DNA from: Deltaproteobacteria bacterium
GTDB lineage: Bacteria; CG2-30-53-67
Reading direction: 5' to 3'
DNA: 64,000 bases
NCBI GenBank assembly: GCA_013151235.1
Contig: JAADIO010000019.1
Span: 1-64,000 of the forward strand
The notes under the pieces were generated by a model, which saw nothing but the letters and a program-made list of their open reading frames with translations, did no database searches and was not told where the DNA came from. The translations under genes and the position numbers were made by a program. Positions 1 through 64,000 of this stretch are shown piece by piece. Numbering within the stretch: the stretch's first letter is position 1; every line of letters begins with the position of its first letter.

Positions 1-79
1 TCACACGAGCCCGATATGCGCCTCCGCCGCCACACCATGGGTTTTGTGGGTCGTCGTAAATGAAATGCAGGATCTTCAT
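1..79 (-). CDS. Glycosyltransferase family 4, N-terminal fragment (runs off window)
   Basis: Hand translation MKILHFIYDDPQNPWCGGGGAYRARV; ATG overlaps the upstream TAA (TAATG); resembles a GT4 N-terminus. Confidence 0.7.
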   Translation of the reverse strand, partial: MKILHFIYDDPQNPWCGGGGAYRARV

Positions 80-1116
80 TATTCCAGTGCACCCAGGATG
101 AAGTCGAGTTTCCGCTTGAAGGAGGAGAAAGAATAGCGTGCCCGGAACTCTTTTTGCAGTTCTCCGACCTTTTGGAGAGCCGCTTGATATTGGTTGAGCA
201 CGCTCTCGATATTCTCCCTGGCGTCCTTTATATTCTTAAACAGCCATTCGTCCGGCAGGAATCCGGAAATCCCGACGGTGTTCCTGCCGATGACCGGGAT
301 GCCGCTGCTGATTGCCTCTAACAGGACAAGCGGGAATCCCTCAAAGTGCGACGGCAGCAAGAGCAGGTCGACCTCCGGGTAGAAATCGGAGTTTCTCACC
401 CAGCCCCGGAATGTCACCTTGTTCCCCATGTCGTATTTCGTTGCCATGTTTTCCAGAAGGATCCGGTCTTCTCCTTCCCCTCCGATCAGAAGTTCCAGAT
501 CCTTGAAGTTTCCGTTTTCTGTAAGGTCCCGGAATATTCTGATCCCGTCGTCGAATCCTTTGTGGCGCACAAGCCTGCCGAGCATGCCGATACGCTGCTG
601 CCTGCCGGCATGATGTCCGGTCCTGCCTTCTGCATTGAAGAAATTATTCAGGATAAATACCCTTTTGCCGGGGACGATCTTTTCAAGGTTTTCCCGGTTC
701 AGGTCGGTTATTGTGATAAAGGCATCAGGAAGCCTGTAAACCAGCCTGGCGATCCTGTCTTTCAGGTTGCAGAAGCGTTCTCCGAATACACAAAAGCTGT
801 AAACCGTTGGTATATAGGATACAGTCTTTACGCCGAGTCTTTTGAAGATCAGCAGGCCTTTCATGTTCAGCAGGATATGACCTTGCGGCACAATTGCAAA
901 TGCCGGATCGGATTTCCTGACCGTTTCTTTGAGTTTTGGGTAAGACGATATTTTTTCGGCTTCGACGCCGCGCGGGATGTGTTTTGCAAGTTTATCGTTT
1001 CGGTACAGAACCGTCGGATGATGGCCCAGTTCCACGGCTGTCTCGGCTATCTTCATGGTCATCAGTTCATGTCCGCCGATCAGGCCGGCCGGGCAGTAGA
1101 TAATGAAACGGGCCAT
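79..1116 (-). CDS. Glycosyltransferase family 4 (GT-B)
   Basis: GRLVRHKG and PSHFEGFPLVLLEAISSGIPVI motifs; start trimmed to MARFIIYC (ATG at 1116). Confidence 0.9.
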   Translation of the reverse strand: MARFIIYCPAGLIGGHELMTMKIAETAVELGHHPTVLYRNDKLAKHIPRGVEAEKISSYPKLKETVRKSDPAFAIVPQGHILLNMKGLLIFKRLGVKTVSYIPTVYSFCVFGERFCNLKDRIARLVYRLPDAFITITDLNRENLEKIVPGKRVFILNNFFNAEGRTGHHAGRQQRIGMLGRLVRHKGFDDGIRIFRDLTENGNFKDLELLIGGEGEDRILLENMATKYDMGNKVTFRGWVRNSDFYPEVDLLLLPSHFEGFPLVLLEAISSGIPVIGRNTVGISGFLPDEWLFKNIKDARENIESVLNQYQAALQKVGELQKEFRARYSFSSFKRKLDFILGALE

Positions 1117-1225
1117 GGATAAGCCTTTCGCGTATCCTGGAGTTATCCATTTATAATGGCTATATGCATTGGTGATAGATCCGGCCTGATTTCCGTAATC
1201 TTCTGGCCGGTATTTAGTGGTGTCT

Positions 1226-2206
1226 CTATGCCGGTCGTTGTACGAGTTTGTCCCGGACCCGTTTCCAAACCCTGTATAAGGGGGGTGTGTAGAGTCTGAG
1301 AAACAAGGCGGCCCTGCGCGGTGCGGGGATGACATAAAGCATGGGATGAACGGCAATGCTTTTCAGGAAATACCTCTTTGCCCTTGCAGTCTTTCCCAGG
1401 CTTGCGCTTACAACCGCCGCGCGGCAGTATGCATCAGAGACACCCTTCCGAATCTCTTTTTGATATTCCTTCCCCTCGAGATGTTGTTTGAAAAAATCGT
1501 ATATTTCCAGGTTCATCTGAAGCTGCGCTGACAACGATTGAGACCAGTAGCCTCCTGCATGGTTTCTGTATACCGCCATAACTTTATTTATCAGCCTGAT
1601 GCTGCCGCGCCGGGCACAGTGGATGAAAAGCGGCCAGTCGCCTACGGGAATCTTGTAGAACCAGTCCGGAAGTTCTCCAATGGCATCTTTCCGGACCATG
1701 GCGGATACCGTTGGGATGAAGTTCAGCCGCAGAAGATCGGTAAGCCCGTAGGATTTCTTGACATGTGCGGGGTGAACAGCCGTGATGCGGTCGGTTGCCT
1801 CATTGAGTTCCTGTACGCGGTGAAAACAGACCGTATATCCGGGATGGGTATCCATGAAATCGGCCTGCTCCTGCAACTTGTTCGGATCCGTCCAGTAGTC
1901 ATCACCGTCCAGCAAAGCGATGTATTTCCCCGTTGCAGCTTTCAGGTTTTCCGTAAAGTTGAAACGACCGGTCGCCCGTCCGTTGATGTATATCACATCT
2001 TTCCGTGAGCGGAGGAAAAGGCGGATACGGTCAGGGTATCTCCCTGCGTAGTCGATGCAGATCTCCCGTGTTCCATCGCTACTTTCATCCTCGCCGACAA
2101 TAATCTCATAATCGAAGTCTGTTTCCTGCATCAGGACGCTCTCCAGCGCCTTCTTGATGTAAGAAGCATGATTATAGGTCTGCAGACAGACGCTGACCTT
2201 GATCAC
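1226..2206 (-). CDS. Glycosyltransferase family 2
   Basis: VSVCLQTYNH, GEDESSDGT and LLDGDDYW motifs. Confidence 0.92.
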   Translation of the reverse strand: MIKVSVCLQTYNHASYIKKALESVLMQETDFDYEIIVGEDESSDGTREICIDYAGRYPDRIRLFLRSRKDVIYINGRATGRFNFTENLKAATGKYIALLDGDDYWTDPNKLQEQADFMDTHPGYTVCFHRVQELNEATDRITAVHPAHVKKSYGLTDLLRLNFIPTVSAMVRKDAIGELPDWFYKIPVGDWPLFIHCARRGSIRLINKVMAVYRNHAGGYWSQSLSAQLQMNLEIYDFFKQHLEGKEYQKEIRKGVSDAYCRAAVVSASLGKTARAKRYFLKSIAVHPMLYVIPAPRRAALFLRLYTPPLYRVWKRVRDKLVQRPA

Positions 2207-2208
2207 CT

Positions 2209-3423
2209 TCAGTCCTCCCCCAGCCTTGACAGGATTTCTTTATGGCCGGCAATAATGAAACGGATCAGGGTGCAGATCTTTTCGATGGCTGCTTCTCCGA
2301 TTGCCGTTCCGGTCGGCAGGACCACGACCTTCCGGACGAGTTTCTCCGTTTCGGGAAGGAGGAGATATGCATTCGGGTAATAGGAATGATAAGGCTCCAT
2401 GCGGTGACACCCCGGATAGAAGTAACGGCGGGCCCGGACATTTTCGGCATGCAGTATCCTTATCAGGAGATCCCGGTTGAGGCCCGCAACCTCTTCGTCA
2501 AGCTCGATGACAACGTACTGGTAATTGTTTGCCTCATTGGTGTTGTATTCAAGGAGGCTGATCCCTGGGATTCCCGAAAGATTTTTCTTGTATGTGTGAT
2601 AATTGCGTTGGTTGACTTCGATGAACTTGTCCATGCTTTCCAGTGATGTCAGGCCCATGGCGGCTGAGACTTCATTCATCTTCCCGTTTGCGCCGATGTA
2701 AATGACATTGTCCAGCCCTGCAAATCCGAAGTTCTTCATCAGACGTATCTTGCCGGCCAGTTCGTCATTGTTTGTGGTGACGAGCCCCCCCTCAAAGGTG
2801 TTTATGAATTTGGTTGCATGAAAGCTGAAGACCTCGGCATCGCCGAAATTTCCGATCATGCGCCCGTTGTAAGTGCATCCGAAAGCATGGGCCGCGTCGA
2901 AAAGCAGCCGCAGGTTGTTGTGTCGGGCGATCTCTTCCAGTGCCCCTATGTTGCAGGCCCGGCCCCAAAGGTGTACACCTATGATCCCCGTGGTTCTCGG
3001 CGTGATCAACCGTTCGACCCGGTCCGGATCAATGGTATGCGTCCGCGGGTCGATATCGCAAAAAACAGGGGTGATCTCCTGCCATTGCAGTGCGTGGGCT
3101 GTTGCAACGAAAGTGAAGGAGGGGACGATCACTTCACCCGTCATGCCGGCCGCCCGGGTTGCAATCTCAAGCCCGAGGGTTGCATTGTCCATGGTAATGC
3201 AGTGCCTGACCCCCAGCAGATCGCTCAGTCTCCGTTCGAACTCACGTACCATCGGACCATTGTTGGTCAGCCATCGGCGATCCAGGATGTCCTCAATCCG
3301 CTCGATCAGTTTTCTCCGGTCTCCGATATTCGGACGGCCGACATGGAGAGTTTCGCCGAAGGCGGGCTTTCCGCCGAAAATCGCAAGATCGGACAATGAT
3401 AGATGATCCGTATGTTTACTCAT
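2209..3423 (-). CDS. DegT/DnrJ/EryC1/StrS sugar aminotransferase (VioA-like)
   Basis: PSFTFVATAHA, FDAAHAFG and FSFHATK (PLP lysine) motifs. Confidence 0.92.
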   Translation of the reverse strand: MSKHTDHLSLSDLAIFGGKPAFGETLHVGRPNIGDRRKLIERIEDILDRRWLTNNGPMVREFERRLSDLLGVRHCITMDNATLGLEIATRAAGMTGEVIVPSFTFVATAHALQWQEITPVFCDIDPRTHTIDPDRVERLITPRTTGIIGVHLWGRACNIGALEEIARHNNLRLLFDAAHAFGCTYNGRMIGNFGDAEVFSFHATKFINTFEGGLVTTNNDELAGKIRLMKNFGFAGLDNVIYIGANGKMNEVSAAMGLTSLESMDKFIEVNQRNYHTYKKNLSGIPGISLLEYNTNEANNYQYVVIELDEEVAGLNRDLLIRILHAENVRARRYFYPGCHRMEPYHSYYPNAYLLLPETEKLVRKVVVLPTGTAIGEAAIEKICTLIRFIIAGHKEILSRLGED

Positions 3424-4190
3424 CCTTGGATCTTTCTTGATCGCATAATAAATATAGGACGATTCAGGAATTCTCCCAGTGAATCGTCTCGTTCTATATT
3501 GGCAGAGTTTGCGTCTTTATATACGATTCCATTGGGTCTTCTTTCGGCAATGCCTATGTTTTGTATTGACCAATCGTCACGAATACCCGATTCCAAGAAC
3601 CGGATCAACTCTTTTTTCGTTCCGTGCTGAAACAACGGCTTTTCGATATTGCCTTGCCAGTTGAAGCCCAGTTGAAAAACGAGCTGTTTTACATGTTTTG
3701 CAAGACGTTTTAAAGATAATAATATATTTGCTTTCGCCGAATCCACGTCACGGATATTTCTGCCGTAGTCATCTCCGACATGATGCAGAACATTCAACAG
3801 GAAACAAATATCCGAATCAACCCAATCCAGGTCATTTCCAAAATCAAAATATTGGGAATAGACCCTGATTTGATCCTGCCATTTCAGAACCCGTGCGGCC
3901 TCTTCCACGAACGCACTATGGGCAGGATTCCCTTCTATGAAGATAGCGAAATCCGCTCCATGGTCAATCATCTCGAAGGTAAAGAAACCGGTATTCCCTC
4001 CGATATCCGTGAACTGGGCGCCACGGCATTCTATATGGCGAAGAATATAATCTAATCGCTCCTGCTCAAAACGAGATCGGATGTTCAACGTTGCAACGGG
4101 CAGGAGATTAGATAAAACCTTCGCAGGTATCTGGTATTGACTGTGCTTGCCGGTTTCGTTGTACAAAGTCAGCAATCTGTCATATTTCAC
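3420..4190 (-). CDS. Class I SAM-dependent methyltransferase-like protein
   Basis: DIGGNTGFF glycine-rich motif I; LLNVLHH; overlaps both neighbours in the operon. Confidence 0.7.
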   Translation of the reverse strand: MKYDRLLTLYNETGKHSQYQIPAKVLSNLLPVATLNIRSRFEQERLDYILRHIECRGAQFTDIGGNTGFFTFEMIDHGADFAIFIEGNPAHSAFVEEAARVLKWQDQIRVYSQYFDFGNDLDWVDSDICFLLNVLHHVGDDYGRNIRDVDSAKANILLSLKRLAKHVKQLVFQLGFNWQGNIEKPLFQHGTKKELIRFLESGIRDDWSIQNIGIAERRPNGIVYKDANSANIERDDSLGEFLNRPIFIMRSRKIQG

Positions 4191-5310
4191 TGAATGCTCC
4201 CATGTTTGTCTCTTTCAGGAAGAGGTCGAATGTGCCCTGCTGCAGGAAAATGTCGCAAGTCCTTATTGCCGGGAACTCCTCCAGAAATTGATCTGCTGAA
4301 TAATTGTGAAATGTAATGGGCTGTCCCGAACGACTGATGCCTCCTGACCAGAAATAATAGTCCGACCGACCTGACGAATTTTCATCCGGGGAGACTACGA
4401 AACCATGGTCCTGCAGAAATTTCCCGAACAAGTCTATCCCGTTGTCGACGATGAATTGCATCGGCCCCCAGAGGCGGGGGTTGGCTTCTATCATTACAGC
4501 GTGTCTACCTGCCTTATCAACTCTCAACTCGATCATGATCAATCCGGCAAAGCCGATTTTATGCAGCATTTCCACATATCGCTCCGCCAGGGGGGTTTGA
4601 TGAAAACCGGAACGTCTGGCGAGCAGGATGGATTTTCCGTTTGCCTGTTGCATCAGGTTCTCCTGAGCGAACAATATATCATTCCCAGTCTTTCTGATGT
4701 ATCCAAGCAGGTATATGTTCCTTCCTGCAACATACTCCTGAAAAAAAAATTCATGGGTGTCTTCAGAACTCAGGAACTTCTCCAGACCGAAGCGATTGAG
4801 AATAATGTACGGATAGAGCGCCCTTCCTGTCGAAGAAAAATAGGTCATTGGTTTCGCAACAAAAGGGAAACCGGAAGGGATATCGATAAATTCTTCAGGG
4901 ACATCTAAATTGAAGGATCTGCAGATAGATGCAAAACTCTTTTTGTCCGAAATTTCGGCATAAATTCCTTTCTCAACTAATGGAACAATACAGTTTGCCG
5001 CCTCGATTTCTTCGCGGTGTTCCAGAAGAAACCGATTGAGGTACTCCGTTGTAGGGAGTATTAGAACTCGATCGTAACCGTATTTATGGACGACATGATT
5101 CACCCATGACATGAAAACATCCGGATCCAGGTCCTCCGATTTTCTTTTAAAAAGAACTTTTTCTTTATACGCAGTCAGAAAGATCGGATCTTTGGGGCCG
5201 TTGGCGATAACATGGAAATCTATGTCATGCATAGCGGCCCAGCGGCAAAAAGCGATCACCGCCCGGACATTATACCCCGATAACAGCAAAACGGCTTGAT
5301 TCCAGCTCAT
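4180..5310 (-). CDS. ATP-grasp domain protein
   Basis: ISDKKSF, FPFVAKP, FQEYVAG and MIEANPRLWG motifs. Confidence 0.8.
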   Translation of the reverse strand: MSWNQAVLLLSGYNVRAVIAFCRWAAMHDIDFHVIANGPKDPIFLTAYKEKVLFKRKSEDLDPDVFMSWVNHVVHKYGYDRVLILPTTEYLNRFLLEHREEIEAANCIVPLVEKGIYAEISDKKSFASICRSFNLDVPEEFIDIPSGFPFVAKPMTYFSSTGRALYPYIILNRFGLEKFLSSEDTHEFFFQEYVAGRNIYLLGYIRKTGNDILFAQENLMQQANGKSILLARRSGFHQTPLAERYVEMLHKIGFAGLIMIELRVDKAGRHAVMIEANPRLWGPMQFIVDNGIDLFGKFLQDHGFVVSPDENSSGRSDYYFWSGGISRSGQPITFHNYSADQFLEEFPAIRTCDIFLQQGTFDLFLKETNMGAFSEI

Positions 5311-6743
5311 ACAATCTTCGCGAAAAAGAGATTCCGCACCTCCTCAAACATCGCCAGCCTGCAAATCCTGCACACAACTACGTACAGAATTCCGCCTACA
5401 ACGACTTGTGACATGAGCATTATCGCATCGTTCATGAACGGCAACCGGTGCAGCATGTAGACCGCACCCCCCATCATGCCCGCGACCCCCATGTAGGGAA
5501 GAAGATCGGTTACTTGGGCTTTGAACGGATATGCAATCAGATCACCGTTCTTGTAGCTGTTCAGATAATAGGAAGTGATTGCCGTTACGATCTGGCCTGC
5601 AATTATTGCCTTGATCCCCCAGCGCCAGGTGATCCCGATGTTCAGGGCCACCATGGATTTCTTTATGATTTCAAGACGGAACATGAGGTCGGAACGTCCG
5701 TTGGCCAGCAGGACATTCAGGTTGACCATGCTGAGCGGATAAAAGAGTCCGACGATCGCCAGCATCTGCAGGAAGGGTACCGCTGGTTCCCATCGTTTTC
5801 CCAGTAATACGAGGACCAACGGCCGGGCGGTAACAATAAGACCGATCATCATCGGGAAATTAACCAGGGCGATAGTTTTGAGCGCCTTTCGTACTGCATT
5901 CTTCATCCGCTCCGGTTCTCCCTGCATCCTGGAGAAAACCGGGAAAGCCACTCTTCCGACGACCCCGCCCATGGTCTGCGAGGGGATCTGCTGAATGGAA
6001 CGTGCCCGTGTATAGTAGCCCAGCTCCGATGGTGCAAACAGTTTTCCTATGGCCACGTTGTATGCGTTGCGGAAAAGGGCATCCAGAACACCGGAACCCA
6101 GCAGCCTGGAACTGAATCCAAAGAGTTCACGGAGGGCCGATAAACTGAAGTTCCGGCCGGGACGCCATCTGCTGAAGAACCACAAGGTAAGCGAATCGAG
6201 AAGTGTTCCGCTCAGTGTTTGGCCGACAAGGCTCCAGACGCCGAAATGCATGAAGGCCATACCGATCCCTATGACCCCCGAACCGGTTACGGCAATCAGT
6301 CTTACCTTTGCCTGGGTCTTGAAATCCAGCTCTTTGGTCATCAGTGTTGTCTGGATGACCCCCAGCGCGGCAAAGATGAAGTTGAAGGCCAACACGCGGG
6401 TCAGGGATACAAGGGCCGGCTGTTTGTAAAAGCGTGCAATCCATGGAGCGGCTTCCCACAAGGCCGTTGCTGTCAGAAGGCTTAACAGGAGATTGGCATA
6501 AAAGACGGATGTGTAATGTGTTTCCGTCGCGTCCTGCTTCTGGATCAGGGCCGAGCCGAAACCGCTGTCCAGGAAGATATGCCCCAGTGCGATAAAGACC
6601 GTCAACATCCCGATCAGTCCGAACTCGGCGGGCATAAGCAACCTTGCGAGTATGACCAGGACGATGAACTGGACGATCCTGGGACCAACCTGCTCAACCG
6701 CACTCCAGAAAACGCTTTTGATGGCTTTGTCCTTCAGACTCAT
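5307..6743 (-). CDS. wzx: Polysaccharide flippase (Wzx/WzxC family)
   Basis: ILARLLMPAEFGLIGM, DSGFGSALIQK and FGVWSLVGQ motifs; multiple TM helices. Confidence 0.9.
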   Translation of the reverse strand: MSLKDKAIKSVFWSAVEQVGPRIVQFIVLVILARLLMPAEFGLIGMLTVFIALGHIFLDSGFGSALIQKQDATETHYTSVFYANLLLSLLTATALWEAAPWIARFYKQPALVSLTRVLAFNFIFAALGVIQTTLMTKELDFKTQAKVRLIAVTGSGVIGIGMAFMHFGVWSLVGQTLSGTLLDSLTLWFFSRWRPGRNFSLSALRELFGFSSRLLGSGVLDALFRNAYNVAIGKLFAPSELGYYTRARSIQQIPSQTMGGVVGRVAFPVFSRMQGEPERMKNAVRKALKTIALVNFPMMIGLIVTARPLVLVLLGKRWEPAVPFLQMLAIVGLFYPLSMVNLNVLLANGRSDLMFRLEIIKKSMVALNIGITWRWGIKAIIAGQIVTAITSYYLNSYKNGDLIAYPFKAQVTDLLPYMGVAGMMGGAVYMLHRLPFMNDAIMLMSQVVVGGILYVVVCRICRLAMFEEVRNLFFAKIV

Positions 6744-7165
6744 ATCTGATTCTAAACCGATTCCCCTTGGCCGACCGGTTTGCTCTCGTTTGGTATCACT
6801 GAATGCAACTTTATGGGCAGGGAATGAAAAACCGTGGTCGGAATATCTTTGTTCTCTCCCTTGTTATGGAGAGCCCGGCGCTTTCGGTTTAACCATGTTT
6901 AGCAAACGTTACGGATAATCTTTACGGTTTCTTCGGCATAATTTATATCCACGCCGGGCGCATCAAGGGTGGGACTGCTTGGGAGATATCGGAAATACAT
7001 ATTTTAGCCCTTATGTGCCTTTATATTTACGATGGCGCATCTTGCCGGGAATTGCAAGATATTTTTTTGGGAAAGCCGGACTCTTGTCAGGTGTGCAAAC
7101 ACAGCAAAGGAACAAAAAACATGGTGCATGAAAGCGGTTTTTGCGAGTTTTCCGGGGTATGAGGA

Positions 7166-7981
7166 CTATAAGTGTGTTCTGGCTTGGGATGATCTACTCC
7201 GCCGGGCATGGCGATGGACCCCAATCATCCCGATCAGGCCGATACCGAAGAGGAAGAGACTGGCCGGTTCCGGTACGACGCTCAGCCGCTGCACATCCTC
7301 GGCGGGAAGCACGTGGTCATAGATCTTCAGGTCATCGAGAGCGCCCGAAAAAAAGAGACCATCATCTTCATCCGTCAGATGGGTCATCCCGATGACCATT
7401 GGAAATCCGGTTGTACTATAAAGAAGAGGACCATCGTTTTCCCCAACAAGGAAGCCATCTATATAAAGTTTATGCCCTGAAGAAGAAAACGTGGTAGTCA
7501 TTTGATGCCATTTGCCATCATTCAAATGAGCCGGAGAGTCTATAATAGACATATCCGGTCCGGGTTGAGGACTTGCATCAACGCGTACACGAATCCTCCC
7601 GTCCCATAGTATTTTGACGGTAAAACCATGATTGCTGTAATAGTTTTCACCGGGATCGGAGCTGAAGATCGTACCGACGGAGCTCTGGGTGGTCTTGAAC
7701 CACGTGGCGAAGGTAAAGACCGACGGTTGCAGGACATCGTCGAAATGGACATGGTCATCGACACCATCGAAGGAGAGGGCGCTCTCCGGATTCCCGAACC
7801 GGTCGGAGGTAAATATCCCCCCCATCACCGTTCCGTTATAACCGTTTCCCTCGGCATCAAGGGCGTTCCCGTCGAAGGGGAACCAGGCTACCGGATCGTC
7901 GATCGGTGCGGCGCCGGCGGGTTGCCAGGCGAAGAGAATGCAGGGCATCAGGAGAAGGACAGAGAGGATCTTTTTCATCAT
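7166..7981 (-). CDS. LamG-like jelly-roll protein with PEP-CTERM sorting signal
   Basis: Signal peptide; DRFGNPESALSFDG, LNDGKWHQ and FSGALDDLKIYD LamG motifs; C-terminal VPEPASLFLFGIGLIGMIG followed by a basic tail. Confidence 0.88.
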   Translation of the reverse strand: MMKKILSVLLLMPCILFAWQPAGAAPIDDPVAWFPFDGNALDAEGNGYNGTVMGGIFTSDRFGNPESALSFDGVDDHVHFDDVLQPSVFTFATWFKTTQSSVGTIFSSDPGENYYSNHGFTVKILWDGRIRVRVDASPQPGPDMSIIDSPAHLNDGKWHQMTTTFSSSGHKLYIDGFLVGENDGPLLYSTTGFPMVIGMTHLTDEDDGLFFSGALDDLKIYDHVLPAEDVQRLSVVPEPASLFLFGIGLIGMIGVHRHARRSRSSQARTHL

Positions 7982-8072
7982 CGGCTCCTTTCATAAAAAG
8001 AACGGTTGAGAAGAGAAAGGGGCGCCCCATCCCGAAGGCCAGGAATGCGGATCCCTTCTGACCGGAGGAGAA

Positions 8073-8088
8073 GGCACAATACATGCCA
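8073..8088 (-). promoter_or_regulatory. Sigma-54 (-24/-12) promoter for the PEP-CTERM gene
   Basis: Minus strand TGGCATGTATTGTGCC = GG-N10-GC, about 90 bp upstream of the start. Confidence 0.55.
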
Positions 8089-8489
8089 ATCAATCCGATA
8101 ACGGGATAAGGCCGGGAAACCTTCAGAAACAAAAGGAAAATCCGGGAGGGGTACAGACGATAGGGTGGGACGGAAGATCAGAACAGAATCAAGAATCTGA
8201 CAACCGTCAGGTTTCCGACGAAGGGCCGGGAAACAGGCAAGATGAAGAGCTCCTCTCCTGAAGAGTGCCGGGATGCTTGTTCCCATGGCGGTGTTGCTTT
8301 GCCCTGAATGATTCCTGTGAAGGGCTGAATTAGGGTTCTCTATGTGTGTCCGGCACACCTCCCCCCATCCTTTGCCCCACGATACTATAAGGATCCTTTA
8401 CTGCCAACGTTAAAAAGCTGTCCCGGGACTGTCTGTACAGGAGAAATAAAGATTGCTTCCGCCGGGGAAATTGAATAATCTGGAAGATA

Positions 8490-8610
8490 AAGTCAAAACC
8501 GAAAAGCATCAACCGTGGGGCAACACAGGGTGCCACGGGGAAAAGGCAAGACAGGGATCAAGTCAAAACCGGAAAGCGGCCTCTCGCCAGTACGCGAAGA
8601 AGACAAAAGA
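8490..8610 (+). repeat. Degenerate purine-rich intergenic repeat, copy 1 (copy 2 at 15377-15466)
   Basis: AAGTCAAAA..GCATCAACCGTGGGGCAACACAGGGTGCCACGGGGAAAAGGCAA..TCGCCAGTACGCGAAG matches the 15377 copy. Confidence 0.6.
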
Positions 8611-8632
8611 GTTTGACCACAGGAGACTATTG

Positions 8633-10294
8633 ATGTCCGGTACGGAAAAAAAGGCCCTTGCCGCCGTTCTGATTTTTGGGGCGGTCTTCGCTGTCTATGC
8701 CCCGGCGCTTTCAAACGGCTTTCTCGCGATCTGGGACGACCCGGCCTATATCACGGCCAACCCGGATATCGCGGGGATAACCCTTGCTCACCTGAAGGCG
8801 GTCTTTTCGCACATCTATGTGGAAAATTATGCTCCGATTCATCTTCTGTCCTACATGATGGACTACGCCCTATACGGTCTTTCCGCCGCCGGATTTCACC
8901 TGACGAACAACTTGGTCCACGGCTTCAACGGGGCGCTGGTCTTCCTGCTGATCTACAGGGTTTCGAAGGATCTCTCACTCTCCATACTCTCTGCTCTCCT
9001 TTTTGCCCTCCATCCGGTGCAGGTCGAATCGGTGGTCTGGCTGAGCGAGCGGAAGACAATCCTGGCCGCCGCCTTCGGGCTTGGTTCCTTCCTGGTCTTT
9101 CTCCGGTTCCTTGACCGGCGGGGGCGCGGCCTCTATGTTTCCGCTCTCCTTCTTTTTGCAGCGGCGCTTTTGAGTAAGGCCTCTGTGGTAATCCTTCCCC
9201 TTTTGTTTCTGGTCTATTTGCTCTTGTTCCCTCATGAGAAGCGTCACCTGTGGTTCCCGGTGATCCCTTTTTTTCTCCTTGCGGCGGCGGGGGCGGTGCT
9301 GACGGTTATGACCCAGCGCCGTGTTATTGTCCCCTATTATGGCGGTTCCCCCTATGCCACGGCCCTGACGATGCTTCCGGTTTTGGCCGAGTACCTCAGG
9401 ATCTTCCTCTTTCCCTTCAATCTCTCTCCTTCCTATCAGCCGGTGATCTACCGGACTTTCTTCACGCCGCAGGTGTTTCTCTCCCTCCTTTTCCTTCTGA
9501 TGCTGGTTTTTCTGGTATGGCGTCTGCGTCGTGACCGGGAGGTGCTGTTCTGGGCCGCCTGGGTCTTCATCCCGCTCCTTCCGGTTTTGCAGATCATCCC
9601 CTTTGTGACGATTATGAACGACCGTTATCTCTATCTCTCTCTCATCGGCATGGCCCCCCTCATGGTGAAGACGATTCGCCGTGCCGCCGGACGGAACGGG
9701 GCGGTCATGGTTACGGCGCTGATCCTTGCCCTGATTCTGCCGCAGACGATCTCCCGTGCCCGACTCTGGCGGCCGGGGCCCGACCTGTGGCTCGATGCGA
9801 TCCGGCATTACCCGGAAAACGAGACCCTGTACCTCCAGCTTGCAACGGTCTATCAGAAGGGTGGCAGGATCCGCGCGGCCGAGACCGCCTTCCGGAAGGC
9901 GGCAGCGATCGATTCGGGGGACCTGACTCTTCACAAGAAGTACGGGGCGCTTTTGATGCAGGCCGGTCGGGATGAGGATGCGAAAAGGGAACTGCAGCGT
10001 GTCTATGACGCCGGCAGGCGGGATGTGGAACTTCTCTCCAATCTTGCCTATGCCTGCCTTGACACGGGTGACCCCGTTTCGGCGCTTCAGCACTTCCGGG
10101 AGGCGCTGTCCATGAATGACCGGGATGCCAATTCAATCTACGGCATGGCGATGGTGCATGAGCGTATGGGGAAGTGGGACCGGGCGGCCGACTTCTGGCG
10201 TCGGTTTCTCGAAGTTACCCCTCCGAACAACGCCTGGCGGGGAAAGGTTGAGCAGAGCCTGCGACGTGATGAGGCGAAGGCGGGTGGGGAGTGA
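8633..10294 (+). CDS. TMTC-like membrane glycosyltransferase with C-terminal TPR repeats
   Basis: WDDPAYI, YAPIHLLSY, LFALHPVQVESVVWLSER and DRYLY motifs; TPR-like C-terminus; RBS AGGAG before ATG 8633. Confidence 0.85.
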   Translation: MSGTEKKALAAVLIFGAVFAVYAPALSNGFLAIWDDPAYITANPDIAGITLAHLKAVFSHIYVENYAPIHLLSYMMDYALYGLSAAGFHLTNNLVHGFNGALVFLLIYRVSKDLSLSILSALLFALHPVQVESVVWLSERKTILAAAFGLGSFLVFLRFLDRRGRGLYVSALLLFAAALLSKASVVILPLLFLVYLLLFPHEKRHLWFPVIPFFLLAAAGAVLTVMTQRRVIVPYYGGSPYATALTMLPVLAEYLRIFLFPFNLSPSYQPVIYRTFFTPQVFLSLLFLLMLVFLVWRLRRDREVLFWAAWVFIPLLPVLQIIPFVTIMNDRYLYLSLIGMAPLMVKTIRRAAGRNGAVMVTALILALILPQTISRARLWRPGPDLWLDAIRHYPENETLYLQLATVYQKGGRIRAAETAFRKAAAIDSGDLTLHKKYGALLMQAGRDEDAKRELQRVYDAGRRDVELLSNLAYACLDTGDPVSALQHFREALSMNDRDANSIYGMAMVHERMGKWDRAADFWRRFLEVTPPNNAWRGKVEQSLRRDEAKAGGE

Positions 10295-10454
10295 AGCATG
10301 AAGATAGATACCATATTTGTCGGAAGGGGCGGGGAAAGGTCCAACAGCTCATTGTCACGGCCATCGTCCGGGAACTTGCGGCATAAATCAGCTTTTACGA
10401 GACCATCAATAATGAACCTTCCTGTTTGCGCAGGAAGAAAAGGACGATATTGTC

Positions 10455-10493
10455 TTGACAAAAATCACAAATAAGTATATACAACGAGTATAC
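10455..10493 (+). promoter_or_regulatory. Sigma-70 promoter and likely operator of the TA locus
   Basis: TTGACA-17-TATACA overlapped by palindrome GTATATAC and followed by GTATAC. Confidence 0.6.
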
Positions 10494-10519
10494 GATAAGT
10501 GGCAAAACAGGTGTGAAAG

Positions 10520-10786
10520 ATGATTCTGTGGGATGATGCGAAAAATCTGAAGCTTCAATTAGAACGGAAAATTTCTTTTGAGGAGATTACCGCAATTATT
10601 TTGAGGAAAGAATATGTTGATATCCTGGAAAACCCATCTTATCCCGAACAGGCAATATTCGTTATCCGGTTTAATGAGTATATATGGGCTGTCCCGTTTC
10701 TGGTTGATCAGGAGGGTGATATTATCTTAAAAACTGCATATCCGAGTCGGAAACTGCAAAAAAGATATGGAGCAAGCCATGAATAG
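10520..10786 (+). CDS. BrnT-like type II toxin
   Basis: WDDAKN..LERKISFEE and IILKTAYPSRK; 88 aa; overlaps the antitoxin gene. Confidence 0.8.
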   Translation: MILWDDAKNLKLQLERKISFEEITAIILRKEYVDILENPSYPEQAIFVIRFNEYIWAVPFLVDQEGDIILKTAYPSRKLQKRYGASHE

Positions 10787-11093
10787 AAAAAAAGTCAGAC
10801 TGGATGAATATGAACGGAAGGTTGAAGACGAGATTTTGCACTATCGGCCTGTTTCTCAGGCGAAAAGAGCAGAAATAGAAAGGTCGCTTGATCAGGCAAA
10901 TGAGAAAAAGAGCATCAGCCTTCGCCTCAGGAAGTACGATTTAGAGAAACTGAAAGAAAGAGCAGAGCAAGAAGGTATTCCCTATCAGACACTACTATCT
11001 GTGATTATACATAAGTTTGTCACGGACCAACTCATAGATAGAAGAAGTCTGATCAAAGGACTGCAACTGTTAAAAAATGGGAATATCGCCTGA
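10779..11093 (+). CDS. CopG/RHH-type antitoxin
   Basis: ISLRLRKYDLEKLKERAEQEGIPYQTLL ribbon-helix-helix; downstream of the toxin. Confidence 0.8.
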   Translation: MNRKKVRLDEYERKVEDEILHYRPVSQAKRAEIERSLDQANEKKSISLRLRKYDLEKLKERAEQEGIPYQTLLSVIIHKFVTDQLIDRRSLIKGLQLLKNGNIA

Positions 11094-11178
11094 CACATTG
11101 CTCCAGCGGGTTGCCTGTTCTCGCTCGTGAAAACCCGCCTTCCGCAAAGTTCGCCAAGCCTGGAAAGAGAAAAAAACA

Positions 11179-12234
11179 TCAGTGCTTGTTGACGACCGCC
11201 TTGACCCGGTCGTAGGCCCTCGGGACATGACAACCCGGTGCGCAACTTCCGCCCGTGTCGGTAATCTTGAAGTTGATCGGGAGGTTCCACTTTCCGAAGG
11301 GGGTGGTCGTCCGGATATGTTTGGGCCCCTTGCTTCCGTGGGGGTCGTGGCAGAAGGTGCAGCGCCGTCCTTTCTTTTTGTGGACGTGGACGTAGTGAAG
11401 ATTTTTTGTGCCGTTCCGGAACCCGGTGACGTCGCCGGCCGCGATCTTTTTCAGGAAAGGTTCTTCGTCATGACACTCGAAGCAGAGGGCATACTTTTTG
11501 ACCGAGAAGGCTGTGTACCGGTCGGAGGGATAGACCCTCTTCAGCATCCGGTAGTTGTTGGATCCGTGCGGGTTATGGCAGGCGGCACAGTCCCCGTCGA
11601 GGAGGATCGGGCCGTGATGTTGGGGGTTATCTTGCAGGAATTTTTCCATGTTCAAGACAAATGAGCCCGACTTCGTGGGACGTTCCACGTTATGGCAAGT
11701 CAGACAGAGGTCCATGATCGGTTCTTTCCGGAGTAGATGCTCATGATCGGAGGCGTGAGGGTTGTGACAGTTTGCACAGCTATCCTTCATCTGGATGGCG
11801 CCGTGCTTTACTTTTGCATTCTCCACATGGTCTTCCATCTCGGAATGGCACATGAAACAGAGATCCGGGAGCGGCTGCAACAGATTCATCTTGTTCTGCG
11901 TGCCGTGGGGGTCGTGGCATCCGGTGCAACCACCCGCTGCGACCGCTCCGTGAACATGCTCCTTCTTTTTGACGGCATCTTCCTTTTCCGTATGGCACCC
12001 GAAGCAGAGTTCATTTCCTTCCGCAACGGTCGTAAAGGTGTCTCCGTTCAGTTCATGGCAGGCCGTGCACTCTCCATCGAGAAAGGGCGGATGTCCCTTT
12101 CCCAACTCTGAGAGCTGTCCCAACTCTTTGTGACACGTAAAGCAAGCCTTGGCTTCGGCATCTTCCATCCCGGCATGTCGGCTTTCCGCCCGGACCGACC
12201 GGGGTAAAAAAAAGAGAAGCAAAATGAGGGCCAT
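11179..12234 (-). CDS. Periplasmic multiheme cytochrome c (paired-CXXCH repeats; 10 CXXCH plus 1 CX3CH)
   Basis: CFTCH, CTACH, CFGCH, CTGCH, CFMCH, CANCH, CLTCH, CAACH, CFECH, CTFCH, CAPGCH; signal peptide MALILLLFFLPRSVRA; start uncertain. Confidence 0.88.
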   Translation of the reverse strand: MALILLLFFLPRSVRAESRHAGMEDAEAKACFTCHKELGQLSELGKGHPPFLDGECTACHELNGDTFTTVAEGNELCFGCHTEKEDAVKKKEHVHGAVAAGGCTGCHDPHGTQNKMNLLQPLPDLCFMCHSEMEDHVENAKVKHGAIQMKDSCANCHNPHASDHEHLLRKEPIMDLCLTCHNVERPTKSGSFVLNMEKFLQDNPQHHGPILLDGDCAACHNPHGSNNYRMLKRVYPSDRYTAFSVKKYALCFECHDEEPFLKKIAAGDVTGFRNGTKNLHYVHVHKKKGRRCTFCHDPHGSKGPKHIRTTTPFGKWNLPINFKITDTGGSCAPGCHVPRAYDRVKAVVNKH

Positions 12235-12274
12235 GAAAAGGCGGGAGTAAACCCCGCGAGGATGAAGAAGGGCC

Positions 12275-12643
12275 TCAGGTATTTTCAGATAAGAGTTCTT
12301 GGACGACACTTCGGACCTCATTGACCATAAAAGGTTTGTTGATGAAGGATAAGACACCGGCCGATCGGGCTTCTTCCTTGTCTAACACGGAGCCATAAGC
12401 CGTCATCATGACGATCTTGGCATCCGGCTGGATCTCCCGCGCCCGGCGGGCGACTTCAATCCCGTTGAATCCCGGCATCACCAGATCAGTGATGATCAAG
12501 TCGAAATGCTCCTGTTCGATCTTTTCCATGGCCTCCGCTCCATTGGCGGCGGAGACCACCTTGCATTCTTTCTGCCCCATCGATTTCTGGATCGACCAGC
12601 GCACCAGTTTTTCGTCGTCGACCACCAGAATCTTTCTGTCCAT
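12275..12643 (-). CDS. Single-domain response regulator
   Basis: ILVVDDE, DLIITDLVMPGFNG, MMTAYG and INKPF motifs. Confidence 0.92.
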   Translation of the reverse strand: MDRKILVVDDEKLVRWSIQKSMGQKECKVVSAANGAEAMEKIEQEHFDLIITDLVMPGFNGIEVARRAREIQPDAKIVMMTAYGSVLDKEEARSAGVLSFINKPFMVNEVRSVVQELLSENT

Positions 12644-12736
12644 ATGGATTGGCCTTTTCCCGGATTCAGTATCAGCAGGTGTCGGGTTTTCGAACTCGTT
12701 TTGTCATGAAACTCATAATCCTGAAATTTTAAATTC

Positions 12737-12752
12737 TGCAATTTAAGTGCCA
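12737..12752 (-). promoter_or_regulatory. Sigma-54 promoter
   Basis: Minus strand TGGCAC-TTAAA-TTGCA, a full consensus match, about 95 bp upstream of the receiver gene. Confidence 0.8.
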
Positions 12753-13182
12753 TTCGAGGGAATGTATTGTGCTCGGACGGGCCGGACCTAAGGATAAGGC
12801 GCGTATGTAATAAAAATAATAGATGATTTTTATAGGCTATTGCAAGAATAATCTTGAGGACCCGGTAAACTTTTTTCCGGAAATCAGGGAGAAATAATGT
12901 GGAGCCGGAGGATGATCCGGATTTTATGACCTTCCGGATCGGGTGATATCACGCAGTAGATGTGTGATCTCCCGATTGTCGAGGCATAAAAGTTCAGAGA
13001 ATTTACCGCAAAGACGCGGAGGGCGCAGAGAAGGACAAGAGCAGAAGGGGCAAAAGCACACAGGCACAAAGTAAAATCAAAGACGAAAGGCGTCCACTGC
13101 AAAGACACCTGTCCGACGGCGGGGGGGAGGGAGGAAAAATGAAAAGAGTACAGGCAATTCGGGAAACATGGGGCGGTTGAAT

Positions 13183-13401
13183 TCAGTCGAGGGGTGAGGC
13201 ATGTTTCAGTTCCACGCACACGGCGTAGGTTCCGTCACTTTCTCACGGGGTTTCTCCGAAACGTTCTTCGATCTTGACTTCAAAACCTTCCCGTTTGCAG
13301 GCAGGGCAGAGACCATCTCCCGCCAGGTAGGACATTTTCAGTGCTTCCGCATCTTCCGGTGTGGTTCGGCGAATGATCGGTTTGTATTTCAAACATTTCA
13401 T
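13183..13401 (-). CDS. Small CxxC protein, candidate selenoprotein (in-frame TGA at 13243-13245)
   Basis: MKCLKYKPIIRRTTPEDAEALKMSYLAGDGLCPACKREGFEVKIEERFGETP[TGA]ESDGTYAVCVELKHASPLD*; GGGGGG RBS, own promoter, SECIS-like hairpin; absent from the ORF track. Confidence 0.55.
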
Positions 13402-13455
13402 AATTGTTCCCCCCTGAATATCTTCAGCTTAGATCGTTTCCCGTAAAACGGACTA

Positions 13456-13485
13456 ATTGTACGGATTGCCGGCAAGTCTTGTCAA
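13456..13485 (-). promoter_or_regulatory. Sigma-70 promoter for the small ORF
   Basis: Minus strand TTGACA-18-TACAAT, about 55 bp upstream of ATG 13401. Confidence 0.65.
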
Positions 13486-13533
13486 GAAAAATCAGATCTT
13501 GATTTTTTTTGTCGCGGAAGGGTAGGATACAAA

Positions 13534-13568
13534 AAACTGGAAATTAGGAATTAGAAATTGGGAACTGC
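13534..13568 (+). repeat. Five degenerate 7-mer tandem repeats (RAAYTRG)
   Basis: AAACTGG AAATTAG GAATTAG AAATTGG GAACTGC. Confidence 0.6.
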
Positions 13569-13725
13569 AATTCTAAAAGCATCTCTCGCAAAGATCGCCA
13601 AGGGCGCAGAGGAGATCCCGGAAGCGGTCATTGGCTCTGCATTTTCTGTATGGGGCGTTGCAGTTCTTGGTGTTCTTCGCGACTTGGTGAGAGAAAAGGC
13701 CGCCCCGGGTAAACGGGAACTGATT

Positions 13726-13758
13726 CCGTTCGCCCTGAGCGGGTCGAAGGGTGAACCG
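13726..13758. repeat. REP-like palindrome
   Basis: GTTCGCCCT-GAGCGGGTCGA-AGGGTGAAC stem-loop, resembling widespread CCTGAGC..GTCGAAGG intergenic elements. Confidence 0.55.
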
Positions 13759-13783
13759 TTCTTGGTTCAACACCACGAACGGG

Positions 13784-15115
13784 ATGATTGACAGGTTGGG
13801 AGACCGTATATTGCAAGCGGAAAAGGCCGGGAAAGTGGCACTCCTCTGGGACGAGTCGTTCCTCTGGGGGATCATGGCGACCCGGGCGCTGAGAAAGATC
13901 GGGGTTCCCTTCGATATAGTAACGGCACGGGAGATTGTAGGGGGGAGGCTCGATCGTTATGGTGTTCTCTTCGTTCCCGGCGGATGGGCCGGGGACAAGA
14001 GCCGTGCCCTGGGTGCGGAGGGGCGGGAGAAGGTCGACCGGTTCGTTCGCAGGGGTGGACGTTTCATCGGTTTCTGCGGGGGGGCGGGTCTTGCCCTTGA
14101 TGTGGAGGAGGGACTCGCCCTGGTGCCGGTCCGCCGAATGCCGACGGCGGAGCGGATCCCGAATTTCAGCGGGAAGATCCGGGTCCGGCCGTCCGATGCC
14201 CAACACCCCCTCTGGCGGAAAATGTCGGCCCCCTATTCCTTTTATGTCTGGTGGCCGGGACAGTTCCTCCTTGATCCGGAGGGGGAGGACCGGGTCCGGG
14301 TCGTGGCGGGATACGGGGAACCGGAGGACGATTTCTACGTGGCCGATCTAAAGGCGGCTGACCTGGCCGCAGCCTCTGAAAGCTGGGAGAGTTGGGAGAC
14401 CTTCTACGGCATCCGGATGAACCCGGCCCGGCTGATGGGGGAGCCGGCCATGCTGGAGGGAGAATACGGCCGGGGGAAGGTCTTTCTCTCTTACCTGCAT
14501 CTCGATACCCCCGACGATCCGGCGGGGTTGCAGGCCTTCTGCAACCTGTTGACCCGGTGGGCCGTGCCGGGGAAGGATCTTCCGGGCCCGCAGGATGAAG
14601 ATCCGCAGGACGTACGCTGGGTCCGGGTCCATCAGGAGGCGCTTCAACTCTTCGATTTGCTGGAACGGAGCGGGGAGGAGCTCTTTGAAATGGGCCGCCG
14701 GAATTATCTCTGGTTCCGGCGTAAACCTTACATGCTCCAGTGGCGCCGGGGGGTTCGGGGGATGGAGTACGGTATTGTAATGATGATGGTCCGGGAGCTG
14801 CGGCAGCGGTTTTACCGTCTTCGGGGTTCCGGCAGGATGTTGAAGGTGCCGGATGGTATGGAGGTCGAGACGGAGTTCGACCGGCTCCGTCCGCTCGCTG
14901 CGGCCTTTTTCCGGCAGGCGGAGCGCCTTCTTCTGCTGGAGCGTTTTGCGATCAGCAAAGGGGCGAAGCTCCACCATCTCCGGACGGATGACCCTGGGAT
15001 CGGCCGGTTACGGGAAGTCCTTTTCTCCGGGAACAGGCGCTTCGGCGGTCTCTTCAAGGAGTTGATCGATTCTCTTGACGGGTTGCTCCTTGCGGCGATG
15101 CGATCGGAGGGATGA
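13784..15115 (+). CDS. BPL_N (class I glutamine amidotransferase-like) domain protein
   Basis: LFVPGGW and GGRFIGFCGGAGLA motifs; start uncertain (13751 or 13784). Confidence 0.7.
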   Translation: MIDRLGDRILQAEKAGKVALLWDESFLWGIMATRALRKIGVPFDIVTAREIVGGRLDRYGVLFVPGGWAGDKSRALGAEGREKVDRFVRRGGRFIGFCGGAGLALDVEEGLALVPVRRMPTAERIPNFSGKIRVRPSDAQHPLWRKMSAPYSFYVWWPGQFLLDPEGEDRVRVVAGYGEPEDDFYVADLKAADLAAASESWESWETFYGIRMNPARLMGEPAMLEGEYGRGKVFLSYLHLDTPDDPAGLQAFCNLLTRWAVPGKDLPGPQDEDPQDVRWVRVHQEALQLFDLLERSGEELFEMGRRNYLWFRRKPYMLQWRRGVRGMEYGIVMMMVRELRQRFYRLRGSGRMLKVPDGMEVETEFDRLRPLAAAFFRQAERLLLLERFAISKGAKLHHLRTDDPGIGRLREVLFSGNRRFGGLFKELIDSLDGLLLAAMRSEG

Positions 15116-15140
15116 AGATGGAAAAACAAGATCAGGGGAG

Positions 15141-15218
15141 TCCCGCTGGAAGCGGGACCGAATGGCGGGGCGTCTTTTCTTTTGGTTCGTTTTCTTTGGA
15201 CGAGCAAAGAAAATGAAC
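15141..15218. repeat. REP-like double hairpin
   Basis: TCCCGC-TGGAA-GCGGGA and GTTCGTTTTCTTTG-GACGAG-CAAAGAAAATGAAC. Confidence 0.55.
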
Positions 15219-15376
15219 GAAAACAATGAGTTAAGTAACTTTGGAAGGATGGAAGGTTATCCTAAGAGCAATTCACGGCTGGGGGTGTGTGGAGAAAAAG
15301 CTAAGGCAGAAAAGAAAGAATGCTTGACAACAATAAACCAGCACACTGAGAACACGGAGAAAAGCAGGGCATGGCA

Positions 15377-15466
15377 AAGTCAAAAGCAATCAACCACGGG
15401 GAACACGGGGGGACACGGGGAAAGGCAAAACCGTTTTTTCGCCAAGCACGCAAGGACCGCAAAGAA
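15377..15466 (+). repeat. Degenerate purine-rich intergenic repeat, copy 2
   Basis: AAGTCAAAAGCAATCAACCACGGGGAACACGGGGGGACACGGGGAAAGGCAA..TCGCCAAGCACGCAAGGACCGCAAAG. Confidence 0.6.
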
Positions 15467-15480
15467 AGGCAACAGTCCAA

Positions 15481-16875
15481 ATGAAAAATCAAGAACACCG
15501 ACCCCGCATCCTGATCTCGGCTCCCCACCGGAGTTCGGGGAAGTCCACGATCTCCATCGGGCTTTCCGCCGCCTTCCGGGAACGGGGGGTGTCGGTGCAG
15601 CCCTTCAAGAAGGGGCCGGACTATATCGATCCCATGTGGCTGACGAGGGCTGCCGGACGGGAGTGCCGGAACCTCGACTTTTTCATGATGGGGGAAGAGT
15701 CGATCCGGCGGACCTTTGCAGCGGCCGGCCGGGATGCCGGCCTCTCTCTCATCGAGGGGAATATGGGGTTTTTCGACGGTCTGGACCTGGAGGGAACCGA
15801 CAGTACGGCGGCTCTTGCCCGTCTCCTGCGGGTTCCGGCGATCCTGGTGGTCAACACCCGGCGGATGACCCGGGGGATTGCGCCCCTCGTCCTGGGGCAC
15901 CAGCAGTTTGAGCCGGGGACCCCTGTGGCCGGGGTGATTCTCAACCGGATCCGGGGCGCCCGCCATGAGAAGAAGTTGCGGGAGGCCCTCGTCCGTTACA
16001 GCGGTATCGAGGTGGTGGGAGCGATTCCCGATGATCAGGGGCTTTTGATCGAGGAGCGTCATCTGGGCCTCACTCCAGTGAAGGAGAATCTTTCTCTGCC
16101 GCCGGTGGTGGAGAAACTTTCCGGGGCCGTGTCCGCCCATGTTGATCTTGACCGTGTCCTGGAGATCGCCCGGTCCGCTCCGGAGATTGCAGGGGAAAAG
16201 GAGGAACCGGATTTTTTCCCCGAGCCGGATGTGCGGATCGGGGTTGCCATGGACCCGGCCTTTACCTTTTATTATCCCGAGAACCTTTCCGCGCTGCGCC
16301 GGGCCGGGGCCGGTCTGGTCCCGTTCAACACGCTGAAGGATCACACACTGCCGGATGTTAATGCCCTTTATATAGGCGGCGGTTTCCCTGAGGTCTTTAT
16401 GGAGGCGCTGGAGAAGAACAGCCTCCTGCGCGGGGCGATTCGGGAGGCGGTTGAAGAAGGTCTCCCGGTCTATGCCGAGTGCGGAGGCTTGATGTACCTG
16501 ACCCGGTCCATCACCTACCGGGGGGAGAAAAGGGCGATGGTGGGGGTGCTTCCCTGTGATGTGGAGATGCACGAACGCCCCATGGGGCATGGCTATGTCA
16601 TTCTGGAGACGACGGGGAAGGCGTCGTGGCTGACTCCCCGGAAGGCGGTCCATGCCCATGAGTTTCATCATTCGAAGGTGGTCAACCTGGGCAAGGTCGA
16701 TTTTGCCTACCGGATGGTCCGAGGACGGGGGGTGGCGGGCAGACTCGACGGGATCCTCCATAAAAATGTCCTGGCTGCCTATACCCATCTCCATGCAGGA
16801 GGTGATCCACGCTGGGCGGTGGAGTTTTGCGCCTTTGTGCGGGAAACAGGGTTTGCCTTGCCGCCGGGGCACTGA
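15481..16875 (+). CDS. dsrN: Cobyrinate a,c-diamide synthase family, probably siroheme amidase DsrN
   Basis: SSGKST, FKKGPDYIDP, ERHLGL, YAECGGLMYL and HEFH motifs; no cob genes nearby and the dsr operon lies about 8 kb away. Confidence 0.75.
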   Translation: MKNQEHRPRILISAPHRSSGKSTISIGLSAAFRERGVSVQPFKKGPDYIDPMWLTRAAGRECRNLDFFMMGEESIRRTFAAAGRDAGLSLIEGNMGFFDGLDLEGTDSTAALARLLRVPAILVVNTRRMTRGIAPLVLGHQQFEPGTPVAGVILNRIRGARHEKKLREALVRYSGIEVVGAIPDDQGLLIEERHLGLTPVKENLSLPPVVEKLSGAVSAHVDLDRVLEIARSAPEIAGEKEEPDFFPEPDVRIGVAMDPAFTFYYPENLSALRRAGAGLVPFNTLKDHTLPDVNALYIGGGFPEVFMEALEKNSLLRGAIREAVEEGLPVYAECGGLMYLTRSITYRGEKRAMVGVLPCDVEMHERPMGHGYVILETTGKASWLTPRKAVHAHEFHHSKVVNLGKVDFAYRMVRGRGVAGRLDGILHKNVLAAYTHLHAGGDPRWAVEFCAFVRETGFALPPGH

Positions 16876-16965
16876 ATTTTCTTGCATGCTTCCGGAAAAA
16901 AGCATAATATTTCCTGAATATTCTAATATGGATGTTGTTTGAACAATTAAGGAGGTCGTACAGCA

Positions 16966-17421
16966 ATGACTGAACAGGCGGAACTGGAAGGTCTGGAATC
17001 TTACAAGGCAAAGATCAATCCCGTGACCAAAGGGACGGTCACCTGGAAAGAGGATCTCATATTCGAGGCGAGGACCCAGGTCGGGTATGATTTCGAATTT
17101 GACGGCAGGGTCCAGTGGGGGTGTGCGCCTACGGAGAGTCTCCTTTTGAGCCTGGGGGGCTGCATGGGAATCGACGTGGCCATGTTTCTCAAGAAGATGC
17201 GTGTGGAGCTGTCTTCCCTGAAGGTTGAACTGACCGGGGAGCGGAACCCGACGCCGCCTCAATATTACAAGAAGATAGATATCACCGTCCGTGCCTCGGG
17301 CGAAGGACTGAACGAAAACAAGATGAAACGGGCGGTAAAGCTCTCTCACGAGAAATACTGTTCCGTCTATCACTCCCTCCGGAAAGACCTGGAGGTAAAT
17401 GTACATTATGTCCTGGAGTAG
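16966..17421 (+). CDS. OsmC/YhfA family protein
   Basis: PTESLLLSLGGCMGIDV and KYCSV cysteine pair. Confidence 0.88.
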   Translation: MTEQAELEGLESYKAKINPVTKGTVTWKEDLIFEARTQVGYDFEFDGRVQWGCAPTESLLLSLGGCMGIDVAMFLKKMRVELSSLKVELTGERNPTPPQYYKKIDITVRASGEGLNENKMKRAVKLSHEKYCSVYHSLRKDLEVNVHYVLE

Positions 17422-17424
17422 AAT

Positions 17425-18012
17425 ATGTTCCGGCTGACTGGTCTCAATCATCTGGCCTTTGCAACGGGCGATATGGACGGGACCATTCATTACTGGCGGG
17501 ACCTCCTCGGGATGCGGCTGGTCGTGGCCATGGGCAAACCGGGATACCGGCAGTATTTCTTCGAGATTTCTCCGAACGACATGGTAACCTTTTTCGAATG
17601 GCCTGATGTGGAGTCCGTCCCGTACAAGCGGCACGGCGATCCGGTGAACGGTCCCTTCATCTTTGATCATGTTTCCTTCGGCGTCGAGAAGGAGGAGGAT
17701 CTCTGGGAATTGATCGATCGGTTGGAGGCGGCGGATTTTCCCGTCTCCGATGTGATCGATCACGGTTTCATCCATTCTATCTATACCTATGACCCGAACG
17801 GTATTCCCCTCGAATTCAGTCACAATGTGGAAGGGGTCGATGTGAGACGGCGCCCCGTCATGGCCGATGAAGCCCCGTCGGAAGTGACCCGTGAGGGGAG
17901 TGAACCGCACCGGACCTTCTGGCCGGAGGTTGTGGAGCCGACGCCGGAAGGGGAACGAATTCTTACGCCGGGAGCGGGAAGTGAGCTCTTCCCCGGGGGA
18001 GAAACCGGTTAA
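17425..18012 (+). CDS. VOC/glyoxalase family protein
   Basis: GLNHLAF, FDHVSF and SIYTYDPNGIPLEF motifs. Confidence 0.88.
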   Translation: MFRLTGLNHLAFATGDMDGTIHYWRDLLGMRLVVAMGKPGYRQYFFEISPNDMVTFFEWPDVESVPYKRHGDPVNGPFIFDHVSFGVEKEEDLWELIDRLEAADFPVSDVIDHGFIHSIYTYDPNGIPLEFSHNVEGVDVRRRPVMADEAPSEVTREGSEPHRTFWPEVVEPTPEGERILTPGAGSELFPGGETG

Positions 18013-18112
18013 GGCGGTACTTTCCTTGACAGTTCGGGGAGTTTCTGTTAGAAATCATAGGGTATGGGTCAACGGTTGATGAGGCAATCCGACCGAATTT
18101 CTGTATAGGGAA

Positions 18113-18559
18113 ATGGATATGAATGTCAAAGAACTGATCAGAGAGGGGAACCACACGATCTACTCCATCGGCAAGGACGGGAGTGTGGCCGAGGCCATTG
18201 AACAGCTGGTGGAACATGAAATCGGTGCGTTGATTGTAACGGACAATGGAAAACCGGTAGGGGTTTTTTCGGAACGGGATGTGCTTACGACCTGGGTCCG
18301 AAAGGGCGACCGGATGTTCCGGGATATCAAGGTCCAGGAGGTGATGACGGGCAACATGATCGTGGTGGAACCGAAAGATGACCTGTGCTACGTGATGAAT
18401 GTCATGGTCAAGAATCGGATTCGTCACCTTCCTGTCGTGGAGGATCATCATCTGGTCGGCGTCCTTTCCATCCGGGATGTGGTGAAGACGCAGGTGACCA
18501 ATCTGCAGGCCGAAAATCATTACCTGAAAGAATATATCACCGACAAATATCCCGGTTAA
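18113..18559 (+). CDS. CBS-pair domain protein
   Basis: IGALIV, GVFSERD, IRHLPVV and GVLSIRD motifs; TTGACA promoter candidate at 18026. Confidence 0.9.
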   Translation: MDMNVKELIREGNHTIYSIGKDGSVAEAIEQLVEHEIGALIVTDNGKPVGVFSERDVLTTWVRKGDRMFRDIKVQEVMTGNMIVVEPKDDLCYVMNVMVKNRIRHLPVVEDHHLVGVLSIRDVVKTQVTNLQAENHYLKEYITDKYPG

Positions 18560-18593
18560 TTTTAACATTCGTTCAACGGGTCGTCCTGCCACT

Positions 18594-19442
18594 GTGAAAA
18601 TCGGAATCATTGTAAAACCCCGCCTTGAGGCAGGGGAGGTTCTGCGGAGTCTCCTGTTCTACCTTCGTCAACGAGACGTGGAGATCTTTCTCGACCCGGA
18701 AACGGCGGGCCTGATCGGAGAGCCCGGATCCTGCCCGAAGTCCGAAATCCCCTCCAGGGTCGATTTGATTGCCGTTCTGGGAGGGGACGGTACCCTCCTG
18801 AGTGTGGCCCGCCTCATCGGCGCCCGGGATGTGCCGATCTTCGGGGTCAATCTCGGCAGTCTCGGCTTCCTGACGGAGGTGACCCTGGATGAACTCTATC
18901 CCACCCTTGATCGTGTGATCGCCGGAGAGGTCGATCTTGATGAGCGGATCATGCTCACAGCCTCCGTCATTCGTGAGGGGGAGAAGATCTCCAGCGATTC
19001 CGTCTTGAACGACATTGTCATCAACAAGAGCGCCCTCGCCAAGATCATCGATCTGGCCGCCTATATTGACGGGAAACATATCGCGAACTTTAAGGCCGAC
19101 GGGCTGATCGTCTCCACTCCCACCGGTTCCACGGCCTACAACCTGGCGGCAGGCGGACCCATCGTTCAGCCCGGCATGCACTCCATCATCATCAACCCCA
19201 TCTGCCCGCATATCCTGACCAACCGTCCCGTGGTCGTGCGGGACGCAAGCGAGATCGAGATTGTCCTTAAATCGGAGAACACGGAGGTGCATCTTACCCT
19301 CGACGGGCAGGTTGGTTTCTCCCTCCGGGGAGAGGATGTCATCCGGATCGTCAAGGCGGATCATACCCTCCGGCTGATCTCCGTGCCGGGGAAGAACTAT
19401 TTTGATGTGCTGCGGACCAAGTTGAAATGGACGGAACGCTGA
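18594..19442 (+). CDS. nadK: NAD+ kinase
   Basis: LGGDGTLL, GVNLGSLGFL, LNDIV and DGLIVSTPTGSTAYNLAAGGP motifs. Confidence 0.95.
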   Translation: MKIGIIVKPRLEAGEVLRSLLFYLRQRDVEIFLDPETAGLIGEPGSCPKSEIPSRVDLIAVLGGDGTLLSVARLIGARDVPIFGVNLGSLGFLTEVTLDELYPTLDRVIAGEVDLDERIMLTASVIREGEKISSDSVLNDIVINKSALAKIIDLAAYIDGKHIANFKADGLIVSTPTGSTAYNLAAGGPIVQPGMHSIIINPICPHILTNRPVVVRDASEIEIVLKSENTEVHLTLDGQVGFSLRGEDVIRIVKADHTLRLISVPGKNYFDVLRTKLKWTER

Positions 19443-19570
19443 TGATCCCGCCGCACATACTTCATCTGCGGTGTTTCTTCGGGTTTTTCGTCACGGCAGC
19501 GTATGATCAATATGCCTCATCCCTCGAAAACCTCGCTCCTTGCATCTGAAGCATGTGCAGTGAAATCATC
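19441..19570. mobile_element. MITE-like 130 bp element with imperfect terminal inverted repeats
   Basis: GATGAT..GCACATACTTCA at the left end vs TGAAGCATGTGC..ATCATC at the right end; fills the nadK-trxB gap. Confidence 0.5.
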
Positions 19571-19595
19571 ATTTTTCTAAAAGGATAATGTTTTT

Positions 19596-20516
19596 ATGGT
19601 GGAACAGTACGACCTGGTGATTATCGGGGGCGGGCCGGCGGGGATGGCGGCAGGCGTCTTTGCCGCACGTTACCGGTTGAAGACGATCATCCTCGAAAAG
19701 TCGGTCGTCGGCGGTCAGCCGGCGGTGGCCGAGCGGATTGAGAACTTCCCCGGTTTCCCGGAACTCGACGGGTGGGATTTTGCGACCCGGCTGGAAAAAC
19801 ATGTTACAAGCCTCGATGTCCCGATTTTGGAATCGGGCGAGGTCCGCGGAGTTGAGCCGGACGGGAAGGGGTACCGGGTCGTCGCCAATAAGGGAAGTTA
19901 CGAAACAAAGACGGTCCTTGTGGCGACGGGCGGCCGTTCGCGGCTTCTCGGCGTGCCGGGAGAGGAGAAATTCTCCCGCAGGGGGGTCCACTATTGTGCC
20001 CAGTGTGCCGGCTTCGGCTATGAGGGAAAACGGATCGCCGTCGTCGGGGGAGGGGAGTCGGCCCTTTTGGGGGCGCTCTATCTTTCCGGGATCGGCCGGG
20101 AGGTTTTCCTGCTTCATCGCCGTGAGGGATTCCGGGGGGAAAAGGTCTTGCAGGAACGGATCGATGCTGCGGAGAAGATCCGGCAGATCCGAGGAACCGT
20201 CGTTGAAGAGATCCTTGGGGAGAAGACCCTCTCCGGGATTTGCCTCCGAAACGTCAAAAGCGGTGAGCGGACGACCCTCGAAGTGGATGCCCTCTTTGTT
20301 TATGTCGGCTGCGTTCCCAATACCGCTTTTATTAATGCCGAAAAGGATGCAAAGGGCTTTCTCCGGGTCAATCTCGCGATGGAGACTACCCTTCCCGGTG
20401 TCTTTGCCTGCGGGAACGCGGTCCGCGAAGATGCCCAGATCATCTCCGCCATGGGCGAAGGGGCCGTGGCGGTCCTCTCCGCTGCGGAATACATAACGGC
20501 CCACCTCGATATATGA
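19596..20516 (+). CDS. trxB: Thioredoxin-disulfide reductase
   Basis: IIGGGPAG, RGVHYCAQC (CxxC), VVGGGESA and HRR motifs. Confidence 0.85.
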   Translation: MVEQYDLVIIGGGPAGMAAGVFAARYRLKTIILEKSVVGGQPAVAERIENFPGFPELDGWDFATRLEKHVTSLDVPILESGEVRGVEPDGKGYRVVANKGSYETKTVLVATGGRSRLLGVPGEEKFSRRGVHYCAQCAGFGYEGKRIAVVGGGESALLGALYLSGIGREVFLLHRREGFRGEKVLQERIDAAEKIRQIRGTVVEEILGEKTLSGICLRNVKSGERTTLEVDALFVYVGCVPNTAFINAEKDAKGFLRVNLAMETTLPGVFACGNAVREDAQIISAMGEGAVAVLSAAEYITAHLDI

Positions 20517-20578
20517 CTCAGCCGGACTAAACTGATTATACTTCGAAGTATGGATTTCGCAAGGGTTTTCCCCTGCCG

Positions 20579-21739
20579 CTAATCTATGGGCAGATTCTTC
20601 TCGTAAAGTGTGTAGGCGATCGGTTCCTTGTTCTCGTATCCGATACGGGCCCTTCTCTTCTCGTCCAGGAGATGGTATTTCACAACGATCTTCAAGGCGG
20701 CGGGCCTTGGTGTCGTATCGGTCTGGAAGGCAAAGGTATAGTCCCGGGGTTTCCCTTTCGGTAAACGCGTATCCCACAGGTCTGCAATGAAAGGACGCCA
20801 CATAATATGCCTCTTGAGCATGAATGTTTTCTCTTTCAGGACATCTTTCCTGCCGTCCGTGAGTGTGAAGGTTACACTCAGATGCCGGTCGGGCGTGCCG
20901 GTTGGGAGAAAGTGGTCCGTGCCGGTGTTGGTCAGGGTCAGGGTGTATTTCTTTCGGTTTCGGCGGGGCGAGGGGTTTTCTTCCACCATGACGGTGAGTG
21001 CCTGCCGGATCATTGCCGGATCGTGGCCACCCCGCCAGAGGTGGTGCGCATGGCCGTTTTCCTCCTTTTCTTCGGGCATGTGGCAGCCGGTACAGCCGGC
21101 TTTCCTGCTGCCGGCTTCTTTGATTTCACGAAAGGTCCCGCAGGGCGGCAGCCGGTAGAATGTGTCCCAGCGCCTGCCTGAAACGAGATGGCACCTTCGG
21201 CATACACTGCTTCCATCGGTAAAGCGGGGGTCTTTGCGGACGGGGTGGGGGGCATCCCCACTTTCGCGGGGGCCGAGGATCACGCCGTCGGTAACGTGGC
21301 AGACGGCACAGGTCACCCCCTCTTTTTGAAGTTCCGGATCGAAGTCCGGGTTGGGCCGGAGGATGGGGTCGAGCTTGTCCCGGTCCCGGAATCCGAGAAC
21401 GCGGTTCTCCTGCTGGTTTTCCAGCGGGATGTGGCAGTTCATGCAGATTTGTTGAGAGCCGTCGAAACGGGTATCGGCCTGGAAGTAGGGGTCGGTCCAG
21501 GCGCGGGCATGGATGCTTCCCGACCATTCTTCGAAGATCTCCCGGTGACATTTTCCGCACTCCCGTGCACTCAACGAGACGAGACCTGTCGGCAATTTCC
21601 CGGCCGGTATGGGGCGTTCAAAGGCTTTCGTTACCACAAAGATACTCAGGGGCCGCACGAAGCGGTAGAGCATGAACAGGCTGAAACTTGTGAGCAGGAC
21701 AAGGAATATAAGCCGTTTCCGCATCTTCATCTTTTTCAA
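20579..21739 (-). CDS. Pentaheme cytochrome c (c554-like multiheme) with N-terminal membrane anchor
   Basis: CGKCH, CMNCH, CAVCH, CRRCH, CTGCH; EEWSGSIHARAW; GTDHFLPTG; start at 21739 (TTG) or 21730. Confidence 0.85.
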   Translation of the reverse strand: MKKMKMRKRLIFLVLLTSFSLFMLYRFVRPLSIFVVTKAFERPIPAGKLPTGLVSLSARECGKCHREIFEEWSGSIHARAWTDPYFQADTRFDGSQQICMNCHIPLENQQENRVLGFRDRDKLDPILRPNPDFDPELQKEGVTCAVCHVTDGVILGPRESGDAPHPVRKDPRFTDGSSVCRRCHLVSGRRWDTFYRLPPCGTFREIKEAGSRKAGCTGCHMPEEKEENGHAHHLWRGGHDPAMIRQALTVMVEENPSPRRNRKKYTLTLTNTGTDHFLPTGTPDRHLSVTFTLTDGRKDVLKEKTFMLKRHIMWRPFIADLWDTRLPKGKPRDYTFAFQTDTTPRPAALKIVVKYHLLDEKRRARIGYENKEPIAYTLYEKNLPID

Positions 21740-22095
21740 AAGGTGATTGTCTCCCGGTCTATCATCTCTCCTGCGAGGGTCGGGATGTGGGTGACGGTGA
21801 AACCGTCTATGATTTCCTCTTCGGGAATCTCATAGACCTTGACGCAGGCCCCGCAGACGTACATCGGAATTTTGGCTTCAAGGACCATGGGGAACAGTTC
21901 CCGTACCGGGGTCAGATACCTCCCCTCGATCGTGTCGGCAACTCCCTTCCTTGCCATTTTCGCCCCTTCGAAGATGAAGAAGAGGGCCAGGTCCGCCCCT
22001 TCGCTGATAAGGGACGCAGCCAGGGCGATTGCTGCGTTGGATCGGTCCTGGTCGTCGGTGGAATGGGTGATAACGAGCATGATTTTCTTTTTCAT
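21736..22095 (-). CDS. DsrE-family sulfurtransferase-like protein
   Basis: LALFFIFEG and IPMYVCGAC motifs; 119 aa ending TITF. Confidence 0.8.
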   Translation of the reverse strand: MKKKIMLVITHSTDDQDRSNAAIALAASLISEGADLALFFIFEGAKMARKGVADTIEGRYLTPVRELFPMVLEAKIPMYVCGACVKVYEIPEEEIIDGFTVTHIPTLAGEMIDRETITF

Positions 22096-22146
22096 GATGG
22101 TTTCCCCCGTGGAAAGTTAAAAGATCAGACCGTTCATTTGGCCTCT

Positions 22147-23817
22147 TTATCGAAGGAACGGCAGAACATTGGTGAACTTCAGAAAAACAAGCAGGAGCAG
22201 AACGGCCAGACCCCGTTTCAGGAAGACCTCGGGGAGTTTCTTCTGGATCTTCGGCCCGATCTTTCCGCCGATGATCGCTCCCGCCGCGATGAGTGCGGCC
22301 ATGGTCCAGTCCGGCGGATAGCCCATCAGGGCGTAACGGGCGACGCCGCCGATGGAGGTGGCAAAGGTCCCGCAGAGTGAGATCGGAACGGCCAGGTACA
22401 TGGGAAATCCCATGACCGATGTCATGAAGGGGACAAGCATGAAACCGCCCCCCACGCCGAAGGCCGATGCGATACAGCCGATGACGATTCCACCGAAGAA
22501 GAGCGTAATCGGATTTGCGCGGAACTTCTCGCCCCAGAAGGTGAAATCGATTCCCATCGGCTGGAACCGGTCGATCCGGACGGCGCCCATCTCCGCCGTC
22601 CGCCCTTCGGCCCGGGCCTGTTTAACGGCTTCGTTGTATTTGGCCACGATGGCCTTGATTCCCTTCTTTTTGTTGATTCCCTTGCTGGTCGATTCCAGCC
22701 AGAGCTTGACTGCGAGGATCAGGCAGAAGAAACCCAGATAGAATTTATAGGCCTTCATCGGAAGGTAACGGGCCGAGTAGGTTGGGCCGATCCAGAAAGA
22801 GCCGATCAGAATTCCCGAAACGAAACAGAGGGCCACGGGCCAGGCAAGCCGCCGTTCCTTGAAATAGCCCCAGACGCCCGTGATGGGCGAGAAGATGGTC
22901 AAAAATAGGTTGGTCGGCTTGACCATGTTGGCGGCGTTGATTCCGATCATCCCCTGCGTTCCGAGGACGATGATCTGAAAGGCGGCGGTAAAGAGGCCTC
23001 CGGCCGCTCCCATGATGACGAACATGATCCCGATCAAAAGAGCGCCGAGAAAGACCACAAGAGGGTTCATGTAGGTCCCGGCGGCTTTGAAATAATAGCC
23101 GCTGCCGGTGATTTTAAAGTCTCCGGCGATTTGACCGTTGACCGTCACCGCCAGGTCCGTTCCGGGGGCCAGGTTCCGATTGGGGATCAGGGTAACGGAA
23201 TAGTCTCCCGTTGATTTGTCGAGGCGGAGATGGACGTCCCGATTCCATTTCTCCGGGCTTTCAGAGAAGTCGCTCAGGACCATCCGGGTGCTTCCGCCGC
23301 CGATCGGTTTCTCCTTCGAAATCGTGTTCATCCCGAACTTGTCTTCGTGGGCGAAGATCAGCATCTTCCACTGGGCCTCGGTCCGGATGGGGGTGAGCAT
23401 GGATCGGATTTTCGGGGGGATCTTCGTCCAGGGTTTGATCTTGTTGATTTTAACATCGTACCTGAAGGGGGGGAACCATTTGCCCCTCGAGATCATTTGC
23501 GGGTGTGCCAGTGCATCGGGCCTGTTGGTCACGATGTAGCAGGTCGGCGGAATTTCGGTCTCTCCGAATTTGTCCGCGAGTTTCTTTTTCTCTTGGGTTC
23601 CCATTGAGTCGGAACTTTGGAACCCTTTTTCGGCGGCAATTACCACGAAAAGGTCTTCCCCCGGCGGGATCCGTCCCTGCACGGTCATTGCCTCTCCGGC
23701 TCGCAACTGTTCCGTGGAGAGTCTGCCCGTGATCTCCGAGGCTGTTACGGAACCGATCGGCCACAGAACCGATGCGACCCAGATCAGGAGTACTGTAAAG
23801 AGTTTCTTGCGATTCAT
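22147..23817 (-). CDS. TauE/SafE sulfite-exporter-family protein with a large N-terminal extracytoplasmic domain
   Basis: Signal peptide, about 230 aa soluble region, then GAAGGLF and FGVGGGFMLVPF TauE repeats. Confidence 0.82.
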   Translation of the reverse strand: MNRKKLFTVLLIWVASVLWPIGSVTASEITGRLSTEQLRAGEAMTVQGRIPPGEDLFVVIAAEKGFQSSDSMGTQEKKKLADKFGETEIPPTCYIVTNRPDALAHPQMISRGKWFPPFRYDVKINKIKPWTKIPPKIRSMLTPIRTEAQWKMLIFAHEDKFGMNTISKEKPIGGGSTRMVLSDFSESPEKWNRDVHLRLDKSTGDYSVTLIPNRNLAPGTDLAVTVNGQIAGDFKITGSGYYFKAAGTYMNPLVVFLGALLIGIMFVIMGAAGGLFTAAFQIIVLGTQGMIGINAANMVKPTNLFLTIFSPITGVWGYFKERRLAWPVALCFVSGILIGSFWIGPTYSARYLPMKAYKFYLGFFCLILAVKLWLESTSKGINKKKGIKAIVAKYNEAVKQARAEGRTAEMGAVRIDRFQPMGIDFTFWGEKFRANPITLFFGGIVIGCIASAFGVGGGFMLVPFMTSVMGFPMYLAVPISLCGTFATSIGGVARYALMGYPPDWTMAALIAAGAIIGGKIGPKIQKKLPEVFLKRGLAVLLLLVFLKFTNVLPFLR

Positions 23818-23883
23818 GTCTCTCTCCATCCGTGCCCCTTCCATTCGGGCGGGGAGTGCGGCCGGTGATGAACCACTCATCAT

Positions 23884-24210
23884 TTACGGCTTTGAATAGC
23901 GTTCGATGACGGCATCGAGTCTTTTCAGAGGGGGTTCCACCCCGTCATAGAGGATCCCTCCTTCCGCTTCCACCGTTTCGATAAATTCCTTGCCGCTGAC
24001 GATTACCGTGTCTTCCGGTTCCATGAGGCGGCCGTTGATCAGTACGGCGGCCGGCGCCGGATCGTCCGGTTTCCGCTGATCGTCGGGAAGGGTTTCCATC
24101 CGGACATTTTTGTAGGCCTCCATCAGAACGATCGCCATGTCCATGTAAATGCGGCACCGGCCGGCCGGCGGCTGCTTGTTGATGATCTTGATCGTTATAG
24201 ATGGGTTCAC
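23884..24210 (-). CDS. Hypothetical small protein, possibly thioredoxin-like fold
   Basis: RBS AAGGAG before GTG; PPAGRCR and APAAVLING; directly upstream of the TauE gene. Confidence 0.6.
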   Translation of the reverse strand: MNPSITIKIINKQPPAGRCRIYMDMAIVLMEAYKNVRMETLPDDQRKPDDPAPAAVLINGRLMEPEDTVIVSGKEFIETVEAEGGILYDGVEPPLKRLDAVIERYSKP

Positions 24211-24407
24211 GGGCGGTCTCCTTCCTAAATATAGTTGATGCCGGATCTTTATTTTTGCAATTTACGGTTCCATATGAAAAAAGATATATCAGGTCGAAAA
24301 GGAAACTCAATTAAGAAATATTTTGGAAGCTCCAAGTAGATTTTATGGATTCGCAAAGAGTTTACCAAACGTTGTTTTATTTTACGAAAAATGCTGAAAA
24401 AAATTTC

Positions 24408-24436
24408 TTGACATCGCCTTCGGAGATCTATATATT
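24408..24436 (+). promoter_or_regulatory. Sigma-70 promoter of the dsr operon
   Basis: TTGACA-17-TATATT with an AT-rich upstream region. Confidence 0.7.
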
Positions 24437-24719
24437 AGCAACCCGTTATATCCCAGAATGTATTCCGGGTAGTAGCTTGCGCTGTTTTACTTAAAGATCA
24501 AGATCAAAAAATCATCTGCAAGAATATGACGAAAGAACCAAGCTGATTTTTGCATTAGTATTTCGTTATATTCTTATGTCTGTGAATTCCGGTTTCGATC
24601 CTTGGTTTCCGTCTTAGCAGTGGATGAAAGGTCGCCGGGTCCTGTCGCATTATTCGGGTTTTAAATGATCACATTTGTTTTTCCGATCCGAAGCTGTTTC
24701 CGGAGGGGCAATCGTTAAG

Positions 24720-25244
24720 ATGAAGTTGCAATCCTGCCTGAAAGCAAAGAGATCCGAGATTCTGACAAGATGGCACCGGGTGATCACCGATAGCTATTCC
24801 TCTGAGTCTGTTCCGTTTCTCAATAATCCGGATCCCTTTGCCAATCCTGTTGGAACGACCCTTCTGAAATCGATGGAAACTCTTCTGGATGAACTTCTAT
24901 CCGGAGCGTCTCCTGATCGGCTGGCTCCTGTCCTCGACCGGATTCTCCGCATCCGGGCCGTGCAGGATTTTCTCCCTTCCCAGGCGCTTGCCTTTCTTCC
25001 AGCTCTGAAGGATGTGGTCCGGGAGGTGATCGGAGAGGAGGAGACGGATCCGGTCTCCGAGGAGGTCAGGGAATTCGATGCATTGGTGGATCGGCTGACT
25101 CTCCTTGCCGTGGATATTTATGTGAAGTGCAGGGAGACCATTTATGAAATCCGGGTCCGGGAGTTCAAGGACCGGGCCTATAAACTCCTGGAACGAGCCG
25201 ATCTGGTTTGTGCAGCCGCCCCGGATTCTTCGGGAGGATTGTGA
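24720..25244 (+). CDS. dsrT: DsrT (RsbRD-N-like)
   Basis: DPFANPVG, ILRIRAVQDF and YVKCRETIYEIRV motifs; directly upstream of dsrM. Confidence 0.9.
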   Translation: MKLQSCLKAKRSEILTRWHRVITDSYSSESVPFLNNPDPFANPVGTTLLKSMETLLDELLSGASPDRLAPVLDRILRIRAVQDFLPSQALAFLPALKDVVREVIGEEETDPVSEEVREFDALVDRLTLLAVDIYVKCRETIYEIRVREFKDRAYKLLERADLVCAAAPDSSGGL

Positions 25245-25295
25245 GGATTTGAAACCGGAAAACGAGAAGGACTATTTCAGAGAGGTAAACGTCAG

Positions 25296-26348
25296 ATGAG
25301 AATTTTGCTTCCTTTGATCGCAGTCGTTGTTCTGGGTGCCGTCGCATTTTTGGGGGTGCAGACAGCGGGTTTACAATACTTCTTCGGGGTTGTGATCCCT
25401 TATGCAGCACTGGCGATATTTTTGTTGGGCGTGATCTACAGGATTCTGAGGTGGGCGGCTTCTCCGGTTCCCTTCAGAATCCCGACGACCTGCGGCCAGG
25501 AGAAATCTCTTCCCTGGATCAAAACGGATCCTCTGGAGAGCCCGAACGGCACGGCGGGTGTTATAGGCCGTATGGCGCTGGAGGTCTTTTTTTTCCGTTC
25601 CCTTTTCAGGAACCTGAAGTTCAGGTACAAGGCGGGCGATGGTTCAAATCCTTCCCTGACCTACCGCCGGACTCTCTGGCTCTGGCTCTTCGGTCTCACC
25701 TTCCACTGGTCCTTCCTCTTTGTTTTTGTCCGCCACCTTCGACTTTTTACACAGCCGATCCCCGCTTTTGTCTCGGCGATGAACGGCTGGGATGCAGGCC
25801 TTTCCAACATACTGCAACACTTTAATGTGCCCCCGCTTCATCTTGTCAATATCGTCGGTGCACCTCCCCTGCTGATCTCCGATGTGATCCTTGTAACGGC
25901 CGTGACGCTCCTTTTCCTCCGGAGGGTCTTGATCCCGCAGGTCCGCTATATCTCTCTTCCCGCCGATTATTTTCCGCTGTTCCTCATTTTCGCGATTGCG
26001 CTGAGCGGGATCTGTATGCGCTATTTTTTCAAGGTCGATGTGATTCATATCAAGGAACTGACGATGGGACTTGCCACCTTTCATCCGGTCGTCCCGGAGG
26101 GGATCGACGCCATATTTTTTGTGCATCTGCTTCTTGTCTGTACACTTTTTGCCTACTTTCCGTTCAGTAAGCTGGTCCATATGGCAGGGGTTTTTATGAG
26201 TCCTACGAGGAATCTGGCGAATAACAGCCGGGCAAAAAGGCATGTGAATCCCTGGAATTACCCGGTCAAGCTGCACTCCTATGAAGAGTATGAGGATGAG
26301 TATAGGGAACTGATGAAGAAGGCAGGTATTCCCGTGGAGAAGGATTAG
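25296..26348 (+). CDS. dsrM: DsrM membrane b-type cytochrome
   Basis: PVPFRIPTTCGQEKSLPWI, FHW..RHLR and FPFSKLVHMAGVFMSPTRNLANNSR motifs. Confidence 0.95.
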   Translation: MRILLPLIAVVVLGAVAFLGVQTAGLQYFFGVVIPYAALAIFLLGVIYRILRWAASPVPFRIPTTCGQEKSLPWIKTDPLESPNGTAGVIGRMALEVFFFRSLFRNLKFRYKAGDGSNPSLTYRRTLWLWLFGLTFHWSFLFVFVRHLRLFTQPIPAFVSAMNGWDAGLSNILQHFNVPPLHLVNIVGAPPLLISDVILVTAVTLLFLRRVLIPQVRYISLPADYFPLFLIFAIALSGICMRYFFKVDVIHIKELTMGLATFHPVVPEGIDAIFFVHLLLVCTLFAYFPFSKLVHMAGVFMSPTRNLANNSRAKRHVNPWNYPVKLHSYEEYEDEYRELMKKAGIPVEKD

Positions 26349-26353
26349 AGACT

Positions 26354-27964
26354 ATGGCTAAATACGTTGAGAAACCGGAAGAAACCGCACTGATCAATCA
26401 TCAACCTCCGAAAACCGGGTGGATGGAAACGCCGACGGAGTTCCGTCCGGGCAATTGGTGCTACGGCGGAAAACCCTCGGTACTTGAAGTGCTCGGGATT
26501 CCGAATCCGAGGGAGTGGAAGCCGACGGATGAGGACTGGAAGCTTCCGGCAAACTGGAAGGAGATCATTTACGAAGGATTGAAGGATCGCCTGAGTAAAT
26601 ACAGATCGTTTAAAGTCTTTCTCGACATCTGTGTTCGTTGCGGCGCCTGTGCGGATAAGTGCCACTTCTTTCTCGGGACCGGGGATCCGAAGAATATGCC
26701 CGTCCTTCGTGTGGAGCTTCTCCGTTCGGTTTACCGGAAGGATTTCACCCTGGCCGGAAAGATCCTCGGAAAAATTGCCGGGGCCCGGACCTTGACGAAG
26801 GATGTTGTGAAGGAGTGGTTTTCCTACTATTACCAGTGTACGGAATGCCGCCGCTGTTCCGTGTTCTGCCCCTACGGGATTGATACGGCGGAGATCACGA
26901 TGATGGCGCGGGAACTGCTTCACCTGGTCGGTGTCAATATCAACTGGGCGCTGGAACCGGCGGCCAAATGCTTTCAGACCGGGAACCATATGGGGCTCCA
27001 ACCGCACACCTTCAAGGACAGTATTGATTCCCTTTGTGAAGACATCGAAGATATAACAGGGGTTCATATCGAGGTTCCGCTGAACAAGAAAGGGGCGGAT
27101 GTCCTCTTTATTACGCCATCCGCCGATGTCTTCGCGGACCCGGGGATCTACACCTTCATGGGGTATCTCCTCTTGTTTGAACATATCGGTTTGAATTATA
27201 CCATGAGTACCTATGCCTCCGAGGGCGGGAATTTCGGTCTCTTTAATTCCCAGGAGATCATGAAACGATTAAATGCCAAAATGTACGCGGAGGCAAAGAG
27301 GTTAGGTGTGAAGTGGATTCTGGGCGGGGAATGCGGACACATGTGGCGGGTGGTCCATCAATACATGGATACGATGAACGGCCCCGCAGACTTCCTGGAG
27401 GTGCCGGTCTCTCCGGTTACGGGGACACGATTCGATAACGCCGCCTCCACCAAAATGGTACACATCGCTGAATTTACCGCCGACCTTATTAAACATAACA
27501 AGTTGAAACTCGATCCGAGCCGGAACAACCACCGAAAGACGACCTTCCATGATTCCTGCAATCCCGCCCGTGCGATGGGCATTCTTGAAGAACCGAGATA
27601 CATCCTGAAACATGTCTGCAACCACTTCACCGAGATGCCGAAAAACACGATTCGGGAGAAGACCTTCTGCTGCGGAAGCGGGACAGGACTGAATACGGAC
27701 GAGTACATGGATATCCGGATGCGGGGCGGGCTTCCCCGCGCGAACGCAGTCCGGCATGTCCATGAGCAAAACGATGTCGATCTTTTGACCTGTATCTGTG
27801 CTATTGATCGGGCGACCCTCACCCCTCTGATGCGGTACTGGGTTCCCGGCGTGGAGGTCTCCGGCCTGCATGAGCTGGTCGGGAATGCCCTCGTGATGGA
27901 GGGGGAACAGGAACGGAGCACCGATTTGCGGGAAGATCCTCTGGAGGGGATGGAGGATGTTTAG
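26354..27964 (+). CDS. dsrK: DsrK (Fe-S, CCG domain)
   Basis: CVRCGACADKC, CTECRRCSVFCP, GECGH, FHDSCN, FCCGSG and CAIDR motifs. Confidence 0.95.
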   Translation: MAKYVEKPEETALINHQPPKTGWMETPTEFRPGNWCYGGKPSVLEVLGIPNPREWKPTDEDWKLPANWKEIIYEGLKDRLSKYRSFKVFLDICVRCGACADKCHFFLGTGDPKNMPVLRVELLRSVYRKDFTLAGKILGKIAGARTLTKDVVKEWFSYYYQCTECRRCSVFCPYGIDTAEITMMARELLHLVGVNINWALEPAAKCFQTGNHMGLQPHTFKDSIDSLCEDIEDITGVHIEVPLNKKGADVLFITPSADVFADPGIYTFMGYLLLFEHIGLNYTMSTYASEGGNFGLFNSQEIMKRLNAKMYAEAKRLGVKWILGGECGHMWRVVHQYMDTMNGPADFLEVPVSPVTGTRFDNAASTKMVHIAEFTADLIKHNKLKLDPSRNNHRKTTFHDSCNPARAMGILEEPRYILKHVCNHFTEMPKNTIREKTFCCGSGTGLNTDEYMDIRMRGGLPRANAVRHVHEQNDVDLLTCICAIDRATLTPLMRYWVPGVEVSGLHELVGNALVMEGEQERSTDLREDPLEGMEDV

Positions 27965-28071
27965 CCGGGCCGGATATCCGGCTTCATCCGGTGGACAATA
28001 ATTCAAAATTATGAGAAGAGGTTTGGACCTCTTGATTTTCTTTAATCACACATGTTATGGAGGATTCAAGA

Positions 28072-28407
28072 ATGGCAACACTTGAAGTCAATGGAAAACA
28101 GTATGAACTGGATGAAGACGGTTTTCTGGCGGACATGAGCGAATGGAATGAGGACATTGCCGTTGCTCTGGCCAAGACCGAAAGCGTTGAAATGACCGAA
28201 GCCCATTGGGAGGTCGTCAATTTTCTGCGTGACTATTATGCCGAGTACAAAATTGCTCCTATGATCCGGATTCTGACCAAGGCGATCGGTAAGAAGCTGG
28301 GCAAGGAGAAAGGGAACACCAAGTATCTCTACGAGCTCTACCCGGCGGGACCGGCCAAGCAGGCCTGTAAAATTGCAGGGCTGCCCAAACCGACCGGTTG
28401 TGTGTAA
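28072..28407 (+). CDS. dsrC: DsrC
   Basis: DEDGFL; C-terminal ACKIAGLPKPTGCV with both conserved Cys. Confidence 0.96.
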   Translation: MATLEVNGKQYELDEDGFLADMSEWNEDIAVALAKTESVEMTEAHWEVVNFLRDYYAEYKIAPMIRILTKAIGKKLGKEKGNTKYLYELYPAGPAKQACKIAGLPKPTGCV

Positions 28408-28415
28408 AAGCAGAC

Positions 28416-28441
28416 GGCGGGGTTCCTCCCGCCTTATTATT
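28416..28441 (+). terminator. Hairpin after dsrC (weak terminator or stabiliser)
   Basis: GGCGGG-GTTCCT-CCCGCC followed by TTATTATT. Confidence 0.45.
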
Positions 28442-28593
28442 TCGATAAGAAAAGACCGGAGGGGGATGTTGAATCGTCGTCCCCGGTTACTCAAACGTAC
28501 CTTTGCAGGCTGAGGGGGTACGGGGAATGGCGGGCTCTTTCGGGTTCATGTGGAAGAGCAACGATATCTTTTTATACTTATGATGGAGGGGAG

Positions 28594-28950
28594 ATGAAAT
28601 TCGGAATTCTCATTCAGGAAGGCCCCTATAATCACCAGGCTTCGGATAGCGCTTATAATTTCATCCAGGCGTCACTGGAGAAAGGGCACGAGATCACCGG
28701 CGTATTCTTCTATAATGACGGTGTCATCAATACCACGAAGCTGATGGACATCCCTGCAGACGACCGGCACATCAGTAAACGCTGGTCTGAGTTGGGGGCG
28801 AAGGGGATCCAGTTAATCGTCTGCGTGGCGGCGGCCAAACGGCGGGGGATCAATCCCGACGTGTTGATTGATAATGCCCGTATCGACGGACTGGGGCAGC
28901 TCAGTGAGCTTTGTATTGAATCCGACCGATTGATCACGTTCGGTGACTGA
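28594..28950 (+). CDS. dsrE: DsrE/TusD
   Basis: GPYNHQASDSAYNF, VFFYNDGV and IVCVAAAKRRGI (active-site Cys). Confidence 0.93.
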   Translation: MKFGILIQEGPYNHQASDSAYNFIQASLEKGHEITGVFFYNDGVINTTKLMDIPADDRHISKRWSELGAKGIQLIVCVAAAKRRGINPDVLIDNARIDGLGQLSELCIESDRLITFGD

Positions 28951-28978
28951 TCGTCTCAGAAAGGAGCCGGAGACTCAA

Positions 28979-29350
28979 ATGGAAGAACAAGCGCCAAGGA
29001 AAATTATGTTTGTGAATCGAAAGGCACCGCATGGTTCCATCTATGCCTACGAAGGACTGGAAGTCATTCTCATCTTTGGGGCCTATGACCAGGAAATCAG
29101 CGCTGCATTTCTGGATGATGCCGTCCTTTCGTTGAAAAAAGGTCAGGATACATCTGAAATCGGGACCAAGGAGTTTTCTGCGACCTTCCGTGTGTTGGAA
29201 GCCTACGGGGTGGAAAACCGTTACGTGGAGAGGGAATCTCTGGAACAGCGCGGGCTGACGGAGGAAGACTTGGTCATGGATGTGGACGTTGTTGATGGAG
29301 CGACCCTCCGGAAATATATGGGAGAACAAGACGTCCTGCTGCCCTTTTAG
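28979..29350 (+). CDS. dsrF: DsrF/TusC
   Basis: FVNRKAPHGSIYAYEGLE, DDAVLSLKKGQ and RGLTEEDL motifs. Confidence 0.93.
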   Translation: MEEQAPRKIMFVNRKAPHGSIYAYEGLEVILIFGAYDQEISAAFLDDAVLSLKKGQDTSEIGTKEFSATFRVLEAYGVENRYVERESLEQRGLTEEDLVMDVDVVDGATLRKYMGEQDVLLPF

Positions 29351-29380
29351 TGATGTGGATACCTGCAAGGAGGAAGAACA

Positions 29381-29674
29381 TTGCTGCATATCGTGAATAA
29401 ATCACCATTTAAATACAGAAATCTGGATACCTGCGTACGCGTCTCTGAGAAAGAGGACCCAATCATTCTCATTGAAGATGGTGTCTACGCCGCCCTGAAG
29501 GGGTCCAGTATTGAAGGGCTCATGAAGAAGACCCTGGAGGACCACCCTGTTTTTGCAATCCGGGCGGATCTCAAGGCCCGGGGAATCGACGAGGTTATGG
29601 AGGGGGTAGAAGTCTGTGATTACTCCTGCTTTGTGGATATGGTGGAAAAGCATGTCCCCTATTCCTGGCTTTGA
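29381..29674 (+). CDS. dsrH: DsrH/TusB
   Basis: MLHIVNKSPF..LDTC, LIEDGVYAA and DLKARGI motifs. Confidence 0.93.
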   Translation: MLHIVNKSPFKYRNLDTCVRVSEKEDPIILIEDGVYAALKGSSIEGLMKKTLEDHPVFAIRADLKARGIDEVMEGVEVCDYSCFVDMVEKHVPYSWL

Positions 29675-29680
29675 GTCTGG

Positions 29681-30334
29681 ATGAGGAATGACAAAGCGGC
29701 GGCGAAGAAGCTGCTTCGGGAAGGCCGTTACCCGGAAATTCTCAGTCGTCTTGGAGAGAAGCGAAGGACCGTTCGTCTGCTCCGGTCTCTCCTGTATGAA
29801 GATGAACGGATCATAAAATGGCGGGCCGTGACCATGTTCGGCCGGTTGGCCCGGGAAAACCCGGAACTGATCATTCCGGAAGTGGATCGACTCATCTGGT
29901 CCCTGAATGATGAAGCCGGGAGTATTGGACGAAGCGCACCGGAAACCCTGGGTGAAATTGCCCGGAACAATGCACGGATCGCCCGGGATGGGGGAAAGGT
30001 CGTTGTTCACTACATTGAAGATACAGAGACCTGCCGTCCTCCGAACCGGAATCTCGAAATTCTTGTCGGTGTCCTCTGGGCGATAGGGAGAATCGGTGAA
30101 CGGCGGCCGGAGGAGGTGGAGGAGGTCCTTACAACGGTCGAGAGCTTCTGTAAAGACCCGGACGCCAATGTCCGGGGGCATGCTCTCTGGGCTCTTGGAC
30201 GAACGCGGGTGGCCGGATTTATTGAATCGATTCGAAATTGCATGGATGACGCCGGCAGTGTAATTATCTACGAAGATGAATGGTTAAGGTCTTGTACCGT
30301 GGGACAACTCGCGCAGGACGCTTTGCGACAATAG
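29681..30334 (+). CDS. HEAT-repeat protein (DVU0298-like)
   Basis: KWRAVTMFG, RLIWSLNDEAGSIGRSAPETLGEI and DPDANVRGHALWALG. Confidence 0.75.
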   Translation: MRNDKAAAKKLLREGRYPEILSRLGEKRRTVRLLRSLLYEDERIIKWRAVTMFGRLARENPELIIPEVDRLIWSLNDEAGSIGRSAPETLGEIARNNARIARDGGKVVVHYIEDTETCRPPNRNLEILVGVLWAIGRIGERRPEEVEEVLTTVESFCKDPDANVRGHALWALGRTRVAGFIESIRNCMDDAGSVIIYEDEWLRSCTVGQLAQDALRQ

Positions 30335-30472
30335 AAACAGCCGGGCGAACAAGTCGCCTGAAAATGATACGGAAAGGGTGACAACAAAAAAGGTGAAGAA
30401 GTGTGAATTTTTATCATTATTTTTTCCCTCTGGATTCTACTGCGGAGGGGCGGAGGAAAGGAGAGCTACGGT

Positions 30473-31693
30473 ATGGCAGATCAAAAATTAAGAGAAACTC
30501 CTCTTCTTGACGAGTTGAAGAAAGGCCCCTGGCCGAGTTTCGTCAACGACATGAAGAAGATGGCCGAACGGAAACCGATGATCAATGATCTTCTGGGACA
30601 GCTTGAGCTTTCTTACAAGGAGAAAAAGGGGCATTGGAAGCATGGTGGGCTCGTTGGCGTCATGGGATACGGCGGCGGGGTCATTGGGCGTTATTCCGAT
30701 GCCGCCGAGCAGTTCCCCGCCTGTGCGCATTTCCATACCATTCGTGTGAACCAGCCTTCCGGATGGTTTTACACTTCTGCGGCTCTCCGTGAACTTTGTG
30801 ATATCTGGGACCGGCATGGATCGGGTATGACGAACATGCATGGATCCACGGGCGACTGCGTCTTCCTGGGAACGACCACGGACGAGCTGGAGCCGATCTT
30901 TGCCGAGCTGACCGCCAAGGACTGGGATTTGGGCGGGTCCGGCTCCGATGTCCGGACGCCGAGCTGCTGTAACGGGATGGCCCGCTGTGAATATGCCTGC
31001 TACGATACCATGGATGCCTGTTATAACTTTACCATGGAGTATCAGGATGAGCTGCATCGTCCGGCCTTCCCTTATAAATGGAAGTTCAAATTCTCCGGTT
31101 GTCCCAATGATTGCGTGGCCTCGATTGCCCGTTCCGATATGTCCGTGATCGGGACTTGGCGGGATGATATCCGGATCGATCAGGCTGCCGTGCAAGAATA
31201 TGCCGACAGCGGCATGGAGATTCGTTCGGATGTGATTCGCAAATGTCCGACCTCCTGCATGAGCTACGACGGCAAGGAGATCACGATCGACAACAAGAAC
31301 TGCACTCGCTGCATGCACTGCATCAATGTCATGCCCAAAGCCCTTCGGCCCGGACTGGACAAGGGGGCGACGCTGCTGATCGGTGCCAAGGCCCCGATTA
31401 TTGAAGGAGCGCTTCTCGCCACGGTTCTCGTTCCCTTTATCAAGATGGACAAGGAGGATGATTACCAGGAATTCAAGGACCTGATCGAGCGGATCTGGGA
31501 TTTCTGGGATGACCATGGTGTGAATCGTGAACGGATCGGTGAATGTATTGAGCGTGTAGGGCTGGGGAATTTCCTCGAAGCAATCGAGGCCGATCCTCTG
31601 CCGGAGCATGTCAAGCATCCTCGTACGAACCCCTACATCTTCTACGATGAATATTTTGAGGAAGTGGATGACGCCGAGGCGGAGAAAGCATGA
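30473..31693 (+). CDS. dsrA: Dissimilatory sulfite reductase alpha subunit, reductive bacterial type
   Basis: [41 protein letters not shown] and [26 protein letters not shown] motifs. Confidence 0.97.
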
Positions 31694-31770
31694 TGCTTTC
31701 GGCAGGCAGTGGGGAGAATGCAAAGAGATAACGATTTTGAATTGATCATACACATTAGGAGGAAAAGGAA

Positions 31771-32856
31771 ATGGCTGAACCTGCAGCACCGAGAAAAACC
31801 GATATCGGACCGCCTCAATATGACCAGTTTCTCCATCCGGTCATTAAGAAGAACTACGGAAAGTGGAAATACCACGAGATTCTGAAACCGGGCGTCATGG
31901 TCCATGTCTCCGAAACGGGCGACAAGATCTATTCTATTCGTGTGGGGTCCCCCCGCCTGATCAGTGTCGATGTGATTCGGATGTTTGCCGATATGGCCGA
32001 CAAGTATTGTGACGGATATCTTCGTTTTACGAGCCGGAACAATGTCGAGTTCCTGACCGACAAGGAAGGGAATATCGATCCTCTGATCAAGGACATTCAG
32101 GCCAACGGTTTTCCCGTGGGCGGAACGGGAAACTCCATTTCAAATATTATTCACACCCAGGGATGGGTTCATTGTCACTCTGCGGCAACCGATGTTTCTG
32201 GTGTGGTGAAAGCGACGATGGACGACCTCTATGAGTACTTTGTGGAGATGAAACTTCCCCACAAGATCAAGATTGCGGCGGCTTGCTGCCTCAATATGTG
32301 TGGGGCCGTTCACTGCTCCGATATTGCCATTCTGGGGATTCACCGGCGTCCGCCTCAGATCGACGACGCGCAAGTTTCAAACGTCTGTGAGATTCCGACG
32401 ACCGTTTCGTCCTGTCCCACGGCGGCGATTCGTCCGACGACGGTTGAAGGCAAGCAGACCGTCAAGGTTGACGGCGACCGGTGCATGTTCTGTGCGAACT
32501 GCTACACGGTCTGCCCGGCCATGCCGATTGCCGATCCGCTGAACGACGGCATCTCGATCTGGGTCGGCGGCAAGGTCTCCAATGCCCGTTCGGAGCCTAT
32601 GTTCACGAAGCTGGCGGTTCCCTTTATTCCGAACAATCCGCCCCGCTGGCCGGAAGTGACTGAGGCGATCAAGAAGATCGTTGAGGTCTATGCCGCCGGT
32701 GCACAGCGTTACGAACGGCTTGGGGAATGGATTGACCGTATCGGCTGGCCGCAATTCTTTGATCTGACCGGATTTGAATTCACGAAATATCATATTGATG
32801 ATTTCAGGCATGCAGGCGAGACCTTCCATCGGTCCGCCCAGATCAAATTCAAATAG
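31771..32856 (+). CDS. dsrB: Dissimilatory sulfite reductase beta subunit
   Basis: [38 protein letters not shown] and PNNPPRWP motifs. Confidence 0.97.
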
Positions 32857-32866
32857 GAGAATGATT

Positions 32867-33112
32867 ATGTCGGAAATGACGACCGAGCAGATTGCGGATG
32901 AGATGTTCAACCTGGTGAAGGAGTATGCAGGGAAGAAGCGTTTCAAGGCGACCGACCTCACCAAAGAAGTTATTGCCAAGCATGGTGACAGTGTCAACAA
33001 AAAGGCCTGCAAGGCAGCGCTTCGTACCTTAATGGATTCCGGACGCTGTGTTTACGGCTATGCCGGTGGGAGTTTTATTTCACTTCCCGGGATAGAAGGT
33101 GCAGCCAAGTAA
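32867..33112 (+). CDS. dsrD: DsrD
   Basis: 81 aa directly after dsrB; KKRFKATDL..KAALRTLMDSGRCVYGYAGGSFISLP winged-helix-like pattern; RBS AGGAGA. Confidence 0.85.
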   Translation: MSEMTTEQIADEMFNLVKEYAGKKRFKATDLTKEVIAKHGDSVNKKACKAALRTLMDSGRCVYGYAGGSFISLPGIEGAAK

Positions 33113-33167
33113 TCAAGGCGCTTTCATCGGACTGATCTTATGATTCGTTATTGAATGTGTTTGAACG

Positions 33168-33262
33168 GATAGCCGGTCGACGCGGGACCCAAGGTCGGCT
33201 CTGTCGGGTGTCCGGCTATCTTTTCCTCTTTTGCGGAACAAAGTTCCGCAAAAGAGGAAAAG
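33168..33262. other. Tandem stem-loops between dsrD and dsrL
   Basis: GATAGCCGG..CCGGCTATC (33168-33220) and a perfect 20 bp stem CTTTTCCTCTTTTGCGGAAC-AAA-GTTCCGCAAAAGAGGAAAAG (33220-33262). Confidence 0.75.
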
Positions 33263-33398
33263 CAGACGTACAGGCTGGTCAGTGAGTGTGTAGATTGTCA
33301 ACCCTCCGGGATCGTAATAAAGCCTCAGACAATGTAACCGTAAAGAAGGGATTGCAAGGCAATCATATTCAGGTAACCTTTTAAATAAGGAGTGTATT

Positions 33399-35087
33399 AT
33401 GGCGATTGTGGTGAGAAAAATACAGCGCAAGATCGGACTGAGGCGGGGCGGCAGGGGAACGCAGACATCGACGCAACGGCCGCAGTATAATTTGAAGGAG
33501 TCTCCCTGTATTCATGCTTGTCCGAGCGGTGAGGATATCCGTGCGTATCTGGTGCAGATTGCCCAGACCGAAAAATATGACTGGTCCTATGATGATGCCT
33601 TCAAAGAAGCCTGGTATACGATCACGGACAAGAACCCCTTTCCCGCCGTTATGGGAAGGGTCTGTCCTCACCCTTGTGAAAGTGAGTGCAACCGGAAAGA
33701 CAAGGATGCCGCCGTGGGGATCAACAACATGGAGCGGTTCATCGGTGACTATGGTATCAAGAATAAACTGAAACTGAAGAAGGTGGACGGAGAGGGTGGT
33801 TCGGAAAAAGTCGCCGTGGTTGGTGCCGGTCCTTCCGGGCTTTCCTGTGCATACCAGTTAGCCCGTCGGGGTTATTCCGTAACGGTATTCGAAATGTTTG
33901 ACAAGGGAGGCGGGATGCTTCGTTTCGGGATCCCCGTCTACCGCCTTCCCGATGATGTTCTCGATGCTGAAATTCAGCGGATCGCTGAGATGGGGGTTGA
34001 GATTAAGTACAACACCAAGATCGGTCGGGATATCACCTTTGCGGATTTGAAGAAGGATTATAAGGCGATCTATCTCTCCATCGGTGCGCACACCGGATGG
34101 GATATGAATATCCCCGGTGAGGATGCCGGGAATGTATTGACCGGCGCCGATTATCTCCACAAAATCAATGCCGGGGAAAAGGTGGAAATCGGGAATAAGG
34201 TGGTGGTGATCGGTGGTGGTGATACCGCTATTGATGCCGCCATGACTTCACTCCGCCTTGGGGCGGATGTTACGCTTCTTTATCGGCGGACCCGGAACGA
34301 GATGCCGGCCATCGACCATGATATTACCCTGGCCGAAGAGGAAGGGATCAATTTTGAATTTCTGTCTGCTCCGGTGGAGGTGATCAAAAACGGAGACGGG
34401 AAGGCGACGGCACTGAAATGCCTTAAGATGGAATTAGGTGAACCGGATGATTCGGGCCGTAGAAGGCCGGTCCCGATCGAAGGTTCGGAGTATACCGTTG
34501 ATGCGACGGCTATCATCTCCGCCATTGGCCAGGCCCCGGATTGGGAAGGCCTGGATTCCTTTAAAAACGAAAAAGGCTGGATTACCGCCGACGATCACGG
34601 GATTACGGAAACGGCCGGTGTCTTTGCCGGGGGGGATGTGACGGTCGGATTGGGCATTGCCACGCAGGCTATTGGTCTCGGGCGGAAGACGGCGGAAGCT
34701 ATTCATCATTTTCTTCGGGACGAAGAGGTTCCGGAACCGGAAACGCTGCCGGTTGTTCATTCCGATGCCATGAACCTCGGTCATTATGTTTCGCTGGAAC
34801 GGCAGAATGAAAAATACCTTCCGGCGGATGATCGGAAGACCAATTTCAATGAGCTGCGCTTTGCCTTGACCGAGGAACAGGCGATTGAAGAGGCGAAACG
34901 ATGCATGAGCTGTGGCCGATGTTTTGACTGTGACAACTGTTTTACCTTCTGTTCCGACAGTGCTGTCAAGAAGCTTGATAAAAATGAAAATCCCTTCGGT
35001 CAGCATTATAAATTTGTCCTCGATACCTGTCAGGGATGCAAAAAGTGTGCGGAAGAATGTCCTTGCGGCTACATTGATATGGTCTGA
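33399..35087 (+). CDS. dsrL: DsrL iron-sulfur flavoprotein (DsrL-2-like, YRR motif)
   Basis: SPCIHACPSGEDIR, GRVCPHPCE, GAGPSG, GGGDTA, LYRR; C-terminal CMSCGRCFDCDNC and CQGCKKCAEECPCG ferredoxin domain. Confidence 0.92.
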   Translation: MAIVVRKIQRKIGLRRGGRGTQTSTQRPQYNLKESPCIHACPSGEDIRAYLVQIAQTEKYDWSYDDAFKEAWYTITDKNPFPAVMGRVCPHPCESECNRKDKDAAVGINNMERFIGDYGIKNKLKLKKVDGEGGSEKVAVVGAGPSGLSCAYQLARRGYSVTVFEMFDKGGGMLRFGIPVYRLPDDVLDAEIQRIAEMGVEIKYNTKIGRDITFADLKKDYKAIYLSIGAHTGWDMNIPGEDAGNVLTGADYLHKINAGEKVEIGNKVVVIGGGDTAIDAAMTSLRLGADVTLLYRRTRNEMPAIDHDITLAEEEGINFEFLSAPVEVIKNGDGKATALKCLKMELGEPDDSGRRRPVPIEGSEYTVDATAIISAIGQAPDWEGLDSFKNEKGWITADDHGITETAGVFAGGDVTVGLGIATQAIGLGRKTAEAIHHFLRDEEVPEPETLPVVHSDAMNLGHYVSLERQNEKYLPADDRKTNFNELRFALTEEQAIEEAKRCMSCGRCFDCDNCFTFCSDSAVKKLDKNENPFGQHYKFVLDTCQGCKKCAEECPCGYIDMV

Positions 35088-35224
35088 ACCTCCGGGGGAA
35101 GAACCACGGTAATCCATGATGTTGCCGTCCGGGCTTGGCCGTGCTGAAAAAGAGTTCCGGGTGTTGTTCACGGAACAAGCTTTTTGTTTGCTGCCGGGTA
35201 TGACGAGATCCACAAGGAGTCAAA

Positions 35225-35689
35225 ATGGAAGAAATTACGTTCAATGAAATCATCAGCTATGCGAAGATCGCGGAAGAGAATGCGAAAAGCTTTTATTTGA
35301 ATGCCGCAGAAGAGATGGAACAGCGAAATGTGAAAGAATATCTTGAAACGCTGGCGGCGGAGGAGCAGACTCACATTAACCGCCTTGAGGCCCTGCAGAA
35401 GACCATCCAGAGCCGGGGAGAGGTTCCCGATCTTCATTCGGAGATCCGGAGTCTCGGCTACGCGGATTTCATCAAGGCTGCCGAACTCGGCAAAGATGCT
35501 TCCTATAAGGATGTCTTGGTCGTTGCCATGTCCAACGAGAAAGAGGCCATCCGGAACTATGACAATTTTTCCCGTTTTATCGATAACGAAGAGGCCAAAA
35601 AACTGTTCACGGTCCTGGCCGACGAAGAACGTCGTCATCTGAAACGATTTGAAGAAGAGTATGACGAACTCCAGGACCAAAATTATTAA
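35225..35689 (+). CDS. Ferritin-like/rubrerythrin diiron domain protein
   Basis: Two E..FY/Y...ExxH units (EEQTH, EERRH); no rubredoxin domain. Confidence 0.85.
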   Translation: MEEITFNEIISYAKIAEENAKSFYLNAAEEMEQRNVKEYLETLAAEEQTHINRLEALQKTIQSRGEVPDLHSEIRSLGYADFIKAAELGKDASYKDVLVVAMSNEKEAIRNYDNFSRFIDNEEAKKLFTVLADEERRHLKRFEEEYDELQDQNY

Positions 35690-35717
35690 ACCAAACCGGG
35701 ATTGAGGGTAAACCATA

Positions 35718-36569
35718 ATGTATGAAATTCTGGAAAAGAAGGTGTGGCAGGAAGAGAAGCCGAGAATTACGGAGTTCAAGGTCAATGCGCCGGAGATTGC
35801 CCGCGCTCACCAAGCGGGCCAGTTTGTGATCCTCATTGTCGACGAGAACGGAGAGCGGATTCCCCTGACCATTGCCGACAAGGACGCGGAAAAAGGGACC
35901 ATCAATATTCTCTTTCAGGAGGTGGGGAAGTCTACGATCTGTCTGGGCAAGCTGGAAGTGGGAGAGAAGATCCATCACGTTACGGGGCCGTTGGGTAAAC
36001 CGACCCATGTGGAGAAGTTCGGTACCGTTGTCTGTGTCGGTGGAGGGATCGGAATCGCTCCGGTCCATCCCATTGCCAAGGCGATGAAGGATGCCGGCAA
36101 CAAGGTGATTTCCATTCTCGGATCTCGATCAAAGGACCTGCTGATCTATGAAGACAAGATGAATGCGGCCAGCAGTGAGGTCCGCGTGACTACGGATGAC
36201 GGGACCTACGGCCGTCACGGTTTTGTGACCGATGAACTCAAGGCAATGATTGAAGAAGAAAAGATCCCCATCGATCTGGTGGTCGTGATTGGACCTCCGA
36301 TCATGATGAAGTTCGTCTGCAAGGTGACGGAACCGCACAAGATCAAGACCTTTGCCAGCCTGAATACGATCATGGTAGACGGGACCGGGATGTGCGGTGC
36401 CTGCCGTGTGACCGTCGGGGGGAAGACCAAGTTTGTCTGTGTGGACGGACCGGAATTTGACGGGCATCAGGTCGATTTTGAAGAGATGATGATGCGCCAG
36501 AAACAGTATCTCACGGAAGAAAAAATCGCCGTGGAACGCTGTGGGAAAGGGGCCTGCCATCAGGGTTGA
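35718..36569 (+). CDS. nfnA: NfnA/SudB small subunit (FAD/NAD-binding, 2Fe-2S)
   Basis: AGQFVIL, ERIPLTIAD, GGGIGIAP and MVDGTGMCGACRV..CVDGPEFDG motifs. Confidence 0.9.
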   Translation: MYEILEKKVWQEEKPRITEFKVNAPEIARAHQAGQFVILIVDENGERIPLTIADKDAEKGTINILFQEVGKSTICLGKLEVGEKIHHVTGPLGKPTHVEKFGTVVCVGGGIGIAPVHPIAKAMKDAGNKVISILGSRSKDLLIYEDKMNAASSEVRVTTDDGTYGRHGFVTDELKAMIEEEKIPIDLVVVIGPPIMMKFVCKVTEPHKIKTFASLNTIMVDGTGMCGACRVTVGGKTKFVCVDGPEFDGHQVDFEEMMMRQKQYLTEEKIAVERCGKGACHQG

Positions 36570-36669
36570 AAGATCCGTGTTGACGGCTTTCGCTGAAAGT
36601 CCGTCTGTCGCGGTCATCCGGCATTCTGCTTAAAACCATCAACATAAGTTCTGGAGAGGATTCATAAGA

Positions 36670-38145
36670 ATGAGTGATGAGAAACAGCTAAAAGGGGCCT
36701 CAAAGGCGAAACCGAAGAGACCGAAAATCCCCCGTCAGGCAATGCCGGAACAGGATCCGCATGTCCGGGCGAAAAACTTTGATTCCGTTACGCTGGGGTA
36801 TACCGATGAACAGGCGATAGCGGAAGCCACGCGGTGTCTTCAGTGCAAGAAACCCTTCTGCATACAGGGGTGTCCTGTTTCAATCAACATCCCCGGTTTT
36901 ATTCAGGCAATCAAGGACCGTGATTATGCAAAGGCGGTCCAGGTCATCAAGGAGACAAATCTTCTGCCGGCGGTCTGCGGACGAGTCTGTCCACAGGAAG
37001 AGCAGTGCGAGAACAGATGTATCCTGGGTAAAAAACAAGAGCCTGTTGCGATCGGCCGATTGGAGCGTTTTGTGGCGGATTATGAAGCCGCTCACGGTGA
37101 ATCGCCGTTGCCGGAGCTTCCGTCGAAGACGGGAAAGAAGGTTGCCGTGGTCGGTGCCGGTCCGGGGGGGTTGACGGTTGCAGGCGATCTGATCCGTAAA
37201 GGACATGATGTGACCGTCTTCGAGGCCCTCCACAAGGCGGGCGGTGTTCTGGTGTATGGAATCCCGGAATTCCGGCTGCCCAAGGCGATCGTGGAACGGG
37301 AAGTCGATTATCTGAAAAAGCTTGGCGTTGTTTTCAAAATGAACCATGTGATCGGGAAGATCCGGACCATCGATCAATTGATGAAGGAAGACGGGTTTGA
37401 TGCTGTTTTTATCGGGAGCGGCGCCGGTCTGCCCTGGTTCATGGATATTCCCGGTGAGAACTTGAATGGAGTTTTCTCCGCGAATGAATACCTGACCCGG
37501 AACAATCTGATGAAAGCCTTTGATTTTCCGAACTATGATACCCCGATCAAACGGTTTAAGAATGTTGCCGTGATCGGTGGTGGGAATGTGGCCATGGATT
37601 CCGTTCGGACGGCTCTTCGACTGGGAGCCGACAATGCCTACATTGTTTATCGACGAGGACGGGAAGAGATGCCGGCCCGGAAAGAGGAAGTGGATCATGC
37701 CGAGCATGAAGGGGTGCAGTTTAAGAACCTGACAGCCCCCGTGCGGATCCTCGGGAATGAAGACGGTTGGGTGACGGGCCTGGAATGCCTTAAAATGGAA
37801 TTAGGTGAACCGGACGCCTCTGGACGGCGCCGTCCGATCCCGATCGAGGGCTCGGAATTTGTTCTGGATATGGATGCCGTAATCATTGCGATCGGGACCA
37901 GTGCCAATCCTCTGATCGGCCAGACCACGCCGGATCTGAAACTGAGCCGTCGAGGTTACATTGAGGTCGAAAATGAGACTACCGGCCGCAGCAGCAAGAA
38001 AGGGGTTTTCGCCGGAGGAGACATCGTAACCGGTGCGGCAACCGTGATCCTGGCGATGGGAGCGGGACGAAATGCCGCCAATGCCATTCAGCAATACCTG
38101 GAGACGGGTGAATGGTGGACGCCGAACGGCGACGGCGAAAAGTAG
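36670..38145 (+). CDS. nfnB: NfnB/SudA large subunit (GltD-like)
   Basis: EATRCLQCKKPFCIQGCPV, CGRVCPQEEQCE, YGIPEFRLP, YRR and GAATVILAMGAG motifs; adjacent to nfnA with no gltB. Confidence 0.9.
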   Translation: MSDEKQLKGASKAKPKRPKIPRQAMPEQDPHVRAKNFDSVTLGYTDEQAIAEATRCLQCKKPFCIQGCPVSINIPGFIQAIKDRDYAKAVQVIKETNLLPAVCGRVCPQEEQCENRCILGKKQEPVAIGRLERFVADYEAAHGESPLPELPSKTGKKVAVVGAGPGGLTVAGDLIRKGHDVTVFEALHKAGGVLVYGIPEFRLPKAIVEREVDYLKKLGVVFKMNHVIGKIRTIDQLMKEDGFDAVFIGSGAGLPWFMDIPGENLNGVFSANEYLTRNNLMKAFDFPNYDTPIKRFKNVAVIGGGNVAMDSVRTALRLGADNAYIVYRRGREEMPARKEEVDHAEHEGVQFKNLTAPVRILGNEDGWVTGLECLKMELGEPDASGRRRPIPIEGSEFVLDMDAVIIAIGTSANPLIGQTTPDLKLSRRGYIEVENETTGRSSKKGVFAGGDIVTGAATVILAMGAGRNAANAIQQYLETGEWWTPNGDGEK

Positions 38146-38166
38146 CTGTTTCTTAAAATAAGATGT

Positions 38167-38208
38167 AAAAAAGGCCGATGAGAGGTTTCTCATCGGCCTT
38201 TTCCTTTT
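38167..38208. terminator. Bidirectional rho-independent terminator
   Basis: AAAAAA-GGCCGATGAGA-GGTT-TCTCATCGGCC-TTTT between convergent genes. Confidence 0.9.
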
Positions 38209-38247
38209 AATTTCCTTCCGAAACCTTTTGCAGGTTTCTGAAGGAAA

Positions 38248-38613
38248 TTAAAAGGGCAAAATTACCTCCTGTTTTTTCATAAAGGCCATGATTTCGGCGG
38301 ACTCCAGAACTTCCACGTCAATCATGAGATCTTCGACGGTTAATCCTCGTTCTGTGAGTGCGGTTTTGTCTACGATGATCCGTTCGACTCCATAGTCTTC
38401 CAGGACCCGAAAAGCACTGGAAAACGCCTTAGTTCCCAATTCCATTGTATCCTGCCCTTTTTTCAGCACATAGACTCCGTCATCCATCAAGACCAAGGTG
38501 ATCGCTTGTTCATATGTACAGAAGATCAGGAGCGCCTCCAATCCTTCATGGGTATATATCGTTCCATGAGGCGCCTTCCTCATGAGAAAGGTTATTTTCT
38601 TCTTTTTGGACAT
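38248..38613 (-). CDS. dsrF: Second DsrF/TusC paralog
   Basis: RKAPHGTIYTHEGLE, DDGVYVLKKGQD and RGLTVEDL; colinear with the 28979 copy. Confidence 0.9.
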   Translation of the reverse strand: MSKKKKITFLMRKAPHGTIYTHEGLEALLIFCTYEQAITLVLMDDGVYVLKKGQDTMELGTKAFSSAFRVLEDYGVERIIVDKTALTERGLTVEDLMIDVEVLESAEIMAFMKKQEVILPF

Positions 38614-38794
38614 CTGTGAATCACCCTTCCTTCCTAAAACACGTTATTTCAGCTGTAAGACTTCATATATCTGCATCATAAGATATTCGGAGCTTCCCTT
38701 CAAGTAAAAACTTGACAAAACAAATTGACAATAAGGGAAATATGCCGTTTCAATGCCCCTTTTTGTTCATTGCTGTAGTTGTGAAGTAAACCAC

Positions 38795-39808
38795 TTAGAG
38801 GTTTTTTTTGTCGATTCCTTTTGCTGCAAGCTGTAAGCCGACGGAAACGGCTTCCATTAAACTGGAAGGGTCGGCTTTTCCTTGGCCTGAAATATCGAAG
38901 GCCGTTCCGTGATCCACGGAAGTTCGGATGATCGGCAGGCCCAGGGTCACGTTGACCCCCTTTTCAAAGGCGATCATTTTCAGGGGAATCAGTCCCTGAT
39001 CGTGATACATGGAGACGATGGCATGGAAACGTCCGTGATAGGCCTGATGAAAGACCGTATCCGGAGGCAGCGGCCCTGTGACGTTGATTCCCTTTTTTTG
39101 GGACGCAATGACGGCGGGCAGAATAATCTTCTCTTCTTCCTCCCCGAAGAGGCCGTGTTCTCCAGCATGGGGGTTCAGCGCGGCGACGGCGATACGGGGG
39201 GAGGAAAAACCGAGGTCGAGCATTGCCTGATGAGCAAGTAGAATCTTCTTTTCAATATTCCCAGGCGTCAATGCATGGGGAACCTCCCTCAATGCGAGGT
39301 GGGTCGTGACAAGAATAACACGGATCGGTCCTCCCATGAGCATCATTGCGAATTGCGAGGTCCCCGTTTTCGCCGCGAGGAGTTCCGTGTGGCCGGCGAA
39401 GTTGAATCCTGCAAGATGGACCGCTTCCTTGTGGATCGGTGCTGTGACAATGGCATCTATATCTCCTTTCAGCGCAGCGTCTATGGCAGCAAGGACATAT
39501 TCAATCGAGGCACGGCCAGCCGCGGCCGATACTTCTCCGGGAGCGAAGTCGGCAGGAGCGATATTTTTAAAATCGAGGAGACAGGGGTTTGTCTCCCGCC
39601 GGGAGAACTCTTTGATATCCGACAGGACATGAAAGGGGCTCTGTATTGCGAGATGTTCCGCCAGAGTGTCAAAAACGGCGGCGCTGCCGAAAACAAGGGG
39701 AAGAAAATCCTCCATCTCCTTCCGACGGTTGAGCAGGGCCAGGATGATCTCCGGGCCGATACCGGCGGGATCACCCATGGTGATTCCGATGACCGGAAGT
39801 CTCTTCAT
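38795..39808 (-). CDS. pdxA: 4-hydroxythreonine-4-phosphate dehydrogenase
   Basis: ITMGDPAGIGPE, GHTE, LNPHAGE, MYHDQG and RTSVDHGTAFDI motifs. Confidence 0.95.
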   Translation of the reverse strand: MKRLPVIGITMGDPAGIGPEIILALLNRRKEMEDFLPLVFGSAAVFDTLAEHLAIQSPFHVLSDIKEFSRRETNPCLLDFKNIAPADFAPGEVSAAAGRASIEYVLAAIDAALKGDIDAIVTAPIHKEAVHLAGFNFAGHTELLAAKTGTSQFAMMLMGGPIRVILVTTHLALREVPHALTPGNIEKKILLAHQAMLDLGFSSPRIAVAALNPHAGEHGLFGEEEEKIILPAVIASQKKGINVTGPLPPDTVFHQAYHGRFHAIVSMYHDQGLIPLKMIAFEKGVNVTLGLPIIRTSVDHGTAFDISGQGKADPSSLMEAVSVGLQLAAKGIDKKNL

Positions 39809-39864
39809 TTTTCACCTCCATTCCGGAAAGAAGGTAACAGAATCTCCGATCCATTGTCAACCCG

Positions 39865-39944
39865 CAAAGGGGTCAAGTCTGCTTTTGGCTTTTATTCTGA
39901 TAGAATGTTTCACAAAAAAGCCAAAAGCAGACTTGACCCCTTTG
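39865..39944. repeat. Perfect 29 bp inverted repeat with 22 nt spacer
   Basis: CAAAGGGGTCAAGTCTGCTTTTGGCTTTT ... AAAAGCCAAAAGCAGACTTGACCCCTTTG. Confidence 0.9.
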
Positions 39945-39946
39945 GC

Positions 39947-39974
39947 TTGACAAAGCAGAAAGGGGTGGTATACT
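39947..39974 (+). promoter_or_regulatory. Sigma-70 promoter for DUF4912-GH57
   Basis: TTGACA-16-TATACT with an extended TG. Confidence 0.65.
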
Positions 39975-40057
39975 CGGACCCTTCATCCGAGCTGGGAGTT
40001 ACGCTTTTATGATTTAATGTACCTCTATTTTGATGAATTTACAGGGGAGAAGGTCCG

Positions 40058-41155
40058 ATGAGAAAGCATGCTCTGGAAGAGATGACGAAGAGCTCCTTGA
40101 TGAAAATGGCCAGGGAAGTGAAGCTCTCCGGGCGTAGCAGGATGACGAAGGGAGAACTGGTCCAGGCACTCTCCCACAAGAACAAAGCCGGGAAAGGGGA
40201 GGAACGGGGTGTGAAACGCCGGGAAAAGAATATTTTAAAGGCGTCTACCTTGCGATCTGCACTAGAACACCGGCCGGTCCGGCGAAAGATGCATTTGTTG
40301 GAGAGTTGTCAGGAGGAGGTTGAGCGGGTCCGGTTTGAGCCTGGGATGGAGGAGAAATCATTTCCGGCGCCTCCTCCGGTTATCGAGGAACTTCCGGAAG
40401 GTTACGGGGATGACCGGATCGTTCTGATGGTGCGGGATCCCTACTGGATCTATGCTTACTGGGAGATCCAGGAAGGGACGATTGCCCAGGCCTTGCACAA
40501 GAATGGTCTGGCGGAACATGCCTACCGGCAGGTCGTGCGGGTCTACGCCGGCGACCAAGTCCATTTCAGCGATATTGATGTAGAAGGGTTGACGAATAAC
40601 TGGTATATCAACATGGGGCGTCCCGATACCGAATTCTTCGCGGATTTCGGAGTGATGGTTGGCGAACGGTTCCTGCGGCTGGTCCGGTCGAACTCCGTGC
40701 AGACGCCACGGGCCGGGATGTCGGACGTAGTGGATGAGCAGTGGGTGACCCTGAATGAAGAGGCGGAGGAGATGTACGCCTTGTCCGGTGGTTTCCGGAT
40801 CGGCAGGGGAGAAGGATCGGCAGGATTACAGGAGACGCAGGCCCGTCGGTTTGAAGCGGAACTTTCTTCCGGGGGCATCAGCAGCTTTTTCGGGAGCGGC
40901 CGTTTCCGTGAAATGCCCCGCAGGGGGTTCTGGTACCAACTGGATGCTGAACTGATCGTCTACGGGGCAACGGAACCGGACGCTTGGGTCACCCTGCAGG
41001 GAAAGCCGATCCGCCTCCGTCCGGACGGGACCTTTACGGCCCGCTTTGCCCTGCCGGATGGCCGACAGGTGATTCCCGTGACATTTGTTTCCGCCGACCG
41101 GGTGGATGAGGCCACGGTGACGCCCCGGGTTGAGCGGAAAACGGATCGGCAATAG
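40058..41155 (+). CDS. DUF4912 protein with Rho-N-like N-terminus
   Basis: SGRSRMTKGELVQAL, LMVRDPYWIYAYWEI, RSNSVQTP and DAELIVYGATEP motifs. Confidence 0.88.
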   Translation: MRKHALEEMTKSSLMKMAREVKLSGRSRMTKGELVQALSHKNKAGKGEERGVKRREKNILKASTLRSALEHRPVRRKMHLLESCQEEVERVRFEPGMEEKSFPAPPPVIEELPEGYGDDRIVLMVRDPYWIYAYWEIQEGTIAQALHKNGLAEHAYRQVVRVYAGDQVHFSDIDVEGLTNNWYINMGRPDTEFFADFGVMVGERFLRLVRSNSVQTPRAGMSDVVDEQWVTLNEEAEEMYALSGGFRIGRGEGSAGLQETQARRFEAELSSGGISSFFGSGRFREMPRRGFWYQLDAELIVYGATEPDAWVTLQGKPIRLRPDGTFTARFALPDGRQVIPVTFVSADRVDEATVTPRVERKTDRQ

Positions 41156-41258
41156 ATAAACGGCCGCCGCTTCTTGCCTGCGGAGCGTTACTTCCAGACA
41201 GTTCCTTACCGGCCGGGAAATATGCAAAACATTTCCGTTCTGTTCTTATGAGGTTACG

Positions 41259-42842
41259 ATGTTTAAAGGTTATCTCTGCCTGATGTTGCATGCCCATCTT
41301 CCCTACGTCCGCCATCCGGAATATCGGGACTTTCTGGAAGAGGACTGGTTCTACGAGGCGATGACCGAGACCTACATCCCCCTGCTCCAGGTCTTTGAAG
41401 GTCTGGTCCGTGACGGGATCAATTTTCGGATTACGATGTCCCTCACTCCTACGCTTCTCTCCATGATGACCGACCCTCTCCTGCTGGAGCGATACCTTCG
41501 CGATCTTAATAAACGGATTGATCTTGCTGAACGGGAAGTGGAGCGGACCCGCTGGCTGCCGGAATTTCATTCCCTGGCCCAGATGTACTTTTTCCGTCTT
41601 CACAAGGTGCGGGACTGTTTCGAAGACCGCAATGGTTGCAATATCGTCCCGGCCTTCCAAAAACTTCAGGATTCAGGGGTCCTGGAAATCACCACCTGTG
41701 GGGCCACTCACGGATTTCTTCCCCTCATGGACGTACACCGACCGGCCGTGACCGCCCAAGTCCGGACGGCCTGTGAACATTACGAGAAGCTCCTGGGACG
41801 GCGTCCCCGGGGGATCTGGCTTCCTGAATGCGGTTTCACCCCGGCGCTGGACGAGGTACTCCGGGAAGAGGGGATTCGGTATTTCTTTACCGAAAGCCAC
41901 GGGATCCTCCATGCTTCCCCCCGCCCCAAGTTCGGTGTCTTTGCCCCGATCGTGACCCCTTCCGGCGTGGCCGCCTTCGGACGGGACATGGAATCGTCCA
42001 AGCAGGTCTGGAGTGCGGAAGAGGGATATCCGGGGGACTACGATTACCGGGAATTTTACCGGGATATCGGTTTTGACCTGGAATACGACTATATTCGCCC
42101 CTATCTCCATGAAGATGGGATCCGAATCAATACGGGGATCAAGTATTACCGGATCACCGGACCGGGTACCGGGAAGCTCCCTTACGATCCGCATCGGGCG
42201 ATGGAGAAGGCGGCGGAGCATGCCGCTAACTTCATGTTCAACAGGGAAAAACAGGCGGAGTTTCTTTACGGGAAGATGGGGCGGATGCCGATCCTCACGG
42301 CCCCCTATGATGCCGAACTTTTCGGTCACTGGTGGTATGAAGGGCCGGAATGGATCAACCTGCTGCTCCGGAAGGTTGTCCATGATCAGAAGGTCTTACG
42401 GTTGATCACCCCGTCGGAATATCTGAATGAGAATCCAACCCTTCAGGTCTCCATGCCGTCCATGTCAAGCTGGGGGCACAAGGGGTATGCCGAGGTCTGG
42501 CTGGAAGGGAGCAACGACTGGATCTACAGGCACCTTCACAAGGCGGCGGAGCGGATGACGGAGCTGGCCGACCGTTTCGAAGGTCAAAACGGTCTGACAC
42601 GTCGCGCCCTGAACCAGGCGGCCCGTGAACTCCTACTGGCCCAGAGTTCCGACTGGGCTTTCATTATGAAGACCGGAACGATGGTCGAGTATGCCGTGAA
42701 GCGGACCAAGGACCACCTCCTCCGGTTTACCCGTCTCTACGAGGAACTTCATGAAAACAGGATTGATGAGGGATTCCTCTCCATGATCGAAGAACGGGAC
42801 AATATCTTTCCGGATATCAACTTCGAAGTCTATAAATCGTAG
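41259..42842 (+). CDS. GH57 1,4-alpha-glucan branching enzyme
   Basis: LHAHLPYVRH, GIWLPECG, PYDAELFGHWWYEG and RELLLAQSSDWAF motifs. Confidence 0.93.
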   Translation: MFKGYLCLMLHAHLPYVRHPEYRDFLEEDWFYEAMTETYIPLLQVFEGLVRDGINFRITMSLTPTLLSMMTDPLLLERYLRDLNKRIDLAEREVERTRWLPEFHSLAQMYFFRLHKVRDCFEDRNGCNIVPAFQKLQDSGVLEITTCGATHGFLPLMDVHRPAVTAQVRTACEHYEKLLGRRPRGIWLPECGFTPALDEVLREEGIRYFFTESHGILHASPRPKFGVFAPIVTPSGVAAFGRDMESSKQVWSAEEGYPGDYDYREFYRDIGFDLEYDYIRPYLHEDGIRINTGIKYYRITGPGTGKLPYDPHRAMEKAAEHAANFMFNREKQAEFLYGKMGRMPILTAPYDAELFGHWWYEGPEWINLLLRKVVHDQKVLRLITPSEYLNENPTLQVSMPSMSSWGHKGYAEVWLEGSNDWIYRHLHKAAERMTELADRFEGQNGLTRRALNQAARELLLAQSSDWAFIMKTGTMVEYAVKRTKDHLLRFTRLYEELHENRIDEGFLSMIEERDNIFPDINFEVYKS

Positions 42843-42853
42843 CTGTTCAGCGT

Positions 42854-44866
42854 TTACTTCGTAATCCCCATTGCCTTCCGCATGATCAGCAGGGCATCGG
42901 ACAGATCAATCACTCCATCAGGGTTCCCCTGTGGGTAGATGTCGCCCCGTCCCAGGTCGAGGGCGGTGGGGGTGATCAGGCCCGATGCGATACGAAGGGC
43001 GATCATGGCATCGGCCGCATCGACGGTTCCGTCCGGGTTTCCGTGAGGGGCAATGTCTCCTATGATGGCTTGAGGAACGGACTGAGGATTGAGGGGATCG
43101 GAAAATCCGGTGACCTCCTCTCCGTCACTGAAGCTGTCGCCGTCGGTATCCCACTGGACCGGGTCGGTATTGTACGTCAGGACCTCTTCGCCATCCAGCA
43201 GACCATCACTGTCGGTATTCCGGACCAGCGGGTTTGCACCGTATTGAAGCTCCAGATCATGGATCAATCCGTCTCCATCGGCGTCGAGACTGATCCGTCC
43301 TGCACCGTATAGGTTGTCCTTTCCGCTGCTCCCCAGGTCGATTGTTTCACTCTCCAGCCGGTTCATGAGTTGACTCACTGTCAGTGTTGGGTCCTGCTCC
43401 AGAAGGAGGGCCGCCGCACCCGCCGTATGGGGGGAGGCCGCCGAGGTTCCATAAAATGTCCCGTAGATTGAGTTGGTAACCCCGTCTGTTGCAGTGACGT
43501 CCGGTTTGATCCGTCCGTCGTTGGTCGGCCCCCTGGAGCTGTACCCCCGGAGATTATCGGTGAGGTTGACGGCACCGGCCGCCAGGACGCCGGTGGCGTC
43601 GGCCGGCTGGGCAAGACTGTTCTCCCGGTTCCGGTACTCCAGGGAAGAAACATTGAGAAAAAAGACGGAGAGAGCATGGTCGGCATCACCGGTGGTTTTT
43701 TTCTTGATCACCAGATAATAGGTTGCCGATGCGGGAGCGGTATACACAAGGTTTTCATAGGGTTGACCGGCCCAGGTCGGTCCTTGGTTGTTCTGTGAGG
43801 AGGCCACGACCTGTGCCCCCGGATTCGTGTCCGGGTCGATATCATAGAGAAAGAGATCGTAATCGTCGTAGGTTGTGGGGTAGGCATCCCAGTCCATGAT
43901 GATTTGGAGGGTGACGCCGACATTGTCATGAAAACTTAAGGCCTCATCGTTGGGTGTAAATTCGTGCTTCCTGTCGTTGTCGGTGTCGGTCATTGTCCCC
44001 TGATAATGCATGTTGCCGTAATTTCCTGCGGCATTGACCCAGAGGATCCCGTGGTTGTAAGCGTCGTTGGCGATATCGCAGATTGGTCCCGTCCCGTCAT
44101 AAAAAGCAGCGCCGAACCAGGCGACGGAGTGATTGATCACCCGGATGCCGTGCGTGATGCAGTAATCTTTGGCGTTTCCGAGATCGACGTCGTTTCCGAT
44201 CTTCAGGAGATAAAGTTGTGCATCGGGGGCCATGTCGTGAATCACTTCGGCGACGGCCGTCCCGTGTTTTGTGGTCGCCTGTATGCCGCTCCCGGTATAA
44301 TCGACCGTCGTCACATTGGCGGGAACCTCACCTGCGTTTTGCGCCGTCGTCAGATTCTGGAAACCGAGATCGATGATTGCGACTTTTACGCCGGATCCGG
44401 TCACACCGATGGCATGGTGATCGGTGGCTCCCATGATGGATACTCCCTCACTTTCGGCAACCTCAAAGGGACGGTAGGGAAGGCGGATCTTTTCCAGGCC
44501 GGGCAGGGCGGTGGAGAGTTCCGGAATCCGGTCGAGGGGAAGTTTTACAACCAGACGGTTCCGATACCGGTGTCCCACGCTCCCGCCGAACTGCCGGATC
44601 AAGTTCCCGTTGATCCCGGTGCCTTGTTTGAACTCAAGGACGATTTCGATCCGGTCAGTTTCCAGAACGACTCTTCGTCCTTGAATCAGTTTCCGGACCC
44701 CGGGAAGTCCTTTCCGGACGAATGTATCCCGGATCGTTCTTATTTGTGAGCTGATCTTTGTCGGATGGACTTGTTTGCCGGCGGTAGCAGCGGGGACAAC
44801 CCCTGCAAAGAGCAGTAAAAAGGTTGGCAGGATAAAGCGGAACCATAAGAGGGCCTGTTGCCGCAT
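42854..44866 (-). CDS. Secreted S8 subtilase with Ca-binding DxDxDG repeats and a dockerin-like C-terminus
   Basis: Catalytic triad motifs VAIIDLG, HGTAVA and GTSAASPH; DADGDG, DSDG and DTDGD repeats; paired GD..P.GNPDG.VD..DA; start MRQQALLW at 44866. Confidence 0.88.
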   Translation of the reverse strand: MRQQALLWFRFILPTFLLLFAGVVPAATAGKQVHPTKISSQIRTIRDTFVRKGLPGVRKLIQGRRVVLETDRIEIVLEFKQGTGINGNLIRQFGGSVGHRYRNRLVVKLPLDRIPELSTALPGLEKIRLPYRPFEVAESEGVSIMGATDHHAIGVTGSGVKVAIIDLGFQNLTTAQNAGEVPANVTTVDYTGSGIQATTKHGTAVAEVIHDMAPDAQLYLLKIGNDVDLGNAKDYCITHGIRVINHSVAWFGAAFYDGTGPICDIANDAYNHGILWVNAAGNYGNMHYQGTMTDTDNDRKHEFTPNDEALSFHDNVGVTLQIIMDWDAYPTTYDDYDLFLYDIDPDTNPGAQVVASSQNNQGPTWAGQPYENLVYTAPASATYYLVIKKKTTGDADHALSVFFLNVSSLEYRNRENSLAQPADATGVLAAGAVNLTDNLRGYSSRGPTNDGRIKPDVTATDGVTNSIYGTFYGTSAASPHTAGAAALLLEQDPTLTVSQLMNRLESETIDLGSSGKDNLYGAGRISLDADGDGLIHDLELQYGANPLVRNTDSDGLLDGEEVLTYNTDPVQWDTDGDSFSDGEEVTGFSDPLNPQSVPQAIIGDIAPHGNPDGTVDAADAMIALRIASGLITPTALDLGRGDIYPQGNPDGVIDLSDALLIMRKAMGITK

Positions 44867-44920
44867 GATCTTCTCTTCATTATTTATAAGCAGCATGACG
44901 GAAGTACCCATTCTATGGAG

Positions 44921-44936
44921 AGCAATTTTCATGCCA
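44921..44936 (-). promoter_or_regulatory. Sigma-54 promoter for the subtilase
   Basis: Minus strand TGGCAT-GAAAA-TTGCT. Confidence 0.75.
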
Positions 44937-45050
44937 TGGAAGCGTGCCGAATAGGCTGCTTCAAGGAATCCGGAACTGTTTGATATTGTTTGATAATTTT
45001 GTGTGGGAAGTTTTTGTATCGGGATTCTTTTCACTGGGAGGAGGAAAAAA

Positions 45051-45096
45051 TTTGCCTAATTTGGGAAAAAGATTTCCCTATATGGGAAATCTTTTT
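45051..45096. promoter_or_regulatory. Candidate enhancer (bEBP) sites
   Basis: TTTGCCTAATTTGGGAAA adjacent to palindrome AAAAAGATTTCCC-TATAT-GGGAAATCTTTTT, 115-160 bp upstream of the sigma-54 promoter. Confidence 0.55.
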
Positions 45097-45254
45097 CTCT
45101 TTGTTGTCCGATGGCATAATTGCGAGGGGCACCGCGGAAAATGCCGCTTTCCAGCGGATTCCCTCTCTCCGATGGTGGAAGCTTTTCCAGAGGAAGGGAT
45201 CATCTCTCCTCCCCGCGGTAGAGCAAACTCCGAAGGTATGAGAGCGCAACCGAA

Positions 45255-45626
45255 TTAGTTGATGTATTTCTTCACGACATTAAGCAGGGTGTGCGACTGG
45301 ATCGGCTTGGCGATATAGTCGTTGGCACCCAGGGCCAGTCCCCGGCGTTTGTCTTCTTCGGCCCCTTCGGTCGTAATGATGATGATCGGGATTTCCTGTT
45401 TTTTCTCATCGTTCCGGATGAGACTGACAAGTTTCAAGCCGTCCATGACCGGCATGTTGATATCCGTCAGGATCAGGTCGAATTCCTGGCCCGAAAGTTT
45501 TTTCCAACCATCCACTCCGTCACTGGCCTCGACCAGGTTGCAGTCTCCGATCCGTTTGAGGGAGAAGATAATCAGTTGCCGCATGGTGGGCGAATCTTCA
45601 ACAATCAGAATATTGTGTTTGGCCAT
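45255..45626 (-). CDS. cheY: CheY-like response regulator
   Basis: ILIVEDS, LTDINMPVMDG and YIAKP motifs; last gene of the che operon. Confidence 0.88.
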   Translation of the reverse strand: MAKHNILIVEDSPTMRQLIIFSLKRIGDCNLVEASDGVDGWKKLSGQEFDLILTDINMPVMDGLKLVSLIRNDEKKQEIPIIIITTEGAEEDKRRGLALGANDYIAKPIQSHTLLNVVKKYIN

Positions 45627-45695
45627 TCCCTTTTCTCCTACATGATTGGAGGATGATGTGGTCAAAAAGGTCTCATAAACGGACCGTCCGGCTCT

Positions 45696-46544
45696 TTATG
45701 CCTGTGCCTGAGGTGTTTCGCTGAGCAGGCCCAGAAAGCCCTGAATGGTCGAAAGCTTTCGTTCCGACAATGAGTAGAGCTTTGCACTGTAGATCGCCGT
45801 GGCGGCATGTCCGGCCAGAAGGTTAAAAAGTTCAAAGTCGATATTTTTGAAAGACTCCTTTTGTGTCAGTAGCGTATAGATGACAAGGAGTCCGATTACA
45901 TCCTCTTTGATTTTCAGCGGGACACACGCGACGGGGTTGTTCAGGTCGATCCCCTCACGATTCAGATCTTCTGCAAAAAAACTCTCCCCCTGCGCGGCGA
46001 CTTCTCCAACCTTACCGTTTCCGATCTTGATGTTTGCGATCTCCTGTGGTTCGATCCCTTCCGCAGCCACGGTTACCATCTCGTTATGCTTCTCGTCGAG
46101 GAGCATGATGCCGAAGGTCTCGGCGCCGACGAGATTGATGACAATCTCCAGGATGATTCGCAGAACCTCTTTGTAGTCGAGGGTGGAGTGAAGCTGATGG
46201 GAGGCGATGTAGAGATTTGCCAGGTTATTGTTCTCCTCCTCCACTTCGAGATAGCGGTCGGCAAAGTCTTTGTTCTCCTGTTCCACCTCTTTATGTCGTT
46301 GCAGGAGACGTTCCTTGTCTTCTTTTAACGATTGTATTTTGGATTCCAGGTTCTGTAATTCCGCCTGCAGGTTGGGGTCCGTGGACCCGGTTTTGCCCGC
46401 TTCTTCCAATTGCAGGATCTTGAATCGGAGTTTTTCATTTTCCGCCATCAATTCCTTGGTGAACTCCGCACCTTTGTAGAAGATCTGCAGAAATTCTTCT
46501 CCTTTAACATTTTCCAGGTTGCTTCCGATTTTGTTCTCTTCCAT
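45696..46544 (-). CDS. Coiled-coil plus GAF domain protein
   Basis: N-terminal coiled coil; LHSTLD, ACVPLKI..IGLL and LLAGHAATAI GAF pattern. Confidence 0.8.
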   Translation of the reverse strand: MEENKIGSNLENVKGEEFLQIFYKGAEFTKELMAENEKLRFKILQLEEAGKTGSTDPNLQAELQNLESKIQSLKEDKERLLQRHKEVEQENKDFADRYLEVEEENNNLANLYIASHQLHSTLDYKEVLRIILEIVINLVGAETFGIMLLDEKHNEMVTVAAEGIEPQEIANIKIGNGKVGEVAAQGESFFAEDLNREGIDLNNPVACVPLKIKEDVIGLLVIYTLLTQKESFKNIDFELFNLLAGHAATAIYSAKLYSLSERKLSTIQGFLGLLSETPQAQA

Positions 46545-46664
46545 ACATCACTCCTTTCCGCAAAAGTCCGATCACGGAACGCGGACAAAAAGGATACGGA
46601 CTCTGTACAGGGTAACAAGTATATCATAACCCGAAACCCAATAATGATCAAGAAAATTCAATAG

Positions 46665-47744
46665 TTAGAGCGAACTTTCCATGCAGAGCGAAAGGATAGA
46701 TTCGCTGATTTGGTTCAAGGCCACCACGGAGTCCACGACCCCTTCCCGAATGGCTTCCGCCGGCATCCCGAAAATGACGGCTGTTTCCTCCGATTCGGCA
46801 ATGGTTCTTCCTTTTTGCTCCTTGATCGCACGCATCCCAATTTTTCCATCATCCCCCATTCCGGTCAGAAGTATACCGAGGGTTTTTTTGTGGAAGAGTT
46901 CGGCGGAAGACTGCATCAGGACGTCCACCGAGGGGATGTACTTGTCGAGAGGGCTGGGCGTATCGATCTGTACCCGTACGCCTTTTTTCCCCTTGACAAA
47001 GCGCATGTTCCGTCCCCCCGGAGCAATCAGTGCCCGTCCGGGACGGACGCGGTCTCCGTTTGCCGCTTCCTTGATTTCGAGAGCACAGAAGGCATTCAAG
47101 CGTTCTGCAAAGAGGCCTGTGAAACTGGCCGGCATATGTTGCACCACGACGATGGGGACCGGAAAGTTTCCTGGAAGATGGCTCAGAATCGACTGCAGAG
47201 CCGGCGGACCCCCCGTGGAAGCTCCGATAGCGACCAGGTCAAAGGGGGCGTCAACAGGCCTGGTCTCACATACCGGAATACGGGGGGACCTTCTGCGGAG
47301 GGTCTCGATCTGTTTCTTGACCTTTTCGATCCGGAGGTTCTTCAATCCCTCCACTTTTTCCACAAGAGGCCCCTCGATTTGTTCCAATTCGGTACTGATA
47401 TGATGTGTTGGCTTGACGATAAAATCAACGGCGCCGAGGTCGAGAGCCTTCAAAACATTTTCTTCGGTCCCCTCTGAACTGATGATGATGGTGGGGGTCG
47501 GGTGTTCCTGCATCAGCCAGCGGAGGAAGGTGAACCCGTCCATCTCCGGCATCTCCAGGTCGAGGGTAATCAGGTCGGGATTTATCTGCAGAGCCTGGGT
47601 GATTGCTTCTTTGCCGTTGAAGGCCGTTCCTGCAACTTTTACGCCGGGGATGGAGTTGAGGATGTCGGAGAGGAGCCGCCGCAGGTAGGCGGAATCGTCA
47701 ACGACCAGTGCCCGCAAGGGAGAATGTGCAGCGTGCTTTGCCAT
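46665..47744 (-). CDS. cheB: Chemotaxis methylesterase
   Basis: Receiver domain plus IGASTGGP, VQHMP and LTGMGDDG motifs. Confidence 0.95.
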   Translation of the reverse strand: MAKHAAHSPLRALVVDDSAYLRRLLSDILNSIPGVKVAGTAFNGKEAITQALQINPDLITLDLEMPEMDGFTFLRWLMQEHPTPTIIISSEGTEENVLKALDLGAVDFIVKPTHHISTELEQIEGPLVEKVEGLKNLRIEKVKKQIETLRRRSPRIPVCETRPVDAPFDLVAIGASTGGPPALQSILSHLPGNFPVPIVVVQHMPASFTGLFAERLNAFCALEIKEAANGDRVRPGRALIAPGGRNMRFVKGKKGVRVQIDTPSPLDKYIPSVDVLMQSSAELFHKKTLGILLTGMGDDGKIGMRAIKEQKGRTIAESEETAVIFGMPAEAIREGVVDSVVALNQISESILSLCMESSL

Positions 47745-47757
47745 GGCGTGCTTCCTT

Positions 47758-48600
47758 TCAGACGCGTTGGTAGACCATGTCGTTTTTTAAATGTTCCAGA
47801 CGGAAGGCGGTCGATAGGTTCATTAACGATTCGGAGTGTCCTAACAGAAGGTACCCCCCCGAGACCAGGTGATTCTCAAAATTATGGATTACTTTTTTTT
47901 TGCCTTCCCGATCAAAATAGATGATGACGTTTCTGCAGAAGATGATATCCATCTTCCCGACCAGACTGATCCGGTCGTCGTCGAAGAGGTTCAGGTAGCC
48001 GAAGTTCACCATGTTCCGAATGGAATCGTTGACCCGTTGACGCCCATCCACCTTGGTGAAATATTCTTCAAGGTAACGGGCATCGGTGGATCGAAAGGAG
48101 GATTTACCGTATTCTCCTTTTCGGGCGGATTGCAGGACGCGATGGCTGATGTCGCTGGCGAAGATCTCGATATCCCATCCATGAAAGAGACCGGACTGCC
48201 GGATCAGAATGCCGATGGTGTAGGGTTCTTCTCCGGTGGAACAGCCGGCGCTCCAGATCCGGATGGACCGTTTGTCTTCTTTCTCTTTCCGGGCTTTCAG
48301 GAGGGGCAGGATCTCCTCGGCAAAAGCCTTCAGTTGTAGCTCTTCCCGGAAGAAGTAGGTTTCATTGATGGTCAGGATGTCGATAACGGTATTGAGTTCC
48401 TGATCCCGATTCTTGTCGTAGATGAGAAAATGATAATACTCGTGGAAGTCCCGGAGTTGATGTTCCGCCAGACGCTGGGCCAGGCGTTTTTCCAGCACGT
48501 ACTTCGACCGGTCGTCGAAGGTGAGGCCGCAATAGTTATAAATCAGATCCCGCAACAACCGGAACGTGGTGTCGCGCATCTCGCAGGGGGGTTCGAACAT
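47758..48600 (-). CDS. cheR: Chemotaxis methyltransferase
   Basis: TINETYFFRE, IWSAGCSTGEEPY, IFCRNVIIYF and LGHSE motifs. Confidence 0.95.
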   Translation of the reverse strand: MFEPPCEMRDTTFRLLRDLIYNYCGLTFDDRSKYVLEKRLAQRLAEHQLRDFHEYYHFLIYDKNRDQELNTVIDILTINETYFFREELQLKAFAEEILPLLKARKEKEDKRSIRIWSAGCSTGEEPYTIGILIRQSGLFHGWDIEIFASDISHRVLQSARKGEYGKSSFRSTDARYLEEYFTKVDGRQRVNDSIRNMVNFGYLNLFDDDRISLVGKMDIIFCRNVIIYFDREGKKKVIHNFENHLVSGGYLLLGHSESLMNLSTAFRLEHLKNDMVYQRV

Positions 48601-50604
48601 TTACTTCCTCATCAGGGACTTCAGGGCCCGGTCCGCGGTTTTCCGGAGCAGTTCATCGGGATCGCTGATGCGGATCTCCCGGAGGGAATGTTCCGCCCGT
48701 GGGTCTCCGAGGAGACCCAGGGCTTCCACGGTGGTATTCCGTTCACTCCAGTCGGGAGAATCCAGAAGATAAATCAGAGAATCAAATGCCGCCGGGTTCC
48801 CTGTCTTTCCCAGTGCCAGGATGGCGGAACGACGGATCTCCATGTCCGGGTGTTCCAGTTTTCGGATCAATGCCGAAAAGACCCGGCTCCCTTTCTGTTC
48901 CGCAAGTACTTGAATTACGGAAATCTGAACCGGTGGCGGCGCGTGGTCGAGCAGGGGAAGAAGAAGATCCAGGCAGACCGTTCCTCCGATCTTGCCCAGT
49001 CCTTTCACGGCGGCACACCGGACCCAGATGTCTTCGTCCAGGAGAATCGACTGCAGAATCCGGATTGATGCATCGGTTGAAAAATCTCCGAGGGCCGTTG
49101 CGGCTGCAAGCCGAACGTCCGTGTTTTCATCGGAGAGGACGAGGGACAATCCTTCAATGGCTCGATCGACATGGATTTTTCCCAGGGCGGTTACCGCAGC
49201 CTTCCGTACGTCGGGGACTTCGTCTTTGAGGGCGAACAGGAGTGGGTCCACTGCCGCCTCTCCTCCGATAGCGCCGAGTACGGCGGCGGCATTTTTGCGG
49301 TAGGCCGGACTCTCATTGGAAAGGAGGGTGAAGATCCTGGAGAGCTGCGACCGGTTACCGATCTGTTGCAGGGCGAAGACCGCCGCCTGTTGCACGTCGG
49401 GATAAGGGTCATCCAGCAGAGGGATCAGTTCGGAGGAAGATTCCGTCATCCGGATCAACCCGAGGGCCATGGCGGCGGACTGTCGGACATGGCCATTGGA
49501 ATCCTGTAACAGGGCGATCAGTCTTCCATGGGTCTCCGGGGTTCCGATATGACCGAGGACATAGGCGGCCGCCTTCCGGATCAGTTCGTCGGGATGATCG
49601 AGCGCCTCCATCAGTGCCGCTTCCGATCCCTTGCCGATCCGGATCAGTGCCTCAATGATCCGGTCATGGAGTGCGATATCCCCTAAGAAATCGATCAGGT
49701 AGGGGACCCCTTTCGGGTCACCCAGGATCCCGATCAACTCAATGGCGGCCGTTCGTAGGGAGAGGTCATCTTCCTGGATGACTTCAATCAGTCCGTCAAC
49801 GGTCTCCGGGAGAGCTGCTTCTCCGAACTTCCTTGCGCAGGCCGGATCTTCTCCGGAATGTTGAAAAATCTCCGAGACGCCGAGGACGGCAGCATTCCGG
49901 ACTTGCCGTTTCTTGTCAGCGATGGAGGGGATCAGTGCCGGGAAAAGGTCGGCGTTTCCGAGACGGCCCAAGGCCGTCAGGAGCGGTTTCTTCAGGCGCT
50001 TCTCCTTCAATAGTTCCATGAGGGACGGGATTGCCTGTGGGTCACCAATTTTGCCCACGGCTTCGATGGCGGGGAACTTGAGCCAGAAATCATCTTCCCT
50101 CAGGATCTGCAGTAAGGGCTGTAGGGCCCTACGGTCGCCGATTTTTCCGAGATTTTCCGCGGCGGCGGCCTTGACGTTTTCATCCGGGTCTTGCAAGGCA
50201 TCGACCAAGGCATTCAGACTTCGTGGACTTTTGATCTCGCCCAAGATGTCGATCGCGAATTTCTGTACGTCGGGGTCCGGGTCTTTGACCGCTTGACAGA
50301 GCGAAGGGACCGCGGCTGCACCGATTCGGATCAGGGCTTCGACGGCGGAGTTCCGCATGCCGGCGTTGTCCTGGGATCGAAGCGCGAGGATGAGATTGGA
50401 GATCACGTCCTCTACAGCATCCATTCCGAGAAGGGCATCGATAGCGGTTTTGCGTACCCGCCAGACGGAATCGCCAAGAAGCCTCGTCAGTGGTACGATT
50501 GCTTTTCGGTCTTTGAGCCGTCCGGCTTTTTCCGCCGCCTCCCGGCGGACTTCGACCTCGCTTTCTTCCATTTTCCGGAGTACGCCTTTTAGTGGATCGA
50601 CCAT
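48601..50604 (-). CDS. PBS-lyase HEAT-repeat protein
   Basis: Many L.D....VR..AA.ALG repeats. Confidence 0.9.
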   Translation of the reverse strand: MVDPLKGVLRKMEESEVEVRREAAEKAGRLKDRKAIVPLTRLLGDSVWRVRKTAIDALLGMDAVEDVISNLILALRSQDNAGMRNSAVEALIRIGAAAVPSLCQAVKDPDPDVQKFAIDILGEIKSPRSLNALVDALQDPDENVKAAAAENLGKIGDRRALQPLLQILREDDFWLKFPAIEAVGKIGDPQAIPSLMELLKEKRLKKPLLTALGRLGNADLFPALIPSIADKKRQVRNAAVLGVSEIFQHSGEDPACARKFGEAALPETVDGLIEVIQEDDLSLRTAAIELIGILGDPKGVPYLIDFLGDIALHDRIIEALIRIGKGSEAALMEALDHPDELIRKAAAYVLGHIGTPETHGRLIALLQDSNGHVRQSAAMALGLIRMTESSSELIPLLDDPYPDVQQAAVFALQQIGNRSQLSRIFTLLSNESPAYRKNAAAVLGAIGGEAAVDPLLFALKDEVPDVRKAAVTALGKIHVDRAIEGLSLVLSDENTDVRLAAATALGDFSTDASIRILQSILLDEDIWVRCAAVKGLGKIGGTVCLDLLLPLLDHAPPPVQISVIQVLAEQKGSRVFSALIRKLEHPDMEIRRSAILALGKTGNPAAFDSLIYLLDSPDWSERNTTVEALGLLGDPRAEHSLREIRISDPDELLRKTADRALKSLMRK

Positions 50605-50650
50605 GATAATACCTCACGCGGATTCGGTGATCTGATCTTTTCTCGATTTG

Positions 50651-51484
50651 TCAGACAGAGACGCCGGCGGTCCGTTTCGCCGTGAAGGATGCCAGTTCCT
50701 GTTGCAGAAAATGATGCAGGGTGGCCTCCGGCAGATCGGGGAAACGTTCTTTCATCAAGCCTTCCGCCTCTTGCAGCTCCGGGGCGAGCCGTTCGGGAAG
50801 ATCTTCCGCCGCAAGTCCTTCTTTGATCCGGGTTTCATTGTATAATGCGATATCGGACAGCATCGTTCGGGCGAGGCGTTCCACTTTGTTCCGGACCTCA
50901 TCATCCAGCAACGGTCCCGGAGGGGAGGAGGAGACCGTTGCCGGAGAAGTTCCCTGCAATGGTTCTGTTGTGAGGAGGGAAAGACCGGGAAGGAGCCGTC
51001 CGATCTTGTGAATCAACTGATCTGCGATATGATGGATTTCAATGTAATCATCGGCCCCGTAGAGACTCTCCGGGAGTCGCTTGTAGCGTGCCTTCCGGTA
51101 ACTTGCCGCGATCAAAATGATCCGGATGTCCTGCGTTTTCGGGTTGGACTTGATCGTCTCACACAATTCAAAACCGTAGATTTTCGGCAGCGCCACATCC
51201 AGAATTGCCAGAGCGGGTTTTGATCGGCGGAGGATCTTCAGAGCCTCCACTCCGTTTTCCGCCGTCAGCACCCGGAGGTTGCGTTCCTCCAGGATCTCTT
51301 TGACGAAAAGGCGGAACTCCGGGTTGTCCTTCGCAACGAGAATGGTTGTCTGGTCGGATTCGATTATGAAAACATATCTGCAGCGGTTGCAGCGGAAACG
51401 AGCCTTTCCTGCAGGGAGGCGTTCCGGTGGAATCCTGTAGCGGGTCCCGCACTTTTTGCATTGTACGATCATCAGGTTCTCCAT
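50651..51484 (-). CDS. MJ0042-type zinc ribbon plus receiver domain protein
   Basis: CKKC..CNRC; ILDVALPKIYG receiver with a degenerate acidic pocket (VAKDN). Confidence 0.85.
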   Translation of the reverse strand: MENLMIVQCKKCGTRYRIPPERLPAGKARFRCNRCRYVFIIESDQTTILVAKDNPEFRLFVKEILEERNLRVLTAENGVEALKILRRSKPALAILDVALPKIYGFELCETIKSNPKTQDIRIILIAASYRKARYKRLPESLYGADDYIEIHHIADQLIHKIGRLLPGLSLLTTEPLQGTSPATVSSSPPGPLLDDEVRNKVERLARTMLSDIALYNETRIKEGLAAEDLPERLAPELQEAEGLMKERFPDLPEATLHHFLQQELASFTAKRTAGVSV

Positions 51485-51524
51485 TGTGGTTCAGCCGGAC
51501 ATGCCGGATGTCTGCCTCTTTCGA

Positions 51525-54410
51525 TCAGGCGACTTCCTGTTCCATAAGGGTCATCATGGTTTCCACTCCGGCGTAATCGCTTTCCGTGGCCGTCATGAAT
51601 CCGTTGTACTGCGGTTCGATGGTCTGAAGGATGTTCCGGTCGTTCTCCACGGATTCATCCAGGCTCAGCAGGGCCTGGGTCAATTCTCTCTCTAATTCCG
51701 GTGCAATTCCTTTCCGAACGCAGAGGTTGAACTCCGGGATCTCATCCGACGTCGCCAGGATCTCCAGCCCTTTTGCTTTGAAATTTCGGGCAATTGGTTC
51801 CAACAATCCCCCGGCTTCGACCTCCCCGTTCACAATGGCCCAGGCCACATCGTCGTGGTGTCCTTTGAATTCGTAGCCGGCCAGATCCTGAAGCGAGATA
51901 TTCTCCCGGGCCAGCATGCCGCAGGGGACAAGGTAGCTGGATGTGGAGTGTTCATCGCCGAAGGCGAAGCGCTTTCCTTTCAGGTCGGCAATGGAATGAA
52001 TGGGGGCTCCTTTCCGGACGGCAATGACGGAATGGTAGAAGGGCATGTGATTGCGAATGGCTTTCAGAATAATACGGGCACCGTATCTCTTCTTGGCTTC
52101 CACATAGGTGGAGGGGGTGAGATACGCGAGATCGTATTTCCCGGCCCCGAAATCGTTGAGTGCCGTTTTGAAGTCTTCGGCTACGGCAATCTTGACCGGC
52201 CTGTTCATTTTCTTTTCCAGATACCGGGCCAATGGAGTAAACCGAATCTCCATCTTGACACCCGATTCGAGGGGAATGACACCCAGGGTCAGGCCCTCCG
52301 TTTCTATGTTGTGCGTTGTATGATGGACTTCCCTTTGCAACTCTTCATTATAGAGAGCGAGGGAATTGATCGCGGTGCTAAGGTCATCGGTCAGGTTGAT
52401 GGATTCTTCCGTAATGTTCCGGATCCGCTCGATGGAATGGACAATGAGTTCACTCCCTTTCCCCTGTTCGCGAATGGACCGGTTGATCTCCTGAATTTTG
52501 AGGATCATATTTTCGATTTCATGGGCAACCCGCCGGCTTCCCATTGATTCATCGGCCATTGATTTTTTTAATTCACGGGCAAACCGGCTCACCTGTGCGA
52601 CCATCCCGCGGATGACCTCGCCTCCCTTATCCTGTTCCTCCACGGCGGCGGTAATCTGCTTGGTGTGTTCATTGACGTTCCGGATTTCCGTGTCAATGTG
52701 CTCGATCGACTTGACCTGTTCGATGGCGGCTTTCTCAATTTCCCAGGACATCTCGCTCGACCGTTGAGACTGCTGCAGGATTTTGCCGAGGGCCTCCTTT
52801 GTTTCTCGGGAGAGTTGAACCCCTTTTTGGACCTCTTCGACACTCAGGTGCACCCCCCGGGCGATGGCATCCGTTTCCGACTGCACATCGGAGATGACCT
52901 CTTCGATCTGGTCGATCGAGGAGGCGGTTCGGTCGGCCAGCGCCTTGATCTCATCGGCGACAACGGAAAACCCTTTTCCCTGTTCACCCGCCTTGGAGGC
53001 GATGATGGCGGCATTCAGGGCCAGGAGGTTGGTCTTCTCCGCCACTTCGTCAATGACGTTCAGGATTTGCCCGATCTTTTCCGATCGTTCATGCAGGATA
53101 TTGACCATTCGGTCTGTCTCTTCCACCGACTGCCGGATTCGTTCCATTCCTTCAATGGTTTCCTGCACTGCCTTGACGCCCAGTTCCGATGTCTCCAGAG
53201 TACTCTTCTGCGAAAGGGCGGCCGATTCCTTTGCCAGTCCTTCAACCGCCTTAATGGATGCGTGCATTTCAGAAACGGACGAAGTTGAGGTTTCAATGGA
53301 GATACTGAGTGCGTTCAGATTGTTTCGGCTTTCACCGATCGAACCGATCATCTTGTGAATAGATTCCGAGGATTCTTCAATCATGGAAAAAAGTTCATCA
53401 CTTTGCTGTGTGATCTGGTGGATGGAGTCATCCATGGCTTGGATCGATTTGGAGGACTCTTCGCTCGAGTGGGAAAGGCTCTGAACATTGGCGCTGATCT
53501 CCCGTAATGTGGCGGACATTTCAAAGATGGAGGACGAGGTGTCGTCCGAGGCGGATGCCTGGACCCGGGTCCCTTCGTAGATTTCCTTATGACAGTTGCG
53601 GATCAGGCGGGTGGCGTTCTCACAGTTGTCGGCGGAGCGGGCGATCTTGTTGAGCATGTCGTTATGGCGCTCCAGGAAACAGTTCATCAGGTAGGCGATT
53701 TTCGGGAGGGGGTAGAGGACCCCTTGCCAACCGCCCAGATTCATTTCCAGTATTGTGCCGGGATCGGAACGACCCTGCTGGTTCAGTGCCAGCAGAATTT
53801 CCTTCAGGGTCAGCAGATGGTTCCGAATTTTTTCTGCAAAGAGATTTTGAAGGAGCAGGATCAGCAGCAGGGTCACAAGCATCATGAAAAAGACCAGCGA
53901 AACGGAAGGCAGTCCCGATGTGCCGAGTCGGTTTACTTTTCCGCTCTCCGTTTGCTGGATCCGGGTCATGATCTCCGTCAGTTCCATTGACACATCCGGG
54001 ATGGTCATGCTCTTTTCCCTTGGCCAGGCTGCTGCGGGAGAATCCTCCAGATAGCGGAGCGATTCCATCTCTTTTTGAAGGGTGTTCAGGGATGAAAAAA
54101 TATCCTCAGGGAAGAGTGATTCCGAACGGATCTGTTCCAGCCAGACGGAAGTCCGGGGGAGGAGCGCCTGGAGAAGTTCCTGTGGAGGACGATCGGGATT
54201 GCTTCCCTCCGTCAGAACATAAGAGAGTTCCTCCCATGAACTGCGAAGAGAGGCGCCTTCGGTCAGCCGATCGTTGCAGGTCCGAAGGAACGCCAGACTC
54301 CCTTCAACCGTTTTCGTGGTTTGAATGAGTTTGCCGGCGAACCAGAAGACCAGTGCAGCCAGAATGAGAAAGGGAACGGATGCTTTGAAGCGTTCAGTCT
54401 TCAATGACAT
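51525..54410 (-). CDS. Methyl-accepting chemotaxis protein with C-terminal phosphate/phosphonate-binding (PhnD-like) domain
   Basis: Two TM segments; [31 protein letters not shown]-terminal [26 protein letters not shown]. Confidence 0.88.
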
Positions 54411-54450
54411 GGAAGGGGTCTCTCCTTTGTGTCGGTGCCGTCATTTCGAT

Positions 54451-56931
54451 CTACACCTTGAATTGATTCACCTCGTTCTGCAGGGATTCCAGCATCTGCG
54501 TCATCTCGTTGATCGAGGCCGTCATCCCCTGGATCTGTGAACTGTTTTTCCCGTCGATCTGAACGATTTTCTTGATGTTGCTCAGAACCATCCGTGACTG
54601 GTTCGACTGACCTTCCGTGGCCCGGGAGATCATCTGGCTTTTGTAATTGACTTCCTCGATGGCTTTACTGATCTGGCCGCTTCCTTTCGACTGTTCTTCC
54701 ATGGCCCGGCTGACGTGGATGGCCATTTCCCGGAAATGTTCAATATTCTCCATAATCTGCTTGGAGCCCTTACGTTGCTCCTGGGTTCCCTTTGCCATCT
54801 GGCGCAAGGCTTCGGTGATGCTCGACACGGCCTCCTGAACGACTTGGCTTCCTTTGTTTTGCTCGACCGTGGCCCGGGCGATTTCCTCAATCATGTTGCT
54901 CGACCGGTCGACGCTTTCGACAATCTCCCGAAGGGATTCTCCGGCCTTGCGGGAGAGGTCCATTCCTTCCGTGATCGAGGAGGCGCTGACTTCCATGGCA
55001 TGGACCGCCTCGCCGGTCTCCTTCTGAACGTTCCGGATGACGTCGGCAATATCGCTGCTTGAACGGGCGGAACGATCCGCGAGGGCCTTGATCTCATCGG
55101 CTACAACGGCGAACCCCTTCCCATGTTCTCCCGCCTGGGCGGCGATGATGGCGGCATTCAGGGCCAGGAGGTTCGTCTGGTCGGCGACTTCGTCGATCAC
55201 TTTGAGAATCTTGCCGATGGCGGCCGACCGTTCCCCCAGCTGCTTGATCACCCGGGAGGTTGCATCAAAGGTTTTTCGTATTTTTTCCATCCCCGCCTGG
55301 GTCTTTTCGACGACGGCCATTCCGTCCTTTGCCTTGGCTGCGGCCTCCTTGGATATGGCCAGGGATTCCTGGGCATTGCGTTCCACTTCCAGGATGGTCC
55401 GGGCGATTTCTTCTGTTGAGGAGGAGGTCTGCTCGGCGCCTACAGACAGGGAATCGATGTTTGTCGAAATGTCGTTGACCGATTGCAGCATCTGGACGAT
55501 GGAGGTGGCGCTGTCGTCAATGGCCTGGGAGGTCTCCTTTGTGTTTTCCGCGACTTCATCGATGGAGGCGCTCATTTCCATAATGGAGGAAGAGGCCTCT
55601 TCCGTACTCTTGGCCAGGGCCGAGGTGTTCTCGAAAACCTCCCGGTTCATTTTGTCCATATCGTCCATGACCTGGGCGATTTCACTGATGGCGCTGTTTT
55701 GTTCATCCGCGCCGGCAGCCACCTTGTTGGTGCTGAGAATCATCTCCCGGGAGGTTTCGGAGACGGCGATCATGGTCTCCTGAATTTTGCGGACAATGTT
55801 CTGAATATTTTCGATAAAGGCATTCATCCAGTTTGATAGATCTTGAATTTCCTCATGGGATTTTACATGAATCCGACGGGTCAGGTCTCCCTCTCCTTCG
55901 GCGATATCCTTGAGAAGATCAGCCATCGTTCCGAGGGGTTGAAAACTTTTCCGGAGGCTGAGGAAGATCAGTATTGCAGCCAGAAGAAAGCCTGCGATCG
56001 AGACCAGAATGGAGCGATTCTGGGTCTGCTCCAGTGCGGAATCCACGTCGGTGTCATCCGTGAGGAGGGTGACAATGCCGATCTTCCGGCCGGAAAAATC
56101 TTTCAGGGGAAGAAAGGTCGTATCGAGAGACTGTGTCTTGGTATCATGGGCGAAACGGCTCACTTTGTCCAGCCGCTTGTCCAGATCAACATCCTTGAGA
56201 ATTTTCAACTGCAGGTTCTCATTGGTGCTGGCCTGGAGCAGCATCCCGTTGGAAAGGCGCGTCCCCTTCGCCTTTCCGGTAAACTCTTTCCGGAGGAGGA
56301 GACTGGCTTCGTAGTGAAAACGGTTCTTCAGCTCTTCGAGGAAGGGAAGAAAACTTCCTCCGGCTTCGACGATGCCCAGGAATTTTCCTTTCCGATAGAT
56401 CGGCTTGAGGAGAAAAAGATAGGCCCGGTTCCCTTCCAGCTCAATGCCGGAAAGTTCCTTTTTTCTCCGGAAGGCCTCCCGGACCATCGGCCGTTCTTCC
56501 AGGACGTTGTTCCCGAAAACGGCCGGATCGTGGGCCTGAAAGAAAATGATGCCGGGCGGTATGTAGAAGGTCAGCCGGGAAAAATTCCCCTTGGATTGCA
56601 TCAACTGAAAGGCGGGCACGGTGCTGATAATCATGTCCTCCCGGTCCCGTTTCTGAAGGTCGGTGATAATCTCCGGCAGCCCGGCTGTAATGAGGTCGAG
56701 TTTGTTCTGTAACTGCTGGTACTGCTTGTCCATGATCGTCTGGAATAGGGTTTGATCTTTCTCCATGTCTTTGGCTTGCATGGCCGATCCGAGCTTATTG
56801 TTTCCCAACCAACCGGAAAAAGCGATCATGGCGGCCACGATGATCATGGCCGCGAGGGCCAGGAGTGTCACCTTTCCCTTGAGGGTTCGGAAGGGGTTGA
56901 GCCTGTGTGCGAGATCGCTCCATCGGTTCAT
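54451..56931 (-). CDS. Methyl-accepting chemotaxis protein (Cache-like sensor, HAMP, long signalling domain)
   Basis: TM-periplasmic-TM layout; [42 protein letters not shown]. Confidence 0.92.
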
Positions 56932-57001
56932 CTTTTCCTACCTGCCTTTCTACCTCGATGGTTTTGAAAGAAGTTCGCCTTCTGAATTTCTGAGATGGCG
57001 A

Positions 57002-57478
57002 TTATTCGATTGTTGTGACGATCCGGACCTTTCTGCTTGTGACATCGCTCTTCAACAGGTAGCCGATGGCATTGGGGTCTTTCGCCACCCGGGCCTGCAT
57101 GAGGGGCGCCGACCGGACCGTTTTGGGCGGGTTCTTGGCCGTATTGGCGATCTTCTTGCCGGCCCACTCCATGGCAACCTTCCGGGCTTCTTTCTCCAGG
57201 ACCGCTTCGGAAAATTTTTCCCGTGCCGGGTCCTGGGTGCGTAGATCATAGAGGCGGATCTTTTTCCCGTTCGGCCAGTTAAGAATGTCATTTTCGTAAT
57301 AGTGTTTGACTTCTTCTATGGAGAGCGCTTTCACGGGATTATCTGCGTTCACGATCACGACGACCTCTCCCGCTCCGGCCGGGCTTGTCAAATAGAACAA
57401 AAAGGACAAAGCGGCCATGGACATCACGGTCGTCAGTGCCGCTTTCCTGAATATCCTTTTCCTGTACTTTTCCTGCAT
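57002..57478 (-). CDS. Small periplasmic PstS-like binding-fold protein
   Basis: Signal peptide; VVVIVNADNPVKALS, WPNG and VAKDPNAIGY motifs. Confidence 0.75.
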   Translation of the reverse strand: MQEKYRKRIFRKAALTTVMSMAALSFLFYLTSPAGAGEVVVIVNADNPVKALSIEEVKHYYENDILNWPNGKKIRLYDLRTQDPAREKFSEAVLEKEARKVAMEWAGKKIANTAKNPPKTVRSAPLMQARVAKDPNAIGYLLKSDVTSRKVRIVTTIE

Positions 57479-57532
57479 GGTATCTCCTCCTGCGATGTTG
57501 TCCTTGGGGCTGAACCCTCCTCTTCTCATAAT

Positions 57533-58654
57533 TTAATTCCCTCCCAGGTAGACCGCAACGGAGAAGAGGGTCTTCGTATAATGAACATCCGAAGCGCCTT
57601 CATCCTTTACGAAATGGTGTTCAATCTTTCCGACCACATTGGGTGTGAAATGGTAATTCAGTGCCACCGTGTTGGTGGTCATCCGGTTATTGTTCTCCCG
57701 CTGGTCGGGGTCGTACCAGTCATAACGGTAACCGACGGTCCATTTCCGCCAATCGTAGGTTAGCTGGGAATACCATCCGATGGTCTGTTCCGTGGTGCCG
57801 GCAACCAGCCGGGTATATCGTTTTGCATACTCGCCCTGGAATTTCAGATCCTGCCAGGCCAGTCTGGCATCGGCTCCGAGGATCTTCACCTTGTTGTCGT
57901 TTTCATCCCGGTTCTCCCGGTCGTAGGAAAACCCGATTTCCGCATCCGACAGGAAGGGGAGCTTGAAGCCGAGGTCGGCCCCCCATGACTTGTCCGTATT
58001 GATGTCGCCGTGTCCGGGGTTTTCGCCGGAACCGTTGGAGACATAAAAGAGATAATCGGTGGTCACGCCCCCTTGGTAATGGCTGCCGTAGAACTGAAGG
58101 CCGTCATTGGTATGTGGAAAGATAAGTTGAGTGACCAGTGTCGGTTGTTCCTGGGTGAGAACGAAGGGGGGGTAGTGTTCCACATTCCAGATCCCGGCCG
58201 GATTGAGAAAACGGCCAAGGCGGAAGTTGACGTAGCGGTTGTGGCTGTATTCCAGCGTGAAGACCTCGACGAAGATCTCTCCGGGATAGGTCTGTTCGGA
58301 AGGCTCTATTTTCGGGGCGTCCTCGAACTCAACCTCCGAGAACAGCCGCCACTGCTCCGCCAACTGTTTGCTGAAAAAGAGGGAAAGGTGATGGAGGCGG
58401 AATTCACTCCGGGCATTTGCGGCCTGGTTGTCGGTCAGGTTGAACTCTCCGTCGGCATAGCCGCTGATGTCTACAAGATTTCCGATCCGGCTTGTTGTAT
58501 CTTCGTTCTGTGCTTCTAACAGCTCGACCTTGGTCTTCAGATTATCGATTTCTTGCTTGAGATCCTTGATCTCTCCGTTGGAAACGGCCGAAGCGCGGAG
58601 CGGAGAGAGAAAAAGTATTGCAACGATCAGTAACAGGTACCTTCTTTTTGTCAT
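57533..58654 (-). CDS. Outer-membrane beta-barrel/porin with N-terminal coiled coil
   Basis: Signal peptide, coiled coil and alternating beta strands (FSEVEFE, FRLGRF, YRYDWYD, FSVAVY). Confidence 0.75.
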   Translation of the reverse strand: MTKRRYLLLIVAILFLSPLRASAVSNGEIKDLKQEIDNLKTKVELLEAQNEDTTSRIGNLVDISGYADGEFNLTDNQAANARSEFRLHHLSLFFSKQLAEQWRLFSEVEFEDAPKIEPSEQTYPGEIFVEVFTLEYSHNRYVNFRLGRFLNPAGIWNVEHYPPFVLTQEQPTLVTQLIFPHTNDGLQFYGSHYQGGVTTDYLFYVSNGSGENPGHGDINTDKSWGADLGFKLPFLSDAEIGFSYDRENRDENDNKVKILGADARLAWQDLKFQGEYAKRYTRLVAGTTEQTIGWYSQLTYDWRKWTVGYRYDWYDPDQRENNNRMTTNTVALNYHFTPNVVGKIEHHFVKDEGASDVHYTKTLFSVAVYLGGN

Positions 58655-58808
58655 GATCCATCCTCCAATTACGGTCCATGATAAACTTAGCGTTCAGTTT
58701 CTTCCCCCCCAGGCAAGCGGGCATCACCCCTTTCTTCTATAAATCTTCCACCGGCGGTTTTCCATCAGATGCTCCTCCATCACATGGTCCGGCTCGGCGG
58801 AATCCTGT

Positions 58809-59333
58809 TCAGGCGGAAACGGTTTCTTCCATTCGGCAGATCTTTTCGATATCCATGAGGATGATCATCCTGTCGTTCACCCGTCCGACGCCGGTGATAT
58901 ATTCTGCCTCCACCCCGTTCAGGATCGGCGGCGGGGGTTCGATGGCGGATGCGGAAATGCGGGCGGCGCTCGTGATGTCGTCTACGAGGAGTCCCACCTG
59001 CTCTCCCTGATGATTGACGATGATGATCCGGGTCCGGTGGGTCTCTTCCCGTGCCGGAAGGCCGAGCCTCCTTTTCGCATCGAAGACAGGCAGAATGTTT
59101 CCCCGGAGCGAAAGAATTCCCAGGATGTATTCCGGCGCTCGGGGAATCGGGGTCAGCTCGGTGGGAATCGTAATCTCTTTGATCTGCATGATGTCGACGG
59201 CGTATTCCTCTTCGGCGAGTTTGAATCCCATCAAGGTGAGAAAAGACTCCTCCCGGCTTTTCTCCTGCAGTTCATCGGCGCTTTCATTAGCCCTTTCTTC
59301 CATGCAGGTCTCTTTTTTTTCTTCGCTGTCCAT
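58809..59333 (-). CDS. cheW: CheW
   Basis: FKLAEEEYAVDI, LGILSLRGNILPV and VGLLVD motifs. Confidence 0.93.
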   Translation of the reverse strand: MDSEEKKETCMEERANESADELQEKSREESFLTLMGFKLAEEEYAVDIMQIKEITIPTELTPIPRAPEYILGILSLRGNILPVFDAKRRLGLPAREETHRTRIIIVNHQGEQVGLLVDDITSAARISASAIEPPPPILNGVEAEYITGVGRVNDRMIILMDIEKICRMEETVSA

Positions 59334-59342
59334 TGTTTCCCC

Positions 59343-60308
59343 TTATTCTTCTACCGAAATTTGCTCCAGACATTCTTCGGAGACGAGTATGCGATTTTTT
59401 CCGGTTCCTTTGGCCTGGTAGAGGGCTTGGTCGGCGGCCATGATCATGGCGTCAATGGTGTCGATCTTCCCTTCGATGAAGCAGGAAAGCCCGCCGCTCA
59501 GGCTGACGGGTATGGTCTCTCCCTGAATCGTAAAAGGGGTTTTGGCAATGACCTTTCGGAGTTTCTCGGCCGCCCTTTCCGCATTGGCAATAGGTGTTTG
59601 CGTCATGAGAAGGGCAAACTCCTCTCCGCCGTAACGGGCAAAGATATCGGTTTGCCTCAGAACGCCCTGCAGTCGCTCACAGACATCGCGAAGGACCTGA
59701 TCGCCGGCCTGATGACCATAGGTGTCATTCAAATTCTTGAAGTCATCGAGGTCCATGATGAGAAAAGAAAGAGGTGTTTGATAGCGTTTTACCCGGCGGA
59801 TCTCCTGGACCATGCTGGTCATCAGATACCGCCGGTTGTAGATTTCCGTCAGCGCATCGGTGTTGGAAAGGTTTGTCAGCTGTTGATTGGCCTTCTTCAA
59901 TTGATCGTGGAGCAGCTTCAGTTCAAGATGAAGCCGGACCCGGGCCGAGAGCTCTGCATCATCAAAGGGTTTGGTCAGGTAGTCGCTGGCCCCTTTCTCC
60001 AGTGCCCGGTTCTTCTTTTTCTGTTCTCCTTCGGCGGTGAGCATGATCATGGGAATGTTTTTCAGTTCCGGATGATTTTTCACAAGTTCCATCAGCTTGA
60101 ATCCGTCGATCTGGGGCATGATCAGATCGCAGATGACCAGATCGATCGTTCCCTTCAACAGTTCCTTGTACCCTTTGATCCCGTCCTCCGCCTCGATACA
60201 GTCGACCGCCGGGTCCTTTTCCTGTTGCAGGACCTTCCGGATCCGGTTCCGGATCATTTCGGAATCGTCCACGATCAGGATCGTGGCTTTCTTTTTCGGT
60301 TCCGTCAT
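59343..60308 (-). CDS. Receiver-GGDEF diguanylate cyclase
   Basis: Receiver domain; TDALTEIYNRR; RQTD I-site; RYGGEEF. Confidence 0.93.
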   Translation of the reverse strand: MTEPKKKATILIVDDSEMIRNRIRKVLQQEKDPAVDCIEAEDGIKGYKELLKGTIDLVICDLIMPQIDGFKLMELVKNHPELKNIPMIMLTAEGEQKKKNRALEKGASDYLTKPFDDAELSARVRLHLELKLLHDQLKKANQQLTNLSNTDALTEIYNRRYLMTSMVQEIRRVKRYQTPLSFLIMDLDDFKNLNDTYGHQAGDQVLRDVCERLQGVLRQTDIFARYGGEEFALLMTQTPIANAERAAEKLRKVIAKTPFTIQGETIPVSLSGGLSCFIEGKIDTIDAMIMAADQALYQAKGTGKNRILVSEECLEQISVEE

Positions 60309-62341
60309 TCGGCAACCGCCTTCCGGGTGGCTTCCTCAATAAGGGCGCCCACGTCGAGGACCAGTACAGCCTGCTTGTCTCCCAGCTCCGTTGCCCCCGC
60401 AATGCCGGGAATCCCCTTCAGGGTCCGGCCGACGGCCTTGATAACGATCTCCTGTTTGTCGAGGAAGTCATCCACGATGATGCCGATCTTTTTTTCCGCC
60501 AGCCCGGCCACGACGATGTGTGACTTTTCCATGGAGCGGCTGTTGTCTCCGGGAAGCCGGAATGCCTCCTGGAGCCGGATCAGTGGGAGCGTCCGGCCTC
60601 GAAGCTTGATCACTTCCCGCTGCTCAATGGTCTGGATGCTTTGCCGGGGGAGGATCAGGTTTTCCGTGACGGCATTTAACGGGATGGCAAAGATCTGGTC
60701 CGTGCATTGGACGATCAGGGCCGGGATGATGGCGAGGGTAATGGGAAGGGTGATGGTAAAGAGGGTCCCTTCGCCGGGTTCGGTGTCGATGTCGATCATA
60801 CCCCCCAACAGGGTGATGTTCTTTTTCGCGACATCCATACCGACCCCTCGTCCGGAGACCTCGCTCACCTTCTCCGCCGTGGAGAATCCGGGCAGAAAGA
60901 TCAGGTTCAATGTCTCCTCTTCGGTCATGGATTCGTCTTCCTCCACCAGTCCTTTTTCGATCGCTTTCTCCCGGATCTTTTTCACATCGATTCCTGCACC
61001 GTCTTCTTCAACTTCAATAATGACGTGATTCCCCTCCTGATATGCCCTCAGTTCGATGGTTCCTTCCGCTTGTTTTCCAGCGGCTTTTCGAACCTCGGGG
61101 GTCTCGATACCGTGATCAATGGCATTCCGGATAATATGCATCAGGGGGTCGGCCAGCTCTTCGATGACCATCTTGTCGAGTTCCGTATCCTCCCCCGAAG
61201 TTGCAAAGCGGATCTGTTTTCCCGCGTCATGGGAAAGTTTACGAACGATTCGGTTGAGGCGGTTGAAGATCTGTCCGATGGGAATCATCCGGACTTCGAG
61301 GACCCCGTCTTGCAGTTCTGTAAGTTTTCGTTCCAGAACCTCCACGGCTTGGTGAAAGCTGTTTGCCAGACCGGCCTGTGCCTCCGCCTGCCGGAGAGTT
61401 TTGATATTTGCTTTGAGGATATCTTTGCTCTGGATCAGTTCTCCGACAACGTTCATCAGGTGGTCCAGCTTGCCGATATCTACGCGGACTGTCCGGGTCA
61501 GGCCCTTGATGTCGCTGACGAAGTTCTCGCTTCCCCTCGCAGGGGCCGTTTCCGTCGGGGTGGGAGGTTCGCTGTCTTTCACCGGGGCATAGTTGATCTC
61601 CTCGATTTCGGCCGACTCAAAGGCGGAAATTACCGAAACGACCTTCTCCTGCTCTTCCTGGGAGCCGACGATGAGTGTGAACTGAATGCCCGATTCGGGA
61701 CTGTCGCCGGTACTGGGAAGGGTGGTGATGATCTCTCCGATTTCGGAAAGACCGGCGGTGAGCTTCTGCAGGTCCTGGTCGAAGGTCGCGAGGTCAAAGG
61801 AAATCCGGATCTTGTAGAGGTGATCTCCCTGCTCGATATTTGCCAGCAGGCGGTGTTCTTCGTATTCCGTCAGGACCTCGATGACGGCCGGTGAGATATT
61901 GCAGGTTTTCAGAAGAGACTCTTCCTGGGCCCCCTCCGTGTCTGCGTGCAGGACCGCTTCGATCCGGGCTAAGGCATCTTCGATCGGGAGATCATCGTTT
62001 CCCTCTTCCCCGATTTTCAGGATCAGCCCGTTTAAAGTGTCAAGACTCTCGAAAAGGCAGTCCAGGACGGGGGGTGCGAGTTTCAGTTTCCCCAGACGCA
62101 GACTGTCTAACATATTCTCCAGGTTGTGACTCAGTTCGGAGACCTTGGTGAATCCAAGCATGCCGGAGAGCCCTTTCAGGGAATGAGCCCCCCGGAAAAT
62201 CCCGTTGATGATCTCCGGGTTGATCCGGGCTGAACCGATCCCTTCTTCGAGGTGAACGAGGTTGTTTCCGATCCCTTCGAGGATCTCTTCCCCTTCTGCG
62301 AGAAATTCAATGGTCGCTTTTTGCTGGTTTGAATCCATCAT
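60305..62341 (-). CDS. cheA: CheA histidine kinase
   Basis: FRGAHSLKG, HIIRNAIDHGIE, GFSTAEKVSEVSGRGVGMD and a C-terminal CheW domain. Confidence 0.96.
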   Translation of the reverse strand: MMDSNQQKATIEFLAEGEEILEGIGNNLVHLEEGIGSARINPEIINGIFRGAHSLKGLSGMLGFTKVSELSHNLENMLDSLRLGKLKLAPPVLDCLFESLDTLNGLILKIGEEGNDDLPIEDALARIEAVLHADTEGAQEESLLKTCNISPAVIEVLTEYEEHRLLANIEQGDHLYKIRISFDLATFDQDLQKLTAGLSEIGEIITTLPSTGDSPESGIQFTLIVGSQEEQEKVVSVISAFESAEIEEINYAPVKDSEPPTPTETAPARGSENFVSDIKGLTRTVRVDIGKLDHLMNVVGELIQSKDILKANIKTLRQAEAQAGLANSFHQAVEVLERKLTELQDGVLEVRMIPIGQIFNRLNRIVRKLSHDAGKQIRFATSGEDTELDKMVIEELADPLMHIIRNAIDHGIETPEVRKAAGKQAEGTIELRAYQEGNHVIIEVEEDGAGIDVKKIREKAIEKGLVEEDESMTEEETLNLIFLPGFSTAEKVSEVSGRGVGMDVAKKNITLLGGMIDIDTEPGEGTLFTITLPITLAIIPALIVQCTDQIFAIPLNAVTENLILPRQSIQTIEQREVIKLRGRTLPLIRLQEAFRLPGDNSRSMEKSHIVVAGLAEKKIGIIVDDFLDKQEIVIKAVGRTLKGIPGIAGATELGDKQAVLVLDVGALIEEATRKAVAE

Positions 62342-62721
62342 GACGGACTTGCTTCCTTTAAGAGTGTCTTGACGGCGGACTGCAGGTCTTCCGCGTCAAA
62401 GGGCTTGGTAATATAGGTGTCGGCGCCCAGTGCCATTCCTTTCTTCCGGTCCTCCGCGCTCTTTTCCGTGGTGACGATGATGAGAGGGGTCTTGCTGTAC
62501 GTTGGATGCTTCTTGACGAAGTTGACCAGTTCCAGTCCATTGATGTCCGGCATGTTTATGTCGGTGATGATGAGATCGAACTGCCGGGCCGGCAGGATTT
62601 TGAGCGCTTCAAAGCCGCTGGCCGCCTCCGTGATGTCGCAGTCGCAGAGGTCCTCCAGTGTGGAGGCGATGAGCGCCCGCATTGTGGATGAATCTTCAAC
62701 GATCAGTATGCACGGGTTCAC
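62338..62721 (-). CDS. cheY: CheY-like response regulator
   Basis: GTG start with AAGGAG RBS; ILIVEDS, ITDINMPDING and YITKPF motifs. Confidence 0.88.
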   Translation of the reverse strand: MNPCILIVEDSSTMRALIASTLEDLCDCDITEAASGFEALKILPARQFDLIITDINMPDINGLELVNFVKKHPTYSKTPLIIVTTEKSAEDRKKGMALGADTYITKPFDAEDLQSAVKTLLKEASPS

Positions 62722-62752
62722 GGATAGTTGCTCCTTTGTGTCAGGCGGATAG

Positions 62753-64000
62753 TTAATGCCGTTGCATGTCGTGCAGCTTCCGCTCCAGGTCGGAACGGTC
62801 CAGGACCATCCCCGCCTGGATGATGAAGATCTCCAGCGCTTCAATGTCGCCGATCGGTTCCCGCTTCTCCCCGTTGTCCCCGTAAAAGAGGGCCAGGGTT
62901 TCCGTTCCGCTGTTGACCGGAATCACCAGAGATTCTTCCGGTTTTATGCCGCCGAGGGTTTCAAGGAGAACGGTATTCCAGCGGGTGGTTCCCGCCAGAG
63001 GTTGCACAACCCGGGCCCGGCGACGGATGGCTTCCGTCAGGATCGAGTCTTCGGCGGCGGGGATGACCAAGTTCCGGATCCGGTCATTGGCCTGGTTGTC
63101 TTCGCCGGGGAGACCGAACTGGCCGAACCCCCGGATCTCCCCGTCCCGGATAACGAAAAGGGCGGCGCGGCTCAGAAACTCCGAAGCGTAGCGAAGGATC
63201 AGCAGCAGGACCTCCGAAAGGCTGCTCGGGCCTTTCAGTTCTTCCACCATTGCTTTTAAACTGACGATCTCCTTCTGTTCCGTCTCGGGTTCCGGAAGTT
63301 CCATCTCGTCGCCGACTTCGAGGATCAGTTCCTCCAAAAAGTCCAGGTCCTTCTTTTCTGAAGGGGGTGCTGCTTTTTCTTCAACAAGGGAGGCTGTGAC
63401 CTTGTTTTCCGCCGTGTCGATCTCGTCCTGGACCGATTCCCAGAGTCCTTCGGGGTGACCGTCCGCGGGGGGTGGTCCTTCCGGTTCGGAAAGGGAAACA
63501 GGCGAATCCTCCATGAGAGAGGCAAACCCGATCGGTCCTTTTGTCTCAGAACCGGAAGCTGCCTCGCGATGTTTCTCCTCATCGAGGAGCCTCAGTCCTT
63601 CAATAATCAGGTGCTGTGTCGGGATGCCGTCCCGGAGGACAAACTCGGACGGGTAGGGTGGAAGAACCTCTTTCGGAGAAGAAAGGAGCTTGAATTCAAA
63701 ATGCCCTTCATCCCATTTCAGCAGATCAAAGATCACCCGCTGGATATATTCCATAAGAATCGGCTCAATCGTTTCCCTGGGAATGACCCGCTGTCGGACC
63801 AGGATCGTGGCCAACGGTTCCATGGTCTGTTCCTGGATCGAAAGAGCGGCATCCCTTTGCGCTTCAGTGATCAATCCTCTGGAGATGAGAAATACCCCGA
63901 GGGGAGACCGGTTGGGCGAGCTTGAGGCCTTGATGATGTTTCCATCAAGGAAGGTGATAGCGGCTTTCTGTTCCGGATGCTCAGCGGAGACGATTTTGAG
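62753..64000 (-). CDS. DUF4388 domain protein with GAF-like C-terminus (5' end outside window)
   Basis: Frame open to the window edge (..AAITFLDGNIIKAS..LGVFLISRGLIT); LLKWDEGHFEF; LIIEGLRLLDE. Confidence 0.8.
   Translation of the reverse strand, partial: LKIVSAEHPEQKAAITFLDGNIIKASSSPNRSPLGVFLISRGLITEAQRDAALSIQEQTMEPLATILVRQRVIPRETIEPILMEYIQRVIFDLLKWDEGHFEFKLLSSPKEVLPPYPSEFVLRDGIPTQHLIIEGLRLLDEEKHREAASGSETKGPIGFASLMEDSPVSLSEPEGPPPADGHPEGLWESVQDEIDTAENKVTASLVEEKAAPPSEKKDLDFLEELILEVGDEMELPEPETEQKEIVSLKAMVEELKGPSSLSEVLLLILRYASEFLSRAALFVIRDGEIRGFGQFGLPGEDNQANDRIRNLVIPAAEDSILTEAIRRRARVVQPLAGTTRWNTVLLETLGGIKPEESLVIPVNSGTETLALFYGDNGEKREPIGDIEALEIFIIQAGMVLDRSDLERKLHDMQRH

Follow-up and report, generated by a model that had tools for sequence, protein, structure and literature searches.

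The locus considered here raises the question why a reductive-type DsrAB pair and a DsrD-like protein are encoded in one block with DsrEFH and DsrL, and whether such a block acts on its own or as one part of a larger Dsr system.

Gene content and order

Profile searches of the window, that is, the whole stretch of 64,000 nucleotides analysed, place dsrT-M-K-C-E-F-H, a HEAT gene, dsrA-B, a DsrD-like gene and dsrL between 24.7 and 35.1 kb of the plus strand. The co-oriented twelve-gene cluster of the preliminary description was thereby recovered in full, with 12/12 genes in place on that strand. The genes of the block and its surroundings are:

21736-22095, minus strand: DsrE-family protein of a divergent upstream unit (PF02635, 59 bits; similarity to DsrE2 weak)
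22147-23883, minus strand: membrane protein of 578 aa with a TauE/SafE sulfite-exporter domain, residues 277-569 (PF01925, 119 bits)
24675-25244, plus strand: dsrT (Pfam RsbRD_N, 59 bits)
25296-26348, plus strand: dsrM, membrane cytochrome b (NF038037, 513 bits; cut-off 300)
26354-27964, plus strand: dsrK, Fe-S/CCG subunit (NF045796, 750 bits; cut-off 400)
28057-28407, plus strand: dsrC (PF04358, 164 bits)
28594-28950, plus strand: dsrE, type I (TIGR03012, 118 bits, above cut-off)
28943-29350, plus strand: dsrF (TIGR03010, 125 bits; cut-off 94)
29381-29674, plus strand: dsrH (TIGR03011, 91 bits, above cut-off)
29681-30334, plus strand: HEAT-repeat protein, DVU0298 family (NF045662, 135 bits; cut-off 75)
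30473-31693, plus strand: dsrA copy 1, reductive bacterial type (TIGR02064, 587 bits; cut-off 393)
31771-32856, plus strand: dsrB copy 1 (TIGR02066, 524 bits; cut-off 342)
32867-33112, plus strand: divergent DsrD, predicted winged helix, 81 aa (family conservation and structure prediction)
33399-35087, plus strand: dsrL copy 1, DsrL-2 type (NF009410, 642 bits; YRR motif)
35225-35689, plus strand: rubrerythrin-like protein (PF02915, 52 bits)
35718-36569, plus strand: NfnA-like FAD/NAD-binding subunit (NF004862, 407 bits; kept in relatives)
36670-38145, plus strand: NfnB-like (GltD-type) subunit (TIGR01316, 611 bits; cut-off 472)
38248-38613, minus strand: lone DsrF/TusC-like paralogue (TIGR03010, 109 bits; cut-off 94; PF02635 match)

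The start of dsrT is probably the in-frame ATG at 24720, as given previously. In many related loci, homologues of this gene are flanked by dsrC and dsrM; in relatives they open the cluster. The genes dsrJOP are missing from the cluster in the genome under study and in its relative G004, and present in relative G007.

The phylum comprises 14 species genomes, all of which (14/14) encode DsrA and 11 of which yield two dsrA matches. Within the family, the block and the rubrerythrin and NfnAB genes behind it were found again in all relatives with a contig extending that far, and the order C-E-F-H-HEAT-A-B is identical in all seven family relatives with sufficient upstream sequence. The HEAT gene precedes dsrA in 7/7 relatives whose contig reaches there, and also in locus L058; the rubrerythrin-like gene follows dsrL in the seven relatives with contigs of sufficient length, and the NfnB-like gene is found in the four whose fetched locus extends that far (L126, L129, L130; partly others).

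Candidate transcription signals

Four elements were located in and around the block:

24408-24436, plus strand: promoter-like site TTGACA-17-TATATT upstream of dsrT (11/12 matches)
28416-28433, plus strand: terminator-like hairpin directly downstream of dsrC (7 pairs, 6 of them G-C, then a T-rich tail)
33171-33262, plus strand: element of two hairpins, conserved between dsrD and dsrL (alignment of 7 genomes)
38167-38204, both directions: strong terminator-like hairpin at the end of the block (15-17 pairs, T runs on both strands)

The promoter-like site is weak evidence, because such sites are no more frequent in the region than in shuffled sequence (12 found, 11.7 expected); the terminator scan did not exceed shuffles either (21 found, 16.5 expected). 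The spacer downstream of dsrC measures 186 nt and that between dsrD and dsrL 286 nt. The latter holds the two-hairpin element, whose 28 predicted pairs include 10 with compensatory changes across the seven aligned genomes, and which scores above the gathering threshold of no Rfam family. With these two gaps, the hairpin downstream of dsrC and scans that do not rise above shuffles, the single transcription unit proposed earlier is not borne out.

Properties of the encoded proteins

In an IQ-TREE phylogeny of DsrAB (60 rows), copy 1 falls within a clade of reductive bacterial-type enzymes (100/100), together with 29 reductive sequences, among them Desulfofustis glycolicus DSM 9705. This agrees with the original assignment to the reductive type and with the DsrA signatures on which it was based, among them HWKHGG and ASIARSD, all of which are present in copy 1; the pattern xWKHGG occurs in 89/89 DsrA of the reductive clade. 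DsrL copy 1 consists of Fer4_20, Pyr_redox_2 and C-terminal Fer4_21 domains. Both DsrL proteins of the genome carry the YRR motif of DsrL-2; both are thus of the NADP(H) type and by themselves no marker of direction.

The 81-aa DsrD-like protein matches neither the Pfam DsrD model (PF08679) at E<=10 nor DsrD in the PDB. Members of its family nevertheless follow dsrB in 53 of the 80 related loci, as in 8/9 copy-1 loci of the phylum; a dsrD of either kind occupies this position in 72 of 80 genome loci and 8/9 copy-1 loci, as opposed to 0/7 copy-2 loci and 0/5 loci of the sister family. The AF2 model is a winged helix (pLDDT 84.8), and hhalign relates the protein to canonical DsrD with a probability of 39% (E 3e-4). 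A predicted complex with DsrA1 and DsrB1 reached a median ipSAE of 0.63 in three runs (best control 0.00), where the mark applied is attained by 58/80 solved complexes and 2/110 mismatched pairs; the runs have at least 68% of contacts in common, with a partner pLDDT of at least 78. The predicted contacts lie on residues 56-68 of DsrA, the KHGG loop. The protein is a genuine but divergent DsrD, predicted to dock on this loop.

DsrC is the only match of its family in the whole genome; its C-terminus (...CKIAGLPKPTGCV) keeps both C-terminal cysteines, and its best solved relative is 1yx3_A (171.5 bits). The active cysteines claimed previously for DsrE (VCVAAA) and DsrH (LDTC) are both present, and they are kept in 9/9 and 8/9 of the homologues examined, respectively. 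A divergent DsrE-DsrE-DsrH-like triad is encoded elsewhere in the genome, beside ThiF and JAB.

A second dsrA-B-L locus and pathway partners

A search of the genome for a second dsrAB found one on another contig (C27), with its own dsrL and without dsrD (DsrA2 484, DsrB2 473, DsrL2 579 bits). The label "chimeric" given to the cluster therefore overstates the case, and DsrEFH need not serve the reductive enzyme. A2-B2-L2 was detected in 7/8 family relatives, and G004 carries it on the dsrT contig, in the same orientation and some 3 kb upstream of that gene. Copy-2 DsrA carries oxidiser-like signatures: it has a one-residue gap (xWx-GT, 8/8) in common with viral and sister-family DsrA, which show YWK-GG and EFHT(L/V)R(V/I)QPP in 17/17 sequences. 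Copy 2 lies outside the reductive clade of the 60-row tree and, with the DsrB root, is sister to that clade (99/98); a topology that keeps it with the oxidiser-like sequences is not rejected (AU p 0.44). Among the pathway partners named for such a search (sat, apr, qmo and sox), the genome encodes two copies of sat, aprA (920 bits), qmoC (442 bits, adjoining sat) and soxB (794 bits), as well as two haem-copper oxidase genes of the COX1 family.

Proposed function and alternatives

We judge it somewhat better than an even call that the locus is part of a two-module Dsr system, in which the window supplies a shared core (DsrMK, DsrC and DsrEFH) and a reductive module, with an oxidative module elsewhere in the genome. 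Taken together, the genes suggest a switchable or disproportionating sulfur metabolism, a physiology we infer from gene content. The reductive mode would be sulfite reduction or else the reducing half of a disproportionation: with the DsrD-like protein as activator, DsrA1B1 would reduce sulfite onto DsrC, and the DsrC trisulfide would be recycled by DsrMK; NADPH would be supplied via DsrL-2, made by the adjacent NfnAB from NADH and reduced ferredoxin. In the oxidative mode, DsrEFH would load sulfane sulfur onto the same DsrC, and DsrA2B2 with its own DsrL-2 would carry out the oxidation to sulfite, which AprA/Qmo/Sat could convert to sulfate; thiosulfate might enter via Sox, and electrons would pass to the haem-copper oxidases. 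Which of the two dsrAB-L modules is expressed would decide the direction. On this two-module reading, the place of DsrEFH next to dsrC would reflect a partnership with DsrC and not a service to the reductive enzyme. This reading has been put forward before, in the accessible text, for a MAG assigned to candidate phylum CG2-30-53-67. Weighed against it are the linkage of DsrEFH to the reductive copy and not to copy 2, the reverse of what the accessible part of Diao 2023 gives for genomes with both types; copy 2, which is not cleanly oxidative in the tree; the failure of the DsrD call against the Pfam model; and the missing dsrJOP.

Reductive-type enzymes of Desulfurivibrio and cable bacteria are reported, in the sources as accessible, to support sulfide oxidation or disproportionation, so that a single module might serve both purposes. 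The organism would then disproportionate sulfur compounds, or oxidise sulfide as Desulfurivibrio or cable bacteria do, with the reductive module and DsrEFH as main components in both halves and copy 2 as an accessory or remnant. DsrEFH is joined to copy 1 in 8/8 family genomes where this is visible, DsrD is taken in the accessible literature as a mark of reduction or disproportionation, and the available text of Plum-Jensen 2026 describes DsrEFH-like transferases in many organisms with reductive DsrAB. However, those organisms have type II DsrEFH and the proteins here are canonical type I, and copy 2, complete with a dsrL of its own, has stayed intact and is retained by 7/8 family relatives, which argues for selection on it. 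We regard this alternative as unlikely.

A plain sulfite or sulfate reducer, with DsrEFH and copy 2 as left-overs of a reductive-to-oxidative transition that have no present energy role, is less likely still. Klier 2024, in the part available, sees mixed sets as remnants of transition events, and sat, aprA, qmoC, dsrMK, dsrC and dsrD are all in the genome; yet homologues retain the catalytic Cys of DsrE (9/9) and of DsrH (8/9), all reading frames are intact, gene order is kept across at least five genera, and the genome encodes soxB and haem-copper oxidases.

That dsrE, dsrF and dsrH are in truth TusBCD genes, which act in tRNA 2-thiouridine synthesis and outside the Dsr pathway, is very improbable. 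The NCBIfam models TIGR03012, TIGR03010 and TIGR03011 span TusBCD and DsrEFH alike, and the TusD-specific NF001237 is also passed (99.8 bits, cut-off 92), but the bit scores of DsrE and DsrH to the solved DsrEFH chains are about double those to YheN/YheL (DsrE, 131.6 bits to 2hy5_A vs 69.7 to 2d1p_A; DsrH, 67.9 bits to 2hy5_C vs 33.7 to 2d1p_C), as expected from the earlier assignment to DsrEFH; in 8 genomes the genes are enclosed by dsrC and dsrA, and the sole TusE/DsrC-family protein of the genome carries both cysteines of DsrC. That pieces of two organisms were joined in assembly or binning has a nearly negligible chance: the genome is split into 73 contigs, some of them containing stretches of N, but the block recurs in family relatives and is therefore not an assembly chimera, its order being found again in 7 other species-level genomes, with both modules on a single contig in G004, an even block G+C of 0.50-0.54 and an estimated contamination of 0.

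Comparison with known systems

The canonical oxidative cluster of Allochromatium vinosum (a purple sulfur bacterium), whose order we take to be dsrABEFHCMKLJOPNRS, has type I DsrEFH with the same active-site context as here (2hy5 alignment). In clusters of this type DsrEFH adjoins dsrC, as in the window, whose DsrC is closest to 1yx3_A. In contrast, the adjacent DsrAB is here reductive and accompanied by DsrD, DsrL is DsrL-2 and not DsrL-1, and the cluster is devoid of JOP. The type II DsrEFH of cable bacteria and Desulfobacterota is described in the accessible text of Plum-Jensen 2026 as a sulfur transferase to DsrC, with reductive DsrAB, less than 30% identical to type I, and found with tusA and yeeE; the DsrEFH of the window passes the canonical type-I models.

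MAGs of Candidatus Aquicultor/Actinomycetota (Diao 2023, as far as accessible) combine reductive DsrA-B-D-L with canonical DsrE in the same genome (L008, L043). Their DsrA branches near copy 1 with weak support, but DsrE lies on another contig, and no contiguous C-E-F-H-A-B block was seen in these two. In the group-three clusters of Klier 2024 (Acidobacteriota, Zixibacteria, Ignavibacteriota, Myxococcota and others), dsrAB is followed by a DsrD of the divergent family and by a DsrL of the YRR type, as here. Their DsrA is 65-72% identical to copy 1, the order is A-B-D-L-C-T-M-K instead of T-M-K-C-...-A-B-D-L, DsrEFH is absent from the clusters, and the five genomes searched for dsrA gave one match each (5/5), without a second dsrAB. 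Of the 80 genomes with the closest DsrA, just 3 were found to encode a canonical DsrE, in line with the rarity claimed earlier for mixed sets; this lineage's set, however, is already in print.

The combination of dsrABDL-2, rdsrABL-2 and dsrTMK..CEFH has been described for one candidate phylum, CG2-30-53-67, from a single MAG (Loffler 2020; Diao 2023; Klier 2024, there in "group two, transitionary phyla"; accessible parts). That MAG, like the genome under study, has reductive dsrAB followed by dsrD and DsrL-2, an additional dsrAB of oxidiser-like character, again with a DsrL-2 behind it, and dsrT, dsrMK, dsrC and dsrEFH; the phylum is tiny in both cases (14 species genomes here). The available description places dsrTMKJOPCEFH "elsewhere in the genome" and is silent on the downstream rubrerythrin and NfnAB genes, whereas here T-M-K-C-E-F-H runs directly into HEAT-A-B-D-L on one contig, an arrangement also seen in 7 relatives. 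What is new, then, is a cluster without dsrJOP in which DsrEFH adjoins the reductive copy, and a divergent DsrD with predicted docking on the KHGG loop.

Gene content of the dsr cluster

The window contains the twelve co-oriented genes of the dsr cluster, as the preliminary description had claimed, and the observation of a mixed cluster is confirmed. Curated models recover DsrM, DsrK, DsrC, DsrE, DsrF, DsrH, a DVU0298-family HEAT protein, DsrA and DsrB, all well over their cut-offs, and assign the dsrL product to the DsrL-like flavoproteins with a C-terminal ferredoxin domain. The gene dsrT is recognized by its RsbRD_N domain and by its position as first gene of the block. The sequence motifs quoted for these genes are present in the translated proteins. 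A literature search with the term 'DVU0298' found no pertinent paper. The features considered below are:

24.7-35.1 kb, + strand: dsr cluster, dsrT-M-K-C-E-F-H-HEAT-A-B-D-L
28416-28433: hairpin after dsrC
32867-33112, + strand: DsrD-like protein of 81 residues, starting 10 nt after dsrB
33171-33262: two adjacent hairpins in the dsrD-dsrL spacer (286 nt), conserved in 7 family genomes
38167-38204, both strands: strong two-way terminator-like hairpin, ending the block

Beyond dsrL the block continues on the same strand with a rubrerythrin-like gene and an NfnAB-like pair. Promoter and terminator scans of the region gave site counts not above those of shuffled sequences, and an Rfam scan of window positions 24000-38800 returned zero families over the gathering score. 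The element in the dsrD-dsrL spacer comprises 28 predicted pairs, 10 of them with compensatory changes, and belongs to no Rfam family. The T and A runs that flank its second stem pair with each other, and the structure is therefore not a classic terminator.

Upstream of dsrT lies a divergent unit (20579-24310, - strand) that consists of a small ORF, a DsrE-family protein, a multihaem cytochrome c and a 578-residue protein, the last combining a TauE/SafE sulfite-exporter domain with a 276-residue N-terminus.

Two DsrAB copies of different type

A second dsrAB, for which the preliminary description had proposed to search, is present in the source genome (2.62 Mb in 73 contigs, 99% complete, contamination 0). 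Its dsrA is located on contig C27 and is followed by dsrB and a second dsrL. We refer to the window genes as copy 1 and to this set as copy 2; identity between the copies is 52% for DsrA and 50% for DsrL. In copy 2, dsrL stands directly 3' of dsrB (order A2-B2-L2) and dsrD is absent (0 of 7 loci). About 2 kb past dsrL2, the same contig encodes a REP-associated tyrosine transposase domain fused to a DnaA C-terminal-like domain (fetched locus L005, 6629-7675, - strand).

The genome inventory proposed together with that search yielded two sat genes, aprA, qmoC (adjoining sat) and soxB. It further comprises two COX1-family oxidase genes, twelve DsrE-family genes in all, and one DsrC-family gene only, namely the window copy; no narG scored over the cut-off (best 39 bits). 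Contig C48 harbors a molybdopterin-enzyme-like frame with one in-frame TGA (39806-41068), possibly a selenoprotein such as formate dehydrogenase.

Copy 1 is of the reductive type, as had been proposed. The window DsrA and DsrB pass the equivalog models TIGR02064 (587 bits, cut-off 393) and TIGR02066 (524 bits, cut-off 342), respectively. Species genomes were scanned with a DsrA alignment, which gave 80 related loci from phyla that include Zixibacteria, Acidobacteriota, Ignavibacteriota and Myxococcota. The top DsrA among them is only 72% identical to the window protein, and the DsrA of Desulfobulbales come next after this multi-phylum best, at 60-62% identity. Phage dsrA genes presumably derive from sulfur-oxidising hosts, and a scan of viral contigs (40 loci with dsrA) served as proxy for oxidiser-type DsrA; these contigs carry dsrA alone or with dsrC and hence offer no synteny label. 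From 35 viral DsrA rows, 12 were used in a FastTree phylogeny and 9 in an IQ-TREE phylogeny of 60 rows and 413 columns, the latter rooted with DsrB, a long paralogue root, and built without archaeal, Firmicutes and Desulfovibrio references and without DsrA of cultured oxidisers. The class of a MAG titled Acidithiobacillales was sampled for oxidiser DsrA; 69 of its 401 genomes have a high-scoring, reductive-like DsrA, and these were kept out of the trees. Three Desulfopila MAGs, one Acidithiobacillales-titled and one Pseudomonadota-titled MAG, searched for a second dsrA, gave a single match each.

In the IQ-TREE phylogeny, five copy-1 rows and all 29 reductive genome rows, among them Desulfofustis glycolicus DSM 9705 and Desulfobulbaceae, form a clade with 100/100 support, apart from the oxidiser-like DsrA; the window protein does not branch on the oxidative side. 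Within the clade, copy 1 is found near DsrA of Aquicultor/Actinomycetota, with weak support. Copy 2 lies outside the clade. Rooting with DsrB places it as sister of the reductive clade (99/98), with the rows of the sister family and of the viruses more basal; the FastTree phylogeny of 120 rows has the same main split. Constraining copy 2, sister-family and viral rows to group together, a set defined post hoc, costs 1.9 lnL and is not rejected (AU p 0.44). Copy 2 is therefore placed at the interface of both types, the position at which Klier 2024 locates 'transitionary phyla'.

The sequence signatures follow the same division. The window DsrA reads HWKHGG and contains HFHTxR(V/I)NQP; xWKHGG together with the latter motif is taken as defining the reductive type. 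In this analysis xWKHGG is a correlate of tree position, being present in 89 of 89 rows of the reductive clade, against 0 of 25 for the remaining rows. The signature that the preliminary description had called oxidative holds exactly in all 17 viral and sister-family DsrA, which read YWK-GG and EFHT(L/V)R(V/I)QPP. Copy 2 keeps the one-residue gap of YWK-GG in 8 of 8 proteins with residues of its own: the copy of the source genome reads HWL-GT, and RFNTIRILEP instead of EFHTLRVQPP.

A divergent DsrD

The gene described earlier as dsrD does encode a protein of about 80 residues, predicted to fold as a winged helix, directly after dsrB, but the product fails the Pfam model PF08679. PF08679 gives no match to the window protein at E<=10, let alone one at the gathering score. 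Among 35 members of the divergent family, 5 match at E<=1 (best 0.0016) and none at the cut-off, and the canonical DsrDs of Desulfobulbales loci match in 10 of 10 cases. Searched against the PDB by sequence and by profile, the window protein matched no DsrD chain. Generic winged-helix domains are among the matches listed by Foldseek and VIA-align and the solved DsrD is not, which is no evidence that the folds differ. The AF2 model (pLDDT 84.8) is a winged helix of three helices and a beta hairpin. Alignment of the family with canonical Desulfobulbales DsrD by hhalign covers 62 collinear columns (probability 39%, E 3e-4). In the ESM Atlas, the closest clusters bear the automatic name DsrD (0.97); in one cluster at 0.95, 25% of the members carry PF08679. 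We accept the 81-residue protein as a divergent DsrD that lies outside the Pfam family as scored.

Searched with an HMM of the divergent family, 53 of the 80 related loci have a member following dsrB, and a canonical-DsrD HMM accounts for 19 further loci. The 8 loci without either kind consist of 5 that end within dsrB and 3 Acidobacteriota loci that read A-B-L. In the latter (L045, L052 and L061, Bryobacterales/Acidobacteria) the sequence is present and contains neither DsrD kind. Within the phylum of the source genome, the divergent dsrD follows dsrB in 8 of 9 copy-1 loci; the ninth contig stops at dsrB.

A predicted complex of DsrA1, DsrB1 and the DsrD-like protein reaches an ipSAE of 0.63 (median of three runs), the best control 0.00; of the solved complexes, 58 of 80 attain the mark used for such predictions, as do 2 of 110 mismatched pairs. 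The runs agree in at least 68% of their contacts, with a partner pLDDT of at least 78. The predicted contacts of DsrD include DsrA residues 56-68, that is, the KHGG loop. Contact positions are 90% conserved in 35 DsrD-bearing DsrA, compared to 70% for positions overall, and copy 2 has the same residue at only 13 of 27. A 2024 article by Barbosa et al. in Protein Science reportedly concerns the DsrD-DsrAB interaction, and the interface predicted here may already be in print. Binding and activation of DsrAB by DsrD are demonstrated by Ferreira 2022.

DsrEFH and DsrC

Three adjoining genes score over the TusD/DsrE, TusC/DsrF and TusB/DsrH cut-offs (118, 125 and 91 bits, respectively). The possibility that they encode the TusBCD proteins, which the preliminary description had named as grounds for rejecting its reading, is disfavored by a comparison with two references rather than a tree: DsrE scores 131.6 bits to 2hy5_A and 69.7 bits to 2d1p_A, and DsrH 67.9 bits to 2hy5_C and 33.7 bits to 2d1p_C. 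The 2hy5 chains are deposited as DsrE and DsrH, those of 2d1p as YheN and YheL, and the former score about twice as high. The active cysteines claimed for DsrE (VCVAAA) and DsrH (LDTC) align with those of 2hy5 and are retained in relatives. The best match of DsrC is 1yx3_A; the protein ends in C-x10-C-V, with both C-terminal cysteines present. Judged by sequence, the window DsrEFH is of type I, with a predicted role as persulfide donor to DsrC.

A canonical DsrE beside DsrAB of this kind is rare; it occurs in 1 of the 80 loci (L085) and in 3 of 80 whole genomes. Plum-Jensen 2026 gives reductive dsrAB for only 2.4% of genomes with type-I dsrEFH.

A lone DsrF/TusC-like gene is found just past the terminator (38248-38613, - strand; TIGR03010 109 bits, cut-off 94). 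On contig C72 of the source genome (L096, 868-3104, - strand), a very divergent DsrE-DsrE-DsrH-like triad (Pfam 38, 27 and 23 bits) directly follows ThiF and JAB genes; it may represent a sulfur-carrier system or a type-II-like DsrEFH.

DsrL and the adjoining NfnAB-like pair

The window DsrL, encoded after dsrD, is NfnB/GltD-like and consists of Fer4_20, Pyr_redox_2 and Fer4_21 (residues 507-561) domains. The YRR motif, which Loffler 2020 ties to the NADP(H)-specific DsrL-2, is present in both DsrL proteins of the source genome, in 8 of 8 copy-1 proteins and in 6 of 6 copy-2 proteins of the family; DsrL of the sister family reads SAV instead (5 of 5). The rubrerythrin-like gene and NfnAB-like pair (35225-38145) are found 3' of dsrL in every family relative whose contig is that long. 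Among the 80 loci of other phyla neither follows dsrL, save for a rubrerythrin in L058. The linked NfnAB suggests an NADPH/ferredoxin link to DsrL-2. A NAD kinase gene is located 5 kb upstream of the cluster (18594-19442, + strand); both DsrL-2 and NfnAB handle NADP(H).

Conservation within the phylum

The collection holds 14 species-level genomes of the phylum, whose loci were fetched and scored with the window proteins. All 14 contain dsrA, 11 of them with two matches. The order C-E-F-H-HEAT-A-B is found in all seven family relatives with a contig reaching upstream (G001-G004 and G006-G008), and D-L-Rbr-NfnA comes next after dsrB wherever family contigs continue. This conservation and the even G+C along the block rule out, for practical purposes, that the cluster is an assembly chimera.

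The set A2-B2-L2 is present in 7 of 8 family relatives. In G004 it is co-oriented with dsrT and located some 3 kb 5' of it; in G006 it shares the contig with the cluster at a distance of about 11 kb. In G004, a multihaem cytochrome is encoded between dsrL2 and dsrT. The sister family (G009-G013; loci L134-L137 and L142) has DsrA with the oxidiser signature YWK-GG only, frequently as a tandem pair, and G010 has DsrEFH in the vicinity. Both the oxidative and the mixed state thus occur within one small phylum.

The genes dsrJOP are not found with dsrMK in the window, where dsrC starts 92 nt after dsrK (gap 27965-28056). In G007, a genome of the same genus, dsrJ, dsrO and dsrP are located between dsrK and dsrC (L126, 4709-7059; 169, 306 and 498 bits). 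A K-C interval of about 2.4 kb occurs in four relatives, namely G007, where it holds JOP, and G001, G002 and G006, where the gap is of the same size. The source genome and G004 are without JOP and have similar K-C spacers (92-111 nt). Elsewhere in the source genome only distant homologs are found: DsrJ on contig C25 (153 bits), and DsrP on contig C39 (428 bits) with an adjoining DsrO-like gene, at 40-44% identity. The pattern reflects either two losses or a recombining cluster.

Discussion

The interpretation in the preliminary description, under which the cluster may encode a reversible or disproportionating Dsr pathway, is partly supported. Since one DsrC and one DsrMK are present for two DsrAB-DsrL modules, the simplest reading of the gene content would be a shared core with two directional modules, in which the DsrEFH genes adjoin dsrC, their putative partner gene. 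One rival holds that a single module performs everything, as reported for Desulfurivibrio; another holds that the organism is a plain reducer with relic genes. Against the former stands the retention of the second set in relatives, against the latter that of the DsrE and DsrH cysteines.

The shared-core reading can be extended to a complete scheme, which we consider rather unlikely as a whole: a single cell would use two DsrAB-DsrL modules on a common DsrC/DsrMK/DsrEFH core, with DsrD as selector, structured elements governing stoichiometry and a tie to ferredoxin via NfnAB. The divergent DsrD would act as selector by docking on the KHGG loop of DsrA; as this loop is found only in the reductive copy, no other copy would be activated. 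Module stoichiometry might be set by the conserved structured element in the dsrD-dsrL spacer together with the hairpin after dsrC, and the adjacent NfnAB could couple DsrL-2, which is NADP(H)-specific, to ferredoxin. In that case, reduced ferredoxin could be a product of sulfur oxidation, and ferredoxin could drive sulfite reduction. If true, the Dsr pathway of the lineage would be truly bidirectional and equipped with a defined molecular switch.

Whether Dsr operates both ways in a single organism is an open question of the sulfur cycle, and the gene-based assignment of 'reducer' and 'oxidiser' hangs on the answer. The lineage is a compact test case (about 2.6 Mb) with a single DsrC, DsrMK and DsrEFH, two DsrAB-DsrL modules, and a layout conserved in several genera. 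We note that the standard Pfam DsrD model misses the DsrD of a large multi-phylum group, such that marker surveys using it would under-call dsrD. The physical linkage of DsrEFH to a reductive enzyme makes DsrEFH synteny a weaker marker of direction.

The gene combination itself is already known. Loffler 2020 describes one MAG with dsrABDL-2 and rdsrABL-2, a dsrTMKJOPCEFH cluster being located 'elsewhere', and suggests that one set serves oxidation and the other reduction. Diao 2023 reports the same gene sets for the single MAG of candidate phylum CG2-30-53-67, which Klier 2024 names as one of five phyla retaining dsrA, B, C, D, E and L. Exact gene profiles of the phylum may be contained in Supplementary Tables 4 and 6 of Klier 2024 and in Table S1 of Diao 2023. 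Our analysis extends these descriptions in several respects: DsrEFH is contiguous with the reductive copy, and this linkage is conserved; JOP is variably present inside a single genus; rubrerythrin and NfnAB genes are linked to the cluster; PF08679 fails on the divergent DsrD family; and the KHGG loop is correlated with DsrD.

Follow-up and report, generated by a model that had tools for sequence, protein, structure and literature searches.

NADPH, not NADH, is the electron source that DsrL-2 uses for DsrAB, as demonstrated only for the DsrL-2 of Desulfurella amilsii (PMC7596348, in the part available), and the available portions of published accounts set out this need without a source of NADPH at respiratory rates. 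D. amilsii, in which NfnAB is abundant, pairs an NADP(H)-specific DsrL-2 with reductive DsrAB, as does the locus described here; its dsrL and nfnAB genes, however, are unlinked (locus tags 1432 versus 1852-1853), unlike ours (PMC7596348, PMC6378623). In the accessible text its NfnAB is assigned to a transhydrogenase role and to the roTCA cycle rather than to DsrL; the Nfn passages available in PMC7596348 treat it only as a structural relative.

Published relatives of NfnAB interconvert NADH plus reduced ferredoxin and NADPH by flavin-based bifurcation. In Clostridium kluyveri, for example, nfnAB stands beside an NADPH-dependent catabolic step in the crt/bcd/etf/hbd1 cluster (PMC6405883, going by its Fig. 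2 legend); our locus would follow the same logic, except that here a respiratory sulfite reductase would use up the NADPH. Neither dsr nor ferritin is mentioned in that review, whose list of nfn neighbourhoods holds no dsr genes.

Like Nitrospirae bacterium CG2_30_53_67 (candidate phylum CG2-30-53-67), the genome that carries our window—the whole 64,000-nucleotide stretch of DNA analysed—has two dsrAB sets and two DsrL-2 proteins, with reductive dsrABD-dsrL-2C and dsrTMK...CEFH arrangements (PMC7596348, PMC10591310, PMC11406059, as far as their available passages go). Judging by this gene set, the window very probably belongs to that lineage, which is among those proposed to stand at the reductive-to-oxidative transition of Dsr metabolism. 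In contrast to CG2_30_53_67 as described in those passages, dsrTMKCEFH and dsrABDL are joined in one cluster in the window, and the nfnAB, ferritin gene and RNA element that the same passages do not place beside dsrL are all present; two of the three papers make no mention of nfn. All parts belong to known families, and we found no published description of their arrangement or of the RNA element. The features are as follows.

24720..30334, + strand: upstream dsr block of dsrT, dsrM, dsrK, dsrC, dsrE, dsrF, dsrH and a DVU0298-family HEAT protein (NCBIfam/Pfam matches)
30473..32856, + strand: dsrA and dsrB, reductive bacterial type (TIGR02064/TIGR02066 above cut-off)
32861..33112, + strand: dsrD, 83 aa (place after dsrB; 40-87% identity to same-position genes of other dsr clusters)
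33166..33262, + strand: conserved double-hairpin RNA element (one locus per genome in 9/9 genomes of the family)
33399..35087, + strand: dsrL, type DsrL-2C (NADP(H)-type), 562 aa (PRK12771, 641.8 bits, cut-off 516)
35225..35689, + strand: ferritin-like di-iron protein, 154 aa (Pfam Rubrerythrin PF02915)
35718..36569, + strand: nfnA, NADH/FAD/[2Fe-2S] subunit (PDB matches and motifs)
36670..38145, + strand: nfnB, NADPH/bifurcating FAD/2x[4Fe-4S] subunit (PDB matches and motifs)
38169..38202, no strand assigned: predicted bidirectional intrinsic terminator with a 15-17 bp stem, between nfnB and the convergent dsrF-like gene (z -6.1)
38248-38613, - strand: dsrF-like gene, convergent to nfnB (TusC/DsrF match)

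The dsr cluster and its DsrL

The reductive type of the window dsrAB was judged by identity and by dsrD, without a DsrAB reference tree: its DsrB is 64-72% identical to DsrB from dsrD-bearing loci, and the second dsrAB of the same genome, on contig C27, shares 52-55% identity with the window dsrAB. The dsrD gene itself drew no match in a Pfam/NCBIfam profile search, dsrT is assigned from an RsbRD_N match and its position, and no dsrJOP genes lie within the upstream block.

Published criteria for DsrL-2C are a complete gene in a dsrAB genome, a four-domain layout, no linkage to POR genes, a YRR motif, and Ser/Thr and Arg at the sites of NfnB Cys39 and Cys42 (PMC7596348, available part). The window DsrL has an N-terminal Fe-S domain, an FAD/NAD(P) domain, a linker and a C-terminal 2x[4Fe-4S] domain, shows no POR linkage, carries YRR at 295-297, and places S24 and R27 at the C39 and C42 sites; its gene also adjoins reductive dsrAB and dsrD, a further mark of the type. 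By motif, then, it is NADP(H)-type. The second DsrL of the genome, beside the oxidative dsrAB on C27, likewise carries YRR.

The ferritin-nfnAB cassette

The earlier note had read dsrL, a ferritin-like gene, nfnA and nfnB as co-oriented; all four do lie on the plus strand, and profile and PDB matches bear out their identities. NfnA matches the P. furiosus NfnI small subunit at 326 bits, T. maritima 4YLF at 254 and the NfnII-type 5VJ7 at 185, and carries ERxPxT and DGTGMCGxCRx10CV; NfnB matches 4YLF_B (590 bits), 5JCA_L (518), 5VJ7 (485) and GltD (313), and carries RCx2Cx4Cx3CPV, YRR at 327-329 and R202 in the place of T. maritima Arg187 (motifs from PMC6405883). In a second NfnB motif the spacer is 11 residues long, compared with 13 in that review. 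Separate nfnA and nfnB genes, all cofactor motifs checked, the flavin-N5 arginine and YRR are common to the window and to pattern A (T. maritima 4YLF/4YRY, P. furiosus NfnI 5JCA), which lacks the dedicated ferritin-like gene upstream and the location in a dsr cluster. By these features the window NfnAB is of pattern A, canonical NfnI-like and putatively bifurcating, nearer NfnI than NfnII or the glutamate synthase small subunit; the same review cautions against reading Nfn function from the sequence by itself. An assignment of nfnB as GltD was rejected, as the PDB matches rank Nfn first and glutamate synthase-like genes sit on contig C54.

The earlier note also raised a hybrid or higher-order complex in which NfnA docks on DsrL instead of NfnB, so that a bifurcating enzyme would feed DsrAB directly. 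DsrL is ~40% identical to NfnB and keeps, at R182, the arginine of the flavin-N5 site (retained in all loci examined), and dsrL and nfnA are neighbours. Yet DsrL lacks the NLMKAFDFPNYDTP segment, which the window NfnB has in common with T. maritima and P. furiosus NfnB and which we take to lie at the NfnA interface, and DsrL-2C also occurs in genomes with no nfnA match. Throughout the family, moreover, an intact nfnB of 84-94% identity follows nfnA, so that the hybrid has no sequence support and strikes us as very improbable. NfnAB and DsrL would instead be coupled through the soluble NADP(H) pool, with no hybrid protein.

Two ExxH motifs with two further glutamates form the di-iron ligand pattern of rubrerythrins and erythrins, and the ferritin-like protein fits it: E17, E47-H50, E105 and E135-H138 are invariant in 9/9 genomes of the family. 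It consists of a rubrerythrin-type four-helix domain alone, with no rubredoxin domain and no cysteine, and is thus not rubrerythrin proper. Wherever downstream sequence existed, nfnA lay 3' of the ferritin gene, and another small phylum has the same ferritin-nfnAB cassette away from dsr; the ferritin gene therefore belongs to the Nfn cassette, and we rejected it as a dsr gene. The protein may be an accessory of this Nfn subtype, putatively in iron supply or in peroxide defence for Fe-S enzymes.

A rival view makes the unit one of oxidative-stress defence, with NfnAB feeding the di-iron protein and so removing peroxide or oxygen near the oxygen-sensitive Dsr enzymes. The pairing of ferritin gene and nfnA in both lineages speaks for it, as do a second ferritin-like gene 3' of nfnB in 5/9 genomes of the family and the NCBIfam model PRK12775, which describes Nfn-ferritin fusions and matches here weakly (E 7.5e-4). 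No longer, fused forms of the subfamily occurred among 7999 scored candidates, which is weak evidence. The cassette offers no rubredoxin domain or partner, however, and such a role would leave the boundary before dsrL unexplained; it seems hardly plausible.

The RNA element between dsrD and dsrL

That boundary qualifies the claim of the earlier note that the only strong terminator follows nfnB. Between dsrL and nfnB the claim stands for this genome, where the three spacers (z -0.49, +1.27 and -0.93) fold no better than shuffles; upstream it fails, since a stronger structure separates dsrD from dsrL and another terminator-like hairpin lies 3' of dsrC (28416-28433). In the double hairpin, P1 (33168-33220) is a terminator-like stem followed by a U-tract, and P2 (33220-33262), of ~20 bp, pairs with that tract. 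The fold of 33166-33261 reaches -56.1 kcal/mol (z -7.9; 0/200 shuffles equally stable), although the 4-5 U of the P1 tail form a short, interrupted, P2-paired tract and a consensus terminator scan caught only an inner sub-hairpin. Across the nine genomes of the family 87.8% of cells are paired and 10/27 pairs have changed on both sides, compared with 43-55% in slid controls and with 0/500 shuffles reaching the observed pairing. None of five sister-family genomes (0/5) carries a match, and Rfam returned no family, its weak miRNA-model matches scoring 21-22.5 bits against cut-offs of 66.7-84.

The conserved double hairpin sets dsrL-ferritin-nfnAB apart from dsrABD. The four genes would lie on a common transcript segment; partial termination or processing at the double hairpin may set its level against that of dsrABD, and the element offers a first handle on possible control of Dsr direction. 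The ferritin-nfnA spacer measures 26-30 nt in 8/9 genomes of the family; between dsrL and the ferritin gene no sequence besides the ribosome-binding site is conserved, and in one relative that spacer holds an AT-rich insert of 301 nt, which contains a long hairpin. A Rex-box pattern matched twice in the window (2.7 expected), neither time close to the locus, and a sigma-70 scan gave 10 sites (11.9 expected). As an observation of little weight, TTGACA/TTGACG occurs upstream of two stand-alone cassettes and is absent from eight aligned linked spacers.

Distribution and electron supply

The order dsrL-ferritin-nfnA is contiguous in 9/9 genomes of the family, across five genera, and unbroken through nfnB in seven, the other two ending inside nfnA at contig ends; it recurs on four metagenome contigs, three of them near-identical. 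Such conservation is not chance. Around the kept cassette the neighbours vary, with dsrJOP missing in two genomes and the oxidative cluster moved. In each of the nine the linked nfnA is the sole nfnA. NfnA tree groupings are those of DsrA and DsrL (eight sequences), and the mean NfnA/NfnB distance of 0.14 is similar to that of DsrA; distances correlate weakly with those of DsrA/DsrL for NfnB (Spearman 0.43-0.45) and for the ferritin (0.28-0.30). The sister family has a single, oxidative-like dsrB (48-51%) and SAV in DsrL where YRR stands (both 5/5), and none of its five genomes gave a dsrD or nfnA match.

An NADPH-using DsrL gene followed by NADPH-making Nfn genes suggests an electron source for sulfite respiration. 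We think it probable that NfnAB is co-expressed with dsrL and, by way of the NADPH pool, provides the electrons that DsrL-2C hands to DsrAB. The ferritin-nfnA-nfnB cassette appears to have been attached to the end of the reductive dsr cluster, immediately after the NADP(H)-type dsrL. Working in the confurcating direction (reduced ferredoxin + NADH + 2 NADP+ -> 2 NADPH), NfnAB would refill the NADPH spent by DsrL, about one per sulfite if DsrL gives the two electrons of the DsrAB/DsrC step. The sole transhydrogenase standing behind dsrL names a candidate NADPH supplier; at 99% completeness the genome yields no match to PntB. In favour of this reading it also holds AprA, ACS/CODH, Rnf, hydrogenases and three 2-oxoacid:ferredoxin oxidoreductases. 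DsrABD, DsrC, DsrL, NfnAB and ferredoxin also form a compact, expressible gene set for an in vitro test.

Against this reading, sulfite reduction paid for with ferredoxin is energetically costly. A bolder picture, which we hold to be a long shot, treats dsrL-ferritin-nfnAB as an electron-entry module under separate control, in a bacterium able to run its sulfur metabolism in either direction. The double hairpin would here be a switch or processing site that toggles NADPH-driven sulfite reduction while DsrAB is unchanged. DsrL, with its bifurcation arginine kept, would hand an electron of low potential back to ferredoxin; together with NfnAB it would make up a bifurcation loop of two steps, which would render NADPH-driven sulfite respiration affordable.

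The flow could also run in reverse, NfnAB mainly bifurcating during sulfur oxidation or disproportionation and splitting the NADPH made by an NADP-type DsrL (that of the window or of C27), so that carbon fixation and Rnf receive reduced ferredoxin and NADH. Rnf and ACS/CODH in the genome, the YRR-bearing DsrL beside dsrAB on C27, dsrEFH within the same cluster as dsrABDL, and reductive and oxidative clusters on one contig in two relatives would suit this use, and direction switching has been proposed for such genomes (PMC7596348, PMC10591310, available parts). However, nfnAB always lies behind reductive dsrABD-dsrL-2C and never behind the oxidative dsrL, and the other phylum with the cassette shows only reductive-type dsrB, with no dsrEFH in the four clusters mapped. 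We judge this direction improbable.

Outside the family the linkage disappears. Matches numbered at least 614; among the 80 best, which the survey covered, nfnA stood at 0/62 other dsr-linked dsrL loci, where the downstream sequence reached at least 2 kb in 51 cases and at least 9 kb in 40. Of 50 other DsrL-2C genomes, 42 have nfnA, which was not found in 8/50, many genomes being incomplete. One phylum has it in 20/28 dsrB-positive and 69/173 dsrB-negative genomes (not found in 8/28 of the former, many incomplete), on the dsr contig in 0/20. In five genomes of the small phylum, with reductive dsrB in 5/5 and DsrL-2C in 4/5, the cassette stands on non-dsr contigs behind a divergent gene. The neighbourhood survey called for in the earlier note thus found nfnAB linked to dsrL in close relatives and unlinked in all other lineages sampled, which makes this a family-level arrangement and not a general dsr module; linkage in one family only also points to one evolutionary event, and the finding extends to that family and event.

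It is conceivable, then, if on balance rather unlikely, that NfnAB makes NADPH for general use, in the Wood-Ljungdahl pathway and in biosynthesis, that the cassette came to lie behind dsrL in a single event and was retained because both are needed anoxically, and that DsrL uses NADPH of any origin. The confined linkage, the cassette standing alone elsewhere and the nfnA of dsrB-negative genomes fit this account, as do a Wood-Ljungdahl cluster, which also needs reductant, and, as a possible direct maker of NADPH, a group 3b-like hydrogenase (its gene cluster at C25:68766-72818). It accounts less well for a cassette kept across five genera despite changing neighbours and not found in the sister family with its NAD-type DsrL, or for a conserved RNA boundary that precedes dsrL and not the cassette. 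The NADPH link from NfnAB through DsrL to DsrAB, as the earlier note conceived it, does not extend to dsr loci in general and has, within the family, the backing of conservation, single-copy nfnAB, the sister-family contrast and the RNA boundary upstream of dsrL. The survey's single other nfnA-like match (locus L120, 31%) was set aside, being the gamma subunit of a hydrogenase encoded close to a DsrL-like gene with POR linkage, and NfnA of Nitrospirota/Nitrospinota genomes is 72-80% identical.

A family-wide dsrL-nfnAB locus

The + strand dsr cluster of the window runs dsrT-M-K-C-E-F-H-HEAT-A-B-D and continues with the following features:

33166-33262, + strand: double hairpin in the dsrD-dsrL spacer, conserved, covarying, confined to the family
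33399-35087, + strand: dsrL
35225-35689, + strand: ferritin-like gene, 154 aa
35718-36569, + strand: nfnA
36670-38145, + strand: nfnB

All four co-oriented genes described in the earlier note, beginning with a YRR-bearing dsrL, are present across 33399-38145, and the run ends at a bidirectional terminator, beyond which lies a convergent dsrF-like gene. The latter (38248-38613, - strand) is a stand-alone dsrF/tusC paralogue, 56% to DsrF, without E and H partners; it occupies the same position in several relatives, and a second long hairpin spans its stop codon.

The window's DsrL has four complete domains, YRR at 295-297, and Ser24 and Arg27 aligned with NfnB Cys39 and Cys42. By the criteria in the available text of PMC7596348 and PMC10591310, its sequence is that of DsrL-2C, the NADP(H) type that occurs with reductive DsrAB. 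NfnA and NfnB best match solved bifurcating enzymes, retaining the motifs given in PMC6405883, flavin-N5 arginine included. A hybrid NfnA-DsrL enzyme, once thought conceivable, seems very improbable beside a complete nfnAB pair.

The DsrL search across 41 genomes included nine family members, the window's own among them. dsrL-ferritin-nfnA is contiguous in all nine, unbroken through nfnB in seven; in the remaining two the contig breaks off within nfnA and nfnB lies on a separate one. Each genome has one nfnA, behind dsrL-ferritin. With 8 sequences, the NfnA tree gives the same groupings as the DsrA and DsrL trees; agreement is poorer for NfnB and ferritin. The whole cluster also appears in 4/18 metagenome loci retrieved with a ferritin query, three of them near-identical. 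In the sister family (five genomes, completeness 84-100%) dsrB is single and oxidative-like, DsrL has SAV in place of YRR, and there is neither a dsrD match nor a match at nfnA level.

This is a real, family-wide variant of the dsr locus, and apparently an undescribed one. The running text of the open papers covered on DsrL, NfnAB and CG2-30-53-67 (e.g. PMC7596348, PMC10591310, PMC11406059) describes neither the linkage nor the RNA element; gene-map figures, such as that of Tan et al. 2019 to which PMC7596348 refers, may show the dsrL neighbours.

An RNA boundary between dsrD and dsrL

Also new at the locus is a conserved RNA boundary between dsrD and dsrL. The only strong terminator had been placed after nfnB; one is indeed there, but the double hairpin, just outside 33399-38145, had been missed. 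In the family alignment the spacer holds one conserved block amid divergent sequence, folding into a stem then U-tract (P1) and a ~20 bp hairpin that pairs with that U-tract (P2). Folding energy in the window is -56.1 kcal/mol (z -7.9; -0.1 to -9.0 across 10 sequences). In those ten, 87.8% of cells are paired and both sides have changed in 10/27 pairs (P2 8, P1 2), a pairing score favoured by a consensus drawn from the same sequences; 0/500 shuffles did as well, and slid alignments were 43-55% paired. A model trained on these ten sequences marks one place per genome in 9/9 family genomes, by construction, and none in the five sister-family genomes or at other dsrL loci (87 sources). The other small phylum, discussed below, gives weak matches only, none beside dsrD, and an Rfam search returned no match. 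A crude terminator test 3' of dsrD passes 7/9 family sequences and 11/56 other loci (one a truncated family locus). Judged from sequence, other lineages too can have a break after dsrD, but this RNA element is confined to the family.

P2 is weak or partly deleted in two genomes (L005, L041) and, because it is transcribed after the U-tract, cannot prevent termination. The simplest reading would be that transcription terminates in part and the RNA beyond is stabilised, or that a nuclease acts here; under either, the boundary would group dsrL with ferritin-nfnAB, apart from dsrABD. The three spacers from dsrL through nfnB are unstructured in the window genome. In one relative the dsrL-ferritin spacer is interrupted by 301 nt of AT-rich sequence (L039, 4438-4738) that contains a long inverted repeat and may be a small mobile element.

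The cassette and the linkage outside the family

The ferritin subfamily occurs in 11/401 genomes: nine family members and two of another small phylum. In that phylum ferritin-nfnA-nfnB is found in 5/6 genomes (NfnA 73-82% identical), on different contigs from dsr and preceded by a divergent gene in the two genomes with flank examined; the five carry reductive-type dsrB (5/5) and DsrL-2C (4/5; in the fifth the contig stops in dsrB). Nine more metagenome loci have ferritin-nfnA and no upstream dsrL match, five with ~1 kb or more of upstream sequence. Since ferritin-nfnA is found without dsrL elsewhere, the cassette is its own unit, behind dsrL only in this family, and the ferritin-like gene belongs with Nfn, not dsr. 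That the cassette is an oxidative-stress unit strikes us as highly unlikely. DsrL-2C in both lineages with this cassette subtype fits a functional tie, in a thin sample of only two lineages. A different second ferritin-like gene (~29% identical) lies 3' of nfnB in 5/9 family genomes (L036, L037, L038, L039, L041).

More broadly, a genome scan for dsrL produced at least 614 matches, of which the best 80 were used and gave 79 loci; 63 of these loci are dsr-linked. Among the 63, nfnA is present only in L048, a relative at family level (DsrL identity 71%); the other 62 lack it, with at least 2 kb of downstream sequence in 51 and at least 9 kb in 40, and usual dsrL neighbours in this survey are dsrC, a CobB/DsrN-type amidase and a HEAT protein. 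Linkage in relatives, a check set in the earlier note, holds throughout the family (9/9) and at 0/62 other loci, which makes the arrangement a feature of the family and not a dsr module of general occurrence. Among the 50 of 65 intended genomes covered from this best-80 survey, 42 have nfnA elsewhere. Within one phylum (201 genomes), nfnA is present in 20/28 genomes with dsrB versus 69/173 without (Fisher p 0.002, with non-independent kin and anaerobic lifestyle as a confounder), and the two share a contig in 0/20 genomes having both.

In 22 loci of other phyla (L050-L123) a putative gene from one ORF cluster (lengths mostly 143-215 aa) lies immediately 5' of dsrL; one member scanned had no NCBIfam match at E 1e-12. 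Three loci without dsrAB (L095-L097) encode DsrL-like proteins that have Leu at the Cys42 site and CRE at the position of YRR.

NADPH supply and the wider dsr gene set

According to the available text of the sources, DsrL-2 passes NADPH electrons to DsrAB (PMC7596348, PMC8794893), and each sulfite consumes two electrons in the DsrAB/DsrC step (equation, PMC6378623), which implies NADPH demand on a respiratory scale. Reduced ferredoxin and NADH can come from 2-oxoacid oxidoreductases, CODH, Rnf and hydrogenases encoded in the genome, which at 99% completeness has no PntB match. Given these sources and no PntB found, NfnAB, presumably co-expressed with dsrL, is probably the supplier of NADPH, which would pass through DsrL to DsrAB for sulfite respiration. 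The variant is made of known parts and the supply logic is plausible; family-wide linkage, DsrL-2C type and gene content speak for the NADPH link first proposed, but as a general arrangement it fails at the 62 loci. Mere positional clustering, with NfnAB in a general anabolic role, is a less likely reading, favoured by a group 3b-like hydrogenase that offers an alternative NADPH source. That NfnAB is a two-way hub serving sulfur oxidation looks more doubtful still.

A second dsrAB-dsrL on contig C27 is 47-55% identical to the window set, its DsrL also carrying YRR; the gene set as a whole agrees with published descriptions of candidate phylum CG2-30-53-67, to which the genome probably belongs. 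This pair (C27:27814-31946, - strand) is oxidative-like, with a ~30-residue insert before YRR (cf. L034, L040), and shares one contig with the reductive cluster in relatives G005 and G004. dsrJOP is absent between dsrK and dsrC in the window (24720-28407) and in G005 (loci concerned besides the window: L035, L031); at that point four relatives carry 2.3-2.4 kb of inserted sequence, which in G001 resembles dsrJOP, and JOP-like genes (~40% identity) lie on contigs C25 and C39. DsrM/DsrK are 84%/93% identical to G005 versus 62%/82% to the window's own genus, which suggests that dsrTMK was replaced.

A divergent block (20579-24210, - strand) comprises a small unknown gene and genes for a 578-aa protein with a long N-terminal extension and C-terminal TauE/SafE domain, for a multiheme cytochrome and for a DsrE-like protein. 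At the end of contig C19 (29950-31327, - strand), groES/groEL-like ORFs unlike the rest in style are a possible foreign piece. The dsr region is preceded by genes resembling NAD kinase and thioredoxin reductase (window 18594-20516, + strand; also G005, L034 1253-3109), which place further NADP(H)-related functions nearby.
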